Shown piece by piece: positions 1 to 64,000 of a stretch of DNA of 64,000 nucleotides (position 1 is its first letter; every line of letters begins with the position of its first letter). The stretch is from the NCBI GenBank assembly GCA_043814605.1, contig JBDRJV010000017.1:5445-69444 (forward strand). The letters run 5' to 3'. The stretch comes from Candidatus Omnitrophota bacterium. GTDB lineage: Bacteria > Omnitrophota > Gorgyraeia > B26-G9. The position numbers were made by a program, and so were the translations under genes. Under the pieces are notes generated by a model, which had not been told where the DNA came from, made no database searches, and was given only the letters and a program-made list of their open reading frames with translations.

Positions 1-579
1 GGCTGGTATCCATTGGGAAAACCACGTATTGTCACAGAAGCTGATCATAACATTATCAAGAAACTTGATGGAAAACCCGCGGCACGGATTTATGAGGATT
101 ATTTTGGCAAAAGAGTCGCAGATTTAAAAAATGAACCAATGGCGCGGATGTCGGTAATGTATCCTTTGGGGATGTCTATTCCCGAAGAAGAAGAATGTAT
201 TATTCGGAATGCGATGCGAATTAATGAAAAGGGGGAATTAATCTGTGCCGGTGAAGTACCGTGTGGATCGGAAATTCGGGTAATGATGGGTTCAAAAGAA
301 ACCGCTTTAAAAGCAGCTAAAAAAGCCGCCGAGGTTGCTCTGAGCGGGCTGCGTAAAAAAGCGGAAATAGTCTTTGTTTTTGATTCTGTTTCCCGCGAAC
401 GATTATTTGGGCGAAAATCTAAAGAAGAAATTGAAATTGTTCGAGAAACTTTTGGCAAAGACACCCCGATTATTGGATTTTATACTTACGGAGAGCAGGC
501 TCCTTTAGGCGCTACAGTACATTTGGGGCAGACTTTTTTTCATAATGAAACAATTGTTGTGTTTGCGATTGGAGAATAA
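1..579 (+). CDS. FIST C-domain sensor protein, 5'-partial (reading frame open from window edge; track start at 13 is an internal TTG)
   Basis: Frame open from nt 1. Sequence resembles FIST_C domain proteins (…GFYTYGEQAPLG… C-terminal pattern). Directly upstream of a histidine kinase, consistent with FIST sensor operons. Confidence 0.55.
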   Translation, partial: GWYPLGKPRIVTEADHNIIKKLDGKPAARIYEDYFGKRVADLKNEPMARMSVMYPLGMSIPEEEECIIRNAMRINEKGELICAGEVPCGSEIRVMMGSKETALKAAKKAAEVALSGLRKKAEIVFVFDSVSRERLFGRKSKEEIEIVRETFGKDTPIIGFYTYGEQAPLGATVHLGQTFFHNETIVVFAIGE

Positions 580-585
580 TTTTTA

Positions 586-2166
586 ATGAAAATAAATATC
601 TGGGTTATCTTAATTGTGGGAGCCGCAGTATTAAGTGTAATCATCATTGTCAATAGTACAATTACTAAGCTAATGGGCGGATTTATCTTGCTGGTATTAT
701 TAGCCTATTTAGCGGAAGTTTCACGTGAGGAACGTGAACAAATCGCGAAGATGCAAAGAGCGTTAGATAAATTAAGAAATGCCTATAATGAACTTGATGA
801 ACAAGCCAAAATTATTATCCGTACTGACCTTGAACTGAACCGCACCCAGGAAGAACTCGATAAAAAAATCAATGGATTGTATACTTTACACGAATTAGGT
901 AAGTTGATCAGCTCAACATTGGATGTACAGCTTTTATTTTCTCAAATCACAGAACCTTTGATTTTAAAACTGGGTTTTGAGAAGACGATGATTTTTTTAA
1001 AAGAAAAAAGTGACGAAAATCCCCAATGCAAAGCGGCAATTGGATTTGACCATGAGCATATAAAACAGATTGAACAAGCTAATATCACTGCAGAATTTTT
1101 AAAAAATGTATTTGAAAGAGGCAGTTCTGTCTGGGTAAAGAGTGTTGATGGTGCAAGTAATGAGCAGAAAGAATGGCTGAAATTATTTGGTGTCTCTTCA
1201 TTTGTAATTGTTCCCATGGTAATTAAGGAGCATGTCGAAGGGTATATTTTTGTGGGAAATACGACAACCTATAATTATATATCGGAAGGAGATATTGATT
1301 CTCTATTTATTCTTTCTAATCAGCTGGCAATTGCTTTAGAAAATGCCCGCCTTTATGAAGAATTAAAAAAATCACATGATCAATTAGAAATTAGAGTTGA
1401 AGAAAGGACAAAAGAGTTAGCCGAAGCAAATAAGCAATTAGTTCGTTTAAATAAAATGAAATCTGACTTTGTTTCTGCGGTCTCCCATGAATTGCGTACT
1501 CCGCTAACTTCTATAAAAGGGTATGCATCGATACTAAGTGCCGGCCGGCTGGGGCAAGTGAGCGAAGTGCAGTCAGAAAAATTAGATAAAATCAATAAAC
1601 ATAGTGACGAATTAATAAAATTGGTTAATGATTTATTGGATATTGCCAGAATTGAATCCGGCAAGATCGGCATGAGCATAAAACATGCATCCCTGACAGA
1701 AATTATTCGGAGTATTGCGGATTTATTTTTCCCGCAAACTGATGAAAAACATATCGCTTTAAAATTAGAAATGCCTCCGGAACCGATAAAAGTTTGGATG
1801 GATCCGAGTCAAATATCGCGTGTGTTTATTAATCTGATCGGTAATGCGATGAAGTTTACACCGGAAAATGGTTCGATCACCATAAAAGTTAAACCCCTCC
1901 AGGATTACATAAATATTGCAATTACGGATTCAGGAATTGGTATTTCTGAGGAAGATTTACCGCGATTATTTGATGAGTTTTACCGTGTGGATAATGCGAT
2001 TAATGCCGAAAAGAAGGGCACGGGATTAGGGTTACCGCTGGTTAAAAAGATTATTGAGGCCCATAAAGGAAAAATATGGGCTACAAGTGAAGTAGGAAAA
2101 GGTACTACTTTTCATTTTACTCTCTCTTTACACGAAGTTGAAGATTCTCAATTAAACGTCCATTAA
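586..2166 (+). CDS. Sensor histidine kinase, membrane-anchored, GAF + HisKA + HATPase_c
   Basis: N-terminal TM segment and coiled coil. GAF-like region. H-box SHELRTPL. G-boxes GTGLGL near the C-terminus. Starts 7 nt after the FIST gene stop. Confidence 0.85.
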   Translation: MKINIWVILIVGAAVLSVIIIVNSTITKLMGGFILLVLLAYLAEVSREEREQIAKMQRALDKLRNAYNELDEQAKIIIRTDLELNRTQEELDKKINGLYTLHELGKLISSTLDVQLLFSQITEPLILKLGFEKTMIFLKEKSDENPQCKAAIGFDHEHIKQIEQANITAEFLKNVFERGSSVWVKSVDGASNEQKEWLKLFGVSSFVIVPMVIKEHVEGYIFVGNTTTYNYISEGDIDSLFILSNQLAIALENARLYEELKKSHDQLEIRVEERTKELAEANKQLVRLNKMKSDFVSAVSHELRTPLTSIKGYASILSAGRLGQVSEVQSEKLDKINKHSDELIKLVNDLLDIARIESGKIGMSIKHASLTEIIRSIADLFFPQTDEKHIALKLEMPPEPIKVWMDPSQISRVFINLIGNAMKFTPENGSITIKVKPLQDYINIAITDSGIGISEEDLPRLFDEFYRVDNAINAEKKGTGLGLPLVKKIIEAHKGKIWATSEVGKGTTFHFTLSLHEVEDSQLNVH

Positions 2167-2170
2167 ATAG

Positions 2171-3118
2171 GTGATGTATATAATGCGCAAACAAAAAATA
2201 CTAATTATTGATGATGAACCAGACATTCGCGATGTTTTAAAAATTACACTGGAATGTGAAGATTTTGAAGTGTATGAGGCACGTGATGGAGTGGAGGGGC
2301 TTGAGAAAGTTCATAAAAATTCTCCGGATCTGGTTATTTTAGACTATAAAATGCCCAAGATGAATGGGCATGAAGTCTGTCAAATATTAAAAAAAGATAT
2401 TCTTTTGAGGCATATGCCCATTATTATGCTTACGGGAAAAGGAGAGACTCAGGATAAAATAAAAGGCATAAATGCTGGGGCGGATGATTATTTGGTTAAA
2501 CCATTTGACCCGCAGGAGCTGGTTGCGCGTATAAAAATGATTGTACGCAGAAGTACACGTGATTTGGATGCGAATCCATTGAGCCGTTTACCGGGCAATG
2601 TAACGATTATGAGCGAACTAGAAGCCGTAATTAACAGCGGTAAAAATTTTGCTGTCTGCTACCTGGATTTAGATAAATTTAAAGCGTTTAATGATACTTA
2701 CGGTTTTGAACACGGAGATGAGGTAATTCGTGAAACAGCCAGAATTATACTCAGTGTTGTCCAGGAAATTGGGGATAAAGAAGATTTTGTCGGTCATATC
2801 GGCGGTGATGACTATGTAATTTTAACTACAATAGAAAAAGCCGAAGAAATTTGTATAAGAATTATCCGCGAATTTGACGAAGTAGCGCCATCTTTTTATA
2901 ATCAATTAGATAGACAAAGGGGTTTTATCTTAGCGCAAGACAGACAAGGTAATGCCATGCAAATACCGCTAATCTCTGTTTCGATCGGAATTGTTACTAA
3001 CGAAAATCGGCACATTTCTCATGTTGCCGAAATTGGTGAAATCGGCGCTGAACTCAAAAAAGCAGCCAAAGCTAATTCGGGAAGTAATTTTGTTAAGGAT
3101 AGCCGCAAAGCAGAATAA
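2171..3118 (+). CDS. Response regulator, REC domain fused to GGDEF-like domain (signature GGDDY instead of GG[DE]EF)
   Basis: REC motifs (LIIDDE…, DLVILDYKMP, phospho-acceptor Asp context, KPF). C-terminal block LDLDKFKAFNDTYGFEHGDEV … GHIGGDDYVIL aligns to the GGDEF fold, but the A-site reads GGDDY. Confidence 0.8.
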   Translation: MMYIMRKQKILIIDDEPDIRDVLKITLECEDFEVYEARDGVEGLEKVHKNSPDLVILDYKMPKMNGHEVCQILKKDILLRHMPIIMLTGKGETQDKIKGINAGADDYLVKPFDPQELVARIKMIVRRSTRDLDANPLSRLPGNVTIMSELEAVINSGKNFAVCYLDLDKFKAFNDTYGFEHGDEVIRETARIILSVVQEIGDKEDFVGHIGGDDYVILTTIEKAEEICIRIIREFDEVAPSFYNQLDRQRGFILAQDRQGNAMQIPLISVSIGIVTNENRHISHVAEIGEIGAELKKAAKANSGSNFVKDSRKAE

Positions 3119-3126
3119 TATTTATT

Positions 3127-4221
3127 TTAATGACTGAAATAGCTTTTTTCAAATGCGTATTTGCGCGCTGTTCTCAGACTTATTTTTGCGCCATCTAAAA
3201 GATCATGTAATGACTGATCCATTGTTTGCATGCCTTCACGTCCGCCGCTTTCAATCATATTTTTTATTTGAAATGTTTTATTCTCCCGAATAAGATTCCT
3301 AATCCCCGTATTTGCAACCATAACTTCACAGGCCAAATATCTTGTATCTCCATCACGCGACGGAACTAAATTTTGGGAAACAACAATATTTATTGCCTCG
3401 GCAAATTGAATTCTAATCTGAGCCTGTTGTTCTGCAGGGAAAACATCAATCACCCGGCTCACAGACTGCGCTGCCGAACGGGTATGCAAGGTACCAAATA
3501 CAAGGTGACCGGTTTCTGCGGCAGTAACTGCATTAGAAATAGTTTCTAAATCACGCATTTCTCCCACTAAAATAACATCGGGATCTTCTCTTAAAGCCGC
3601 CCGTAAGGCCTGCGCAAAAGTTTTAGAATCAGTTCCAATCTCTCTTTGATTAATAACACTGCGTTTATGTGTATGCAGATATTCTATGGGATCTTCTAAA
3701 GTAATTATATGTGTTTGCCGTTCGTTATTAATTTGATCAATTATCGAAGCTAAGGTTGTGGATTTTCCGCTGCCCGTTGGGCCAGTTACTAAAACCAGCC
3801 CTCTTTGTAATTCGCAAGCTTTTCTCACTGAAGCGGGTAAGCCTAAAGTTTCCAGCGGTTTAATCTTTTGCGGAATTTGCCTTAATGCCGCACATATTCC
3901 ATTACGGTCATGATAAATATTCAACCGGAATCGTGCAGAATTCCCGACTGTGACTCCAAAATCTAGTTCCTGGCCTCTATTATTAAAATCAATTTCCCGG
4001 GCCGGAGGAGTAATACTGGTTAAAATTTCCCGGATGTCATTTTCCTGGAGTTTTTCATTACCCAAAGGCATTAGGCTTTCCGCTTTTCTTACCATGGGCG
4101 GTAAGCCGACGCATAAATGTAAATCTGAAATTTCTTTTTCCAGTATTTCCTTAAATAAATTTCTATATTTTTCCTGCATACAGGATTGATTATAAAATGA
4201 ATTTTCAGTCTCGTCAATCAA
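3127..4221 (-). CDS. pilT: Type IV pilus retraction ATPase PilT/PilU family
   Basis: Walker A GPTGSGKSTT, Walker B ILVGEMRD, and PilT-like length (364 aa) with PilT-like N-terminal domain. Confidence 0.85.
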   Translation of the reverse strand: MIDETENSFYNQSCMQEKYRNLFKEILEKEISDLHLCVGLPPMVRKAESLMPLGNEKLQENDIREILTSITPPAREIDFNNRGQELDFGVTVGNSARFRLNIYHDRNGICAALRQIPQKIKPLETLGLPASVRKACELQRGLVLVTGPTGSGKSTTLASIIDQINNERQTHIITLEDPIEYLHTHKRSVINQREIGTDSKTFAQALRAALREDPDVILVGEMRDLETISNAVTAAETGHLVFGTLHTRSAAQSVSRVIDVFPAEQQAQIRIQFAEAINIVVSQNLVPSRDGDTRYLACEVMVANTGIRNLIRENKTFQIKNMIESGGREGMQTMDQSLHDLLDGAKISLRTARKYAFEKSYFSH

Positions 4222-4422
4222 ATAAATTTAATTAATAAAATAATATTGATGTTAAACTTTGATAATGTTAAAATAAATTAACCGAAAAATTAATATTAAT
4301 AAGAGTATCAAGTAACAACTGTTAATTTTAATCAGTTTTTTATAATCAAGTGAATATAAATAATCATTAAAAATTAATTTTAACTATGTTTTAATTTGCA
4401 GTAATTACACAGTCTGAATTGT

Positions 4423-6057
4423 ATGAAAAAAATCACTTTTGGCTTAAGAAGAAAACTGTATTTAGCTAGTATGCTGGTTACGATTATCGGTGCGGTAATC
4501 GTATGCTGGTATGTAATAACTTATTATCGGGTAATTATTACAGAAGATTTAGAGAAAAGGGCAATCACCTTAGCTAAAAATCTGGCACATGAATGTATCG
4601 GACCGATTATCTTAAAAGATGAAAACACTTTATTAAGTTTGGTTAATAGGATTTTAAAAGAACGTGATATAATTTATACGGCTATTTATGATAAAGACGG
4701 AAATATTCTCGTTCAAGGCGGGCCTTTTAATATAGAAAACATTCCTCAGTCAGTTAAGAAAAAATCTTTAATCACCCATGTAAATTTAGTACAAAAATAT
4801 TTATCCGCTAAGGAAAATTTAATTTATGATATTAGTGTTCCCCTGCATACTGAGGGTTCATTAGAGAACAATGATTCCGAAGACAAGAGCATAGATGAAG
4901 AAAGCCTTTTTTTCACAGGTGAAGGAAAAGAAAGTTTTAGTGTAAAAGTAGGATTAGCCAGAATTGGTATTTCTTTTAAAAACAGTAACCAATCAATTAT
5001 TATTCACCGTAATAAAATTATTTTTATAAACTTAGTGTTATACTGTATTTTTTTAATACTCATGCACTTTATTGTAAATTCAATACTTATGCCGATCAGC
5101 CTTTTATTAAAAGGAACTCAGAAAATCGGAGCCGGAGACTTGAACTATAAAGTTAGAATTAAAAGCTCAGATGAAATCGGACAACTGGCTGATTCTTTTA
5201 ATAAAATGGTAGACAATTTAAATATTTCGACAACATCCATTGAAAACCTTAACAAAGAAATTATGGAGAGAAAATTTGCCGAAGAAAAGCTAAAAGAAGC
5301 TTATCAGGAACTGAAAGAAGCCCAGCAGCAGCTTTTACAATCAAGTAAACTTTCCGCTATGGGGCAAATGGCCGCAGGCATATCCCATGAACTTAACCAG
5401 CCCTTGACCGGAATTAAAGGGTTTGCACAAATTTTAGCCATGGATTTAGGTAAAGACAGCCCCTATCTTACAGATGTAAATAATATTATTGAACAGGCAA
5501 ACCGCATGGATAGCATCATTCAAAATGTACGTTTTTTTGCGCGAAAATCAGAATTTAAATTAGAGAAATTAAATGTTAATGATCCGATAAAAAATGCAGT
5601 GAACTTACTTCAGGAGCAATTAAAAATACACAGTATCGAATTAATTTCGGAACTTGATCCGGATTTGCCGCAAATTTATGGAGATAATAATCAATTGCAG
5701 CAGATATTTTTAAATTTAGTAACTAATGGCCGCGATGCGATTGAGATGGCCCATAAATCTGAACCGGGAAAAATTATTATAAAAAGCCAGCAATGCAAAG
5801 AAGATAAATATATTTTAGTTACCTTCGAAGATAATGGCTGTGGAATTCATAAAGAAAATTTGGAAAATATTTTTAATCCTTTTTTTACAACAAAAGCACC
5901 GAATGGGGGAATGGGGTTAGGATTATCCATAGTTTATCGAATTGCTGAAAACCATAAGGCAATTATTGACGTTGAAAGTGAACAGGGGGAATTCACTATT
6001 TTTAAAATTATTTTCCCCGTTGCAGATGATTATATTGCCTTTGATAAAAAAGCTTGA
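4423..6057 (+). CDS. Sensor histidine kinase with two TM segments, extracytoplasmic domain, HAMP, HisKA, HATPase_c
   Basis: TM1 near residue 15 and TM2 near residue 200, followed by a HAMP-like linker (GDLNYKVRIKSSDEIGQLADSFNKM). H-box SHELNQPL. N/G-boxes (NLVTNGRDA, GGMGLGLSI). Confidence 0.85.
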   Translation: MKKITFGLRRKLYLASMLVTIIGAVIVCWYVITYYRVIITEDLEKRAITLAKNLAHECIGPIILKDENTLLSLVNRILKERDIIYTAIYDKDGNILVQGGPFNIENIPQSVKKKSLITHVNLVQKYLSAKENLIYDISVPLHTEGSLENNDSEDKSIDEESLFFTGEGKESFSVKVGLARIGISFKNSNQSIIIHRNKIIFINLVLYCIFLILMHFIVNSILMPISLLLKGTQKIGAGDLNYKVRIKSSDEIGQLADSFNKMVDNLNISTTSIENLNKEIMERKFAEEKLKEAYQELKEAQQQLLQSSKLSAMGQMAAGISHELNQPLTGIKGFAQILAMDLGKDSPYLTDVNNIIEQANRMDSIIQNVRFFARKSEFKLEKLNVNDPIKNAVNLLQEQLKIHSIELISELDPDLPQIYGDNNQLQQIFLNLVTNGRDAIEMAHKSEPGKIIIKSQQCKEDKYILVTFEDNGCGIHKENLENIFNPFFTTKAPNGGMGLGLSIVYRIAENHKAIIDVESEQGEFTIFKIIFPVADDYIAFDKKA

Positions 6058-6148
6058 TGATTTTAAATTAAAAAAATTATAAAGATAAGATATTTTCAAT
6101 TTTTTATGTTTTCTTTTTTAATCATTAAACTTAGGAGAAAATAATTCT

Positions 6149-6709
6149 ATGCCGGATACCTCTAAAGGTATGCTTTTTAATATGATCCTTAAGTTTATCC
6201 AACAAAAAGGTAAACCGGAATTAATCCATAAAATCAGCGCACAATTGGATAAACCGCTTAAATATATTGATTTTTTTGATTACCCTGTACAAGAATTAAT
6301 GCTGATTACTGAAAAAGCCGCTAAAGGTGTTTTCCCGGATAAAAAAATCGAAACAGCGTTATATACTCTCGCCCGAGAAACATTCACTATTTTAGCGCAA
6401 ACTCCTATCCTGAAAGCAATGCTACCCCGCGCAAAAAGAAATCCGATGAGTGTAGCGCAAAAAATTCCTTTTTTATACAGACAAATCAACTGTTTTGGTA
6501 ATATTTCAGTAGTTGATGTAAAAGAAAAAAGCTGCCGGATAATTTTTAAAAATTATAAAAGTTTTCCCCATTTACAACAAGGATTTTTACAACAAGCCTG
6601 TGATTATTTAGGTTTTATTACTGAAGTCAGTTTAGATATTATTAAGTTTAAAAATAATGGTAACGGGGACATTTTAACTGATTTTGATTTAAGTTTGAAA
6701 TTAAGTTGA
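6149..6709 (+). CDS. Cassette protein A1: ~186-aa conserved hypothetical, putative small-ligand sensor domain (paralog family of 4 in window)
   Basis: ORF with own RBS. 55-65% identity to 7286..7846 and 8327..8887. Conserved blocks TKGMxFN, GKPLKYIDFFDY, FKNYxSxPxLQQGFLQ, NNGNGDI. No TM segment or signal peptide. Confidence 0.7.
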   Translation: MPDTSKGMLFNMILKFIQQKGKPELIHKISAQLDKPLKYIDFFDYPVQELMLITEKAAKGVFPDKKIETALYTLARETFTILAQTPILKAMLPRAKRNPMSVAQKIPFLYRQINCFGNISVVDVKEKSCRIIFKNYKSFPHLQQGFLQQACDYLGFITEVSLDIIKFKNNGNGDILTDFDLSLKLS

Positions 6710-6731
6710 TTTTAAATCAGAGGAGGGTTCT

Positions 6732-7103
6732 GTGGGTAACCGCATAAAGTGGATAGTGTACAAGAACAAACGAATTCTTTTCCACGATTACTCAGGCATT
6801 AGAGGGTTTCAGGGTGAAGGGGAGCAATTAGCACAAGAGGTGAATGAGTTTGTAGAGAAATTGACAGAATATAATATTTTAGAATTAGTTGATGTAAGGA
6901 ATTCATTTGGTGATTTAGAATCAGTAAAAAGGCTTAAAGAAATATCTAAACGATTAAAGCCGCGCATAAAAAAATCTGCAGTAATCGGCGTTAGCGGGAT
7001 AAAAAAAGTTATTTTAGATGCAATTAATACTTTTTCCGAAAGAAAAATTAAACCGTTTAAAACTGAGGAAGAAGCAAAAGAATGGCTGATTTTGGAAGAT
7101 TAA
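6732..7103 (+). CDS. Cassette protein B1: ~123-aa STAS-like (anti-sigma-antagonist-like) protein, GTG start
   Basis: AGGAGGG RBS 4 nt before GTG. Conserved LELVDVRNSFGDLESV (resembles the DLSxVxFxDSSG phosphoserine loop) and a C-terminal …EEEAKEWL helix typical of STAS/SpoIIAA fold. ~70% identity to the copy-2 partner. Confidence 0.6.
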   Translation: MGNRIKWIVYKNKRILFHDYSGIRGFQGEGEQLAQEVNEFVEKLTEYNILELVDVRNSFGDLESVKRLKEISKRLKPRIKKSAVIGVSGIKKVILDAINTFSERKIKPFKTEEEAKEWLILED

Positions 7104-7145
7104 ATCGTTTTAAAGGTTTATAATATTATAATTTTTGGTTTATAC

Positions 7146-7240
7146 ATCCGCGGCCTAAAACCGCGCCCATTTATGGCGCGGATAAAAGGAGGCCGCTTGA
7201 GTATTCCACCCCAGGAACCACGGGCTTTAGCCCGTGGGGG
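7146..7240. repeat. GC-rich nested palindromic element (two strong hairpins) in the intergenic spacer between cassette copies 1 and 2
   Basis: Inner stem CCGCGCC-catttat-GGCGCGG (7161..7181) is nested inside GCGGCC…GGCCGC (7150..7196). A second hairpin CCACGGGC-ttta-GCCCGTGG lies at 7218..7237. GC content is far above local background. Confidence 0.45.
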
Positions 7241-7285
7241 TTACATTTCTGGATAATTTCTAAAAAGAAATCGAGAGAATTTTAA

Positions 7286-7846
7286 ATGCCGGCAACAACA
7301 AAAGGAATGTTTTTTAATGTGGCTTTTAAACTGATTACGGCAAAAGGTCACGCGGAATTAATAGAAAAAATCAGTAAAAAGCTGGGCAAACCTCTTAAAT
7401 ATATTGATTTTTTTGATTATCCCATAGAGGAATTTATGCTGATTGTCGAAGAGGCGATTAAATATATTTACCCGGATAAAAAATTCGAAGAAGCATTATA
7501 TATTTTATCCGAAGAATCATTTGACCTGATCATGCAGACCCCGATAATTAAAGCAGTATTATCCGGAGCAAAGAAAAATATGCAAAATATTGCAAAACGC
7601 ATTCCTTTTATCTATGAACAATTCAATCACTTTGGAAAAATTTCTATTATTGATTTAAAAGAAAAAAACTGTGTGATTGCTTTTAAAAATTATAAAACTT
7701 ATCCGGAACTGCAGCAGGGTTTTTTACAAAGAACCTTTGATTTTCTAAAGCTTAATCACACTGTAGAACTAAACATCCATAAATTTAAAAATAATGGAAA
7801 CGGCGATATTACCGCTGATTTTGATATAAGCTTAAAATGGGGTTAA
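7286..7846 (+). CDS. Cassette protein A2 (paralog of 6149..6709)
   Basis: Same conserved blocks and length (186 aa) as A1. Own start context. Confidence 0.7.
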   Translation: MPATTKGMFFNVAFKLITAKGHAELIEKISKKLGKPLKYIDFFDYPIEEFMLIVEEAIKYIYPDKKFEEALYILSEESFDLIMQTPIIKAVLSGAKKNMQNIAKRIPFIYEQFNHFGKISIIDLKEKNCVIAFKNYKTYPELQQGFLQRTFDFLKLNHTVELNIHKFKNNGNGDITADFDISLKWG

Positions 7847-7868
7847 TTTTTTATAAAGGGTGGTTTAT

Positions 7869-8240
7869 ATGACTAATCGGATAAGGTGGATAGTATATAA
7901 AAACAAGCGTATTCTTCTAGTTGATCTTTCTGGGATTAGAGGGTTTAAGGGCGAAGGGGAGCAATTAGCAAAAGCCGCGGCTGATTTTGTGGATAAATTA
8001 AGAGAATATGAGCTCATCGAATTAATTGATGTCCGGAATTCATTTGGTGATTTAGAATCAGTGAAAACAATGAAAGAACTATCTAAAAAATTAAAGCCGC
8101 ACATAAAGAAATCTGCAATCATTGGAGTAAGTGGGATAAAAAAAGTTATTCTCGATGCGATTAATTCTTTTGCCGAAAGAAAGATTAAACCGTTTAATAC
8201 AGAGGAAGAAGCAAAAGAATGGCTGATTTTAGAAGATTGA
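7869..8240 (+). CDS. Cassette protein B2, STAS-like (track start 7860 is GTG; ATG at 7869 preferred)
   Basis: MTNRIRWIVYKNKRIL…VRNSFGDLESVK…EEEAKEWLILED. ~70% identical to B1. Confidence 0.6.
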   Translation: MTNRIRWIVYKNKRILLVDLSGIRGFKGEGEQLAKAAADFVDKLREYELIELIDVRNSFGDLESVKTMKELSKKLKPHIKKSAIIGVSGIKKVILDAINSFAERKIKPFNTEEEAKEWLILED

Positions 8241-8326
8241 ATGTTAAAAAATTTTAAAGCATTAAAGGTTTAATAATTATTCGCTGAATTATTTAAATAA
8301 TAACTATTATGGGGAAGAGATTTTAA

Positions 8327-8887
8327 ATGCCAGAAACAGCAAAAGGTATACTTTTTAATGTAAATTTAAAATTCATTAAAAATAAGAATAAACCAGAATT
8401 ACTGGAAAAAATCAGTAAAAAGCTGGGCAAACCGCTTAAATATATTGATTTTTTTGATTATCCTGCCCAGGAATTATTGGTTATTGTTGAGGAAATTGCT
8501 AAAAATATTTTTCCCCATAAAAAAACTGACGAAGTTTACTATTTATTAGCACAGGAAAACTTTGCCACTCTTGCGCAAACACCGATTCTAAAAGCAATGC
8601 TGCCTCGCGCAAAAAAAAATCCGCGGATTATTGCGCCAAAAATTCCGTTTTTATATAAGCAAATTTACCGCTTCGGAGAAATTTCTGTGGTTGACCTAGA
8701 AGAAAAAAGCTGCCGTATAGTTTTTAAAAATTATGTTAGTTTGCCGCAGTTACAACAGGGTTTTTTGCAAAAAGTTTCTGATGTATTAGGGTTTAATCAT
8801 AAAGTAGGCTTAAATATCCACAAATTTATAAATAATGGTAACGGAGACATAAAAGCAGATTTTGATTTAACCCTTCGCTGGGATTAA
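8327..8887 (+). CDS. Cassette protein A3 (paralog)
   Basis: 186 aa, same conserved blocks. Confidence 0.7.
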   Translation: MPETAKGILFNVNLKFIKNKNKPELLEKISKKLGKPLKYIDFFDYPAQELLVIVEEIAKNIFPHKKTDEVYYLLAQENFATLAQTPILKAMLPRAKKNPRIIAPKIPFLYKQIYRFGEISVVDLEEKSCRIVFKNYVSLPQLQQGFLQKVSDVLGFNHKVGLNIHKFINNGNGDIKADFDLTLRWD

Positions 8888-8919
8888 AAATACTTAATTA
8901 TAAGGAGTAATAAAGTTTT

Positions 8920-9291
8920 ATGAGTAACCGCATACGCTGGATTGATTATAAGGGAAAAAAAATACTTGTGCACGATTATTCTGAACTTAAAGGATTTAAT
9001 AGGGGGGGAGAACAAGTTTTAAATGAAGTGTCTAATTTCATTGATAAATTAACTGAGAATAATATACTCGAATTAATTGATGTGAGAAATTCTTATGGCG
9101 ATTTAGACTCAATAAAAAAAATGAAGGAAATGTCCAAAAAAATGCAGCCGCATGTAAAGAAATGTGCAATAATCGGGGTGACGGGTGTAAAAAAAGTTCT
9201 TTTAGATACAATTAATGTTTTTTCCCAGCGCCAGATTAAACCGTTTGCCACAGAAGAGGAAGCCAAAGAATGGCTGGTGGCTGAGGATTAG
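8920..9291 (+). CDS. Cassette protein B3, STAS-like
   Basis: 123 aa with NSYGDLDS loop and C-terminal EEEAKEWLVAED. More diverged than B1/B2. Confidence 0.6.
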   Translation: MSNRIRWIDYKGKKILVHDYSELKGFNRGGEQVLNEVSNFIDKLTENNILELIDVRNSYGDLDSIKKMKEMSKKMQPHVKKCAIIGVTGVKKVLLDTINVFSQRQIKPFATEEEAKEWLVAED

Positions 9292-9293
9292 AT

Positions 9294-9746
9294 ATGAGGA
9301 ATAAAATTTATTCAAGGTTAAAACTCTTAGGAAATAAAGAATATTGGATAAAAATATTTATGTTTGGATTTCCTTATTTTCTTATTGTTGATGCATTAAA
9401 AGTTATTTTAATTAATATTCTGCTCATAACTCGTGGAATGTCAACTTACTTGGCTCACTCTACTTCAATGTTTTTATTGATTGGAGATATGGGATTATCT
9501 ATTGGTTTAACTTTTGCAGCGTTGCTTGTTTTATGTGGAAGTATCGGTTTAATACTGAAAAAGAACTGGGCCAGGGGTTATATGTTTATAATATTCCTAC
9601 ATTATTGCATTTTCCAGATATTATTTATACTGTATGCTTCAGGTAATATGTCTTCCTCTTTAATCGAAATGATTCCGGCAACCATTATTTATATGCTAAT
9701 AATTTATGTTTATACTCGTCCTAAAGTAAGGGAGCGGTTTAAATGA
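9294..9746 (+). CDS. Hypothetical integral membrane protein (4 predicted TM helices)
   Basis: Hydrophobic 150-aa ORF starting 3 nt after the B3 stop. Confidence 0.5.
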   Translation: MRNKIYSRLKLLGNKEYWIKIFMFGFPYFLIVDALKVILINILLITRGMSTYLAHSTSMFLLIGDMGLSIGLTFAALLVLCGSIGLILKKNWARGYMFIIFLHYCIFQILFILYASGNMSSSLIEMIPATIIYMLIIYVYTRPKVRERFK

Positions 9747-9765
9747 TAAAAATGGAGGTGAGGAG

Positions 9766-10020
9766 ATGAAGGAGAAAGAAATAGGTGTTATAAATCATTA
9801 CTTTAATAAACTTTCTGTAGGAATTATTGAATTAAAGGGCTCTTTAAAAGTAGGAGACACTATCCATATAAAGGGGGCTCACGATGATTTCAGCCAAACG
9901 ATTGATTCTATGCAAATAGAACATGAAACAGTTGAATCTGCTAAAAAAGGTGAATTTGTGGGTATCAAGGTTGTGCAGCAAGTTCATGTCAACGATAAGG
10001 TATTTTTAGTTGCAGAATAA
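9766..10020 (+). CDS. Small conserved hypothetical (84 aa), beta-rich, possibly EF-Tu domain-2-like barrel
   Basis: GGAGGTGAGGAG RBS. Pattern GxIxL.G.LKVGDTIHIKG…GEFVGIKV resembles translation-factor domain II-like small proteins. Weak assignment. Confidence 0.4.
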   Translation: MKEKEIGVINHYFNKLSVGIIELKGSLKVGDTIHIKGAHDDFSQTIDSMQIEHETVESAKKGEFVGIKVVQQVHVNDKVFLVAE

Positions 10021-10056
10021 TATAGCGGTTGGAATATTACCATACAATTTTATTAA

Positions 10057-10085
10057 GGGGATAGTCTTATAGCTATCCCTTTTTT
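10057..10085 (+). terminator. Intrinsic terminator (GGGATAG-loop-CTATCCC + T6)
   Basis: 7-bp stem, 8-nt loop, TTTTTT run directly after the 9766..10020 gene. Part of a 37-bp element repeated at 13387..13423. Confidence 0.6.
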
Positions 10086-10086
10086 A

Positions 10087-10115
10087 TTGACTAAATGTAA
10101 AGATAGGAGTATGAT
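10087..10115 (+). promoter_or_regulatory. Near-consensus sigma70-type promoter TTGACT-17 nt-TATGAT
   Basis: -35 TTGACT at 10087..10092, exact 17-nt spacer, -10 TATGAT at 10110..10115. AGGAGGG SD at ~10150 precedes ATG 10163. Confidence 0.5.
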
Positions 10116-10162
10116 TCTTATATTAAATAATTACAAAAATAACTAAAAAAAGGAGGGTTAAA

Positions 10163-10387
10163 ATGGAAGGACAGGAAAGTAAGCATGACCGTTTTAAAAG
10201 ATTAGCCAGTAAAAGGGTTCAGAATGCCATTAAGAAAATAGAGATCATTGGTAATCTTGCCTCACCGGGGTATGAGTATTCAGAAGAAGATGTAGAAAAA
10301 ATCACAAGCTCACTTCAAGCAACTCTTGATCAGGTTAAAAACGCTTTTTCAAAAAGAAAGCCAAAAGTTCAGAACTTTACTTTATAA
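10163..10387 (+). CDS. Small Lys-rich hypothetical protein (74 aa) with strong expression signals
   Basis: Consensus promoter, AAAAAGGAGGG SD 6 nt upstream of ATG, and a 13-bp perfect terminator immediately downstream. No recognisable family. Confidence 0.6.
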   Translation: MEGQESKHDRFKRLASKRVQNAIKKIEIIGNLASPGYEYSEEDVEKITSSLQATLDQVKNAFSKRKPKVQNFTL

Positions 10388-10388
10388 A

Positions 10389-10424
10389 ACAGATTAAAAT
10401 CCTGATGATTTTAATCTGTTTTTT
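10389..10424 (+). terminator. Strong intrinsic terminator
   Basis: 13-bp perfect stem ACAGATTAAAATC / GATTTTAATCTGT, 5-nt loop, followed by TTTTTT. Confidence 0.8.
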
Positions 10425-10437
10425 GATTAAACATAAG

Positions 10438-10478
10438 TACAAACTCTGTAAATAAATTACAGAGTTTTTGTACTTTTA
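10438..10478. terminator. Second imperfect hairpin + T-run (possible back-up/bidirectional terminator)
   Basis: GTACAAACTCTGTA-aataaat-TACAGAGTTTTTGTAC, then TTTTAT. Confidence 0.4.
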
Positions 10479-10894
10479 TAAGGTTTTATGAATTTTGATA
10501 ATTTTTGATGTAAATAGACATCTATATGGACACCAGGTAGATGGGGCTACAGAGAATCTAACCCCAGTGGGCATATGAGACTTTTATCTTACATTAGTTC
10601 AATAAATACTTGACAATTTATTAAAATATGAGGAAGAAGTGGCGAAAATAGCGGCGGAGAACGAGTAGATATGAAACAATGGCGGAAGAAAAATAAAAGA
10701 GGAGATTTAAGATAGAAAGGGGCTATGCTGCCCCTTGAAGATAAATGAAGCGCAAAGCACCCTTGCCTAAACATTGCAAATTATCTAATGATAATTTGCT
10801 ACTAGGCTACGGGCATAAATTAGAACTTATTACTTATGTCACTTTGTTCCATAAGCAATGTTCTCATTTAGAAAACAGCCCTGGGAAACAGCGA

Positions 10895-11075
10895 TGATTT
10901 TCTAATGGTTTACTCACTACGACTTCGCTGCCAATTCGGCAGTCCTGCCTCAATGGCGTTCGTCCTGGCTGCATCTTCGTTCCTAAACCAAAGAAAATTA
11001 CCTGTCTCGCCGTGTTTGTGGCGGATATCGCTTGGTTTCAAAAGGGGATTAACAAAAGTTAAACCCTTTTAGTAT
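10895..11075 (+). promoter_or_regulatory. Candidate structured cis-regulatory RNA (GC-rich island in the 5' leader of the radical SAM gene, ending in hairpin AAAAGGG…CCCTTTT)
   Basis: About 50% GC inside a ~30% GC leader. Several local stems (CTGCC-aattc-GGCAG; CGCC-gtgtttgt-GGCG). The terminal 7-bp stem with U-tract at ~11040..11075 lies 85 nt before the start codon. No match to riboswitch classes I can recall. Confidence 0.3.
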
Positions 11076-11158
11076 ACTTGATAACAATAATGAAACATGG
11101 TATACTTTAATATTCAAACCTGTATAAAATAATATAATTAATTGAAAATAAAAGAGTT

Positions 11159-13345
11159 ATGATTAAAATTCGGATATTTAAAAGAGTTGTATCTATGATC
11201 TTACTGCAAGCCTTTTTGTTCGGGGCAGTTAGGTCAATCTATGTCTATGCTCAGGAACAGTCAATACTGAGTCCTCGAATAAGTTTGGGCCAGCCTGACT
11301 TGCAAACAGCAATGACCGAAAAAATGTCTTTAGCGCACTTTCCACCGTTAGATATTAGAGGAATAATAAAAGTAGGAAGAGGAGCAATAATATCAAAATC
11401 TTTGGTGACTAAAGAGGATCAAGCGTCCCAAGTTTTTTTTAAGAAAGCTTTACAGGGACTAGAACAGATCGAAACGATACAATGGTTTATAAATTTAAGA
11501 TGTGTTCTTAGATGCGATCACTGCTACTTAACACCAGAGCAGAAGAAAATGCCTCCTACCTCTTATCAGCAAGTATTAGATATTAGTAAAAAGATCAATA
11601 AACTCCCTGGGATTAAAGGAGTGGTAATTAACGGAGGGGAACCTTTTGCTAACCTTAAATTGATATATTTAGCATTAAAGGAATTAAAAGTACCAAAAAT
11701 AGGCCTTATGACTAGTGGTTTTTGGGCGAAAACACCTTTTATTACCAGTCGTGTTCTTGAAAATATAGTTAACGCTGCGGGAGATAAACACTTAGTTCTA
11801 CAAGTTAGTGTTAACGAATTTATTATGAAACAAAGAACCAAAAATAAAAAGCTTGGGTTTACTTTAGATAACTGGGTTAATATTATTAGGACTGTTGATG
11901 AACAATATTCTAAGAAAATTACTTTAGTGATTACATCTTTCTATAATGATCCAATATTCAATCAGTTAAAAAAGAAAATAGAGGACGAGGGTCTTAAAAT
12001 GCCTGAAGTCCGCAGATCAATAATGGAGTTTATTGGGCCAGCAGGAACCAACTTAGAGCGCAATGAATATAAGCAATGGGTTAATGTAGATAGCGCAGAC
12101 ATTTTTGTCCACAATAAATCTTTAGCAATCTATCCAGATGGGAAAGTAACTGTCGCTGCAGAGTTTTTAGGAGTATTAGAGGCAGGGAATATTTGTAAGC
12201 AGGGATTCCCAGACATTATTGATAATATTAATAAAGATTCATTATTCTACTTTGTTTTAACCAAGAAGGAACCAGCCAGACAATTATTAAGGATGGCTGC
12301 TCATTTTAACCCTGAGCTTGTAAATAAATGTAGCGATGAAATACTAGATGCTCCTAAAATTAGATTGCTGTTAGAAGATCCTATATTGAGATATTGTCTT
12401 AGAAAATTGGTGATTTGGAAGCTCTATAATGAACATGAACTTTTATTCATTGATGAAGATATGAAAAAATATGTCAACAAGCCTATTAGTGAGTTTATGT
12501 TGGAATTGGATAGAGAATACACTGGTCAAAAACAAGAAAAAGGAGAAGACGTAACCATAGTTAGTCTAAAAGATAAAATAATTATAGATTGGTTTGATAT
12601 TTCTAATCCAGCCACAGATTGGAAGAAAATATTTGGTAACAATAACAATCCCCAGGAACTTATAATTGGAAGTCTTTCGAGGTCTATGATCAAAGAAGCC
12701 CAAAAAAATCTTGCCAAGAATTATATCTGGGTTCAAACAATAAATCCTGCAGATACTACATATTTTATTGAGAAAGAAATTAGAGAAAAAAACATTCAAA
12801 ATGTCCGGTTAATCGATGCAGACATAAGAACGGCTATCCAGTCGATGTTTACCTTCGAGCAGATTTCTAATCTTTATGTATATTATACAGGAGCTGACAA
12901 ACGGATAGAAGAGTTTGAACGGCAAAAGTCAGGAGGAATGTATTATTCTGCTGATCCATATCTGCGGCATTTATATATAGAGATGCAGCAATCAGAATTG
13001 CAATATCCACCAAAAGGCTATTGGTTGGATTTTAGACAAGAAGGTTTATTACAGCGATTTTTAACCGTCATAAAAACAGGAGGTGTTTGTCATATCAGCA
13101 GCTGTGTTAGTGACTACATCGCTAGTGTTACCCGTATGATTGATTCTCATAAAATGGACATTCAGACTTTTGATAAGCCTAGTATGTTACCGGAAATAGG
13201 AGTCAACATAACTAATTATCTGGGGATTAGGAAAATACTACCTCTGAGTCCAAGTTGCTTAACGACCGCGAATGTTTCGATTCCTCAATTAAGAGCGAAC
13301 CCCGCTGGGACTTATCAATCGAAAATTATACAGAGTAGTATATAG
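11159..13345 (+). CDS. Atypical large radical SAM domain protein (728 aa) with N-terminal hydrophobic segment and ~450-aa C-terminal extension of unknown function
   Basis: CxxxCxxC motif CVLRCDHC at residues ~115-122, followed by a G-rich SAM-binding-like segment GVVINGGEPF. No SPASM/twitch Cys cluster seen. N-terminus MIKIRIFKRVVSMILLQAFLFGAV is hydrophobic. Confidence 0.75.
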   Translation: MIKIRIFKRVVSMILLQAFLFGAVRSIYVYAQEQSILSPRISLGQPDLQTAMTEKMSLAHFPPLDIRGIIKVGRGAIISKSLVTKEDQASQVFFKKALQGLEQIETIQWFINLRCVLRCDHCYLTPEQKKMPPTSYQQVLDISKKINKLPGIKGVVINGGEPFANLKLIYLALKELKVPKIGLMTSGFWAKTPFITSRVLENIVNAAGDKHLVLQVSVNEFIMKQRTKNKKLGFTLDNWVNIIRTVDEQYSKKITLVITSFYNDPIFNQLKKKIEDEGLKMPEVRRSIMEFIGPAGTNLERNEYKQWVNVDSADIFVHNKSLAIYPDGKVTVAAEFLGVLEAGNICKQGFPDIIDNINKDSLFYFVLTKKEPARQLLRMAAHFNPELVNKCSDEILDAPKIRLLLEDPILRYCLRKLVIWKLYNEHELLFIDEDMKKYVNKPISEFMLELDREYTGQKQEKGEDVTIVSLKDKIIIDWFDISNPATDWKKIFGNNNNPQELIIGSLSRSMIKEAQKNLAKNYIWVQTINPADTTYFIEKEIREKNIQNVRLIDADIRTAIQSMFTFEQISNLYVYYTGADKRIEEFERQKSGGMYYSADPYLRHLYIEMQQSELQYPPKGYWLDFRQEGLLQRFLTVIKTGGVCHISSCVSDYIASVTRMIDSHKMDIQTFDKPSMLPEIGVNITNYLGIRKILPLSPSCLTTANVSIPQLRANPAGTYQSKIIQSSI

Positions 13346-13386
13346 GAACGAAAAAGAAGTTAACTTCAGCAATATATAAACATATC

Positions 13387-13423
13387 AAGGGGTAGTATTC
13401 GGGCTATCCCTTTTTTATTGACT
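13387..13423 (+). repeat. Second copy of 37-bp terminator-like element (AAGGGG…CTATCCCTTTTTTATTGACT), direct repeat of 10055..10092
   Basis: About 32/37 identity with the copy at 10055..10092, including the T6-ATTGACT tail. Here the stem is degraded by a 1-nt deletion and there is no -10 element. Confidence 0.45.
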
Positions 13424-13673
13424 TAACTAGTAGCATAAGACTCCGAACCATCAGAGAGATAGTTAGTTGACTTTTCTTGCCAAAAACTTTAAACTAATTG
13501 TAATATTTTAATTTAACATTTATCATTCGTAATTTATAATTTGTCACTTGTCATTTGCCCCAAATGATGCAACATCTTTAGAGAAATCTTCGGGGGCCCG
13601 AAGAAAAACTTCTCTGGATATCCACATTCGGGATAATTTGTAATTCCCTCCAAAGGAGGGCGTGGGGTCATGG

Positions 13674-13749
13674 CGCAGTTGGGAGCGCGCCTCGTTCGCA
13701 ACGAGGAGGTCGGGGGTTCGAATCCCCCTGACTCCACCAAAAAAAATAA
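13674..13749 (+). tRNA. tRNA-Ala (anticodon CGC), CCA encoded
   Basis: Hand-folded cloverleaf: acceptor GGGGTCA/TGACTCC with G3:U70 wobble (Ala identity element), D-arm GCGC/GCGC, anticodon stem CCTCG/CGAGG with loop TTCGCAA, T-arm GGGGG-TTCGAAT-CCCCC, then ACCA. Confidence 0.85.
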
Positions 13750-13926
13750 ACCCTCGACCTCAAAAAGGGGATTTTAAGGGGAAAGATTGTTTCCCCTTAT
13801 CAGGGTATTAGAACTTCTTTGCGGAAGGAAAAGGACCAGTCCCGGCATAGGCGGGACGATAGGGGAAAACCTTAAGGGTTGTCCCCTATAGAGCGAATAA
13901 AATGAGCGATGAGGGCGGGGTTCGAA

Positions 13927-13957
13927 TCCCCCTGACTCCACCAAAAATGAGCAGAAG
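13927..13957 (+). repeat. 31-bp direct repeat of the tRNA-Ala 3' end (GGGGTTCGAATCCCCCTGACTCCACCAAAAA), att-site-like scar
   Basis: Identical to 13723..13753. Lacks the 5' half of the tRNA. Copies lie 204 bp apart. Confidence 0.6.
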
Positions 13958-13964
13958 GCTTACG

Positions 13965-14003
13965 CAACCAAAGGGAGCGTAAGCCTTTTTGCGAATTTAT
14001 ATA
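13965..14003 (+). terminator. Intrinsic terminator (11-bp perfect stem AAGGCTTACGC/GCGTAAGCCTT + T-run)
   Basis: Read directly. Lies just downstream of the tRNA 3'-end repeat. Confidence 0.65.
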
Positions 14004-14294
14004 GAGGAAGCTTTTGCAACGAGATGACTCCAATGCTCATTTTTAGTGTCCGTAGGGGAAAACGTAGTTTTCCCCTTTCGGCGCTCACCATCCTCATGGG
14101 GCTCGCTGTCACCCCTTTCCCAGAGGACTATTGCTTTTCAAGGAAAGGGAAGAGTCTTATCCTCCCTTTCCTTGGTAACCATACCTACCTAAAAAGGTGT
14201 CGACTTCGTCGACCAATAATTAAAAAAATTTTAAAAAATATTTAACGATAACCCAAGTTAGTATCCTATTTTTAAGCGATGCTATTGATTAAAG

Positions 14295-15038
14295 TTGAAG
14301 AAATATGTTATAATAAAAGCTATGAAAAATAATAAATTATATAAAATAAAAGTCTTCCTGGTTTTACTAACTGTGAGTATTTTATTTGGGTTGTGTATTA
14401 AAAATGTCTACGCTGAGGTTAATGTAGGTGCAACCCGTGAGGAAATCATTGCAACTTTCGGACAACCTACAGGAACCATGAACAGCGGGGATGAAGAAAT
14501 ATTAACTTATCCCGGAGGATTAATTGTTTTACGTGATGGAGTTGTTCAAAGTATGGATGATAAATTTAGCGAACGCTTAGCAGCACGGAAAAAAGAAAAT
14601 GAATTTGAACAAAAACAGAAAAAAAACGGGTTTATACAGTATTTGGGCCAATGGGTTACCCCGCAAAAGAAAAAGAATATTGAAGTAAATAAAAAGTTGG
14701 AAAAGAAAATTTTTGTCTATTCACAGGGAGGGCAGGAAATTGCAATAAATGAGTTACTTGTGCCGGATAAAATTACCATTGTGGATTTTTATGCTGACTG
14801 GTGCGGGCCTTGTAAAGCCATGGGGCCTAAACTGGAAAAACTGGCACTCTCTGATCCTGATGTTTATTTAAGAAAAGTTAATATTATAAAATGGGGCACC
14901 CCGGTTACAAAACAGCATCGGATCAGGGCCATTCCGGATGTACGCGTATTTACACGCAAAGGATATTTACTGGGTAAACCAACACACAGCATTCAGGAAG
15001 TGGAGCAGTTCGTTAAAGAGGCAAAAGATATCCGTTGA
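14295..15038 (+). CDS. Exported thioredoxin-family protein (signal/TM anchor + C-terminal thioredoxin fold)
   Basis: N-terminal hydrophobic segment. WCGPCK active-site motif within a thioredoxin-like block. Confidence 0.75.
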   Translation: MKKYVIIKAMKNNKLYKIKVFLVLLTVSILFGLCIKNVYAEVNVGATREEIIATFGQPTGTMNSGDEEILTYPGGLIVLRDGVVQSMDDKFSERLAARKKENEFEQKQKKNGFIQYLGQWVTPQKKKNIEVNKKLEKKIFVYSQGGQEIAINELLVPDKITIVDFYADWCGPCKAMGPKLEKLALSDPDVYLRKVNIIKWGTPVTKQHRIRAIPDVRVFTRKGYLLGKPTHSIQEVEQFVKEAKDIR

Positions 15039-15254
15039 TATTTAACTTTAATTTTTTTTATGAAAAAACCCGCACGCCCCTCAGATCATGACTTTTGGTT
15101 TATTGCCCGCATCCGAAAAGAAAATTCCCAAAAAAAACTTAATAAACGCCAGCAAAAAATTTTATCAAAAGTTCGACTTTGGGAGAAATTTAACGGGGCA
15201 CTGGACCAAAAAAAATGGAACTTTTAACTAACCACTTATCTTACGGCTAAAAAA

Positions 15255-16517
15255 ATGGAGCAGAAAATACTAAAATTCCCAAAAAATTTTTACTGGGGGG
15301 CAAGCACCTCCGCGCATCAAGTTGAAGGCTGCAATAAAAATGACTGGTCGTTATGGGAAAAAACCCGTGCTTCAAAACTGGCCCAAAAAGCTAAAAACAA
15401 TTATGCCTATCTTAGCGATATTTGGCCGCATATAAAAGATCAGGCGGAAAAAGAGCAAAATTATATTTCCGGGCTGGCAATTGATCATTATCATAAATAC
15501 TGTGAAGATTTTGAACTCGCCAAATCATTAGGACTTAATGCCTACAGGTTCTCTTTGGAATGGTCAAGGATCCAGCCTCAACCAGATTATTTTGATCAAG
15601 CTGCAATAACACACTACCGGCAAATATTAATAAAATTAAAACAATTAGGTATTGAGCCGTTTGTTTGTCTTTGGCACTGGCCGCTGCCTGTTTGGATCAG
15701 CGAAAAAGGCGGCTGGCAACATCCCAAAACACTGGAATATTTTCAAAAATATGTGGAATTAATTTCCTCTGAATTTAAAATTGAGGTTAGATACTGGGTT
15801 ACGCTTAATGAACCGGTTATCTATAGTTATGAGTCATATTTTAAAGGTATTTGGCCTCCGGAGAAAAAAGGGTTGTTAAAATTTTTCCGAATCGTGAAAA
15901 AGCTAATAAAAGCACATAAATTTAGTTATGCCGTAATTAAAAAAAATATTCCGGAAGCAAAAATTGGGATTGCTAAAAATAATATCCATTTTGAAGCTAA
16001 ACATAATTTTTTTATAAATATTTTGATTAAAAAAATACTGGATTGGGGATGGAATAATTATTTTTTGCAAAAAATAAAAAACCATCAGGATTTTATTGGA
16101 CTCAACCACTATTTTCATAATTTAATCGATTGGGGACTAGATAAAAACGAAAATAAAATTGTCTCGGATTTAGGCTGGGAGTTGTATCCGGAAAGTATTT
16201 TTTATGTTTTAAGTGACTTGAAAAAATTTAAAAAACCAGTTTATATTTTAGAAAATGGTTTAGCGGATTTAAAAGATGAAAAAAGAAAGTGGTTTATCAA
16301 AGAAACTCTTCAGTCTGTGTATAAAGCTATTGATTCCGGAGTTGATGTGCAGGGTTATTTTCATTGGTCATTATTAGACAACTTTGAATGGGATAAGGGC
16401 TTTTGGCCAAGATTCGGATTGATTGAGGTCTTATACCCTAGCCTGGAAAGGAAAATAAGGCAGAGTGCTTTTTATTATGCTGAGATTATTAAGCAAAACG
16501 GGCTAGTCGTTGAATAG
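15255..16517 (+). CDS. Glycoside hydrolase family 1 (beta-glucosidase/beta-galactosidase-like)
   Basis: GH1 signatures: N-terminal FxWGxSTSAHQxEG, LNAYRFSLEWSRIQP, acid/base TLNEP, nucleophile ILENG. Confidence 0.85.
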   Translation: MEQKILKFPKNFYWGASTSAHQVEGCNKNDWSLWEKTRASKLAQKAKNNYAYLSDIWPHIKDQAEKEQNYISGLAIDHYHKYCEDFELAKSLGLNAYRFSLEWSRIQPQPDYFDQAAITHYRQILIKLKQLGIEPFVCLWHWPLPVWISEKGGWQHPKTLEYFQKYVELISSEFKIEVRYWVTLNEPVIYSYESYFKGIWPPEKKGLLKFFRIVKKLIKAHKFSYAVIKKNIPEAKIGIAKNNIHFEAKHNFFINILIKKILDWGWNNYFLQKIKNHQDFIGLNHYFHNLIDWGLDKNENKIVSDLGWELYPESIFYVLSDLKKFKKPVYILENGLADLKDEKRKWFIKETLQSVYKAIDSGVDVQGYFHWSLLDNFEWDKGFWPRFGLIEVLYPSLERKIRQSAFYYAEIIKQNGLVVE

Positions 16518-16610
16518 TAATTACTAACCGAAATCAAATTGATTTAATATGTTGATTATGCTAAACTAGGCTTAATAATAAAGTTATCCGTAAGAAAGTG
16601 ATGAGGAAAA

Positions 16611-17249
16611 ATGAGTTTACCGAAAGAAAGAATGATCCTAGGCATAATCTTAACAATTATCGGCGGAACAATACTAATTACCAGCTTAGTTTTTGGAATA
16701 ATTAAGCTTGCTAACGGCCGTTACGAAGACATAAACATTTTCTCGGCAAGATTAACCGCACAAAATAAAAAAATTAATGCCGGTACTTTTATTGCGAATG
16801 CCAATGAAAGCCTTTCTTTCTGGCTGAAAGTTCCGGATCGACGTATTGAAAATCGCGATTTTCTGCTTTCGGTGAGCATTGAGGATCAAAATAACCAGGC
16901 TCTGGCTACCTGGATGAACAATTTTTCTTTGGGGTCATTGCGTAACAGTTCCGGTTTCGGACAATATTATGGCTTAGGAACGCATTACTTTCATAACGAT
17001 TTAGTGGCAAATTTAACTTATAAAATTCAAGGACAGTGGATTGCGCCTTATAAAGGGTATTTGGTTATTCGGAAAACCCGGCCGCTTAAAATCCCGACAA
17101 AGCATATTCTTTGCTTTACTTTAGGAATCATAATTATTTTTAGCGGCGTAGGAATCATCATTAAAAATAAAAAAATTCTTCAACAGTGTGATAACCTCGA
17201 ACAATATCTAAAAAATGGAATTAATCGACAAAAAGTTCAAAAAAAATAA
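16611..17249 (+). CDS. Hypothetical membrane-anchored protein (N- and C-terminal TM)
   Basis: ORF with hydrophobic ends. No family recognised. Confidence 0.45.
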   Translation: MSLPKERMILGIILTIIGGTILITSLVFGIIKLANGRYEDINIFSARLTAQNKKINAGTFIANANESLSFWLKVPDRRIENRDFLLSVSIEDQNNQALATWMNNFSLGSLRNSSGFGQYYGLGTHYFHNDLVANLTYKIQGQWIAPYKGYLVIRKTRPLKIPTKHILCFTLGIIIIFSGVGIIIKNKKILQQCDNLEQYLKNGINRQKVQKK

Positions 17250-17718
17250 ATCAAAATACATAATACAGTGCTTGTTGGCAATCGTTGCTGTTTTTTGTGT
17301 ATTAATGCTGCTGGATATTAAATCAAATGCCGCAATTATCGCATCTTTAGGAGCGAGTGCTTTTATTGCTTTTACGCAGCCAGATGAACAGCGTTCTCAA
17401 CCGCGCTTTCTTGTCGGGGGATATATCGTCGGGATTATTTCCGGATGTATCTGTTATGGAATTTCTCAAATCATGCTGATTCAAAACATACATTTTTTTG
17501 GTACTTTCCTGATGCTATTTTTTTCTGCTTTTGCTGTAGGATTATCCATGTTTTTAATGGTTATCACCAACACAGAGCATCCGCCGGCAACGGGTTTGGC
17601 TTTAGGTCTTTTTCTTAACGGGTGTCAATTCCGTTCGATTATGGTTATTTTAATCGGAATTATCGCGTTATCTATTGTAAAAAAAATACTCAAACCTTTT
17701 TTGACAAATTTAATTTAA
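17215..17718 (+). CDS. HPP family membrane protein
   Basis: Four TM helices. Conserved EHPPATG motif. Confidence 0.65.
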   Translation: MELIDKKFKKNKSKYIIQCLLAIVAVFCVLMLLDIKSNAAIIASLGASAFIAFTQPDEQRSQPRFLVGGYIVGIISGCICYGISQIMLIQNIHFFGTFLMLFFSAFAVGLSMFLMVITNTEHPPATGLALGLFLNGCQFRSIMVILIGIIALSIVKKILKPFLTNLI

Positions 17719-17769
17719 TCTTACCGGTAAGATTAAAAATAATTTTAAAAATTAAAAGGTAGATTTTAG

Positions 17770-18876
17770 ATGAAAGTTACGCGGAGAAAATTTTTAAATA
17801 TTTGTTTAAATACCGGGGCTTGGCTTGCAACATCTAATATAACTAAATTAACTGCGCAGGAAAAATTAAAAGAGTCGCAATATTATCTTGTAAAAGATAA
17901 TCTACAGGTACAATGTATTAAATGCCCCTATCAATGCCTGATAAAAAATCACCAGCGGGGATTTTGCCGGGTGCGGGAAAATCAGGGTGGTAAACTTTAT
18001 AGCATAACCTATGCTAATCCCTGCGCTGTTCATGTTGATCCAATTGAAAAAAAACCGTTTTTTCATGTTTTACCTGGCTCTCAATCATACTCCATAGCAA
18101 CAGTGGGCTGTAACCTAAGATGTAAATTTTGCCAGAATTGGCAGATATCTCAGAGTGATCCTGAAGATATTAAAAGCGTTTATCTGGAACCTGAAGACAT
18201 TGTTGCCGGAGCGAGGCAAACTAAGTGTTTATCCATTGCCTATACATATACGGAACCGACTGTTTTTTATGAATATTGTTTGGACATTTCAAAAATTGCT
18301 CAGGGATACGGAATTAAAAATGTAATGCACTCTAATGGTTACATAAACCCGGATCCATTACGAAAATTAGTTAAACATTTAGATGCTGTTAATGTTGATT
18401 TAAAATCATTTTCTGATGATTATTACCAAAAAGTTTGTCAAGGCGATTTAACAACAGTAACGAATAGCCTTAAAATCATAAAGCAGGAATTAGGAGTATG
18501 GCTGGAGTTAACTAATTTAGTTGTGCCTACACTTAATGATTATCCGGACCAAATTAAAATGATGTGCGATTGGATTGTGCAGGAATTAGGGCAGGAAGTT
18601 CCTTTACACTTTTCGCGTTTTTATCCAACATATAAATTAAGCTCGCTCGCACCGACCCCGCTAAGTACTTTAGAAAAAGCTTATCAAATCGCAAAACAAG
18701 CCGGACTATACTTTGTTTATATCGGAAATGTACCGGGGCATAAAACAGAAAATACTTATTGTCCAGAATGTTCAAATATATTAATTGAACGTTCTGGATA
18801 TGTTGTCATTAAAAATTCAATAGGGAAAGGGGTATGCAGCAAATGCAGCAGAAATATACCGGGTATCTGGGCATAA
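17770..18876 (+). CDS. AmmeMemoRadiSam system radical SAM enzyme, with twin-arginine (Tat)-type N-terminal signal
   Basis: MKVTRRKFLN… matches S/T-RRxFLK. GCNLRCKFCQNWQIS radical-SAM cluster motif (PFL-activase-like). C-terminal CxxC…CxxC. Overall length and layout typical of this family. Confidence 0.8.
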   Translation: MKVTRRKFLNICLNTGAWLATSNITKLTAQEKLKESQYYLVKDNLQVQCIKCPYQCLIKNHQRGFCRVRENQGGKLYSITYANPCAVHVDPIEKKPFFHVLPGSQSYSIATVGCNLRCKFCQNWQISQSDPEDIKSVYLEPEDIVAGARQTKCLSIAYTYTEPTVFYEYCLDISKIAQGYGIKNVMHSNGYINPDPLRKLVKHLDAVNVDLKSFSDDYYQKVCQGDLTTVTNSLKIIKQELGVWLELTNLVVPTLNDYPDQIKMMCDWIVQELGQEVPLHFSRFYPTYKLSSLAPTPLSTLEKAYQIAKQAGLYFVYIGNVPGHKTENTYCPECSNILIERSGYVVIKNSIGKGVCSKCSRNIPGIWA

Positions 18877-20360
18877 AAAAAAGAAGGATTTTAACGATCT
18901 TGTTTTGTTTTACTCTGCTTTTGAATTTCTCAATTTTTAATCTAAGTGCCGCTGAATCCAAACTGATAAAAAAAGCCAATGTCAGCGGAACATTTTACCC
19001 GGCTCAAAAACAGGAACTTTCCGATTTAATCGACACTTTTTTAACTCAGACTCCGCAATTAAAACAACCCGGCCAACTCTGCGGCCTAATCAGCCCGCAT
19101 GCAGGATTAATTTACTCCGGGGCGGTTGCCGGTTACGGTTACAGTTTAATCAGAAATAAAAACTATAAAACAATTATTATTTTAGCGCCCAGCCATTACT
19201 TTCCGCTGGAAAAAGCAGCTACTTATCAAAAAGGATCTTTCCGCACACCCTTAGGTGATATCCCGGTTGATGAAGCTTTAATTGAAGAAATTATTACGAA
19301 AAACAAAAACATTGTTTACAATCCACAGGTTTTTGAGAGAGAACATTCACTGGAAGTTCAACTGCCATTTTTACAAAAATCTTTAAATAATTTTTCCCTC
19401 GTCCCGATTCTTTTGAGTAATCATTCTTTGGATTTATACCGCGAGCTGGCTCAGACATTGGCAGAGGTTATCAAAGAAAAAAATGACATATTAATCATCG
19501 CCAGTTCGGATATGTCCCATTTTCATCCCGATGAAAAAGCCAAGGAAATTGATAAACAAACTTTAAAATTAATCAAAAACGGAAAAGCAGAAGAACTGTT
19601 TAAGGGCTCAGTTTTGAAAAAAAATGAATTATGCGGTTTGTCCGGGGTCGTAACTTTAATGCTCACAATGGAAAAATTAGATGCAACTCAGATCGAAATT
19701 TTGCATTATGCCACGAGTGCGGATACGACAAATTCAGATAAAACAAGGGTTGTAGGATACAGTAGTATTGCTTTCTTTAAGCCACTGAATAAAGATGAAA
19801 ATAAAAAGGAGAAAAATAAAATGCTGACGCAAGCGCAAAAAAAAGAATTAATAATGCTGGCTAAAGATTCCATCAATCAATATGTAACTAGTAAAACTAA
19901 AATTATTCCGAAAACTACGGACATTTTGTTTTTAGAGCCGCGCGGTGCTTTTGTCACCCTACACAAAAATAAGAAACTGCGTGGTTGCATCGGCCGGATT
20001 ATTGCCGATAAACCTTTAATCAATGTAATTGCCGAAACGGCGGTTGAGGCCGCCACTGGTGATCCCCGTTTTCCCCCGGTTACGAAAAGCGAACTACCTG
20101 AGCTAGAACTTGAAATATCTGTACTTTCACCTTTAAAAGAGATTACGAATATTAATGAAATTGAAGTGGGAACACACGGAGTGATCATTCAAAAAGGGTT
20201 TAATTCCGGATTGCTCTTACCCCAGGTAGCCACGGAATACGGTTGGGATAGGGAAGAGTTTTTACAACATACCTGCCATAAAGCTGGTCTTGGGCCAAAT
20301 GCATGGCGAGAAAATGCACAAATTTATATTTTCAGTGCAGAAGTTTTTTCGGAAGAATAG
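18834..20360 (+). CDS. Fused MEMO1-like (AmmeMemoRadiSam protein B) + AMMECR1 (protein A) protein with N-terminal RR signal-like segment
   Basis: N-half: GTFYPAQ…LISPHAGLIYSG (MEMO/DUF52). C-half: …LRGCIGRI…GDPRFPPV…LLLPQVA (AMMECR1). N-terminus KKRRILTILFCFTLLLNFSIFNLSAAES. Overlaps the rSAM gene by 43 nt (start may be M5 at 18846). Confidence 0.8.
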   Translation: MQQMQQKYTGYLGIKKRRILTILFCFTLLLNFSIFNLSAAESKLIKKANVSGTFYPAQKQELSDLIDTFLTQTPQLKQPGQLCGLISPHAGLIYSGAVAGYGYSLIRNKNYKTIIILAPSHYFPLEKAATYQKGSFRTPLGDIPVDEALIEEIITKNKNIVYNPQVFEREHSLEVQLPFLQKSLNNFSLVPILLSNHSLDLYRELAQTLAEVIKEKNDILIIASSDMSHFHPDEKAKEIDKQTLKLIKNGKAEELFKGSVLKKNELCGLSGVVTLMLTMEKLDATQIEILHYATSADTTNSDKTRVVGYSSIAFFKPLNKDENKKEKNKMLTQAQKKELIMLAKDSINQYVTSKTKIIPKTTDILFLEPRGAFVTLHKNKKLRGCIGRIIADKPLINVIAETAVEAATGDPRFPPVTKSELPELELEISVLSPLKEITNINEIEVGTHGVIIQKGFNSGLLLPQVATEYGWDREEFLQHTCHKAGLGPNAWRENAQIYIFSAEVFSEE

Positions 20361-20440
20361 CAGCGTGAGATTATCCCGGTTTTTATCATAATCATTTAAA
20401 AATCCCGAATTATGATCAAATTTTAAAAATTGCTTTAAAA

Positions 20441-21622
20441 ATGCAGAAAACTAACCAAAAAATTAAGGTCCTCCATATAATAACCCGAATGATCATTGGC
20501 GGGGCACAGGAAAATACTTTAGATACAGTGATTGAATTAGGAAAAAATAAAAATTATGAAGTACAATTATTCTCAGGATACACATCTGGACCAGAAGGCA
20601 GTTTAATAAGTAAAGCTGTATCTAATTGCACATTAAAAATCTCTAAATTTTTAATCCGGGATATTAACCCGATTATGGATTTTATCGCTTTAATTCAATT
20701 ATATTTTTTTATTAAAAAAAATAAATTTGATATTGTTCATACGCACAGTTCAAAAGCAGGCATTTTAGGCAGATTTGCAGCAAAATTAGCAAAAACACCC
20801 ATAATTATCCATACTGTTCATGGCCTGCCTTTTTTTAAAGCACAAAATAAAATATTAAATAAAATCTACTTATTACTGGAAAAAATTACGGCACGTTTTA
20901 CGCATAAAATTATTTGCGTCAGCCCCTCGCTTATAGAAGATGCGGTAAGCGCCGGAGTGGGGAAACGGGAAAAATTTGTTAGTGTATATAGCGGTATTGA
21001 ACTGGAGAAATTTAAAAAAAATGTTAGAGAAAAACAAACGCTCAGAAAAAAACTCGGCTTTTCAGAACATGATATAGTTATTGGCAATTTAAGCCGGCTA
21101 TTTACTCATAAAGGCCATGAATTTTTACTGCAAGCGGCAAAAATTATCATGCAAAAATATCCGAAGACAAAACTGCTTTTAATCGGTGATGGAATTTTAA
21201 GGAATAAATTAAAAATTTTAGCCGGAAACTTGAGGATTGAGAAAAATATTGTGTTTACCGGGTTAATTGTTCCGGGAAAAGTTCCCCAATATTTACAAAT
21301 TATAGATATTCTTATGCACACATCTTTACATGAAGGGCTGCCTCGCGCCGCAGTTCAAGCATTCGCTTTAGAAATCCCCGTTATTGGCTTTGATATAGAC
21401 GGAACACGCGATGTTATAAAAAATAATGTGAATGGGTTTCTTATTGCCCCTAAAAATGTGGCCGGTTTAGCCGCGGCAGCTTTAAAACTTATGGAAAATA
21501 GAAAACTGGCACAAAGAATGGGCAAGCAGGGGGCTGATTTTGTCCGGGATGTTTTTAATTTAAAAACCATGATTGCTTCCATCGATTTTATCTATCAGGA
21601 TTTACGATTATGTGGGAAATAG
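20441..21622 (+). CDS. Glycosyltransferase family 4 (GT-B fold)
   Basis: N-terminal GGAQE…, C-terminal E-x7-E-like region (…HTSLHEGLPRAAVQAFALEIPVIG). Confidence 0.8.
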   Translation: MQKTNQKIKVLHIITRMIIGGAQENTLDTVIELGKNKNYEVQLFSGYTSGPEGSLISKAVSNCTLKISKFLIRDINPIMDFIALIQLYFFIKKNKFDIVHTHSSKAGILGRFAAKLAKTPIIIHTVHGLPFFKAQNKILNKIYLLLEKITARFTHKIICVSPSLIEDAVSAGVGKREKFVSVYSGIELEKFKKNVREKQTLRKKLGFSEHDIVIGNLSRLFTHKGHEFLLQAAKIIMQKYPKTKLLLIGDGILRNKLKILAGNLRIEKNIVFTGLIVPGKVPQYLQIIDILMHTSLHEGLPRAAVQAFALEIPVIGFDIDGTRDVIKNNVNGFLIAPKNVAGLAAAALKLMENRKLAQRMGKQGADFVRDVFNLKTMIASIDFIYQDLRLCGK

Positions 21623-22683
21623 CCTATTACTATATTTTTTTATTTGGATTAATCTGTTCTTATTTATTTGTGCTTTTTTTTAAAAAAATTGCTTTGCGTT
21701 TTAATATTGTTGATTTTCCGGATAAGGAACGAAAAACTCACAAGTATCCTATTCCACTTTTAGGCGGCGTAGGCATGTTTATTGCCTATCTGAGCACAAT
21801 TACAGTTAATTTATTTTTGCTCCTATATTTACATCAACAAAACCTGCTTCCGCAAGAAATTTCTTTACATCTTGCGGGAGTTTTTTCTGTTTTAAGAATT
21901 CTCAGTGTCTTGGTCATCTGTACTTTAGCTATGGTAACTGTGGGACTCATTGATGATCTGAGAAAAATATCTGCAAAGTTTAAATTAGTTCTAGAGGTAA
22001 TTTTATGCTGTATTCTCTTTTTTAACGGAATAAAAATTAGTTTATTTATTGATAATCAAATTTTCCAGGTGGTTTTAACCTTTTTTTGGATAATTGGCAT
22101 TACCAATGCTTTTAACCTTTTGGATAATATGGACGGATTATGTGCATTAACTGCATTAATCAGCAGCACTATTTTCTTAATCTGGTCATTAATTAGTTCT
22201 CAAATTTTTATGGTATTAATACTGGCTTGTTTTTGCGGTGTGCTTTCAGGGTTTTTGTTTTTTAATTTTCCTCCGGCTAAAATATTTATGGGAGATGCGG
22301 GAAGCTTATTTATTGGCTTCACTTTAAGCATTTTAACTATTCTTAATACCTATTATTTACCTTCAGCTAAAAAAGCAATTATCGTAATTATGCCGCTGGT
22401 AATTATGGCTATTCCCATATTTGATACAATTTCAGTAATTATTATCCGAATTAAAAATAGAAAATCAATTTTTACTGCGGATAAAAATCATTTATCTCAC
22501 CGCCTGATCAAAAAAGGAATGTCTGAAAAGCAGTCCCTGGCTTTTATTTGTTTAATAAATACTTGTATTGGGCTGGGAGCGCTTATGTTTTTCTGGGTCA
22601 AGATGCGCTCGGGCACTCTTATTTTAATTCAAGCAATATGTATTGTCTTGATCATCTTAATTTTCGCGAGGATGAAAAAATGA
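21610..22683 (+). CDS. Polyprenyl-phosphate N-acetylhexosamine-1-phosphate transferase (WecA/MraY/TagO family)
   Basis: Multi-TM. NAFNLLDNMDGL signature, plus a second conserved Asp-containing block (MGDAGSLFIG). Confidence 0.8.
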   Translation: MWEIAYYYIFLFGLICSYLFVLFFKKIALRFNIVDFPDKERKTHKYPIPLLGGVGMFIAYLSTITVNLFLLLYLHQQNLLPQEISLHLAGVFSVLRILSVLVICTLAMVTVGLIDDLRKISAKFKLVLEVILCCILFFNGIKISLFIDNQIFQVVLTFFWIIGITNAFNLLDNMDGLCALTALISSTIFLIWSLISSQIFMVLILACFCGVLSGFLFFNFPPAKIFMGDAGSLFIGFTLSILTILNTYYLPSAKKAIIVIMPLVIMAIPIFDTISVIIIRIKNRKSIFTADKNHLSHRLIKKGMSEKQSLAFICLINTCIGLGALMFFWVKMRSGTLILIQAICIVLIILIFARMKK

Positions 22684-24650
22684 GTGTTTTGATTTTCTGT
22701 CTCTTACTGGTCGGGGTGTGTTTTTGTTGGTTAGTATTTAGAAGACTACCTCAATTAAATACACTCGAACGCATGATTTTAATTTTAACTTTCGCAATAT
22801 TGTTTTTTAGGCCAATTATGGGAGATGCCTTTTTCACGGGCGTTAATACTTTTTTTTTAATTTCGGTTTTATTCGCCGCGTTATTATTACTGATCAATAA
22901 AACAGTAAAATTAAATTCAAAGAAAGCATCGTTAAATAGTGCAGACACCTCTGATTTTTATTTTTTACAAACCTTTGAATTTAACAATTTTTTATTTATC
23001 ATTACCTTATTCATCGCCTTAAAATTTTCGGCCAGTCTGAACAGCGGATTAAACCAGCTATTAAATTGGTTCATGCTTTTTATATTTTATTTAACTCTAA
23101 AGTGTACAATAAATAATAAACAAAATATAAACTGGCTGTTCTTCTGTTTAGGCGCCTCGGCTGTAATGGTCACAAGTTACGGAATATATCAATATGCCTA
23201 CGGATTTAATATCCTGCGTGAGTTTTTAAAAAACAATTCCGCGCTGATGAATTACAGTCCTGATTTCCTGCGCAGACTTTCTGCAAATACTATTTTTTCC
23301 ACTTTTGTTTATGCCCCGGCATTTGCTGGCTATTTGAATATGATTTTTTTTAGTTTTTTAGGTTATTTATTTTATTTAAAGGAAAAACCTGATTTAGATA
23401 AAAAAGAGAAAGCCGTTTCAATATTTTTAATTATATATTTATTCATAATAATTCCGGTTTTAATTCTTACTGAATCAAAAGGAGGGTGGTTTTCTTTTCT
23501 TTTTGCTTTAGCAATCTTCATTCGGCTGGGATTAAGAAACCATCTAAAAGAACTGATCAAAATTTTTATCTTGGCTTTTACGGCAATACTCCTGGTTGGT
23601 TTTCTCAGTTTTAGAATTTTTCCTAAAATAAAATTTCCTGAAATTAATAACTTTTTGTTATCGCTTGATGTAAGAATTGAATATTGGAAAGCAGCGATCA
23701 ATATGATTCTTGAAAAACCCGTTTGGGGGTGGGGACCGGGTTGTTTTAGTTTTATTTATCCCCTGTTTAAAACAAAATTGGCCGAAGAAACAATTATGGC
23801 GCATAACAGTTATTTACAGATCTGGGCAGAAGGAGGCATATTTAGTTTTACAATTTTTATCTGGCTGTGGATTAATTTTATCCTGCAAGGCATTAAAATC
23901 ATCCATAAAACTCTTACCAGCAGATTTATTTTAATCGGACTCTATTGCGCGGTGATTTCTTTTTTAGCCCATAATTTTATTGACTTTGGTTTCTATGAAT
24001 CGCAAACTGCTTTAATCGCCTATGCACTTGTGGCATTGTTTTTTTTAACAACTAATATTTTTGATCCAAACATAAATAAAGATCTTAAAATTAATAATAT
24101 TTTTAAAACTAAAGCACTCCTGACTGCGGCAATGTTAATTATTGTTTTTACGCTTTTTTATGCCGGTTTAAAATATAGCGGTGAAATCTATACTTTTAAA
24201 TTTCATCAGGCAATCAGCAGAAATAAACCCGAACTTGCCCTGGGATTTATCCGCAAAGCCTCAAAACTTGACCCCTTAAACTCTGATTATGTTTTTAAAC
24301 AAGCATTATTGCAAGAGTCACTTTATTTTAATAAACAAAAAAAACTTTCCTTTAAAAGCAGCAGCCTTCCTGAAATTATTTTATTATATAAAAAAGCGAT
24401 CCGCCTGAATCCTTATATCGCTTATTACCATTTTCGTTTGGGAGAATTTTTAATGCAAACTGATGCATTAGCAAATAAAGATGAAGCACTTTATCACTAT
24501 ATTCGCGCTAAAGAAATTTACCCGTTAAAACCGTTTTATCATGAACAAATCGCGCGAGTTTATGATATAATAGGCAATAAGGAATTATCAGCTTACGAAA
24601 AAAGTATTGCTGAATATCTCCGCCAATTTTACTTTACCGGAACAAAATAA
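22680..24650 (+). CDS. O-antigen ligase (Wzy_C)-like polytopic membrane protein with C-terminal TPR repeats
   Basis: ≥10 TM helices. Wzy_C-like loop (…HNSYLQIWAEGG…). TPR-like C-terminal ~200 aa. Start moved from 22548 to ATG 22680 (ATGA overlap with upstream stop). Confidence 0.65.
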   Translation: MSVLIFCLLLVGVCFCWLVFRRLPQLNTLERMILILTFAILFFRPIMGDAFFTGVNTFFLISVLFAALLLLINKTVKLNSKKASLNSADTSDFYFLQTFEFNNFLFIITLFIALKFSASLNSGLNQLLNWFMLFIFYLTLKCTINNKQNINWLFFCLGASAVMVTSYGIYQYAYGFNILREFLKNNSALMNYSPDFLRRLSANTIFSTFVYAPAFAGYLNMIFFSFLGYLFYLKEKPDLDKKEKAVSIFLIIYLFIIIPVLILTESKGGWFSFLFALAIFIRLGLRNHLKELIKIFILAFTAILLVGFLSFRIFPKIKFPEINNFLLSLDVRIEYWKAAINMILEKPVWGWGPGCFSFIYPLFKTKLAEETIMAHNSYLQIWAEGGIFSFTIFIWLWINFILQGIKIIHKTLTSRFILIGLYCAVISFLAHNFIDFGFYESQTALIAYALVALFFLTTNIFDPNINKDLKINNIFKTKALLTAAMLIIVFTLFYAGLKYSGEIYTFKFHQAISRNKPELALGFIRKASKLDPLNSDYVFKQALLQESLYFNKQKKLSFKSSSLPEIILLYKKAIRLNPYIAYYHFRLGEFLMQTDALANKDEALYHYIRAKEIYPLKPFYHEQIARVYDIIGNKELSAYEKSIAEYLRQFYFTGTK

Positions 24651-24671
24651 AGAGGAGGGCAATAAATAAAC

Positions 24672-25118
24672 ATGTCTAATATACTTGTGATCCACGGTCC
24701 AAATTTAAACCTTTTAGGCACTCGCGAACCAGAGATTTATGGCAATGTAACCTTAGAACACATAAATAAAAAAATTAAAGAATGGGCAAAACAAAATAGA
24801 GTCGGAATAGAAATTATACAATCAAATCATGAAGGGGATATAGTTGATAAAATTGGGCAGGCTCAGGATTCTTTTGATTTAATTTTAATAAACCCCGCTG
24901 CTTATACGCACACAAGCATTGCCATTCGCGATGCAATTAGTGCCATAAAAATTCCTGTCATTGAGGTCCATTTATCTAATATTTACGCACGGGAGGAATT
25001 CCGGCATACTTCTGTCACAGCCACTGCTTGTTACGGACAAGTGAGCGGATTTGGCGATTTCAGTTATATTTTAGGTTTAGAAGCAGCTTTAAAAATCATA
25101 AAGAATAAAAATGATTGA
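24672..25118 (+). CDS. aroQ: 3-dehydroquinate dehydratase, type II
   Basis: [21 protein letters not shown]… and [13 protein letters not shown] signature. Confidence 0.9.
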
Positions 25119-26169
25119 GCAACGACTTAGTAAAATTAGGGATTTTTTAAAAAAAAATAAAACAGATGCAATCCTTATTAAATCCGCAGCTAATGTAAGA
25201 TATTTATCCGGATTTACAGGGGATAGCTGCTATTTATTGATTACGCTAAAAAATAATTATTTTTTGGGTGATTTTCGGTATATTCTACAAGCAAATAACC
25301 AGTTGGGTCAGATTTTTAAAATTATTAAACTCAGGGTTTCTTTTATTAGCAGTATTAGAAAAATTATTAGGAAAGAAAAAATTATAAAATTAAATTTTGA
25401 GTCAGCACAATTTACTTTTGCCCAATACCAGCAAATGTCTTCCGGGTTAAAAAACTTGCCTAAATTTAAATTAATTCCGTTAAAAAATATTGTAGAAAAA
25501 TTAAGAGAAATTAAATCAGATGCGGAAATAGAAATTATTAGAAAAACACAATCAATAACTAAAAAATCTGTAGCTCAGATTAAATCTTTTATCAAAATTG
25601 GCCGAACTGAACTGCAAATTAAACAAAAACTGGAACAAATTCTCATTACCAACGGCTCAGAAGGCTTTGCCTTTGATATAATCGTAGCTTCCGGACCGAA
25701 TACCGCCATGCCGCATGCTCAATCAACGCAAAGAAAAATCAGGCCAAATGAACCAATTATTATTGATGCGGGGATAATTTTCCAAGGCTATAGATCTGAC
25801 TTGACAAGAACTTTCTTTTCAGGTAAAATTACGCAATACACGAAGTATAAGAAATATTATAAACTTGTTGCCACAGCACAAGATAGAGCGATAAAATTGA
25901 TCCGGCCGAATGTTATGATCAGTAAAATTGATCAGGCCGCAAGAAGTGTTTTTAAACAAGCCCGGCTTAATCAATATTTCGGCCATGCTTTGGGACATGG
26001 AATCGGGTTGGAAATTCACGAGACTCCGAGTATTTCCCAAAAAAATAAACAACGATTGGTTCCCGGAATGATTTTTACAATTGAGCCAGGATTGTATATA
26101 CCCAATTTTGGCGGGATTAGGATAGAAGATGTTGTCTTAGTAACAAAAAAAGGATGTGAAATAATATAG
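25111..26169 (+). CDS. M24 family Xaa-Pro aminopeptidase
   Basis: Pita-bread metal-binding blocks (DAGI…, [20 protein letters not shown]). Confidence 0.85.
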
Positions 26170-26171
26170 CG

Positions 26172-26729
26172 ATGATCAGTGCGAACCAGTTTAAATCAGG
26201 TTTAACTATAGAATACGAGGGTCAATTGTTTGCAGTTGTTGAATACCAACATGTGAAACCCGGTAAAGGCGGAGCTTTTGTCCGGACTAAATTAAGAAGT
26301 TTAAGAACAAAACGTATAGTGGAAAAAACTTTCCGGCCGGATGAAAAATTTCAAGATGCATTTGTTGAAGAGAAAAAGATGCAATATTTATATTCATCGG
26401 CAAATACATATCACTTTATGGATCAAGAAACATTTGAAGAATTTACACTTGATTCTGAAAAACTAGCAGATATTGCAAGTTATCTTAAGGAAAATATGGA
26501 GGTTGGCGTTATAATTTACAAACATGAAGTTATTGAAGTAAAACTGCCAATCTTTATTGAATCAAAGATTGAACATACGGAACCGGGAATAAAAGGGGAT
26601 ACTGCCAGGAATTCTTTTAAGCCGGCAACAATTGAAACCGGGGCAATAATTCAAGTCCCTTTATTTATTAATAACGGAGACCGCATAAAAATTGATACTC
26701 GAACGGGTGAATATGTAGAACGAGTTTAA
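26172..26729 (+). CDS. efp: Elongation factor P
   Basis: 185 aa. Conserved KPGKGGAFVRTKLR loop. Confidence 0.9.
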   Translation: MISANQFKSGLTIEYEGQLFAVVEYQHVKPGKGGAFVRTKLRSLRTKRIVEKTFRPDEKFQDAFVEEKKMQYLYSSANTYHFMDQETFEEFTLDSEKLADIASYLKENMEVGVIIYKHEVIEVKLPIFIESKIEHTEPGIKGDTARNSFKPATIETGAIIQVPLFINNGDRIKIDTRTGEYVERV

Positions 26730-26766
26730 TCTTTTTAACCGGGATTTTCCTGTAAAGGAGATAGGT

Positions 26767-27243
26767 ATGAATTTAAAAGAAATAAAAGAGATGATATCTT
26801 TAATGAATGAAAATAATTTAACAGAATTGGAGTTAGAAAGAGAAGGGCTTAAAATTCGTCTAAAAAGAGGCGGCTCCAGTTCATTGGATGCTTCAAACAT
26901 TGTGGTCGAACGCATGAATATGCAAGAATTAACGCAAGGCTCCCGCGCGCAAATTATGTCACCAACTGAAAATTCAAATCAGGCAACAACAATTACGGAT
27001 AACTTTATTGAAATAAAAGCGCCTATGGTGGGAACATTTTACACTGCTCCTTCGCCCGATGCTTCTCCTTTTGTGTCAGTTGGTTCAACGCTTGAGATTG
27101 GTCAGGTTGTCTGCATTATTGAAGCAATGAAATTAATGAACGAAATTAAGTCAGAAGTAAAAGGAATCGTGAAAGAAATATTAATAGAAAACGCCGACCC
27201 GATTGAATTTGGACAGGTACTGTTTAAAATTGAACCCCTTTAA
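26767..27243 (+). CDS. accB: Acetyl-CoA carboxylase biotin carboxyl carrier protein
   Basis: Biotinyl-Lys motif IEAMKLMNEI in the C-terminal lipoyl-like domain. Confidence 0.85.
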   Translation: MNLKEIKEMISLMNENNLTELELEREGLKIRLKRGGSSSLDASNIVVERMNMQELTQGSRAQIMSPTENSNQATTITDNFIEIKAPMVGTFYTAPSPDASPFVSVGSTLEIGQVVCIIEAMKLMNEIKSEVKGIVKEILIENADPIEFGQVLFKIEPL

Positions 27244-27260
27244 AAAAATAAATTGACTAT

Positions 27261-28610
27261 ATGTTTTCAAAAATTTTGATTGCAAACCGTGGAGAAATTG
27301 CCTTAAGAATAATTCGGGCTTGCCGGGAAATGGGTATTCGCACGGTGGCTGTATACTCGGAAGCAGATGCGGATTCTTTGCATGTTCAATTTGCAGATGA
27401 AGCGGTTTGTGTGGGCCCAGCATCCAGTACCGCCAGCTATTTAAATATTGCTTCAATTATGAGTGCGGCAGAAATAACCGATGTAGAAGCAATTCATCCC
27501 GGATACGGTTTTTTAGCAGAAAATGCTCATTTTGCAGAAATTTGCGAATCATGCCATATTACTTTCATTGGCCCGAGTCCTGAAAATATTCGACTGATGG
27601 GAGATAAAATGGAAGCAAAAGCAACTATGCGTAAAGCTGGTATTCCAATTATCCCGGGATCCGGAGATATCTTAACAAACAAAGAGGAAGCAATAAAAAT
27701 TGCTAACAAAATTAGATATCCGGTCATTGTTAAGGCATCGAGCGGCGGAGGTGGACGCGGGATGCGTGTGGCTCATAATGATGTACGCTTAGCCAGCTCT
27801 ATTATTACCGCGCAAACTGAAGCCGAAGCAAGCTTTGGCAATCCTAATGTTTATTTAGAAAAATATTTTGAAAAACCGCGTCATATTGAGGTTCAAATAT
27901 TAGCGGATAAGTTTAATCATGTGGTGCATTTAGGGGAGAGAGATTGTACGATACAAAGACGGCATCAAAAACTGATTGAAGAAACCCCCTCACCGGCTAT
28001 TGATGCTAAAATCAGGCGTAAAATAACTGATGCCGCAGTGCGTGCTGCACGTGCGGTCAACTACACTAATGCCGGAACTATTGAATTTTTACTGGATACT
28101 GACGAAAGATTCTACTTTATGGAAATGAATACACGCATTCAGGTTGAACACACAGTTTCAGAAATGGTATCCGGGATTGATTTAATCAAAGAGCAAATTA
28201 AAATTGCCGCAGGAGAAAAACTGAAATTATCTCAGGATGAGATTAAACTAGAAGGTGCATCTATTGAATGCCGGATTAATGCTGAAGATCCGGATAATAA
28301 TTTCATGCCTTGCCCGGGTGTAATTGAAAATTTACACATGCCTGGCGGCCGCGGCATTAGGATAGATTCACATGTTTACAGCGGGTATAAAATACCGCCT
28401 TATTATGATTCAATGATTGCTAAATTAATTGTCCACGGAAAAGACAGAAAAGAAGCAATAAAAATAATGCAGCGTGCGCTTGATGAATTTGTGATTAATC
28501 CGATAAAAACTACGATTCCTTTTCATAAGGCTGTATTTGCAGATCCACAATTTTTACGCGGTAAATATTATACTGATTTTGTAGAAAACTTTTTAATTAA
28601 AAAAGTTTAA
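27261..28610 (+). CDS. accC: Acetyl-CoA carboxylase biotin carboxylase subunit
   Basis: ATP-grasp fold with hallmark blocks ([29 protein letters not shown]). Confidence 0.9.
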
Positions 28611-28624
28611 AAGGGGGAAGTATT

Positions 28625-28990
28625 GTGACAGAAAAAGACAAAAAAACAGATTTAGGAATTCTTAAAATTAATACGGAAGTAATTGCATCTATTGCCCGCA
28701 ATGCAGCATTACAGGTTAACGGAGTAGAATCAATAAAAAGTTCTCCTTTATCCATGATTTCAGATTTCTTCCATAAAGGTTACCATCATAAGGGAATCAG
28801 CTTGGAAATCAGTGAAAATGAGGTAAAGATCGGGATAACAATAATCGTCAGGTATGGAGTTACGATCCCGGAAGTTGCAAGCGTTGTGCAGGAAAATATT
28901 CGTACCGCAATTGAAGAAATGACGGGATTAACTGTTTCGGAAGTTAATATTAATATTGGAGATATCTATTCAGAACAAGTAGAAGAATAA
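28625..28990 (+). CDS. Asp23/Gls24 family envelope-stress protein
   Basis: 121 aa, characteristic Asp23 pattern (…IAS IA…V GV… EVNINIGD). Confidence 0.75.
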   Translation: MTEKDKKTDLGILKINTEVIASIARNAALQVNGVESIKSSPLSMISDFFHKGYHHKGISLEISENEVKIGITIIVRYGVTIPEVASVVQENIRTAIEEMTGLTVSEVNINIGDIYSEQVEE

Positions 28991-29000
28991 GGGGGAAACA

Positions 29001-29579
29001 ATGCGAATACTAAACAAAATAATTGTATTTTTTTATACTTTAATTTTTTCATTAATCGGTGCCTGCTTAATTTTTATATCTTTACATATTGCCGGATATT
29101 ATGACCTGACTTTTTTACTTGAATATATAATGGAATACCCCAACTTACACCTGCTTTTAGGTTTCAGCGGAATTTTATTAATCCTGGTTAGTTTATCATT
29201 ATTAAATCTTTCCTTTAAAAAATTTCAGGCGGAAAAAACGATTGGGTATGCAGCAGAAGGAGGCCAAGTTATAATTTCCTTAGGAGCAATTGAGGATTTT
29301 ATCCGCCGTTTGACCCAGCATCTACCGGAAGTGAAAGAACTTCGCTCCGAGGTTTTCGTAACTAGAAAAGGTATTGAAATTGAAAGCAGAATAGTTCTTT
29401 GGTCAACTTCAAATATTCCGGAAATTACGGAGAAAGTTCAATCAATAATCAAAGGACAAGTGGGAGATTTGCTCTCCGGTATTGATAAAGCGGTGATCGT
29501 AAATGTACATGTGGTCAAGATAGCTCCAAATGCAGAAAAAAACCAAAAAAATAAACAGGAAATCCCTTTTTTAAGATAA
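29001..29579 (+). CDS. Membrane protein, AmaP-like (Asp23 membrane anchor) guess
   Basis: Two N-terminal TM helices, follows Asp23 gene. Assignment by context only. Confidence 0.4.
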   Translation: MRILNKIIVFFYTLIFSLIGACLIFISLHIAGYYDLTFLLEYIMEYPNLHLLLGFSGILLILVSLSLLNLSFKKFQAEKTIGYAAEGGQVIISLGAIEDFIRRLTQHLPEVKELRSEVFVTRKGIEIESRIVLWSTSNIPEITEKVQSIIKGQVGDLLSGIDKAVIVNVHVVKIAPNAEKNQKNKQEIPFLR

Positions 29580-29585
29580 TTTTTT

Positions 29586-30152
29586 ATGAAAAATATTATT
29601 TCTGATATTTTTAAAAATACAATGAAGACAATTGAATTAACCCATGTAAATTGTGTGGAGGAAATTGAAAAAATTGCCGCAAACATTATTAATGTATACA
29701 AAAATAAAGGTAAAGTTTTGATTTTCGGCAACGGAGGCAGTGCCGCGGACAGTCAGCATTTTGCCGCAGAACTGGTCGGGCGATTTCAAAAAGAAAGGAG
29801 ATCTTACCCGGCAATTGCGTTAACCACAAATACTTCGACAATTACTGCCTTAGCTAATGATTATAGCTATGCATACATATTTGCACGTCAAATCGAAGCT
29901 CTTGGCACGGATAAGGACTTAGCCATCGGGATTTCCACAAGCGGACAAGCTAAGAATGTAATCAATGGGCTTAAAAAAGCTAAAGACTTAGGAATGCAAA
30001 CTATTGCTTTGACCGGCCAAAAAGGTAAAAATCTCAAAAATTTAGTCGACATTTGTTTATGCGTGCCAGACGGTGATACCCCTCGTATTCAGGAAGCGCA
30101 TATAACCATAATTCACATAATTTGTAAACTCGTTGAAGATAATTTATCATAA
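29586..30152 (+). CDS. gmhA: D-sedoheptulose-7-phosphate isomerase (SIS domain)
   Basis: GNGGSAADSQHFAAEL motif. Confidence 0.85.
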   Translation: MKNIISDIFKNTMKTIELTHVNCVEEIEKIAANIINVYKNKGKVLIFGNGGSAADSQHFAAELVGRFQKERRSYPAIALTTNTSTITALANDYSYAYIFARQIEALGTDKDLAIGISTSGQAKNVINGLKKAKDLGMQTIALTGQKGKNLKNLVDICLCVPDGDTPRIQEAHITIIHIICKLVEDNLS

Positions 30153-30637
30153 TGATAAAAGATAAAATAAAATCATTAAAACAGTTATCCACTATTGTAT
30201 TGCATCTCCGACACGCTAAAAAGAAAATCGCATTTACAAACGGCTGTTTTGATTTAATTCATTATGGCCACATTCATTATTTAGAGCAAGCTAAAAAGAA
30301 AACTGATTTTTTAATTGTGGCGATTAACAGCGATAGTTCTGTAAAAAAAATTAAGGGTCCATCCCGGCCGATAACATCACAAAAAAATAGGGCCAGGGTA
30401 ATCGCGGCGCTTGAATGTGTGGATTATGTAACCGTTTTTAACCAATCAACACCGCAAAAACTAATTGAGAAACTTAAGCCGGATATTTTAATTAAAGGCG
30501 CAGATTGGAAAAAAGCGGATATTGTAGGTTCCGAAACAGTTATTAAAAATGGCGGCAAAATAGTCCGGATTAAATTGATCAAAAAACTTTCAACCACACA
30601 ATTAATAAAAAACATTGTTAAAAAAAAAGTTAAATAA
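30152..30637 (+). CDS. D-glycero-beta-D-manno-heptose-1-phosphate adenylyltransferase (RfaE domain II-like cytidylyltransferase)
   Basis: Nucleotidyltransferase motif FTNGCFDLIHYGHIHYL. Confidence 0.85.
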   Translation: MIKDKIKSLKQLSTIVLHLRHAKKKIAFTNGCFDLIHYGHIHYLEQAKKKTDFLIVAINSDSSVKKIKGPSRPITSQKNRARVIAALECVDYVTVFNQSTPQKLIEKLKPDILIKGADWKKADIVGSETVIKNGGKIVRIKLIKKLSTTQLIKNIVKKKVK

Positions 30638-31079
30638 TTATAAAATTTTAAGATTAATTGATGCAAATTCTAACCGTTTACGTGAGGGATTAAGAGTTGT
30701 TGAAGATATCCTCAGGTTTATTTTGGACGATGAAAAATTAACTGCAAAACTTAAAATTTTTAGACACAAGTTAACCAGAACTTTAAATAAAGCAACAATC
30801 ATAAAATCATTAAAAGCACTGAATCACAGACAAATAAATAAGGACGTGGGAAAAAAAACAATAAAGTCTGAAAATATACGCTTTAATGTAAAAGATATTT
30901 TTATGGCAAATGCGCAACGGATTAAGGAATCAACCCGCGTGTTAGAAGAGTTTTTTAAATTATACAATCTTACAATTGCTGAGGATCTAAAAAAATTAAG
31001 ATATAATTTTTACGATTTAGAACAAAAAATAATAACTAAAATTTTAGATTCAGGAAAAACTAAAAAAAGTAAACTTTAA
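30615..31079 (+). CDS. Hypothetical protein, possibly thiamine-associated (ThiD2-like N-terminal motif), upstream of thiC
   Basis: Motif LRLIDANSNRLREGLRVVEDILRF recalled from a domain that accompanies thiamine-phosphate synthase genes. Low certainty. Start uncertain (overlap with upstream gene). Confidence 0.35.
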   Translation: MLKKKLNNYKILRLIDANSNRLREGLRVVEDILRFILDDEKLTAKLKIFRHKLTRTLNKATIIKSLKALNHRQINKDVGKKTIKSENIRFNVKDIFMANAQRIKESTRVLEEFFKLYNLTIAEDLKKLRYNFYDLEQKIITKILDSGKTKKSKL

Positions 31080-31208
31080 AATCTATATTTGCTCGGAAAA
31101 GAAAATTATAATCTGTTTATCTTTGTTTTAAAAAGATAACCTGTTAATATAAAAATTTTTTTCTGTTTCCCTTTTTTAGAATTTCCTCACCTTAAATAAA
31201 AGCGCACG

Positions 31209-32483
31209 ATGAAAACATTAATTGAAACAGCTAAATCCGGAAAAAATTCTTTTTTGATGCGGATGATTTCACGCGATGAAAAGGTAGATATTAATATCCT
31301 CAGAAAACTCATTGCCGAAGGGAAAATAGTTATTCCCAAAAACAAAAATCACATTCTGACTAAACCTTGCGGAATCGGCCAAATGATGCGTGTTAAAATA
31401 AACGCTAACATTGGCACCTCCCCGGGGTGTTCTTCGCCAACAATAGAATTAAAAAAACTAAACACTGCAATTGAATTTGGTGCCGATACTGTTATGGATT
31501 TAAGCGTCGGTGCTAATCTTGTGCAAACTCAAAAATTAATTTTAAAAAAATCTTGTGTTCCAATTGGGACAGTACCAATTTATCAGGCAGCATTAAATGC
31601 TAAAAAAAATCGCGGGTCAATTGTCAACATGACCAATAATGATTTTTTAGAAGTTATCGCCCAGCAGGCAAAAGATGGTGTTGATTTTTTTACAATCCAT
31701 GCTGGGATCACAAAAAAAACTTTAAATACGCTGAAAAATTATCCCCGTTTTATCGGGATTGTAAGCCGGGGAGGAGCAATAATTGCAAAATGGATTAAGG
31801 AGAATAAAAAAGAAAATCCGTTATTTGAAAATTTTGATAAAATATTAAAAATCGCTAAACAATACGATATTGTTTTAAGTTTAGGAGATGGTTTACGTCC
31901 GGGAACAATTTTGGACGCAACGGATAAACCACAGATTTCTGAATTAAAATTATTAGGTTTTCTCGCAAAAATGGCAATAAAAGCCGGGGTACAAGTAATG
32001 ATTGAAGGCCCCGGCCACATCCCGATTGATCAAATTCAAAAAAATATTAAATTACAGAAAAAATTTTGTCAGGGCATACCTTTTTATGTTTTAGGACCAT
32101 TAGTAACTGACATTGGAATGGGGTATGATCACATTACGGCAGCAATCGGATCAGGTATTGCGGCTGCATACGGAGCTGATTTTATCTGTTTTGTTACACC
32201 AGCTGAGCATTTAAAATTACCGGATATAACAGACATTAAACTAGGGGTTATTGCCAGCCGCATTGCAGCACACAGCGGGGATTTAGCCCGCGGTAACCAA
32301 CAGGCCTGGAAAAAAGACAAGCTTATGTCTTGGGCGAGAAAAAAAAGAGAATGGGATAAGCAAATTAAAATGTCTTTAGATCCCAAAAAAATCCGAGCAC
32401 TTAGAAGTAATTCGCAACCGGCAATTAAGGATGTTTGCACAATGTGCGGTGAATTTTGTTCTATGAAACTTATGGATGATTAG
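31209..32483 (+). CDS. thiC: Phosphomethylpyrimidine synthase
   Basis: ThiC core blocks and C-terminal CTMCGEFCSMK Fe-S cluster motif. Confidence 0.9.
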   Translation: MKTLIETAKSGKNSFLMRMISRDEKVDINILRKLIAEGKIVIPKNKNHILTKPCGIGQMMRVKINANIGTSPGCSSPTIELKKLNTAIEFGADTVMDLSVGANLVQTQKLILKKSCVPIGTVPIYQAALNAKKNRGSIVNMTNNDFLEVIAQQAKDGVDFFTIHAGITKKTLNTLKNYPRFIGIVSRGGAIIAKWIKENKKENPLFENFDKILKIAKQYDIVLSLGDGLRPGTILDATDKPQISELKLLGFLAKMAIKAGVQVMIEGPGHIPIDQIQKNIKLQKKFCQGIPFYVLGPLVTDIGMGYDHITAAIGSGIAAAYGADFICFVTPAEHLKLPDITDIKLGVIASRIAAHSGDLARGNQQAWKKDKLMSWARKKREWDKQIKMSLDPKKIRALRSNSQPAIKDVCTMCGEFCSMKLMDD

Positions 32484-32733
32484 GTTTAAGAATTAAGCGT
32501 TAAGAATCAAGGAAAATTTAAAAAGTAAAAATGCTTAATAATTATCTAGCAAACAAAAAACTTTTTTAGATATTTGAAATTTAATTTTGATTTACTTATG
32601 GATAGAGAGTGTATATTACACTTAATTCTTACAACTTAGTACTTATCCCGAATGAAGCAGTTTTCACAAGATGCACTTCGGGATCCTGATGCTCTTACTA
32701 CAGGGGCAACATCATTCGGTAAAACTATCTTTT

Positions 32734-32817
32734 GCGGGCGTAGTGGGAGTGGTACCTGTGCCGCCACTTATTGAAAAACATCCTGAGATTATATCAGGGC
32801 GGCAGAACATCAGCTTC
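32734..32817 (+). pseudogene. Disrupted tRNA-Gly-like fragments (5' part GCGGGCGTAGTGGGAGTGG … GGCAGAACATCAGCTTC)
   Basis: Two segments, near-identical to the 5' acceptor/D-arm and the D/anticodon-stem of the intact tRNA-Gly ~190 bp downstream, separated by ~48 nt of unrelated sequence. Confidence 0.5.
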
Positions 32818-32925
32818 TAAAATGAGTATTTAACTTACGGAGTGAAACGACGAAAGTTAATTATGCGAATTTTATCCCGCCGGATTAAAGGCGGGGCCAA
32901 GCTGTTTATTGACAAATTAATTGAT

Positions 32926-32999
32926 GCGGGCGTAGTTCAGTGGCAGAACATCAGCTTCCCAAGCTGAATACGAGGGTTCGATTCCCTTCGCCCGCTCCA
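32926..32999 (+). tRNA. tRNA-Gly (anticodon CCC), CCA encoded
   Basis: Hand-folded: acceptor GCGGGCG/CGCCCGC, D-arm GTTC/GAAC, anticodon stem TCAGC/GCTGA with loop TTCCCAA, T-arm GAGGG-TTCGATT-CCCTT, then TCCA. Confidence 0.85.
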
Positions 33000-33118
33000 G
33001 AAGATGGAACTCCTAAGGGAATCGAAGCAAATGAGCGCCGACCCTAGGGAGGAAAAGCGAGCAGGATTGCGAGCGTCAGCGAATGCAGGGGAGCCTACGC
33101 AGAGAGCAATACGATGTT

Positions 33119-33177
33119 GCGAACGTAGTGGGCGATTTCCTTCGCCCGCTCCAGAAGATTGAACTCCTAAGGGAATC
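33119..33177 (+). pseudogene. Internally deleted tRNA-Gly pseudo-copy plus repeat of the tRNA's 3' flank
   Basis: GCGAACGTAGT|GGGCGATTTCCTTCGCCCGCTCCA reproduces the 5' acceptor and 3' T-arm/acceptor with the middle missing. 44-bp repeat (2 mismatches) of 32981..33027 including the downstream AAGGGAATC box. Confidence 0.55.
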
Positions 33178-33272
33178 AAAATTTATCCTGTATCATGCGA
33201 AGAATTGGTACAGGGAAAAAAACATTTTTTTGTATGAGATAATTAAGAGTAAATTAATTAGCAGGGGAAACA

Positions 33273-33977
33273 ATGCCGTGTTTAAAATTCTACATATTCA
33301 GTATAATAGTTGTAATCGCATTATTATTTAGCGCTGGATGTTCTGTGCGCGCGCCGATTATAAAAACTACTTTAAAAAAACCGCCAGGACTTATTGCTCC
33401 CCAAGTTACTGGCGAATATCATAGTGTAAAAAAAGGAGAGACTCTCTGGAAAATTAGTCAATATTACTCTGTTGATTTAAACCAGTTATCTGAAATTAAT
33501 AGGATAAGTAATACTTGTAAAATTGAAGTTGGGCAAGAAATCTTTATCCCAGATTATTTGCGAAAAAAGCAGAAGGATCAAAAAATCTATAATCTTTCGG
33601 GGAAAATAACTTTTATCTGGCCTTATAAAGGTGAAATTGTCAGTTGTTTTAATCAAAGCAAATTAAATGTAAAAAACCCTGGTATTGATTTAGCTGCAAA
33701 AGAAGGCAGTTCGATCGCTGCCGCTTGTGATGGTATTGTTATTTTTACATCTGAAAATATGCGCGGGTATGGAAAAGCCATAATTATTCAACATGCAGAA
33801 AATTTTACTACAGTATATACACAAAATAAAAAAAATTTAGTAAAAAAAGGTGAATATGTAAAAAAAGGCCAGGTAATTGCAAAGGCCGGTTCAACCGGGA
33901 GAACTTCCCGCTGTTTGGTACATTTTGAATTAAGAAAAAACAACAAACCACAGAATCCATTACTTTATTTACCATAG
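33273..33977 (+). CDS. Lipoprotein with LysM domain and M23 metalloendopeptidase domain
   Basis: Lipobox LFSAGCS. LysM YHSVKKGETLWKISQYY. M23 blocks (HxxxD region GIDLAA, HFELR). Confidence 0.85.
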   Translation: MPCLKFYIFSIIVVIALLFSAGCSVRAPIIKTTLKKPPGLIAPQVTGEYHSVKKGETLWKISQYYSVDLNQLSEINRISNTCKIEVGQEIFIPDYLRKKQKDQKIYNLSGKITFIWPYKGEIVSCFNQSKLNVKNPGIDLAAKEGSSIAAACDGIVIFTSENMRGYGKAIIIQHAENFTTVYTQNKKNLVKKGEYVKKGQVIAKAGSTGRTSRCLVHFELRKNNKPQNPLLYLP

Positions 33978-33987
33978 GAAATTAGCG

Positions 33988-35613
33988 ATGAATTTAAATT
34001 TAATGACACAACCAAAAATGAACATTTATCGGCCGCAGATTCTAAACCTGCTTTTAATGCGGGTGGAAGCTTTGTTAAAAAAATACCGGCAAAATATTGC
34101 GATTGTAGGTTATCAAAGTTTGGGAAAGACAGCTTTAATTTTTGATCTTTTATATAAAATTAAAAATTTTAATTTGATTCCAATTTATATTACCCTAAAA
34201 ACAAAATCAATAGAACTCTTTGCCAAGAATTTTATGGGGATTTTACTTTATCAATATCTTGCAGAGGAAAAAGAAAAAGTTGAAGACAACTTGGATTTCT
34301 TAATTAATAAAAGTAAAGAAAAAATACCCCGGACAGCAAAAGAAATTCTCAAAATACTCAAATTAATTAATAAAAAATGTACTTCGGATGAAATTTTCAG
34401 TAACGTTTTGGATTTACCTCAAATTTTATATGAAGAAACTCAGAAACCGGTGATTTTAATTTTCGATGAATTTCAAAATTTTGAGAAATTAGGATTAAAT
34501 CGCCCCTTTCTTGAATTAAGTAATAAGATTATGGTCCAAAAAAATATAATGTACATAATTATAAGTTCAAGGCCATATCGTGCGAGAAATATTTTGACTA
34601 AAAAATTAAGTCTTTTATTCGGAAATTTTGAAATCGTGGAGATTAATCCTTTTGATGCCAAGACAGCAGATGATTTTATAAGTCAGGAGTTAAAGGATTT
34701 TTTAATCGAAGAGGATTTAAAAAATTTTTTAATTTATCTTTCTGGCGGTTACCCTTTTTACTTAAAGATATTTCTTGACCAACTCAAATCTATTTCTTTG
34801 GAAAAGAACAGCGGGAAAATAAACGAAGAAATTTTTTTAAAAAGTTTAGAGGAATTAATGCATCAAAACCATGGAATAATAAATCAATATTTTTACAATA
34901 AATATCGTGTTCTGCTTAATAAAAGCGGTTCAAATCTATTTCCATCGATATTGCAAGCTATTGCGGATGGGAAGAAAAAACCCTCGCAAATTGCCAGCTA
35001 TTTAGCAAAAAAAACACCAGAAGTTAACCGGTATATTAATAAACTGATTGAGAAAGACATAATCACCAAAAAAGGGATATTTACACACATTAATGATCCG
35101 CTTTTTGCTTGTTGGATAAAATTTGTATTTAGCCGTGATCAGGATTCTTTTGACATGAATATCTATGGTGCAACAAAAAAATTTGAAGATGACTTAGCTC
35201 GCATTCTGGCTGAATTTAAAAGCGAATCTCAGAAGAAAATTAGTAACCGTATCAAAGAAGTATTTGAACTATTTGAAAATGATATTATCGAACTTGATAA
35301 AAAACGATTTATGTTAACACATTTTGACGAAATTATTACGAATGATCATAATGGCCTGAGCTTGATAAATGCCCGGCGATTGAAAAAAAGTTGGTTCTGT
35401 TGCGTAGAAAAAGAATTTGTTGATGAAGTTAAGGTCAATGAGTTTATAAAAAAAATAAAAAGAAAGGAGTGCCTAAAAAGAATTTTAATAGCATTAGACG
35501 GCATTGATGTTAACGCGCGGTTAAAAGCGTTAGAAGAAAAAGTCTGGATTTGGGACCAAAAAATTTTAAATGAACTATTTTCAATATTTGAAAGGCCAAG
35601 GTTTCTAAAATGA
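33988..35613 (+). CDS. AAA+ ATPase of the archaeal-ATPase/DUF234 type
   Basis: Walker A IVGYQSLGKTAL. Walker B ILIFDEFQNF. C-terminal winged-helix-like tail. Confidence 0.75.
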   Translation: MNLNLMTQPKMNIYRPQILNLLLMRVEALLKKYRQNIAIVGYQSLGKTALIFDLLYKIKNFNLIPIYITLKTKSIELFAKNFMGILLYQYLAEEKEKVEDNLDFLINKSKEKIPRTAKEILKILKLINKKCTSDEIFSNVLDLPQILYEETQKPVILIFDEFQNFEKLGLNRPFLELSNKIMVQKNIMYIIISSRPYRARNILTKKLSLLFGNFEIVEINPFDAKTADDFISQELKDFLIEEDLKNFLIYLSGGYPFYLKIFLDQLKSISLEKNSGKINEEIFLKSLEELMHQNHGIINQYFYNKYRVLLNKSGSNLFPSILQAIADGKKKPSQIASYLAKKTPEVNRYINKLIEKDIITKKGIFTHINDPLFACWIKFVFSRDQDSFDMNIYGATKKFEDDLARILAEFKSESQKKISNRIKEVFELFENDIIELDKKRFMLTHFDEIITNDHNGLSLINARRLKKSWFCCVEKEFVDEVKVNEFIKKIKRKECLKRILIALDGIDVNARLKALEEKVWIWDQKILNELFSIFERPRFLK

Positions 35614-36092
35614 AAATTGGAGTAATTTCAGATACACATATCCCGGTTAACTGCCCTGAAATACCTAAAAAAATATTAAAAGTATTTAAGGATGTTGAGA
35701 TGATTCTGCACGCGGGAGACTTGATTGATTATAAGGTAATAGGAATGCTGCAAAAAATAACCCCCCGAGTTGTTGCAGTTTGCGGAAATATGGATTCTCA
35801 CGAAGCATGTGAAAAGTTAGCAAAAAAAGAGATTTTAACTGTTGGCCGGTATAAAATTGGGTTAATCCATGGATATGGCGCTGCCGATACAATTATTGAA
35901 ACAGTATCCGATGAATTAAAAAATGTTGATATTATTGTTTTTGGTCATTCACACAAGCCGCTAAATAAAAAAATCAACGGCATTTTATATTTTAATCCGG
36001 GAAGCGCAACGGATAAGATTTTCACAAAGGAGAATACAGTAGGAATATTAAATATTAATGATAAAATTGAAGCAAATTTAATTATTGTTTGA
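35610..36092 (+). CDS. YfcE/MJ0936-family metallophosphoesterase
   Basis: MKIGVISDTHIP…, GDLID, GNMD, GHSHKP motifs. 4-nt overlap with the ATPase gene. Confidence 0.85.
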   Translation: MKIGVISDTHIPVNCPEIPKKILKVFKDVEMILHAGDLIDYKVIGMLQKITPRVVAVCGNMDSHEACEKLAKKEILTVGRYKIGLIHGYGAADTIIETVSDELKNVDIIVFGHSHKPLNKKINGILYFNPGSATDKIFTKENTVGILNINDKIEANLIIV

Positions 36093-36133
36093 TTTAATAA
36101 TAAACGTCAAATATTAAAGAAACGAGGTTTAAA

Positions 36134-36604
36134 ATGGATAAACTTTGGGCTCCGTGGAGAATAAAATATATCCAAGCAAAAAAAACAAAAGGCTGTATTT
36201 TTTGCCAAAAACCAAAACAAAAGAAAGATAAACTAAATTATATAATTAAACGAAAAAAATATGCGTATTCAATGTTGAATATTTTTCCTTATAATAACGG
36301 GCATATTTTAGTTGCTCCTTACAAACATGAAGCTAATTTAGATAAACTTGTACCGAATGAAGTTTTAGAGATTATCGATTTAATCAACGAGAACATAAAA
36401 ATATTAAAATTAAAACTAAAACCGCAAGGATTTAATATCGGGGTGAATATGGGAAAAGTTGCCGGCGCTGGATTTGACAATCATATTCATTTTCATATTG
36501 TACCCCGATGGGCAGCAGACACAAATTTTATGCCGATAATAACAGGAACAAAGATAATTTCACAATCATTAGATGAATTATATGAGGTTTTAACACTAAA
36601 GTAA
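36134..36604 (+). CDS. HIT (histidine triad) family protein
   Basis: HxHxHxx motif HIHFHIVPRW. N-terminal CxxC. Confidence 0.75.
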   Translation: MDKLWAPWRIKYIQAKKTKGCIFCQKPKQKKDKLNYIIKRKKYAYSMLNIFPYNNGHILVAPYKHEANLDKLVPNEVLEIIDLINENIKILKLKLKPQGFNIGVNMGKVAGAGFDNHIHFHIVPRWAADTNFMPIITGTKIISQSLDELYEVLTLK

Positions 36605-36637
36605 AAAGTAAAAATTAAAAGGAGAAATTAGGCAATC

Positions 36638-38176
36638 ATGAAGGAACGCATTATCATCATTGACTTTGGATCTCAGTACAGTCAGCTAATTGCCCGACGC
36701 ATTCGAGAATATAATGTTTTTTGTGAAATTTATACCCCGCAGATTACCGCGAAAAAAATAAAAAAACTCAACCCTAAAGGCATAGTTTTTTCCGGGGGGC
36801 CATCTAGCTTAACGGAAAAAAATGCGCCGCATTGTGATAAAAACATTTTGACCTTGAACATTCCGATCTTAGGCATCTGCTATGGGATGCAGCTTTTAGC
36901 TTATTATTATAATGGGAAAGTCGGAAAGTCTTCCGCGCGGGAATATGGCAAAACAGAATTGTTTATTGATGACCCGCGAGATTTATATGCCAATATGGGC
37001 AAGGAAATCATAACCTGGATGTCCCATGAAGATAAAATTACAAAACTTCCCTTAGGATTTATCCGCTTAGCGCACACGAAGAATTCACGTATCGCGAGTT
37101 TTGCGAACCGAAAGTTAAAAATTTACGGAGTGCAATTTCATCCAGAAGTTATTCATACTCCGCGGGGTAAAGAAATAATTAAAAATTTCCTGTTTAAAAT
37201 TTGCCACTGCCAGGGTCTTTGGACAATGAAATCTTTTATCCATGATTCAATAAAGGAAATTAGAGAAAAAGTCGGTACTGATTCTGTCGTCTTAGGATTG
37301 AGCGGAGGAGTTGATTCTTCTGTGACTGCAGTTTTATTGCATAAAGCATTAGGAAAAAGACTCCATTGTATTTTTGTCAATAATGGATTACTGCGTACGG
37401 GAGAAGCCGAACAAGTACAGGACACATTCCGTAAGCATTATCATATGAATTTTCATTATGTAAATTCAGAAAAACTGTTTTTAAAAAAATTAGACAAAGT
37501 TACCGCTCCTGAAAAAAAGCGGAAGATTATTGGTAAATTGTTTATCCAAGTTTTTGATGAGGAGGCACGAAAATTAAAAAACATAAAGTGTTTAGCCCAG
37601 GGCACATTATATCCCGATGTTATTGAAAGTCAGTCTGCTTTCGGGGGGCCATCCGCTGTAATTAAAAGCCACCATAATGTAGGAGGGTTACCGAAAAAAA
37701 TGAATTTAAAACTGGTAGAACCCTTGCGTTTTCTATTTAAGGACGAAGTTAGGATGCTGGGAAAGGAATTAAAAGTTCCGCTTGAATTTATCCAAAGACA
37801 TCCTTTTCCTGGTCCGGGATTAGCTATCCGAATTTTAGGCAGCATAACAAAAAAACGGTTAGATATTTTAAGAGCAGCAGATTTACGTTTTATCGAAGAA
37901 ATCAAAAAAGCCGGACTTTATAACCAAATATGGCAAGCTCTGGCTGTGTTATTACCCATAAAAAGCGTAGGCGTAATGGGTGATGAGAGAACTTATGAAA
38001 ATACAATAGCATTAAGGGCTGTTACCAGTGTTGATGGGATGACTGCTGATTGGGCTAAATTACCTATAGAACTTTTAGAAAAAGTTTCTAACCGTATCAT
38101 TAATGAAGTAAAAGGAGTCAATCGGGTGGTTTATGATATTAGCAGTAAACCTCCGGCAACCATAGAATGGGAATAA
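36638..38176 (+). CDS. guaA: GMP synthase (glutamine-hydrolysing)
   Basis: GATase class I (ICYGMQLL, catalytic triad context) + ATP-PPase SGGVDSSV + C-terminal dimerisation domain. Confidence 0.95.
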
Positions 38177-38177
38177 T

Positions 38178-41100
38178 ATGCAACATACAGATTTCGTGCA
38201 TTTGCATGTGCATAGTCAATATAGTTTATTAGACGGAGCCTGCTTAGTTCCCAAGCTTGTGGAACTAGCTATGGCACTCCATATGCCCGCCCTAGCGATA
38301 ACTGACCATGGTAATATTTTCGGTGCAATTGAGTTTTATAACGAAGCTATGGAAAAAGGGATAAAACCAATTATTGGTTGTGAAACATATCTGGCTCAAT
38401 CCACAAGATTAAATAAATCGTCCGATGGAATACGTGAACAAAATTTTCATTTAACCTTACTCGTTAAAGATGAACTCGGTTACAAAAACTTAATCCGTTT
38501 GGTTTCGATTGCTTATCAAGAAGGATTTTATTATAAACCACGTATTGATAAAGAAGTATTAAGAAAATTTTCTAAAGGGCTAATTGGTTTAAGCGGTTGT
38601 TTAAAAGGTCAAATCCCAGTCTTATTTTTACAAGGCCAAGAAAAAGAAGCTTATCAGACGGTTGCCGAATACCAGGAAATTTTTGACAGAGATAGTTTTT
38701 ATTTAGAATTAATGGACCATGGTATTCCTGAACAAAAACATGTTAATAAAAAACTGATTAAAATGAGCCAAGATTTAGGCGTGCCTCTGGTGGCAACCAA
38801 TGATGTTCATTATCTAAAGAAAGAGATGGCGCATGCCCATGAAGTTTTGCTTTGCTTGCAAACACAAACTTCATTAGCGGATACAAAACGAATGAAAATG
38901 AGCACAAACGAATTTTATTTTAAAAGCGGCGAAGAAATGAAAGCTATTTTCAAAGAAATTCCGCAGGCTATTAGTAATACTTTAAAAATAACAGAAATGT
39001 GTAGTTTGGAACTTAATTTTGAACAAACTCATATTCCAAATTATAATTTACCCCCCGGCGTTACTCCGGTTGAGGTGTTAAAAAAAATGTGCCGGGAAAA
39101 AATTTCTTTGAAATGTCCGGAAAATGAAGCACAGGCAAGCGAACGATTAGAGCACGAATTAGAAGTAATTAAGAACTCTGGATTTGCCAGCTATTTTTTG
39201 ATCGTATCAGATTTTGTCCGCTTTGCTAAAGACAACAAAATTCCCGTCGGACCAGGGCGAGGATCAGCCGCAGGAAGTATTATTTCTTATTTACTGGACA
39301 TTACCGAAATTGACCCCTTGAAGTATGATTTACTTTTTGAGCGTTTTTTAAATCCGGAACGTGTAAGTTTTCCGGATATTGATATTGATTTTTGTTACGA
39401 GCGCCGCGATGAAGTAATCAAATATGTCACTGAGAAATATGGGCAAGATAATGTTGCACAGATTATTACTTTCGGCACTATGGCCGCAAAGGGTGTATTA
39501 CGTGATGTCGGACGAGTAATTGGAATGCCTTATGCTGATGTTGATAAGATTGCTAAGCTTGTCCCGGTTGATCCTAATATTACCTTGCATCAGGCGGTCA
39601 ATATAGAAACAGAATTAAAAAATTTATATGATTCTGATCCAATAATAAAAGAATTAATTAATACTGCATATGTTCTGGAAGGATTAACACGGCATGCTTC
39701 AACCCATGCAGCGGGAGTTGTGATTAGCGATAAACCACTTTATGAACATATACCTTTATTCCGTTCTTCTGAGGGACAAACTACTACCGGCTACACCATG
39801 AAATCATTAGAAAAAATCGGATTACTTAAAATGGACTTTCTGGGACTAAAAACTTTAACGATAATTTCAGAAACAACAAAGATTATCAAACGCACTAAAG
39901 GAATAGACTTAAATATAAGTAAAATTGATTTAAAAGATCAAAAAACATTTGAATTGTTTTCCAAAGCAAAAACTCAAGGAGTGTTTCAGCTGGAAAGTTC
40001 AGGCATGCGAGAACTTTTAAAGAAATTGAAACCCGATAAATTTGAAGATATTATTGCATTACTCGCTTTGTACCGACCTGGCCCTTTAGGCAGCGGGATG
40101 GTCGATGATTTCATCAAAAGAAAGCGTGATGTGGAAAAAGTAAGATATGATCATCCTAAACTTGAACCTATTTTAAAAGATACTTATGGGATTATTCTTT
40201 ATCAGGAGCAAGTTATGCGTATCAGTAATGTTTTAGCCGGATTTAGTTTGGCCCAAGCAGACCTTTTACGCAGAGCTATGGGGAAAAAGATTCCGGAAGT
40301 TATTGAAAATCTTAAAAAAACATTTGTGGATGGGGCATTAAAACTGGGCGTTAACCGAAAAATAGCGGAAAAAGTTTTCGGGCTAATTGAATACTTTGCC
40401 GGTTATGGATTTAATAAAAGCCATTCCACTGCCTATGCTTTAATTTCTTATCAAACCGCATTTTTAAAAGCTAATTACCCGGTTGAATTCATGGCGGCAT
40501 TATTAACCTGCGAAAAAGATAATACGGATAAAATAGCCCGTTACATTAATGAATGTAAAAATATGAAAATTAAAATTTTACCTCCTGATATTAATGAAAG
40601 TTTTTCTCAGTTTACTGTGGTCGGAACCAATGCCATACGCTTCGGGCTATCTGCGGTAAAAAATGTCGGGAAGGGCGCGGTTGATTTAATCATTCAGGCG
40701 CGTAAATTACATGGTGCATTTAACTCTCTTTTTAATTTTTGTGAAATAGTTGATCCGAAAGCTGCAAATAAAAAAGTTATTGAGAGCCTGATTAAATGCG
40801 GTGCTTTTGACAGTTTCGGCTGTAAACGGGCACAACTTATACAGGGAGCGGAAAAAATCATGAATTTAGCCTCGCAAAGACAAAAAGACCGTCAAAGCGG
40901 GCAGCTTCTATTATTTAATCAAACAGAGCAAAAAAATAACTCAGAAGAAATTTTACCGGCAGTAAATGAATGGCCAATGCATGAATTGCTTTCCTATGAA
41001 AAAGCAATGCTGGGTTTTTATATTACCGCACATCCTTTAGATCAGTATAAAAAAATAATACGCCGTTATTCTATTTTAACGGTTGCGGATTTATTTAAAA

Positions 41101-41618
41101 AAAGCAATTTTCCGGAAGAAATAAATATTGCAGGAATTTTAGAAAAAATTAAAATTACAATTACAAAAAGAAAAGCAGAAAAAATGGCAATTTTAAGAAT
41201 CCAGGATTCTGAAAGTTCGATAGAAGTTTTAGTCTTCCCCGAAACATTTAAAACCACATTTATGCATTTAATTCCGGATGCAGTTTTGATGATAAAAGGT
41301 AAAATAGATTATAAAGAAGATTTACCAAAAATCATCGCTTCAAATATTAATCCTTTACAAAATGCCTCAAATGTATTAATAAATAATATAAGTCTAAATA
41401 TATCGGCAATTGATTTAAAAAGTAAAATATTCAGCAAATTAAAAAATATTATTCTGGCACATCCGGGAAAAACACCGGTACATTTATCTATGGCAAATAA
41501 AAAGGGGCATAAGGTAAAAATTCAAGCTGATGCATCGGTTGATGTTAATAATATATTAATTTCACAATTAGAGGAAATCTTAGGAAAAGAAGATATTTTA
41601 ATAAATTTGAAAGAATAG
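38178..41618 (+). CDS. dnaE: DNA polymerase III alpha subunit
   Basis: PHP domain HLHVHSQYSLLDGA, polymerase core, C-terminal OB-fold. 1146 aa. Confidence 0.95.
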   Translation: MQHTDFVHLHVHSQYSLLDGACLVPKLVELAMALHMPALAITDHGNIFGAIEFYNEAMEKGIKPIIGCETYLAQSTRLNKSSDGIREQNFHLTLLVKDELGYKNLIRLVSIAYQEGFYYKPRIDKEVLRKFSKGLIGLSGCLKGQIPVLFLQGQEKEAYQTVAEYQEIFDRDSFYLELMDHGIPEQKHVNKKLIKMSQDLGVPLVATNDVHYLKKEMAHAHEVLLCLQTQTSLADTKRMKMSTNEFYFKSGEEMKAIFKEIPQAISNTLKITEMCSLELNFEQTHIPNYNLPPGVTPVEVLKKMCREKISLKCPENEAQASERLEHELEVIKNSGFASYFLIVSDFVRFAKDNKIPVGPGRGSAAGSIISYLLDITEIDPLKYDLLFERFLNPERVSFPDIDIDFCYERRDEVIKYVTEKYGQDNVAQIITFGTMAAKGVLRDVGRVIGMPYADVDKIAKLVPVDPNITLHQAVNIETELKNLYDSDPIIKELINTAYVLEGLTRHASTHAAGVVISDKPLYEHIPLFRSSEGQTTTGYTMKSLEKIGLLKMDFLGLKTLTIISETTKIIKRTKGIDLNISKIDLKDQKTFELFSKAKTQGVFQLESSGMRELLKKLKPDKFEDIIALLALYRPGPLGSGMVDDFIKRKRDVEKVRYDHPKLEPILKDTYGIILYQEQVMRISNVLAGFSLAQADLLRRAMGKKIPEVIENLKKTFVDGALKLGVNRKIAEKVFGLIEYFAGYGFNKSHSTAYALISYQTAFLKANYPVEFMAALLTCEKDNTDKIARYINECKNMKIKILPPDINESFSQFTVVGTNAIRFGLSAVKNVGKGAVDLIIQARKLHGAFNSLFNFCEIVDPKAANKKVIESLIKCGAFDSFGCKRAQLIQGAEKIMNLASQRQKDRQSGQLLLFNQTEQKNNSEEILPAVNEWPMHELLSYEKAMLGFYITAHPLDQYKKIIRRYSILTVADLFKKSNFPEEINIAGILEKIKITITKRKAEKMAILRIQDSESSIEVLVFPETFKTTFMHLIPDAVLMIKGKIDYKEDLPKIIASNINPLQNASNVLINNISLNISAIDLKSKIFSKLKNIILAHPGKTPVHLSMANKKGHKVKIQADASVDVNNILISQLEEILGKEDILINLKE

Positions 41619-41633
41619 AAAAGTGAGGTAATA

Positions 41634-43031
41634 ATGGCTAAGGATTCAATGGATTTTTATGCAGAGATGAGAGCGAATACACGTATCCGGTCCCGCATTA
41701 AAGTTATGATTAAAATAATTAATGAAGACGGGTCTTTGTCTGTAGCCAAAGAAACCACGGCGCGCGATATCAGTGTGCAGGGGATGTATTTTTTATTCCC
41801 AGAACCTTTAGCTTTCAATAAAAAAGTAAATGTTACTTTCCGACTGCCTAAATTAACTAATCCCGTTGAAATTATCGGCCGCGTTATTCGTATTGAAGAA
41901 GGAGAAAATAATAAATTTGGCGTGGGAATTATTTTTGATGAAATAAAAAATGATAATCAAGAAACAATTTTCCGACAAATTGAATCAATGGATATTTTAA
42001 GATTATTGCAAATTACCGCGCAAAAAAAAGCTTCTGATCTGCATTTAACCTATAATCGTCCTCCGATTCTTAGGTTGCATGGCAGATTGCACCCGTTAGA
42101 AATGGATCCTTTAAATACAGTTGAATTAAAAAATATGATTTATAGTATTTTAGATGATGAGCAAATAGCACGATTTGAAAAGTTTAAAGAATTAGATTTT
42201 GCTTTTTCCCCTAATCCCGATTTAAGGTTTCGGGCAAATATTCATGTTCAAAGAGGTAATGTTGAGGGTACTTTCCGGGTTATTATGCCTGATTTGAAAA
42301 CTACTCAGGAATTAGGACTGCCGAGTGTTGTTGAAAAACTCGCCTTGCTGAAAAAAGGAATTGTCGTTATTGCCGGACCTACCGGTTCAGGCAAAACAAC
42401 AACCTTGGCGGCAATGGTTGATATTATCAATCGCAGAAAAGAATCTGTAATTATTTGTCTTGAAGATCCTATTGAATATATCCACACAAATCTCAATTCA
42501 ATAATTAAACAAAGGGAAATAGGCACAGATACTTTATCTTTTTCTGTTGCATTAAAAAGAACATTACGCCAGGATCCAGATGTAATTCTTGTGGGGGAAT
42601 TATTAGATAATGAAACCGTAAGAACTGTTATCACAGCTGCAGAAACCGGACACCTAGTTTTAACATCTTTACATGCTCCAGATACAGTACAAGCGATTGA
42701 CCGTTTAATCAGTATTTTCCCACCGCAACAACGGCATCAGGCTTGTATACAGCTGGGCAATGTTCTGCAAGGCATTGTTACACAAGCACTTATACCAAAA
42801 AAAGACCGGGAGACAAGGGTTGTAGCAACAGAAGTTATGATTATGACTGATGCTATCCGAAATCATATTCGTGAGGGGCAAACTATTCAAATCCCTTCAT
42901 CAATACAAACAGGAGCTCGTTATGGAATGCATACTATGACCGAAAGTTTTAAGCGTCTGTATAATGCTAATATTATTTCTAAGGAAACAGCTATTGATTA
43001 CTGTCCGGAATTAGCGCAAATTTTAACTTGA
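41634..43031 (+). CDS. PilZ-domain-fused PilT-like type IV pilus retraction ATPase
   Basis: N-terminal ~110 aa with PilZ-like RxxxR…D-x-S-x-x-G motif (RIRSRIKV … ARDISVQGMYF). Then PilT core with Walker A GPTGSGKTTT, Walker B ILVGELLD, His/Asp boxes. Confidence 0.8.
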   Translation: MAKDSMDFYAEMRANTRIRSRIKVMIKIINEDGSLSVAKETTARDISVQGMYFLFPEPLAFNKKVNVTFRLPKLTNPVEIIGRVIRIEEGENNKFGVGIIFDEIKNDNQETIFRQIESMDILRLLQITAQKKASDLHLTYNRPPILRLHGRLHPLEMDPLNTVELKNMIYSILDDEQIARFEKFKELDFAFSPNPDLRFRANIHVQRGNVEGTFRVIMPDLKTTQELGLPSVVEKLALLKKGIVVIAGPTGSGKTTTLAAMVDIINRRKESVIICLEDPIEYIHTNLNSIIKQREIGTDTLSFSVALKRTLRQDPDVILVGELLDNETVRTVITAAETGHLVLTSLHAPDTVQAIDRLISIFPPQQRHQACIQLGNVLQGIVTQALIPKKDRETRVVATEVMIMTDAIRNHIREGQTIQIPSSIQTGARYGMHTMTESFKRLYNANIISKETAIDYCPELAQILT

Positions 43032-43067
43032 CATAATTTTTAGCTTGTGTTAAACTTTTAACCGTAG

Positions 43068-43580
43068 TTGTTGTTAACAAGAAGGATACGAAAAATGATA
43101 GACAAAACAATTGAAAGCAGGATAAAACAATTAAGTGAATTTGTAGAATTATGGGCAGAGTTTTATGAATTATATAAACGTGCTACTAATCAACAAACAT
43201 TCTCTGAAGAAGAAGAAAAAAATTTTTTAGAATTAAAAAGTAGTTTAGCGAGGAAATACCAAGGTCTTATGGATTCTCTAGGCATAAAGCCAACTGCCGA
43301 AGACCGAACCTTTGATGTTATTTCACAAGTTATGAGTCTTAAAAGCATCATTTCATTATCTCCATTACAAATGGAAAAAATGGAAAACGATTGGCATAAT
43401 TCTTACATAACTTTAAATAAAATAATGGGTTCCTTAGAAAACAGAAAAAATGAATTAGCAAAAATTAATGTATTTTCATTATTTATAAAAAGATTGTTTA
43501 CAAATCCTTTTTTTGCGTTAATACTCATAATTATTGTGATTTCTTTTATTTACTATATTGTAATAAATATTTTTGCCTAA
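43068..43580 (+). CDS. Hypothetical protein with C-terminal TM helix
   Basis: ORF only. Coiled-coil-like N-terminal part. Confidence 0.45.
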   Translation: MLLTRRIRKMIDKTIESRIKQLSEFVELWAEFYELYKRATNQQTFSEEEEKNFLELKSSLARKYQGLMDSLGIKPTAEDRTFDVISQVMSLKSIISLSPLQMEKMENDWHNSYITLNKIMGSLENRKNELAKINVFSLFIKRLFTNPFFALILIIIVISFIYYIVINIFA

Positions 43581-43637
43581 ATTAGGTTTTTTATAAAAAT
43601 TTTTTAATGACAAGGACTGAAAGGAGGAGTACTTAAT

Positions 43638-43910
43638 ATGACAAAAAAAGATATTGTACTCAAAATAGCCAGCGAAACAAAAATGAAACAGCAGGATATT
43701 AAGAAAATTGTACAAAAAACATTGGATGCTGTTATTGATAGCCTGGTGAATGGAAAAACTGTAGAATTACGTAATTTTGGGATTTTTAAAGTAAAATCTC
43801 GCAAAGGTAGAACTGGACGTAATCCCAGAACTGGTCAGGTAGTGCCTGTTCCACCAAAAAAAGTAGTAGTTTTTAAGCCCGGCTTAGAAATGAAAAAACT
43901 TGTAAAATAA
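43638..43910 (+). CDS. hup: HU/IHF family DNA-binding protein
   Basis: Signature GRNPRTG in the β-arm. 90 aa. AGGAGG SD. Confidence 0.9.
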   Translation: MTKKDIVLKIASETKMKQQDIKKIVQKTLDAVIDSLVNGKTVELRNFGIFKVKSRKGRTGRNPRTGQVVPVPPKKVVVFKPGLEMKKLVK

Positions 43911-43996
43911 GTGGGTCATAATCTAAAAAAAATAAATTTTTAACTTTAAACCCCAATCATTACGTATTGGGGTTTTATGTTTTGAAAGTAATAAAA

Positions 43997-45259
43997 ATGA
44001 AAATTAAAGCATTAAAAGGTGTTCATGATATTCTTCCCGATCAAATCAATACATGGAATTATGTTTTAAATCAAGCCGCGGAAAAATTCCAGGTTTACGG
44101 CTATCGTCAAATTATTATTCCGATTATTGAAGAAAGTTGTTTGTTTATAAGAGGGATTGGCCAAGAAACAGATATTATCGAAAAAGAAATGTATGCTTTT
44201 GAAGACCGAGGAAAAAGGAAGATAGCTTTACGTCCAGAAGCTACAGCTAGTGTTGTCCGGGCTTATTTGGAACATAACCTGGCCCAGCAGGGATTAGTTA
44301 AGCTATTTTATTCAGGCGCAATGTTCCGCGGCGAAAAACCGCAAGCAGGAAGAAACCGGCAATTTTATCAAATCGGCGTGGAATCCTTAGGATCCTCGAG
44401 TCCTTATCTTGATGCGGAAACCATTACTCTGGCTGTTGATTATCTTACCCAATTAGGGCTTAAAGAATTTAAACTTTTAATTAATACTGTGGGCAGTGTT
44501 CAAGATAAAGAAATTTTTTCGAAAAAATTAAAAAATTATTTTAAGGAAAAAACCGAACAGCTTTGTGCCAATTGTCAAAAACGTTATCATCGTAGTGTGC
44601 TCAGAATCCTCGACTGTAAAAATAAATCCTGCCGTAACTTGATTGAGAAAGCACCCATGATCACGGATTCTCTCTCAGAAAAATCAAAGACAGAATTTCA
44701 ATTAGTTAAAAAATTACTGCTAAATTCCGGTATAAATTTTATTGAATCAAATCATTTAGTGAGAGGATTGGACTACTACACAAAAACGGTATTTGAAATT
44801 ATTCATGATGGATTAGGCGCTCAAAACACAATTTTAGCCGGTGGCCGTTATGATGATTTAGTTGCCGAATTGGGAGGAACTCCTACAGGGGCAATTGGAT
44901 TTGCCGCAGGCATGGAAAGATTAATTTTAGCCATGTCTGCAGAAAATATAAAAATCTCCGCTGTCAAAAAGAAAAGTGTTTATATTATTGGATTAGGCCA
45001 TATTGCTCATGATAAAGCATGGGAAATTGCCCATAATTTAAGACAATTAAATATTGTAACGCACATAAATTTGTCTGAAAAATCTTTAAAATCACTGATG
45101 CGTGAAGCTAATAAAATTAATTGTGATTATGTACTAATTTTAGGAGATGATGAATTAAAAACTAATTCTATTATTATTAAAGATATGGATAAAGGAATAC
45201 AATCTTTAATAGCATTAGATGATTTCGGTAATAAAATTATTAATTTAATTAATGATTAA
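43997..45259 (+). CDS. hisS: Histidine--tRNA ligase (track ORF begins at 43967; ATG 43997 preferred)
   Basis: Class II aaRS motifs (FRGEKPQAGRNRQFYQ, GGRYDDL) and C-terminal anticodon-binding domain. Confidence 0.9.
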   Translation: MKIKALKGVHDILPDQINTWNYVLNQAAEKFQVYGYRQIIIPIIEESCLFIRGIGQETDIIEKEMYAFEDRGKRKIALRPEATASVVRAYLEHNLAQQGLVKLFYSGAMFRGEKPQAGRNRQFYQIGVESLGSSSPYLDAETITLAVDYLTQLGLKEFKLLINTVGSVQDKEIFSKKLKNYFKEKTEQLCANCQKRYHRSVLRILDCKNKSCRNLIEKAPMITDSLSEKSKTEFQLVKKLLLNSGINFIESNHLVRGLDYYTKTVFEIIHDGLGAQNTILAGGRYDDLVAELGGTPTGAIGFAAGMERLILAMSAENIKISAVKKKSVYIIGLGHIAHDKAWEIAHNLRQLNIVTHINLSEKSLKSLMREANKINCDYVLILGDDELKTNSIIIKDMDKGIQSLIALDDFGNKIINLIND

Positions 45260-45289
45260 GTCTGTTTAATTTTACTGATTATAAAAATT

Positions 45290-46443
45290 GTGATAAAAGA
45301 AACTTTTCAATCCACTCAAGATGCTAGTTTAGCACCATATGCAACTTTAAGTAAAAATACTAAAGGCAGAAAATTTCCTGAACCAGAACACGGTTATCGA
45401 GCTATTTTTCAAAGAGACCGGGACAGGATTATTCATTCGCATGCATTCAGGCGTCTGCAATATAAAACTCAAGTTTTTGTCAACCATGAAGGAGACCAAT
45501 ATCGCACTAGACTCACGCATACACTAGAAGTTGTCCAAATTGCCAGAACTATTGCCAGAGCTCTGCATTTAAATGAAGACCTGGTTGAAGCAATTGCTTT
45601 AGCGCATGATATCGGACACACTCCTTTTGGTCATGCCGGGGAAGATGCTTTACGTGAGCTAATGGCAGATCACGGGGGATTCGAACATAATCGGCAAGGA
45701 TTAAGAGTGGTTGATTATTTAGAAGAAAGATATCCTGATTTTAAGGGTTTAAATTTAACCTGGGAAGTGAGAGAAGGGATCATTAAACATGCTTCAACTT
45801 ATGATATTCCCTTAATCACAGAGGAATTTAATGCGAAAAAAAATCCATCTTTAGAGGCTCAGGTTGTAGATATTGCCGATGAAATTGCTTATAATAACCA
45901 TGATTTAGATGATGGCATAAGTAGTGGCTTGATCAAAGAAGGGGATTTAAATAATATTGCTATCTGGACTCAAGCTCAGGAAACTCTGGCCTTAAAAAAT
46001 AAAAAAATTCCGCCAATATAAAAAAATGTCAGATTATCCGTTCGCTTATTAATTTTCAAGTAACTGCTTTGGTAGAAAATTCCTTAAAAAAAATAGTAGA
46101 ACTCGGCATTGATTCTCCGGATAAAACAGCAGCCCAGGATATTAAAATCATTGATTTTCATTCCTCTGAGATAAAGCAAAATATTCAAGAATTAAAAACT
46201 TTTTTGTACAAAAAATTATATAGAAATTATAAAGTTGTCCGAATGTCCAGCAAGGCGCAGAGATTTTTAAAAGAATTATTTAACGTATACCTTAAAAATC
46301 CTGAACAATTACCCAGTGACTATAACCAGAGGATCCAGTCTGAAGGGTTATATCAAGTTATTTGTGATTATATTGCGGGAATGACTGATCGTTATGCTCT
46401 GGATGAATACAAAAAACTATTCCATCCCTGGGAAAAAGTTTAA
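45290..46443 (+). pseudogene. dGTP triphosphohydrolase-like HD-domain gene split by a frameshift (45290..46021 frame 2; 46003..46443 frame 1)
   Basis: N-part carries HD motifs (HSHAFRRL…, [12 protein letters not shown]). C-part carries the family's C-terminal TDRYA motif. Frames switch within A6/A7 homopolymer runs at ~45994..46007. Confidence 0.55.
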
Positions 46444-46561
46444 TTAAATCTTAATCTATTATATTAGCTTGACAACTTAACTAAACAGTTTTATAATAAA
46501 ATAATGTTAATACAAGGTTTTTTAAAGGAATAAAAAAACTTTTAAACAGTGAGGGAAATGT

Positions 46562-46945
46562 ATGGATACTGAAAAAAATGTTGAGGAAAAAAGAAAGTTT
46601 AAAAGAGTTTTCGTCCCAGGGCTAAAAGCCAGTTTTAAGCTTTTAGATCCCCGTACATGGTCAACTTACCACGATAAAAAAATAACTAATGTGGCAAATA
46701 TAAGCCTGGGGGGGCTGGCTTTAAAAACAAACACATTACTTTCGTTACAATCTCCAATTGGATTAGATATAAAAGTTGATTCCGCAGATGATCCCATCAG
46801 GACTTTTGGCCGTGTCGCCTGGATTAAAAAGGAAGCTAATGCAAATGCAGAAGATGACTATACTCTAGGTGTCAGTTTTTCTTGGTGGAAAAAAGAAGAA
46901 GATAAAAAAATAATATTTGATGCAATACAAAAACAAATCGCTTAG
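46562..46945 (+). CDS. Stand-alone PilZ domain protein
   Basis: KRKFKRVFV (RxxxR-like) and NISLGGLAL (D/N-x-S-x-x-G) motifs. Confidence 0.7.
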   Translation: MDTEKNVEEKRKFKRVFVPGLKASFKLLDPRTWSTYHDKKITNVANISLGGLALKTNTLLSLQSPIGLDIKVDSADDPIRTFGRVAWIKKEANANAEDDYTLGVSFSWWKKEEDKKIIFDAIQKQIA

Positions 46946-46962
46946 ATTGAGGCCAGAGTCCG

Positions 46963-48462
46963 ATGAAAAGTTCTTACCAAGATGAATTATTTAATAAAGT
47001 TATTAATCATTCTAGCTGGCAAAATGAAGTCGAAAATTTTTCGAAAATTGTCGGGGGAACTGATTATTATATTATCCCGCATTGTCTGTATGATTCTGGC
47101 CACGGACAAAAAAAATTTATACCCAAGAAAAATACTAAAAAAAATATCAATTCCATACTAAATAAATTATTAACAAAAGCAAAAAAAGAATACCATCCAC
47201 AATATTTTACGGAAAACAACGGCAAAATCCATTACTGCATCCCCATAAAAAATGGCGAACAAATTTACGGCTATGTGGGGATTTGCAACCTGCGTAATAA
47301 AATTTCACAAAGTTTACTAGATTTATTTAATACTTTTACTTGTACTACTATTGAAAATGTACAAAAAGAAATTGAGGTAACCAAGCTTTATGAAACAATC
47401 CGCCCAAAAACAATCGCACTTTCGACTGTACACACAATTGGCAGAATTATTAGTTCCACTTTAGAAATTGATGAGCTGCTGCCGCGAATCGCCCGGCTTA
47501 GTTTACAAGTATTAAGGGCGCAAAGATGCGTAATACTGCTCGTTGATAAATATAAAAAGAATTTAATTCCCTATGCAATTGTAGATGTAAAAAACAAAAA
47601 AGCTGCACAAGAAACATTAAAAATGGGGCAGGGGATTGCCGGTAAAGTTGTAAAAACTGGAAATGCAATTGTACAGCCGAAATATTTATGCGTTCCTTTA
47701 ATTGCAGAAGAGCACATCATTGGAGCAATCAACATGTCTTATCGGCTAGATGGAAAAGCTTTTAGTATTTTTGATAAGGAAATTCTGGTTACACTTTCAG
47801 AACAAGCTGTAATTGCAATCAAAAATGCCCAACTTTACGACGAGCAAGAAAAGTTAACTTTGAACAGTATTAAAGCTTTGGCTTCAATCTTAAGCTCAGG
47901 GGTTGCGGACAATTATGGGCGATCTGATCTGTTTATTAATATAACAATGTCGATCGGCATGGAACTAAAATTAAGTTCTGATCAAATGCGCATGTTATAT
48001 TATGCATCAATTTTACATAATGTGAGTCAAATGGGATTACCGGATAAAATTTTAAGTAAAGCTACAAAATTAACGGGAAGAGATTATAAAATAATTAAGG
48101 AACAACACATTAAGGGAGCACAACTAATCCGGCCGATGGGGGGTAGGCTTAAAGCTGTTTTACCAATAATAATTCATCATCATGAGCGCTATGATGGCAA
48201 TGGATACCCTAGCGGTTTAAAAGCCGAAGATATCCCTCTCGGAGCACGAATCCTGGCGGTAGCGGACTCTTTTGAAGCAATGTTATCTAAACGGCCTTAC
48301 CGGAGAAAAATGTCAATTTCGCAAGCAGTTTCTGAAATAGTTAGATTTAGCGGTGAACAATTTGATCCGATTGTTGTTGATGCTTTTGCGCGTGTAATTC
48401 ACAGGTTCAAAAATAAAATTTTCAGAGGGAAACAAAATGCATGGATTTGGAAAAAATTATAA
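46963..48462 (+). CDS. GAF-domain HD-GYP phosphodiesterase
   Basis: GAF region in the middle. HD-GYP signature HHHERYDGNGYP. Confidence 0.85.
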   Translation: MKSSYQDELFNKVINHSSWQNEVENFSKIVGGTDYYIIPHCLYDSGHGQKKFIPKKNTKKNINSILNKLLTKAKKEYHPQYFTENNGKIHYCIPIKNGEQIYGYVGICNLRNKISQSLLDLFNTFTCTTIENVQKEIEVTKLYETIRPKTIALSTVHTIGRIISSTLEIDELLPRIARLSLQVLRAQRCVILLVDKYKKNLIPYAIVDVKNKKAAQETLKMGQGIAGKVVKTGNAIVQPKYLCVPLIAEEHIIGAINMSYRLDGKAFSIFDKEILVTLSEQAVIAIKNAQLYDEQEKLTLNSIKALASILSSGVADNYGRSDLFINITMSIGMELKLSSDQMRMLYYASILHNVSQMGLPDKILSKATKLTGRDYKIIKEQHIKGAQLIRPMGGRLKAVLPIIIHHHERYDGNGYPSGLKAEDIPLGARILAVADSFEAMLSKRPYRRKMSISQAVSEIVRFSGEQFDPIVVDAFARVIHRFKNKIFRGKQNAWIWKKL

Positions 48463-48858
48463 AATTAGAAATAAATAAAAAGTTTTACAATTTTTTAATG
48501 CATATCCAAATTGCATTGATAGTGTTAGAGGTATTGCCCGCTGGACAGAACTTAGTTTAGACACCACAAAAAAAACTTTAATAAGTCCGGTTAACTATAA
48601 TATTTTCAAGAATATAAAACTAATTCTGCTAGAGGATATTCTTACACACAAAATCAAAAATTAATCAAAAATATTAACCGCACACTAGATAAAATCAGTA
48701 ACTGACTATCCCGTCTAAAGTTATAAAAAACAGGAATTAATTATATAAGACTTAAAATTTTTAATAATAATAAAAAATACTTGTTTTATTAAAGTAATTT
48801 GTTATAATATACATAAATATAATAGTGGTTAACTATTGCTGATACAGGAGGTATCTCA

Positions 48859-49467
48859 ATGAATTACAAGAACAGGGAGGTTCAACCAGAGTTATTTAGC
48901 AGCATCAAAAAAACACAAAAAACAAGTGTTTTTAAAAAAAATTTATTCCGAAATGCTTATAAAATGACGTATTCGGTTTCTTTGGATACAATATTTGTAA
49001 TAATTATTGCGGTGTTAATGCTTAATTTAACATCGTTTGTTTTAGGAATAGAAAACGGAAAAGCTTTAAAAAATACTGCGCTGCAAAAAAGCAGTCCCGA
49101 AAACATAAAAACAACCCTTAAAGCAAAAAAAACAGCAGAGGTAATTGAAACAAAGGTCGTAAATATTATTAAGAGCGAGGAAAAAGAAATTTTAAAACTT
49201 CAGGAATCTACGGAAGATAAAGAAGACAAAACAGTAGTTAATTGTGGTTATGTTATTCAGCTGGTAACTTACAGCTGCGGCAGTACTGCCGAGCGGGAAG
49301 TTGAAAGCTTGGCCGCGCAAGGATTATCCGGATATGTGCATCAATCGGGGAAATATTTTGTTGTATTTTCGGATATATATGATTCAAAAGGTCTGGCATT
49401 AAAAAATTTAGATTTATTCAAAAAAAGATATAAAGATTGTTTTGTTAAAGTTCTAAAAAATTCTTGA
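48859..49467 (+). CDS. Membrane-anchored protein with C-terminal SPOR-like domain
   Basis: TM near residue 45. C-terminal ~75 aa resembles SPOR (…GYVIQL…SGYV…FVVF…). Possible TGTTATAAT promoter at ~48801. Confidence 0.5.
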   Translation: MNYKNREVQPELFSSIKKTQKTSVFKKNLFRNAYKMTYSVSLDTIFVIIIAVLMLNLTSFVLGIENGKALKNTALQKSSPENIKTTLKAKKTAEVIETKVVNIIKSEEKEILKLQESTEDKEDKTVVNCGYVIQLVTYSCGSTAEREVESLAAQGLSGYVHQSGKYFVVFSDIYDSKGLALKNLDLFKKRYKDCFVKVLKNS

Positions 49468-49489
49468 TTTTGAAAGGAGTGTAAAAGTA

Positions 49490-49735
49490 ATGTCAATTCA
49501 TCCCAGTTTAACCGCAGCTAAAGGAAAAAAACAAAGAAGTGTCCTTAAAAGATATGAACGGATTCAAAAATTACAAAAAGAAGGTAAATGGAAAGATGAA
49601 AGTTCCTCTTTTGGTTTACCTAAAGCTAAGGTTATTAAATTAAAATTAAAGAAAGTAAAAGCCGCGGAAACAAAAACTGAAGAAGCGGATAAGGCTGCCG
49701 ATAACAAAGAAGTTTCAAAACCTGCTTCCAAATAA
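49490..49735 (+). CDS. Small basic hypothetical protein (81 aa)
   Basis: Lys-rich, low complexity. GGAG SD. Confidence 0.4.
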   Translation: MSIHPSLTAAKGKKQRSVLKRYERIQKLQKEGKWKDESSSFGLPKAKVIKLKLKKVKAAETKTEEADKAADNKEVSKPASK

Positions 49736-49753
49736 AGCCATACCTTTAAAACA

Positions 49754-50860
49754 ATGAGAAGAATAATAATTTTTTTACTAATTATAGGTTTTATTTCAAT
49801 TTTAGTTTTGGCATCAAATACAGTTAATGGATTGGGTCAAAATTCAGAATTAAAAAAATATACAGGAATTATCACGGCTGATTCAGTTAACCTACGCAGC
49901 GGACCAGGCCTAAATTTTGAAATTTTAAGAAAAGTTGATTGCGGTGACTTAGTTTTAGTTGTGGACAAAGAGCTGGCTTGGGTTAAACTTAAATTACCGA
50001 GAAATTGTAATTCCTATGTGCACAAAGAATACATAACTGCGCTTAATGATATTAGCGGTCAAACTACATCTGATCGTGTCAATGTTCGCGCTGGTTGTGG
50101 TACAGAATTTAATGTGATTGGTCAGCTTAATAAACAAGATCCATTTGAAATTGTTGATTTTGACGGAGATTGGGTTAAAATCTATCCTTACACAAATTGT
50201 TTTGCCTGGGTACATGAAGATTTTGTAAAAATGCAGGGAGCGGCAGAAATATATGAAAAAGTTGAAAACATTAAAAAAGAAAGTGTAAGCCTTTTAATTA
50301 GCGCCGAAGAATTTGAAAAAATTTATTTGGCTGAGCAAAATCAAAGCAATGATAAAGCGCCGATTTTGCAAAAATATCAGGCAATCATGCGTGATTATCC
50401 TAAGTCTGAAGCCGCAAATATTGCTAAAAAACACATCGAACAGTTAGTTGATTCAGCAACTCCTGAGACTGAAATTAAACCTGCAGAAACAATAGATCCT
50501 CAGCTGAACCCAAGCCCAAACACTGTTAAAAAAACAAAAAGCGCTGAGAAAAAAATTTTTGTCTCCAAAAAAACAGTTTTAATTAACACCCCGGTAAAAG
50601 CTGACATTGTGCAACTTCCTCTGCCGAAAGAAGAACCAATTGCCCAGGGGAAATTACTAGATGCCGGCAGAGTTTTAAACCGTACCGGAACTCATAAATT
50701 ATATGATAAAGATAAACAAATAATTTATGATTTAAAAAGCTCACTGCTGGATTTAAATAAATTTATCTATTATAAAGTAAAAATCTGGGGAAAAATAGAT
50801 AATGATAAAAATCATAAACATCCTTTAATTGAGGTAAGCTATATTCAAAAATTAAATTAA
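49754..50860 (+). CDS. Membrane-anchored protein with two bacterial SH3 (SH3b) domains
   Basis: Two repeats of the pattern …VNLRSGPG…F…G..V.V……WVK(L/I). Confidence 0.6.
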   Translation: MRRIIIFLLIIGFISILVLASNTVNGLGQNSELKKYTGIITADSVNLRSGPGLNFEILRKVDCGDLVLVVDKELAWVKLKLPRNCNSYVHKEYITALNDISGQTTSDRVNVRAGCGTEFNVIGQLNKQDPFEIVDFDGDWVKIYPYTNCFAWVHEDFVKMQGAAEIYEKVENIKKESVSLLISAEEFEKIYLAEQNQSNDKAPILQKYQAIMRDYPKSEAANIAKKHIEQLVDSATPETEIKPAETIDPQLNPSPNTVKKTKSAEKKIFVSKKTVLINTPVKADIVQLPLPKEEPIAQGKLLDAGRVLNRTGTHKLYDKDKQIIYDLKSSLLDLNKFIYYKVKIWGKIDNDKNHKHPLIEVSYIQKLN

Positions 50861-50875
50861 AAAAAGTTTTAATTA

Positions 50876-51460
50876 ATGAATCTGACAAATCCTTTAGTTC
50901 TTAGATTTTTTATTAATTTGCCGGCTTTTTTAGTTGCCTTGGTTGTCCATGAATATGCCCACGGGTTTACAGCTTATAAATTTGGTGATTACACAGCCAA
51001 ACATATGGGGCGGCTAACTTTTAATCCACTGGCACATATTGATTTATTTGGTACAATATTATTGCCGCTTTTTTTAATCATTCAACATGCCCCTTTTGTT
51101 GTTGGCTGGGCCAAACCTGTACCGGTTAATTTTTATAATTTAGATAACCCCAAAAAAAACATGATTTGGGTAGCTTTAGCCGGGCCAGCGGCAAATTTTA
51201 TTACTGCCGGAGTAATTTATTTTTTTCTAAAGTTAGGGATTTTAACTAACCCGCTGTTAATGAGCTTCTTAATTAATGTTTTTTTAATAAATATTGTCTT
51301 AGGATTATTTAACCTTATTCCCATTCCACCTTTAGACGGTTCTCGAATCTTAATGGGAATTTTACCTTTAAAATTAGCCCGGATTTATGCTAAAATAAAA
51401 CCGATTTATGGTATGATAATATTAATATTTTTGCTGGCTATTTTAAGGAGAATATTTTAG
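50876..51460 (+). CDS. Site-2 protease family (M50) membrane metalloprotease
   Basis: HEYAH in TM1 and the NLIPIPPLDG motif. Confidence 0.8.
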   Translation: MNLTNPLVLRFFINLPAFLVALVVHEYAHGFTAYKFGDYTAKHMGRLTFNPLAHIDLFGTILLPLFLIIQHAPFVVGWAKPVPVNFYNLDNPKKNMIWVALAGPAANFITAGVIYFFLKLGILTNPLLMSFLINVFLINIVLGLFNLIPIPPLDGSRILMGILPLKLARIYAKIKPIYGMIILIFLLAILRRIF

Positions 51461-52554
51461 TGAAAACAATAAAGGTGAATTTAAATAACAGGTCTTACCC
51501 GATTATTATTAATGCTGATGATTTTAAACAATTAGCGCAACTGATCTTAAAATTAAATTTAGGTACAGATGCATTCATAATTACCAATTCCCGCATTGCT
51601 AAATTATATGCCGGTAAATTAAAAAAGGCTTTGGCAGGTATAAAAATTAAATTTTTCTTCAAAACAGTTAAAGATTCTGAAACCAGTAAATCAATCGATG
51701 AATACATGAAGACAGTAAAAGCAATTTCCGCAATGGATACAGGCAAAAGAATTTTTATTATTGCACTCGGCGGGGGAGTGATCGGGGATTTAAGCGGTTT
51801 TGTTGCGGCTACATATAAAAGAGGTATTAATTATGTGCAAGTTCCCACAACTTTACTGGCTCAAGTTGATTCAGCCATTGGCGGGAAAACAGCGGTTGAT
51901 TTAGCTACGGGTAAAAATTTGGTGGGAGCTTTTTATCAGCCGCGTATTGTTTATTCTAATATTAGTGTGCTTAAAAGTTTGCCCCGGCGCCAAATCAAAA
52001 GCGGATTAGCCGAAATTATTAAATACGGTGTTATTGTCGAACCCAGGTTGTTTAATTTCTGCGATAAAAATTATAAAAAAATCTTAGCTTTAGAAGAAAG
52101 GTCTTTAAGCTACATCATCAGCACTGCCAGTAAAATTAAAGCTAAAATTGTTAGTTTTGATGAAAAAGAAACAAAAGGAATGCGTACTATTTTAAATTTT
52201 GGCCACACGATTGGACATGCACTGGAAACAGCCGTTAATTATAAAACTCTCAATCATGGCGAAGCAATTAGTATCGGGATGGTATGTGCGGCTGAAATTG
52301 CAGAAGAATTAGGAATTATGGAAAAATCACACACTCAAAATTTAATTAAAATTCTAAAAAAATTTAAACTTCCTGTAAGCATTAAAAATGTAAATATAAA
52401 AAAAGTGTTTGCGGCATTTTATCATGATAAAAAATTCATTAATGGTAAAATCCGCATGATTTTACCGACAAGAATCGGGCATGTAATTGTCAGTGAAAAT
52501 ATTCAATTATCAATCATAAAAAAAGTGATGGAGAAAAGGTTAAGGGCAAAATGA
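51460..52554 (+). CDS. aroB: 3-dehydroquinate synthase
   Basis: GGGVIGDLSGF, NAD-binding and metal-binding His blocks (HTIGHALE). Confidence 0.9.
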   Translation: MKTIKVNLNNRSYPIIINADDFKQLAQLILKLNLGTDAFIITNSRIAKLYAGKLKKALAGIKIKFFFKTVKDSETSKSIDEYMKTVKAISAMDTGKRIFIIALGGGVIGDLSGFVAATYKRGINYVQVPTTLLAQVDSAIGGKTAVDLATGKNLVGAFYQPRIVYSNISVLKSLPRRQIKSGLAEIIKYGVIVEPRLFNFCDKNYKKILALEERSLSYIISTASKIKAKIVSFDEKETKGMRTILNFGHTIGHALETAVNYKTLNHGEAISIGMVCAAEIAEELGIMEKSHTQNLIKILKKFKLPVSIKNVNIKKVFAAFYHDKKFINGKIRMILPTRIGHVIVSENIQLSIIKKVMEKRLRAK

Positions 52555-53027
52555 ATATAAAAATCAGAAGATATGAAGACCAAGATAAACCGCAAGTAAT
52601 TAAATTGATAAATTCTATCCTTAAAAATGAATATGATTTGGCTAAAGAAACATATTCAAATTTCGATATCCATAATATTAATGAAGTTTACGGGGGAAAA
52701 AGAGATTTATTTTTAGTCGCTGTTGTCGGTAATAGTGTTGTGGGAACAATTGCCGTAAAAGAAGATGACCGTAATAGCGCGCTCCTGCGTAGAATTTTTG
52801 TTTCTAGTGAATTTCGCGGGATTGGCTTAGGAAAAAAACTTATATTAGAAGCTATTCAATTTTGTGAAGAAAAAAAATTTCGTATTATTAATTTCTGCTC
52901 AACTGACAAAATGGAAGCAGCAAACAATTTGTGTAAAAAAAATGGTTTTTCGCGGCGTGCCTGCATGTCTCTGGGGCCAGTTAAGTTATTAAAATTTACC
53001 CGAAAACTACGGTCAAATTCTCGATAA
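52551..53027 (+). CDS. GNAT family N-acetyltransferase
   Basis: Motif A-like RRIFVSSEFRGIGLGKKL. Confidence 0.8.
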   Translation: MNIKIRRYEDQDKPQVIKLINSILKNEYDLAKETYSNFDIHNINEVYGGKRDLFLVAVVGNSVVGTIAVKEDDRNSALLRRIFVSSEFRGIGLGKKLILEAIQFCEEKKFRIINFCSTDKMEAANNLCKKNGFSRRACMSLGPVKLLKFTRKLRSNSR

Positions 53028-53040
53028 TTTTTTTTGCTTA

Positions 53041-53619
53041 ATGAAAAAACAGTCTGAAAAAAACTTATTTAGCGGTAAATGGATTAGTTTAACAGAACTC
53101 ACCTTTAAAACTAAAAATAATCAGATTATTTACTGGGAAGGCATAAAACGCATTAATACCCATATTATTCTCGTAATTGTGCCAATTATTAAACCGCATA
53201 ATCAATATATCCTGATCAAACAGTTTCGGCCGTCTGTGAATAATGTAGTCATTGGTTTCCCGGCAGGAATTCTGGATTTAAAAAATACGGCAAAAAATTC
53301 CGCAAAAATTGATATTGAAACCCAAGCTTTAAAAGAATTAAAAGAAGAAACTGGGTATACAGGGATTATAACGGATATCAGCCCGGAACTTGTTTTTAAC
53401 CCAGCCTTAAGCAATGAAAGGGTCTATATAGTCAGTGCGGAAATCGATGCAAATAACCCCTTAAATTTGCATCCTGTGCAGCAATTAGAGCCAGCTGAGG
53501 AAATCGACGTTGTTTTAGTGGATAAGGTTAAAATCAAGGAATATTTAATCCAAGAACGAAAAAATGGCTTAGAAATTGGGGTCGCACTTTGGTATTTATT
53601 TGGTATACCGCAATTTTAA
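53041..53619 (+). CDS. NUDIX hydrolase
   Basis: Nudix box GFPAGILD…ALKELKEETGY. Confidence 0.8.
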   Translation: MKKQSEKNLFSGKWISLTELTFKTKNNQIIYWEGIKRINTHIILVIVPIIKPHNQYILIKQFRPSVNNVVIGFPAGILDLKNTAKNSAKIDIETQALKELKEETGYTGIITDISPELVFNPALSNERVYIVSAEIDANNPLNLHPVQQLEPAEEIDVVLVDKVKIKEYLIQERKNGLEIGVALWYLFGIPQF

Positions 53620-53622
53620 ATT

Positions 53623-54249
53623 ATGCCGATGAAAAAAGACAGCTTTCAAGGAAAACAGGCTAAAATGTCTCTTTTTTCAGCATTTTCAATTATAATGCTG
53701 ATACTAATTATAGTTTCTGCCTGGATATTACTGGAACAAGCGCAGAATTTATATTGGGATCATTTTATGTCCAAAAGAAAATTTAAAAAGCATCAAATCG
53801 GAATTTTTCATAAAAATAATATATCAGTATGGGATAAAATTAAGAACAATCTGGAAACTTTAAATAGAAAAACTGAATTAAACAATAATATTAAAACAGT
53901 TATTCAGCTGCTTGAAAAATATGCTAGAGCGCAAGAAATTTATTATAAAAATTATGGGATTTACGCAGAAAATTCAGCTTCTTTAATTATTAAGGCTCAG
54001 GATGGGCAATTTCAGCTTATCGATGCCGATTTAAAGGTGATATCAATGTCCAATAGCAGGCAAGAACCATATTGCGGTTATACGTTTAAACAAGCCATAA
54101 TCAAGGATTCTAATCAGAAAAGCACAGGATTCACATTATTCGCAATCCCAGCCAAAAATGAGTTAGCCGGTCCTAATATTCTATGTATAGACAATCAGGG
54201 AATAGTAAAATATGATCACCCTAAAGGGGAAGCAGTTACGGTTTTCTGA
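53623..54249 (+). CDS. Hypothetical N-terminally anchored protein
   Basis: Single TM. Not a clear prepilin (no G-F-T-L-x-E). Confidence 0.45.
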   Translation: MPMKKDSFQGKQAKMSLFSAFSIIMLILIIVSAWILLEQAQNLYWDHFMSKRKFKKHQIGIFHKNNISVWDKIKNNLETLNRKTELNNNIKTVIQLLEKYARAQEIYYKNYGIYAENSASLIIKAQDGQFQLIDADLKVISMSNSRQEPYCGYTFKQAIIKDSNQKSTGFTLFAIPAKNELAGPNILCIDNQGIVKYDHPKGEAVTVF

Positions 54250-54653
54250 TAATTAGCCATAAATCCATAACTCATTGAAAATCCGTCGGAAAAGCATTCT
54301 CGAGAACATACGATTAAGTTAACATAACATATATTATAGGAAGTTAGCTAAATTATGGGATTGCCTCCCAAATATGCTAATTTTAAGGGATTTGGCTTTT
54401 AGGGTTCGTTCTGGAACTTATCCAGAGGTTATCCCCAGGCTTGTGCGGTGTCTCTGAGATTCAACAGTGTTGATCGTGTGGTGTAGAATAAATACTGCGT
54501 GCGGCGTATACCTAATTAGACGTCCTCCCCAGTAAACAACTTTACTCCCATGATTATCTATGAGTAAGCATAATAAATAAAATAGTAAAAATTAGAAATG
54601 ATTGGTTATTTTAGGTTTTTATTATATTTTTGAAGTTAATAGACTGGTTATTT

Positions 54654-55376
54654 TTAAAAATAAGCATTAAAATGATGCTCAATCTCATCAAGAATATTCA
54701 TATCTAATCTAAAAGCCATAAAATTAACCGAAGAATTCAGTTTAACCAAGGCATTCAGCACTGCATCTTTATCTACAATATTACGTAATTTTGCACAAAA
54801 ATTTTGATTAACTGCCTGGATTTCATCAAAAGTTTTATTAAGCTTAATTAAATCCCAATCGCCGCTAATTCCCTTTCGGTTAAGAAAATATTGTGCGAGT
54901 AAATACATGGTAATCATCCGGTACATTGTTTCTTCTGTTGTGGCAAACGGCAAGTGATATCTGACCATGGGTTTTAATTTTTCCATAACCGGACAGCCGC
55001 TGGTAACCATATATATCCCCATTAAGGAACTTAACCCTATTTGTAAGGATGTTTCTTTAAAAAAAGAACGCTCTTTTGTTTGAATGGAAAGGTCCACCTC
55101 AGTAAAAGAAATTGAATCCTGAAAAGAACCAACCAGGTCTAAAAGATTTAAAACAACAGGACAATAACCGCCATATTCACTCTTTTCCAAACTACAACTG
55201 GAGCACTTAAAATTCTCAAGCTTCGCCCATTCCGGACCGGCTAAAATAGATTTTTGCTTAACCAAATGTAAATTATTATCTAATTTTACCGTAAATTCTT
55301 TTGCCGAACCATCCTTAAACTTAAATAAATAATTAAAATTAATCGTTTCATTTTCTCCCGGATTTAAAAAATTCAT
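54654..55376 (-). CDS. Hypothetical protein (240 aa) with CxxC and GYCP motifs
   Basis: ORF, convergent with upstream gene. No family recognised. Confidence 0.45.
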   Translation of the reverse strand: MNFLNPGENETINFNYLFKFKDGSAKEFTVKLDNNLHLVKQKSILAGPEWAKLENFKCSSCSLEKSEYGGYCPVVLNLLDLVGSFQDSISFTEVDLSIQTKERSFFKETSLQIGLSSLMGIYMVTSGCPVMEKLKPMVRYHLPFATTEETMYRMITMYLLAQYFLNRKGISGDWDLIKLNKTFDEIQAVNQNFCAKLRNIVDKDAVLNALVKLNSSVNFMAFRLDMNILDEIEHHFNAYF

Positions 55377-55537
55377 TCCTCCCCCTTTAATTTTTTTAAG
55401 TTTATTAGTAAATTATATCTCAGAAAAACCCAAATCCCAAACATTTTTTTCTGCGCTGCCGAAGTTGACTTTTCAATCCGCAGCCCTAATTTTTATTTTC
55501 TTTAAAAAATAAAAAAAATAGTGTAAAATAATTTTAT

Positions 55538-57085
55538 ATGAGAAGGAAAACTCTGACAATATTTTTTGCGGATGTGCAAGGCTATACTATCCGCACTGGG
55601 CGTCAGACCAGAGAGCAAAACGAAATTTTCGTAAAAGAAATCCGCACTTTTGTTGAAGATAATATTAAGGAAAAAGGCGGCACTTTTGTCAAAGCCATGG
55701 GTGATGGATTTCTGGGGACTTTTGAATCCCCTACGGATGCTGTTGGCTGCGGCCAGCAAATGCAGAAAAAAATTGATGAACGCAATTCTAATGTACTCAG
55801 ACAAGATAATTTTATCCGGTTCAGGATAGGAATCAGTACAGGTGAAGTCACTTTGGATGATTCCGGTGATGTTTTTGGTGATGCGGTAAATATCGCTGCC
55901 CGTATTCAAAAATTCGCATCTCCGAATGATGTTTATATTTCTGAGGCCACTTACCTGGCCATGAATAAATCTGAAATTAAAGCCCAGGATTTAGGCCCGC
56001 AAAGATTTAAAAATGTACTCCACGAAATCAGAGTTTATAAAGTTTTTCAGGGCTTGCCGGAATTATCCGAGTTGCCCTTAGGTCCTGATAAAAACAAAAA
56101 ATCTCCCTTTTTAAAAAAGATACTAATCCCCGTTGCAATTATTACAGTTATCGTAGTTTTATTCTTATTTCTAAAGAGCCTCTCCCCTGCCCGCCTTAAT
56201 AATAAAGAATATAATTTTGAACATAATTATCAGCCGGATATTGAAAAATTAATGGCTGATGGCAATTTCGGACCGATTATTGGCTGGGCGGAAAGCCAAT
56301 TAGAAAAAACCCCGCAGGATATAAATATGCATGAATTATTAGCAGAAGTTTTTCAAAAAATGCGCGACTGGGATCAAGCTGAATTTCATTTGAAAAGTAT
56401 TGCAGAAATAGTTCCGAATGAGCCTTTTGCCTATATGGCCATGGCAGATATTTTTGAACAAACTGGGCGTAATGAACAGGCAATTCAAATGCTGGCTGAA
56501 TATATTAATCGCGAACCAAATCAATATAAACGAAGAAAAGCACTTGACCGCATGAAGGATATTGAAGCCAGAATTAAAGAACAAGCCTTAGAGCTTAATC
56601 AGCATACACCGACAGAATATAAACCACAATATAATAATCAGCCTCTGCCAGCGCCTTACCCTAATGAAAATAATCAAAATAACGCTTTTAGGGATTCACG
56701 CGATTGGCGAGAAAATGCTCCTATTCCTGACATTCAAAGATTAATGCAAGAAGGAAATTATGGGGAAATAATTGAGTGGGCTCAAGGCGAACTTGAACGA
56801 AATCCGGATAATTTAGAAGCCCATGAGTTATTAAGCAGAGTTTATTTGGAAATGCGAAACTGGGGACAAGCCGAAATGCATTTAAGAGAAGTGATGCAGA
56901 TGATGCCTGATAATACCCTGCTTTATTTTCGCTTAGCGGTGATTTACGAAAAGGCCAACCAAATCGATAATGCTATCCATACATTGCGTTTGTTTATAAA
57001 TAAGGAAAATGATCCGCAAAAAAAACAAAAAGCAATCCGAAAAGTAAAGCAATTAGAACGCCGTAAATACCATCCTCAATTTTGA
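55538..57085 (+). CDS. Class III adenylate/guanylate cyclase (CHD) – TM – tandem TPR-like modules
   Basis: FADVQGYT, metal-binding Asp, GDGF, and FRIGISTGEV…GDAVNIAARI blocks. One TM at ~190. Two ~150-aa internally repeated TPR-like segments. Confidence 0.8.
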   Translation: MRRKTLTIFFADVQGYTIRTGRQTREQNEIFVKEIRTFVEDNIKEKGGTFVKAMGDGFLGTFESPTDAVGCGQQMQKKIDERNSNVLRQDNFIRFRIGISTGEVTLDDSGDVFGDAVNIAARIQKFASPNDVYISEATYLAMNKSEIKAQDLGPQRFKNVLHEIRVYKVFQGLPELSELPLGPDKNKKSPFLKKILIPVAIITVIVVLFLFLKSLSPARLNNKEYNFEHNYQPDIEKLMADGNFGPIIGWAESQLEKTPQDINMHELLAEVFQKMRDWDQAEFHLKSIAEIVPNEPFAYMAMADIFEQTGRNEQAIQMLAEYINREPNQYKRRKALDRMKDIEARIKEQALELNQHTPTEYKPQYNNQPLPAPYPNENNQNNAFRDSRDWRENAPIPDIQRLMQEGNYGEIIEWAQGELERNPDNLEAHELLSRVYLEMRNWGQAEMHLREVMQMMPDNTLLYFRLAVIYEKANQIDNAIHTLRLFINKENDPQKKQKAIRKVKQLERRKYHPQF

Positions 57086-57107
57086 TTTTTCCCAAATCTT
57101 TAAGCCA

Positions 57108-58106
57108 TCACCAATCCGGAAAAGGTTTATGCAGCCAAGTATTAATCAGCCGATCTTTTTGTTTTAATAAATCTGGCTGAACTTGAATATTTTTAAGTTT
57201 ATCTTCAAGCTGTTTATATCGTTTTGATTTTTTAAAAACATATACATAAACAGATATAAATATTATCAAGACAATAAAATCATTATTAAAAGTTAGAATT
57301 CCCTGCACAAAAACATAAATTAATAATATTAATGGCGTGGTTAAAAATATTAAAACAGGAAAAAAAACATACATTTGCCAGGCAATTATTTTCTTAAACT
57401 CATCAAAACTATTTTTAGAATCTAGCTGGGAATATTTAGCTAGGAATTCTTGAGATTTTTTTACGGTAATATTATATACAGCTAAACCTAAACCTACTAA
57501 ACTAAAAAATAAAATTATAAATATTAACTTTTTTAATCGATAATCTATATTCTTCACACCAGGCCAAAATATGAGCATGATTTGATTTGCTTCGGTCATT
57601 TTTTGGTGTCCGCTAGGTAATTTAACCTTGGTTTGAGTTTGTCCGGATCGCATCAGCGTAATTGTAGCATCATTAGCTTGCCAAACCATGGCTGCTCCGT
57701 TTACTCCCATATTGGCTTGAACACCAGCTTGTCCATACTTAGCTGTGAAATCTTTTACTATCTTTTCCCAATTTATACTATTCGCATACAGAACAAAAAT
57801 TCCAAACAGTTTGGTATTACTAATAAAATAATACTCCCTTTCAATATCGTTATTTCTTGATTTTTCTATTAATATCTTATCAAATTGAATGTTATCTTTT
57901 TTTGTTTCAAATTCTAAAGGATCTATTTCTTTAAGATTTGGATATTGTGTTTTAAGCAGGTTTTCATCAATACCGAGAGGGATATTATTATATGAAGCTT
58001 TAGAGAAATTACAGCCGGAAAATGAAACTATGAATAAAGAAAGTATAATAAATTCTAGGAAAAACATCCTGTTGCCTAAGTACTTTTTCCTCATAGAGTT
58101 AAACAT
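57108..58106 (-). CDS. Hypothetical membrane protein (track ORF to 58181 overlaps thyX; internal Met start preferred)
   Basis: Several TM helices. Confidence 0.45.
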   Translation of the reverse strand: MFNSMRKKYLGNRMFFLEFIILSLFIVSFSGCNFSKASYNNIPLGIDENLLKTQYPNLKEIDPLEFETKKDNIQFDKILIEKSRNNDIEREYYFISNTKLFGIFVLYANSINWEKIVKDFTAKYGQAGVQANMGVNGAAMVWQANDATITLMRSGQTQTKVKLPSGHQKMTEANQIMLIFWPGVKNIDYRLKKLIFIILFFSLVGLGLAVYNITVKKSQEFLAKYSQLDSKNSFDEFKKIIAWQMYVFFPVLIFLTTPLILLIYVFVQGILTFNNDFIVLIIFISVYVYVFKKSKRYKQLEDKLKNIQVQPDLLKQKDRLINTWLHKPFPDW

Positions 58107-59616
58107 TAATTTTTTTAACTCCCGGCAATAAAGCTTCTGTAACTTTAGGCAATTTCCCATAAATCCCTGCATAAATTTCATTATATTTGTCTTTACCGCC
58201 GATTAAATCAAAAATAAATGGCACGTTTTCTTTGGCTAATTTAGTCATTTTACGCGAGATATCCTGAATGTCCCATTGTGCATGTGTATCTTCTCTTAAA
58301 CGGGAAATATGATATAATTCCCGACCATTTACCCGGATTAAAACCCGTTTTCGGTGGGAATTAGTTAGAATGTAACTAGCGGCCAGCGGAATTTGTCGAT
58401 TTATTTCATCATAAACTTTATTAGTTTTATCCACAATCTCCATAAAATATTCCTGCATCTTTATTTCCTTAATCGCTTCTGGTATTGTATTGCCCAGATT
58501 TGGATCATAACTTTGAGCTGTTATTGTAGACATCCGGTGTCTTTTTAACTGGCCAAAGCAGGCTGACGATAAAACAATATTATAAGTAAGGTTTATATAT
58601 TCAAATTCCCGCGGCATTGTATCGTAAAATTGCATATTCTGCCAAACTGTTTTTAAAATCTCTTTTTTATCTATATCGTTTAAGGCTTTAATAATGTTTT
58701 TACATTCAGTATAAGGTTTATCCGTAGCAACGCACAATAGTGAACTCAATACAATAAGATCTGCATCTTTGGTTAGTTCCACTAAAGAAACATCGCTATT
58801 TACGGCCATATCCGTAGTCTTAGCATTTTCGGCAATAATTTTTGCCGCCACATCTTTTAATTGGCCAAATGTATGCTGATCAAAATCATTGGCTTGATGA
58901 AAAATTAGTATTGAAGGTGCTACTGCAGCAATTTGGTCGTATATAGTTCTCCCTAACTGTTTTACTTCTTTTAGAGGGTGCGAAGCAAACCTGCGTAAAA
59001 CTAATTCTAAATTACGCGCATTAATTGTTTGCCCAACCTGTGATTCTGTAGCCAGAGCCGTAATATATCGTGCATCTTCTTTTGCCCACCCCTCGAGTAG
59101 ATTATGATTTTTAGGATTAGCGGCTAAATCTGCGTATTTTTTAAAAATATGCGTTTTTAAATTTTTAAAAAGATTAACATAAGCCTGGTTTTGAGTTTCT
59201 ATCATAGCAATAAATTTTTTCTCTAAGGGAGTGCCTTTAATTTCCTCCGGAATAACAAAATCTTTATCCAGAGTAATATAGCGTTGTGATTTTTCGGTAT
59301 ACGAACAAAGCCTGAATTTTTCCAATTCCTCCATACAATAGCGAGAAATACCCAATATATCCAGATTAAACACAGCATGTTCGGCTACAGAATGATGTCC
59401 CATTTTAAAAATTATTGTTGAATTTGATTTACGAGATTTTTCTACTTCACTGCGTGCTAGTTCTCTAATAATATTAATGGGCCGGGAATCACGGCTTATT
59501 CGGGCATAAGCGGCAGAAATAACTTCCGGAGTTAAATCTTCTCTTTTTCCTGTTTTTGCTTCTAATTCTTTTAATATTGTTGTATCTACATTAAACCCCG
59601 CTAAATATACTTTCAT
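58099..59616 (-). CDS. thyX: FAD-dependent thymidylate synthase ThyX, tandem two-domain form (505 aa)
   Basis: C-terminal half has the RHR-x7-S signature (KRHRMSTITAQS). N-terminal half has a ThyX-like His block (GHHSVAEHAVF) but lacks RHR (ARISRDS). Confidence 0.75.
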   Translation of the reverse strand: MKVYLAGFNVDTTILKELEAKTGKREDLTPEVISAAYARISRDSRPINIIRELARSEVEKSRKSNSTIIFKMGHHSVAEHAVFNLDILGISRYCMEELEKFRLCSYTEKSQRYITLDKDFVIPEEIKGTPLEKKFIAMIETQNQAYVNLFKNLKTHIFKKYADLAANPKNHNLLEGWAKEDARYITALATESQVGQTINARNLELVLRRFASHPLKEVKQLGRTIYDQIAAVAPSILIFHQANDFDQHTFGQLKDVAAKIIAENAKTTDMAVNSDVSLVELTKDADLIVLSSLLCVATDKPYTECKNIIKALNDIDKKEILKTVWQNMQFYDTMPREFEYINLTYNIVLSSACFGQLKRHRMSTITAQSYDPNLGNTIPEAIKEIKMQEYFMEIVDKTNKVYDEINRQIPLAASYILTNSHRKRVLIRVNGRELYHISRLREDTHAQWDIQDISRKMTKLAKENVPFIFDLIGGKDKYNEIYAGIYGKLPKVTEALLPGVKKINV

Positions 59617-59654
59617 AAAATTCCCTTCCGATTAAAAGAATACTTTTCTGCATT

Positions 59655-60041
59655 TTAAGCATCTTTTTTTATCCAGATTACATATAACGGCTTGAGGCTA
59701 AAAATTACCATTACTAATAATAACCACCTAATTCTAACATCAAAAATATATGGTACTAATTTAGCAACTATAATCCCAAAAATCATTGCGCTAATTTGAG
59801 AACATTTCATATCGATAAATCCCATTTTTTTTACTTTTTTGTTAAAAAATGCTAAAAATCCTGTTTTTTTCTGACTTTTTCGACTAATCTCCCCCTTGTG
59901 CCCTATAACATAGCCAACTATTCCGCCAATAATCAGTAACACCACAATAGAACCAACTTTACAAAACGAACTTGGTAAATACCCTTGCAACATGCTGAAT
60001 AAAGGACAGCTATTCATAAATATTTCCTTTCTTATGGTCAA
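59655..60041 (-). CDS. Hypothetical small membrane protein
   Basis: 3-4 TM helices. Confidence 0.45.
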   Translation of the reverse strand: MTIRKEIFMNSCPLFSMLQGYLPSSFCKVGSIVVLLIIGGIVGYVIGHKGEISRKSQKKTGFLAFFNKKVKKMGFIDMKCSQISAMIFGIIVAKLVPYIFDVRIRWLLLVMVIFSLKPLYVIWIKKDA

Positions 60042-60091
60042 TTAATTTTACTGGTTAAATTACACTGTTTTGTTATTTTTTCTTTTATTTT

Positions 60092-62149
60092 TTATTCAGT
60101 TTTTTCTATTTCTGCATCCGCGGTTTTATTTGCCTTCTCATTTTTACCGATTTGCCTAGGGCTAAAAACATATTGCTGTTTTATATTGCCAGTTTGATCA
60201 TACCAGTTCCATAATCCATCCCGTTTTCCTTGTACATATCCGCCTTCTGTCTCAACTTTACCATCGGGGAAATACCAGCGGAAAAAACCGTTTTCTTTAC
60301 CTTGATCATAATTACCCGTAATTTTAACAATTCCATCTGTGTAATACCAAATAAACAATCCTTGTTTTTTTTTGTATTTATATTCTCCTTCTCTCAACTC
60401 ACTGCCTAAAGACTTTGCTTTTTCCCAATCCTGCTCCATCTTTAAAAACCAGCCCAGTTGTTTACATACAAGTCCTCTTAAAAAATATCCTTGGGCTTTA
60501 ACTTGTTTGTTTTCCGCTAATTTAATCGCTTTATTTAAATCCGCTACAGCTTTTTTATATTCTTCCTGCGCTTTATAAGAAAGAGCTCTTTGGGAAAGTA
60601 TACTAGCCATTTCATTTGCCTTAAAATTTATCAAGCTTAGCGTATTTTTATCTTCTCCCACTACTTCAAATAGTTTCTGCTTTTGTTCCATATCATCCTG
60701 AGCAATATTTTCTAGCTTTTGTATTGCTTTGTGATAATCATCAATTGCTTTTTCCTGTTCATTAATTTTTTGATAAAGATTACCGCGATTAAAAAAATCC
60801 CAATATTTTGCATAAACACCCTGTTCTTTTATAATCAGGGAAATATCCTCAATCGCTTTCTCATAATTATCCATAGCTTCATAAACTTGTGCTCTTGAAT
60901 AATAAGCAAAATAATTTTTAGGATTTAATTCGATAGCTTTCGTAAATTTTTCTAATGCATCGGGGTATTTACCTTCCTGCAGATAAACATTCCCTAAATC
61001 AATCAATGTTTGGCTTTGGGCAATTGATTCTATTTTTTTCTTCTTTAATCCTTCCTCATTTTCAGAAAACACCCAGTGTAATTTTTTCATATCCACCTGG
61101 CCTTGGACATCAATTGATTCTTTAATTAAATCCGCCCCCCCATCAAGCGCGGCCACTTTCTCGATAATTTGATTGTCTCCTTTGTTTTTTAGAAAATCTA
61201 AGATCCGAGAAAAATCAATTATCCCTTCCCTTGTTCTTGCCTGCTCCAGAGCTTGCTTTAGCTCTGGATCTTTCTCGGCCAGCTCAATAAGCTCAGCTTC
61301 TTTATCTTTGGAGATCTGGATTATTTCTTTGTCCAACTTTTGCGTTAAAACATCGGCATTTTTTGTTTTTTCCTGTAACTTATTAAATATTTGACTCATA
61401 TCCTGAATTTTAATATTTTCCGGCAGAATAAATTTATCCTTGGGAATTGGCACATCAAATTCTAGCTCTCTCACCATTTTAATATAAGCACCCGCAGTTA
61501 TATTTTCCGCTGAGATTTGTTTTAGGAGGATCCCCTGCCAAAAATAAAAAAGATTACTGCCTCTTTCATAAACATTACATATTTTACCCTCACACAGTTC
61601 TTTTTTTATAAAATTAGGGAAAAATCCCTTCTCGCCAAACCAAGAACCTAGAACATTTGGCTGCGCTTTCATTCTCACACCCATTTTTTGTGTGAGATCC
61701 ATAATATGAAATTGTTCCCCATTATATATACTTAACTGATGCAAGTTCTTTTTTGTGTTGCCGATAACTGCAGTTGTATTATTTTCAATCCTAAATTTAC
61801 TATTTTTAAAATCAGCAAATAATATTTCTTCTCCCTCTTGTGAACCGGTATATGCATATTTGATAATTACCGCAGAAAAAGGAACATTAAAAAAAGAAGC
61901 AATATTTTTATTTTCTGCTAAACCTTCAATCCGGATAATATCTTGTTTATCAAATTCAATCTTAATATTATTCCTTTCTAATATCACCTTTTCTTTATCA
62001 TCACTTAATAACTTGCCTTTGATAATTTCTCCCGAGGAGAGAAAAACACTAATTACATCCGTGTTTTTATCCGCTGCGGTTACTATAGATCCAGTATGCC
62101 AAAAATAAATTAGGCCGAAAAAAAATATTATTTTTTTAAAAAAAAGCAT
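60092..62149 (-). CDS. Secreted TPR-repeat protein with C-terminal MORN/YwqK-like repeats
   Basis: Signal peptide. TPR-like pairs. C-terminal GxxxGxWxxYxxxG repeats. Confidence 0.6.
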   Translation of the reverse strand: MLFFKKIIFFFGLIYFWHTGSIVTAADKNTDVISVFLSSGEIIKGKLLSDDKEKVILERNNIKIEFDKQDIIRIEGLAENKNIASFFNVPFSAVIIKYAYTGSQEGEEILFADFKNSKFRIENNTTAVIGNTKKNLHQLSIYNGEQFHIMDLTQKMGVRMKAQPNVLGSWFGEKGFFPNFIKKELCEGKICNVYERGSNLFYFWQGILLKQISAENITAGAYIKMVRELEFDVPIPKDKFILPENIKIQDMSQIFNKLQEKTKNADVLTQKLDKEIIQISKDKEAELIELAEKDPELKQALEQARTREGIIDFSRILDFLKNKGDNQIIEKVAALDGGADLIKESIDVQGQVDMKKLHWVFSENEEGLKKKKIESIAQSQTLIDLGNVYLQEGKYPDALEKFTKAIELNPKNYFAYYSRAQVYEAMDNYEKAIEDISLIIKEQGVYAKYWDFFNRGNLYQKINEQEKAIDDYHKAIQKLENIAQDDMEQKQKLFEVVGEDKNTLSLINFKANEMASILSQRALSYKAQEEYKKAVADLNKAIKLAENKQVKAQGYFLRGLVCKQLGWFLKMEQDWEKAKSLGSELREGEYKYKKKQGLFIWYYTDGIVKITGNYDQGKENGFFRWYFPDGKVETEGGYVQGKRDGLWNWYDQTGNIKQQYVFSPRQIGKNEKANKTADAEIEKTE

Positions 62150-62180
62150 TCTTTTCCTTTAAATAAATTCTTGTTATTGA

Positions 62181-62744
62181 TTATTTCCATTCTAAAAAAC
62201 ATTCAAAATCAGCCACAATATCCCCTTTATTTTCCAACTCTTCGAACCGATGGACAGTTAGAGAAACAGTTCCGATTAGCCCTAGAACCTCCATCCCTTG
62301 AGTAATTAAACCATGATGGTAATGAGGATAATTTTTATAATTTTTAAATATGATTTTATTTTTTTTCTCCGCTATTTCTTCAAACTCTACACTGCCAAAT
62401 TTGTTAATTTGCATATACCAAGAAGGAATTTTTTTAAATGTTTCGGCCGGATTATTTTTTAGAAAAGGCAGTGTTACCTTGCCTAATAAACTCTTTGCAA
62501 ATGTGTAAAATGCAATTTTGCCAAGTTCAAACATGCCTTGTTCTCTGGTTTTTTCAGGGAAAATATACTTTATGCATAACTGTTGGATTAAAACCAGCTC
62601 CTGGATAGAATAATCTTTAAACCCGATATATTCTAGCGGCTTGCCTAATTCCTTGGCTATTTGATTTTTTGTTTGTTCCCCAGATTTTTCCGTAATAAAT
62701 TTTATTACATCATTAAAATACATTCCCTTTGTGGTTTCCTGCAT
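62181..62744 (-). CDS. Cassette protein A4: diverged orphan paralog of the 186-aa family (no STAS partner)
   Basis: Shares TKGMxFN, GKPLxYIxFxDY, IIFKNYKNYP, GDIVADF blocks. ~35-40% identity to A1-A3. Confidence 0.6.
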   Translation of the reverse strand: MQETTKGMYFNDVIKFITEKSGEQTKNQIAKELGKPLEYIGFKDYSIQELVLIQQLCIKYIFPEKTREQGMFELGKIAFYTFAKSLLGKVTLPFLKNNPAETFKKIPSWYMQINKFGSVEFEEIAEKKNKIIFKNYKNYPHYHHGLITQGMEVLGLIGTVSLTVHRFEELENKGDIVADFECFLEWK

Positions 62745-62765
62745 TAATCACTCCCTCGCTTAAAA

Positions 62766-63068
62766 TCATTTTAAGTCAAGAATCAAATCATAATAACTTT
62801 TTAGCCTTTGCAGTAAATCATAAGTAACCTTAACTAAAATTATACTTACTCCGATCACCAAAATTATAATGATTAATTTTTGTTTTTTATTTAAATTAGG
62901 ATTCATCCAAACTAAAGGCAGGACAAACGGGCCAACTGCAAAAAAAAGAATGACGATGGATATTGGCTTAAAATACCATTTTATTTTTTTATTCAAAAAT
63001 TCTCCACAATGTTTACATTTTATTGCTTCCGGCTGGATCAGTTCTGCACAAAAAAGACATTTTTTCAT
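62766..63068 (-). CDS. Small zinc-ribbon + TM protein (100 aa)
   Basis: CLFC…CKHC N-terminal ribbon. Two TM helices. Confidence 0.45.
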   Translation of the reverse strand: MKKCLFCAELIQPEAIKCKHCGEFLNKKIKWYFKPISIVILFFAVGPFVLPLVWMNPNLNKKQKLIIIILVIGVSIILVKVTYDLLQRLKSYYDLILDLK

Positions 63069-63074
63069 ATTATT

Positions 63075-63455
63075 TTAAACTTGTTCAGACTTATCTTTAT
63101 AATCATCACGAAATTGCTGGCAAAATCTTTTAAAACGAGGCTCATAAATCAATTTGTATAAATGCATTTTTTCCGGATATGTCTCTTTGATCAGCTGTTT
63201 TAGCTTCTGCTTTTCTATTTCAATCTCTTCTTTTGTACATTCATTATTTAAAATCAAGCTGACAATTCTATCGGCAATTCTCCTGATTTCAGCCAGAGTC
63301 TCATTTTCTATTTTTAATTTATATTCAACGCAAATATTTTCCAGCTGAGCAAAAATTTCTTCATGTTCAATTCCCAAATTTTGGCCACAATCACAAATAA
63401 AACTTAAATAAATTCTGGTATGTTTTTTTTTGCATTTAGGGCAAATTATCGACAT
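63075..63455 (-). CDS. Small zinc-ribbon protein (126 aa) with coiled coil
   Basis: CPKC…CDC pattern. Confidence 0.45.
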   Translation of the reverse strand: MSIICPKCKKKHTRIYLSFICDCGQNLGIEHEEIFAQLENICVEYKLKIENETLAEIRRIADRIVSLILNNECTKEEIEIEKQKLKQLIKETYPEKMHLYKLIYEPRFKRFCQQFRDDYKDKSEQV

Positions 63456-63499
63456 TTTGACTCACCGAAAAAAATCAAATTTAAATTTGAAATTTTAAA

Positions 63500-63706
63500 T
63501 TAATTCCATTCAAAATTAGTACGATTAACAGCATCCTGCCAAGATTCTGATAAAGGTAATTCTTCTCCCTGAGGATCATAAGATTTCATTTTCTCCCAGC
63601 AAGAGAGACAGTAGAGACGATTTTTACGGATATTTAACGCTCCCCTGCCCTTTTGTAACTCTACCCCGCAGCTATCACATGCACATAACCCATTTAAAAT
63701 TGACAT
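63500..63706 (-). CDS. Small zinc-ribbon protein (68 aa)
   Basis: CACDSC…CLSC. Confidence 0.45.
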   Translation of the reverse strand: MSILNGLCACDSCGVELQKGRGALNIRKNRLYCLSCWEKMKSYDPQGEELPLSESWQDAVNRTNFEWN

Positions 63707-63718
63707 ATTATCATTTCC

Positions 63719-63937
63719 TTATCTTTTTTTGTTAAGGATACCTTCAACTGTAGTTTTATAGCTATGCAATAACTCATCTTCTGTAGAAAAATAAACTTTT
63801 TTTTGTGCTGGAAATGTTATCCACCAATACTTTGCACCCACAGGGGCATCTTTATCTACGCTTCGATCAACTTCGCCATAAGAATTATACGTTTGGATAA
63901 GATCTCCCATTTTATCCTCAAATTTATAATCTGGCAT
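63719..63937 (-). CDS. Small hypothetical protein (72 aa)
   Basis: ORF only. Confidence 0.35.
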   Translation of the reverse strand: MPDYKFEDKMGDLIQTYNSYGEVDRSVDKDAPVGAKYWWITFPAQKKVYFSTEDELLHSYKTTVEGILNKKR

Positions 63938-64000
63938 CAGAATAGTGTCTAATTTCCATTCGAGCAGGTAATCAAATATTTCACCATTACCATCCGCTAT

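Follow-up and report, generated by a model that had tools for sequence, protein, structure and literature searches.

A PilZ domain fused to the N-terminus of a PilT-family ATPase in Omnitrophota: a candidate c-di-GMP-gated pilus retraction motor

Can c-di-GMP act directly on the motor that retracts type IV pili? Known control of type IV pili by this messenger runs through the extension motor or through adaptors (MshEN, FimX-PilZ-PilB), reviews list PilT as not binding c-di-GMP, and Floyd et al. 2020 left open an effect of c-di-GMP on PilT-mediated retraction that is independent of MshE. The question is raised by a gene within a 64,000-nucleotide stretch of a Candidatus Omnitrophota bacterium genome (contig JBDRJV010000017.1; hereafter, the window), for which a first-pass annotation made from the sequence had proposed a PilZ domain joined to a PilT-type retraction ATPase, placing c-di-GMP sensing on the motor itself. 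The background on which that proposal drew is in line with the literature: c-di-GMP is known to control type IV pilus (T4P) ATPases by way of MshEN or of separate PilZ/FimX proteins. The gene and its start signal are as follows.

41634..43031, + strand: PilZ-PilT fusion gene, an ATG-initiated ORF of 465 aa plus stop
41625..41628, + strand: GAGG Shine-Dalgarno sequence, separated from the ATG by 5 nt (7-8 nt as conventionally counted)

The GAGG ahead of the ATG supports the annotated start and hence a real N-terminal extension; the ORF begins 15 nt after the stop codon of dnaE. An internal start at M119, which would yield a PilZ-less isoform, was considered and rejected for this gene because no Shine-Dalgarno-like sequence lies upstream of it and 10 of 52 homologues have V, L or I at this residue. 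At NCBI the identical protein (P0001) carries no annotation beyond 'PilT/PilU family type 4a pilus ATPase [Candidatus Omnitrophota bacterium]', and the two-domain architecture was present in 52 of the 120 best homologues. The fusion is confirmed, with HMM scores for both parts (given below) far beyond chance. Separate pilZ and pilT genes might in principle have been joined by gene calling, a frameshift or misassembly, as the window derives from a metagenome-assembled genome (MAG) and a neighbouring HD/dGTPase-like gene looks frameshifted in its assembly. However, an uninterrupted 460-475-aa fusion recurs in dozens of independent assemblies (NCBI, JGI, ENA, Logan) and in 13 fetched loci, and the good ribosome binding site stands at the start codon, with none before M119. 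Recurrence effectively refutes an artefact, the chance of which we regard as negligible.

The N-terminal part of the protein comprises the following features.

41634..41987, + strand: PilZ domain (residues 1-118), made up of a disordered tail (1-16), the strands of the barrel (22-104) and a helix (109-118)
41670..41684, + strand: RxxxR c-di-GMP motif, R13-A-N-T-R17, from the sequence and fusion homologues
41766..41783, + strand: [D/N]hSxxG c-di-GMP motif, D45-I-S-V-Q-G50, from the sequence and fusion homologues

Residues 16-117 matched the Pfam PilZ model (PF07238, positions 6-101 of 102) with 46.4 bits (E=5.3e-12), where the gathering cutoff is 22.5 bits. Structure prediction of this domain, as the first-pass annotation had suggested, was carried out with AF2 on residues 1-120 and returned a confident model (pLDDT 83.7 on average and roughly 90 or higher across residues 21-110) with strands at 22-29, 39-46, 50-55, 64-69, 78-89 and 95-104 followed by a helix at 109-119, i.e., the six-stranded beta-barrel and C-terminal alpha-helix of the PilZ fold. 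All top 41 matches of the model in a Foldseek search of the PDB were PilZ domains, led by MotI (5vx6, E=3e-5) and including Alg44 (4rt0), BcsA (5ej1/4p00), MrkH, VCA0042 and YcgR; the best structural neighbours of the predicted domain are c-di-GMP-bound PilZ domains.

Conservation was concentrated in the ligand-contact residues. Among the 52 fusion homologues, R17 was invariant and R13 was found in 51, the exception being an N-terminally truncated partial sequence, and in the second motif D/N (52/52), I (52/52), S (51/52) and G (52/52) were retained, whereas the remainder of the N-domain fell to 26-56% identity. Across 27 diverse representatives R17 was again invariant and R13 at least 90% conserved, and most of the distant fusion representatives, at 27-46% identity, keep both motifs. 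The first-pass annotation had set RxxxR four residues too far downstream, at R17-I-R-S-R21; K or H replaces R21 in 14 of the 52 homologues, which identifies R13-R17 as the conserved pair. It had also allowed for a non-PilZ barrel devoid of RxxxR and DxSxxG contacts in orthologues, and what emerged is a PilZ fold in which these motifs are essentially invariant. Assignment to the eponymous PilZ class (PA2960 / XAC1133), which binds the N-terminus of PilB and in which both motifs are absent, is excluded by the presence and conservation of both in this domain.

A PilZ domain need not bind ligand, and this one could instead be a c-di-GMP-independent structural or interaction module that localises or stabilises the ATPase, comparable to PilB-binding PilZ or to ligand-less PilZN-type domains. 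The solved chains nearest by sequence profile (3dsg, 3cnr, 4f48) do belong to the non-binding Xanthomonas PilZ class that docks on PilB, at weak scores (E = 0.2-0.7), and a recognisable RxxxR...[DN]xSxxG pattern is absent from some distant members (P0142, P0143, P0146, P0149, P0154, P0158, P0161). Nevertheless, non-binding PilZ-related domains typically lack both c-di-GMP motifs, and PilZ domains within fusion proteins keep c-di-GMP binding (Galperin and Chou). Given the near-invariance of R13, R17, D/N45, I46, S47 and G50 amid diverging surroundings, and structural neighbours of the ligand-binding class, a purely structural role appears improbable and the domain is probably a c-di-GMP receptor.

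Downstream of the PilZ domain, the features of the ATPase core are listed below.

41988..42299, + strand: PilT N-terminal (N2D-type) domain, residues 119 to about 222, from TIGR01420, 3jvu and P0185
42300..43028, + strand: PilT C-terminal ATPase domain (CTD), residues 223-465, from phmmer against the PDB
42375..42398, + strand: Walker A, G248-P-T-G-S-G-K-T255, from the sequence
42579..42608, + strand: Walker B segment, D316-V-I-L-V-G-E322-L-L324-D325, which retains the catalytic Glu but has Leu in place of the canonical Arg
42852..42875, + strand: AIRNLIRE-like helix motif, A407-I-R-N-H-I-R-E414, matching at 7 of 8 positions

Residues 121-458 matched the NCBIfam PilT/PilU family model TIGR01420 (positions 2-339 of 343) with 407.6 bits, well above its curated cutoff of 319.1 bits, and Pfam T2SSE (PF00437) was matched at E=1.7e-38. 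The core begins like a free-standing PilT: the N2D-type domain opens with M-D-I-L-R-L-L where the stand-alone PilT P0185 opens with MDIKKLL, fusion residue 122 aligns with residue 4 of the 3jvu chain, and PilZ helix 109-118 abuts PilT helix 121-130 with no linker. Judged from these alignments, the junction M119-D120 looks like the native N-terminus of PilT. PilZ occupies the position ahead of N2D at which an N1D/GSPII domain could stand, and no Pfam match to T2SSE_N/MshEN was found in the fusion protein at E up to 1. A full-length AF2 model reached a mean pLDDT of 66 (75-88 for the N2D-type domain, about 50 for the CTD), and owing to the mean and CTD values it was kept out of domain-packing claims and the fold search.

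In phmmer comparisons with the PDB, the protein scored 322 bits against Geobacter PilT (5zfq), 314 against PilT4 (6ojx) and 279 against P. aeruginosa PilT (3jvu), with solved PilTs spanning 271-322 overall, compared with 239 for PilU (9n32) and about 90 for PilB; by sequence score, the nearest structures are those of PilT retraction motors, with PilU behind them and PilB well behind both. Aligned fusion sequences (alignment A3) indicate that the Walker A, Asp box, Walker B Glu and His box are intact and conserved in the fusion clade, with G248, T250, G251, G253 and K254 of Walker A invariant, E322 present in 52 of 52 homologues, and the key residues of the Asp box (LEDPIEY) and His box (TGHLVLTSLH) likewise invariant. 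AIRNLIRE in the C-terminal helix is a mark of PilT, and PilU is not known to carry it. The fusion family follows the pattern A-[IVA]-[RK]-[NS]-[HIL]-I-R-E in this region, where the canonical PilT paralogue of the window (3127..4221, described below) reads GIRNLIRE.

Sensing on a PilT-type retraction motor, as first proposed, therefore stands with respect to the fusion itself but is weakened with respect to motor identity, as the arginine of GE-x-R-D is replaced by Leu (34/52) or Gln (18/52) and is present in none of the 52 homologues. It is kept in the canonical PilTs inspected (GEMRD in the window's paralogue, GELRD in Geobacter PilT 5zfq). A literature search with the motif string returned nothing relevant to this arginine, its sole match being an epidemiology acronym. 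The clade-wide loss of the arginine, together with a His-box context of HAP instead of HT, raises the alternative that c-di-GMP is bound but that the ATPase is a diverged PilT-like paralogue with another task, e.g., an accessory of the PilU kind, a motor that drives extension or is bifunctional, a motor of another T4P-like or secretion system, or a slow or weak ATPase that mainly regulates or plugs the platform in a c-di-GMP-dependent manner. The literature also notes that PilT-like ATPases may blur the distinction between extension and retraction, and describes retraction ATPases as promiscuous. Set against this are the wide margin over the TIGR01420 cutoff, the scores of retraction PilTs (270-320 bits) relative to those of PilU and PilB, the retained AIRNLIRE-like motif, and the invariance, within the window's clade, of the catalytic Glu, the Lys of Walker A and the His box. 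We consider a role outside retraction rather unlikely, and a retraction motor the better description of the core; the distribution and surroundings of the gene bear on the same choice.

Within the immediate clade, the fusion was found in 10 or more species-level MAGs, of which nine are titled Omnitrophota. A genome-collection scan with a single narrow pattern (alignment A2) returned 10 loci, nine titled Omnitrophota and one Planctomycetia; the scan recovered the immediate clade only. More widely, the fusion proteins make up roughly 40 groups when clustered at 50% identity, and a part of these groups have members named as Zixibacteria or Patescibacteria-group. The architecture is common in Omnitrophota, and generic names such as 'PilT/PilU family' (NCBI) and 'twitching motility protein PilT' (JGI) hide it as a distinct regulatory arrangement. 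In a neighbour-joining tree of the ATPase cores, the fusions were paraphyletic around canonical PilTs, on long branches. A search with a full-length fusion profile (A4, 27 diverse sequences) added no new fusion taxonomy, as its results were dominated by tandem PilT-PilT proteins of 720-750 aa, each scoring once per core, and a search with the PilZ N-domain profile (A5) gave 1 match from 433 word-index candidates. Distant fusions including P0155, P0156, P0198 (from Omnitrophota) and P0224 have lost the Walker B Glu while mostly keeping the PilZ motifs. This loss indicates that the family can evolve non-catalytic forms and lends weight to a non-retraction role.

Around the fusion, the window contains the following genes of interest.

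3127..4221, - strand: second, canonical single-domain PilT paralogue (T2SSE 164 bits, TIGR01420 445 bits)
43095..43580, + strand: small protein adjoining the fusion downstream (hyp170), with a length of 161 aa if counted from the likely ATG and a C-terminal hydrophobic helix
46562..46945, + strand: stand-alone PilZ protein (PF07238 34.3 bits; R-K-F-K-R, N-I-S-L-G-G)
46963..48462, + strand: GAF-HD_5 (HD-GYP-type) protein (PF13487 128 bits plus GAF; HHExxDGxGYP intact)

The fusion gene lies among housekeeping genes (e.g., guaA, dnaE, HU, hisS), and neither the 64-kb window nor the surroundings of the gene in the loci examined contained PilB, PilC, PilM-Q or pilin genes. This context would suit an ATPase with a role other than pilus retraction, although pilT commonly lies apart from pil operons. 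The neighbourhood is conserved across the Omnitrophota-clade loci, including the canonical stand-alone PilZ, which is syntenic in 10 of 11 (the 11th locus ends before that position), and the HD-GYP-type protein; in the Zixibacteria locus an HD_5 gene lies two genes upstream of the fusion. Both domains of the pair that the first-pass annotation described as a free PilZ beside an HD-GYP phosphodiesterase are real, but the second may lack phosphodiesterase activity, as it has HN where the metal-binding dyad HD would stand, both in the window and in all orthologous loci covering the gene (8 of 8). Similarly, the motif of a REC-GGDEF protein in the window reads GGDDY. On account of these substitutions, the two c-di-GMP turnover-type proteins of the window look degenerate and may be inactive. 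The promoter scan of the window gave no enrichment (64 matches vs 51±8 in shuffles), and Rfam detected two tRNAs and no c-di-GMP riboswitch.

The gene product of hyp170, which had no Pfam or NCBIfam match, adjoins the fusion in 10 of 11 Omnitrophota-clade loci with 74-82% identity (59% in locus L013). As a partner across phyla it was rejected, being dissimilar to the protein downstream of the fusion in Zixibacteria and absent downstream in loci L001 and L014; judged by gene order, its link to the fusion appears to be an association only. The canonical PilT at 3127..4221, which carries GEMRD, is real as first annotated, though on the minus strand. A c-di-GMP-tuned choice between two retraction motors, as was also suggested, remains speculation: its sole basis is two PilT paralogues 38 kb apart in a window devoid of pilus machinery.

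Several known systems share elements of this architecture. The MshE/PilB-type ATPases that bear MshEN (V. cholerae MshE, C. perfringens PilB2, M. xanthus PilB, T. thermophilus PilF) share its layout: in a hexameric ATPase of the PilT/VirB11 superfamily, the N2D-CTD motor is preceded by a c-di-GMP receptor domain, so that no adaptor is needed. The receptor of the fusion is a PilZ beta-barrel with RxxxR and [D/N]hSxxG, whereas MshEN is helical and carries two 24-residue motifs; the tandem RLGxx(L/V/I)(L/V/I)xxG(I/F)(L/V)xxxxLxxxLxxQ motifs and an MshEN match are absent from the fusion protein, which is thus MshE-like in layout only. The motors also differ, being of the retraction type here and extension motors in MshE/PilB. 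According to a 2024 review, an extra N-terminal domain separates extension from retraction ATPases, a rule from which PilZ ahead of N2D departs. In the FimX-PilZ-PilB systems of Xanthomonas and Pseudomonas, a PilZ-fold protein likewise ties a T4P motor ATPase to c-di-GMP. That PilZ is a separate protein without binding motifs, the ligand sits on the EAL domain of FimX and the target is PilB; the PilZ of the fusion has the motifs, is covalently attached and faces a PilT-type motor. With canonical PilTs (5zfq, PilT4 6ojx, 3jvu/3jvv, Aquifex 2ewv) the fusion shares the full N2D and CTD core, all boxes and the AIRNLIRE-like helix, but differs in its 118-residue PilZ extension, in Leu/Gln for the GE-x-R-D arginine and in HAP rather than HT. 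YcgR and MotI (DgrA), the latter being the best structural match, are PilZ c-di-GMP receptors that directly control a motility motor, but as separate PilZN-PilZ proteins on the flagellar stator or rotor, with neither an ATPase domain nor a link to pili. Lastly, canonical PilZ domains fused to an enzyme whose output they gate are found in BcsA, Alg44, PilZ-DnaK and PilZ-sigma54 activators. The lists of PilZ fusion partners in the literature consulted contain neither PilT nor any secretion-superfamily ATPase, and no description of a PilZ-PilT fusion was found in the literature searched.

Taken together, we favor, with a probability of roughly 0.6, a PilT-family hexameric motor ATPase in which a canonical c-di-GMP-binding PilZ domain, placed directly before N2D with no linker, gates pilus retraction. 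The domain identities, fold, motif conservation, junction, intact catalytic motifs and recurrence across lineages are results of the analysis, whereas ligand binding, coupling to the motor and a role in T4P retraction are inferences. We infer that c-di-GMP would bind PilZ at the RxxxR tail and the [D/N]hSxxG strand, upon which the disordered N-terminal tail would order over the barrel, as in other PilZ proteins. Since the C-terminal helix of PilZ runs directly into the first N2D helix, the resulting conformational change could be passed to N2D. PilT function requires N2D-mediated open and closed interfaces, and point mutations in N2D alter twitching and PilC binding, according to the literature. 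N2D builds the N2Dn-CTDn+1 packing units, and their open or closed interfaces control ATP turnover and PilC binding; c-di-GMP would therefore gate either the ATPase cycle or the motor's docking on the pilus platform, and pilus retraction would be switched by the cellular c-di-GMP level. By analogy to the logic that high c-di-GMP favours attachment, and to the brakes YcgR and MotI, our guess is that high c-di-GMP would inhibit retraction, while the canonical PilT paralogue in the window could provide messenger-independent retraction. More tentatively, PilZ-PilT proteins may form an unrecognised multi-phylum family of c-di-GMP-gated retraction motors, borne by uncultivated bacteria of Omnitrophota, Zixibacteria and MAGs labelled Patescibacteria, in which catalytically dead derivatives could be c-di-GMP-dependent plugs that compete for the PilC platform.

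A natural PilT that carries its own canonical PilZ would be a direct test case, simple to purify, for control of retraction by the messenger, and would allow one to ask how the open and closed states of the PilT hexamer are biased by input at the N-terminus. The fusion would let c-di-GMP act on the retraction motor without an adaptor protein and, if the proposed function is correct, would be the first instance in which a c-di-GMP receptor is built into a retraction ATPase. For the small-celled and possibly host-attached Omnitrophota, this would mean that c-di-GMP directly decides between holding on and pulling in.

The first-pass annotation had proposed that a PilZ domain is fused to a PilT-type ATPase at 41634-43031, and profile searches bore this out with scores far above chance. 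In the encoded protein, Pfam placed PilZ (PF07238; E=5.3e-12, 46.4 bits against a gathering threshold of 22.5) at residues 16-117 and a T2SSE domain at residues 235-417, and the NCBIfam PilT/PilU family model TIGR01420 covered residues 121-458 with 407.6 bits (cutoff 319.1). The gene lies in low-GC DNA (~33% across the window), begins 15 nt after the dnaE stop codon and carries a GAGG Shine-Dalgarno sequence a few bases 5' of its ATG. An identical protein from a Candidatus Omnitrophota MAG is deposited at NCBI (P0001).

Features of the window considered here (coordinates, strand, description)
586..2166, strand not given, GAF histidine kinase, upstream of the REC-GGDEF gene
2171..3118, +, REC-GGDEF response regulator, convergent with the canonical pilT
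3127..4221, -, canonical PilT paralogue (TIGR01420, 445 bits)
41634..43031, +, PilZ-PilT fusion, 465 aa
43095..43580, +, hyp170, 161 aa with a hydrophobic helix at the C-terminus, directly downstream of the fusion gene
43948..43975, +, terminator-like hairpin (10-bp stem and T-rich tail; consensus match only), just after the HU gene
46562..46945, +, free PilZ protein, canonical, with RxxxR and NxSxxG
46963..48462, +, GAF-HD_5 (HD-GYP-type) protein, directly after the free PilZ gene

AlphaFold 2 modeling of residues 1-120, using 32 fusion N-domains as input, produced a PilZ fold with a mean pLDDT of 83.7 (~90 or above over residues 21-110), consisting of a disordered tail (1-16), six main strands and a C-terminal helix (109-119). 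The first 41 PDB matches of this model in Foldseek were all PilZ domains, c-di-GMP-bound in most cases, and included MotI/DgrA, Alg44, BcsA, MrkH, VCA0042, PP4397, YcgR and PlzA. Among 52 homologues of the same architecture (55-100% overall identity), R13 was present in 51, the sole exception being a truncated partial sequence, and R17 in all 52; D/N45, I46 and G50 were likewise invariant and S47 occurred in 51, while the remainder of the domain fell to 26-56% identity. The RxxxR motif is therefore R13-R17 and not R17-R21 as originally assigned, since R21 is replaced by K or H in 14 sequences. Fold and motifs were thus both found, rather than a non-PilZ barrel whose orthologues lack RxxxR and DxSxxG, the outcome that the first-pass annotation would have taken as a refutation. 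The second motif corresponds to the [D/N]hSxxG form refined by Galperin and Chou, who also noted that PilZ domains within fusion proteins keep c-di-GMP binding. By the computational tests run, the N-domain is a canonical PilZ domain, and the invariance of its motifs argues against a role as a ligand-independent adaptor, which we regard as quite improbable.

The segment M119-D120-I-L-R-L-L aligned to the extreme N-terminus of stand-alone PilTs, with residue 122 corresponding to residue 4 of 3jvu and the stand-alone PilT P0185 beginning MDIKKLL. In the full-length model, PilZ helix 109-118 abuts PilT helix 121-130. Together, these observations indicate that PilZ was joined without a linker to an apparently complete PilT. 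Domain packing was not read from this model because its C-terminal domain (CTD) was poor (pLDDT ~50). A PilZ-less isoform starting at the internal ATG (M119) is unlikely, as no Shine-Dalgarno-like sequence was found upstream of it.

When residues 121-465 were compared with PDB sequences, the core matched Geobacter PilT (5zfq, 322 bits), PilT4 (6ojx, 314 bits), P. aeruginosa PilT (3jvu, 279 bits) and the Thermus and Aquifex PilTs (~271 bits) ahead of PilU (9n32, 239 bits) and PilB (~90 bits). The core has Walker A (GPTGSGKT), an Asp box, the Walker B Glu322 and a His box, whose key residues are invariant among orthologues, and it keeps the AIRNLIRE-like motif as AIRNHIRE. The core is a PilT/PilU family member by the tests run, the arginine of GE-x-R-D excepted: of the 52 fusion homologues, 34 have Leu and 18 have Gln at this position, and the Arg is kept in Geobacter PilT (GELRD) and in the canonical paralogue (GEMRD), itself confirmed as the second PilT of the window.

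The architecture is not a one-off. PF07238 and PF00437 occurred together in ~52 of the best 120 homologues, and a phmmer search with residues 1-230 against 1.84 billion cluster representatives recovered ~40 full-length clusters (50% identity clustering) that share 27-46% identity with the query and in which the match ran as a single stretch from the PilZ domain through the PilT N-terminal domain (N2D). Named members came from Omnitrophota, a "PVC group" MAG, candidate division Zixibacteria and a Patescibacteria-group MAG, and the GTDB collection yielded ten species-level genomes of the immediate clade (nine titled Omnitrophota, one Planctomycetia). Two additional profile searches brought no further taxa to light. 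This recurrence excludes an assembly artefact; the fusion is real and conserved, and it combines two well-known parts in an architecture that apparently has not been described. A crude neighbor-joining tree did not distinguish one fusion event from several. The canonical GE[VIM]RD persists in some distant members, and seven distant PilZ-PilT-like proteins (P0155, P0156, P0158, P0172, P0198, P0224 and P0249) have lost the Walker B Glu (e.g., LDQIPD, VSQMPD), including P0198 from an Omnitrophota MAG. Four of these seven still carry the RxxxR / [DN]xSxxG pattern. Such sequences suggest pseudo-ATPase derivatives, which may serve as c-di-GMP receptors. Separately, PilT profile searches were dominated by a large family of tandem PilT-PilT proteins (P0035-P0120 and P0297-P0349; 712-800 aa) with two complete PilT cores per polypeptide, from MAGs labeled Polyangiaceae, Byssovorax, Oligoflexia, Armatimonadetes and others.

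The gene order guaA-dnaE-PilZ-PilT-hyp170-HU-hisS-(HD)-PilZ-GAF/HD_5-SPOR was found in all 11 Omnitrophota-clade loci. Elsewhere, an orthologue with 58% identity, from an unclassified MAG, adjoins ubiD/E/X/A genes instead, a gene for a class II aminoacyl-tRNA synthetase (tRNA-synt_2b and HGTP_anticodon domains) comes after the Patescibacteria-labeled fusion, and an HD_5 gene lies two genes upstream of the Zixibacteria fusion. The hairpin just after HU suggests that guaA through HU could form one transcription unit. Identity of Hyp170 across the clade is 74-82% at 10 of the 11 loci and 59% at the other (L013), generally above that of hisS (~60%); the protein matched no Pfam or NCBIfam family and has no counterpart beside the Zixibacteria orthologue. 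An HD/dGTPase-like gene in this region is split into HD (45290..46021, +) and HD_assoc (46069..46443, +) frames, whose starts lie 779 nt apart, a distance not divisible by 3, where locus L003 has one 381-aa gene; it looks frameshifted, through either pseudogenization or assembly error. In none of the loci examined did the fusion gene lie inside a pilus operon, and no PilB, PilC, PilM-Q or pilin genes were among the annotated ORFs of the 64-kb window. This housekeeping context, the lost GE-x-R-D arginine and the existence of degenerate relatives favor the main rival explanation, that the protein binds c-di-GMP and its ATPase is not a bona fide retraction motor, which we consider unlikely.

The free PilZ gene, preceded by a perfect (12/12) sigma-70 consensus at 46469..46497, had been described as neighboring an HD-GYP phosphodiesterase. 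Both domains are real, but the phosphodiesterase role is doubtful: HHExxDGxGYP is intact and the metal-binding HD dyad reads HN (..ILHNVSQMG..), as in all eight orthologous loci covering the site (L003-L010), and this HD-GYP may have lost catalysis and work as a sensor or receptor instead. Cyclase activity of the REC-GGDEF protein is also doubtful, as GGDDY replaces GG(D/E)EF and the Pfam GGDEF match is partial (positions 20-116 of 161). A further nucleotide-second-messenger component of the window is encoded at 55538..57085 (+), where a long TPR array is fused with a class III adenylate/guanylate cyclase catalytic domain. The HAMP histidine kinase gene at 4423..6057 is followed by three tandem copies (6149..9291, +) of a two-gene module encoding a 186-aa DUF2378 protein and then a 123-126-aa SpoIIAA-like (STAS-type) protein, the third pair assigned from ORF sizes only; a fourth DUF2378 copy lies at the opposite end (62181..62744, -).

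McCallum et al. showed that PilT works by open/closed interface switching between N2Dn-CTDn+1 packing units, that twitching changes when N2D is point-mutated and that PilC binding needs particular PilT conformations. With PilZ held rigidly on the N2D N-terminus, such switching leads us to propose that c-di-GMP gates retraction through the fused domain, an explanation to which we assign a probability of roughly 0.6. Starting from the observed domain layout, motifs and junction, we infer the remaining steps: c-di-GMP binding would order the RxxxR tail over the PilZ barrel and shift PilZ relative to N2D, which would favor certain hexamer conformations or change how readily the PilC platform is reached. 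Our guess for the sign of gating is inhibition at high c-di-GMP.

The layout resembles that of MshE/PilB-MshEN in that a receptor domain lies N-terminal to the motor, and PilZ sits topologically where extension ATPases carry their MshEN/N1D. In contrast, the fusion has neither MshEN motif nor fold and its core is of the retraction type, and it is therefore not a member of that group. According to a 2024 review, an additional N-terminal domain marks extension motors; a 2023 review lists PilT as a non-binder of c-di-GMP, and Floyd et al. left open whether c-di-GMP acts on PilT directly. No paper on "PilZ-PilT" was found in the searchable literature, and a PilZ domain survey mentions neither PilT nor ATPases among fusion partners; since the proteins are public under generic names, Pfam/InterPro listings probably show the architecture. 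As PilZ is a promiscuous fusion partner, specialists would not be greatly surprised by this one, but it gives a clean system for testing second-messenger control at the retraction motor.
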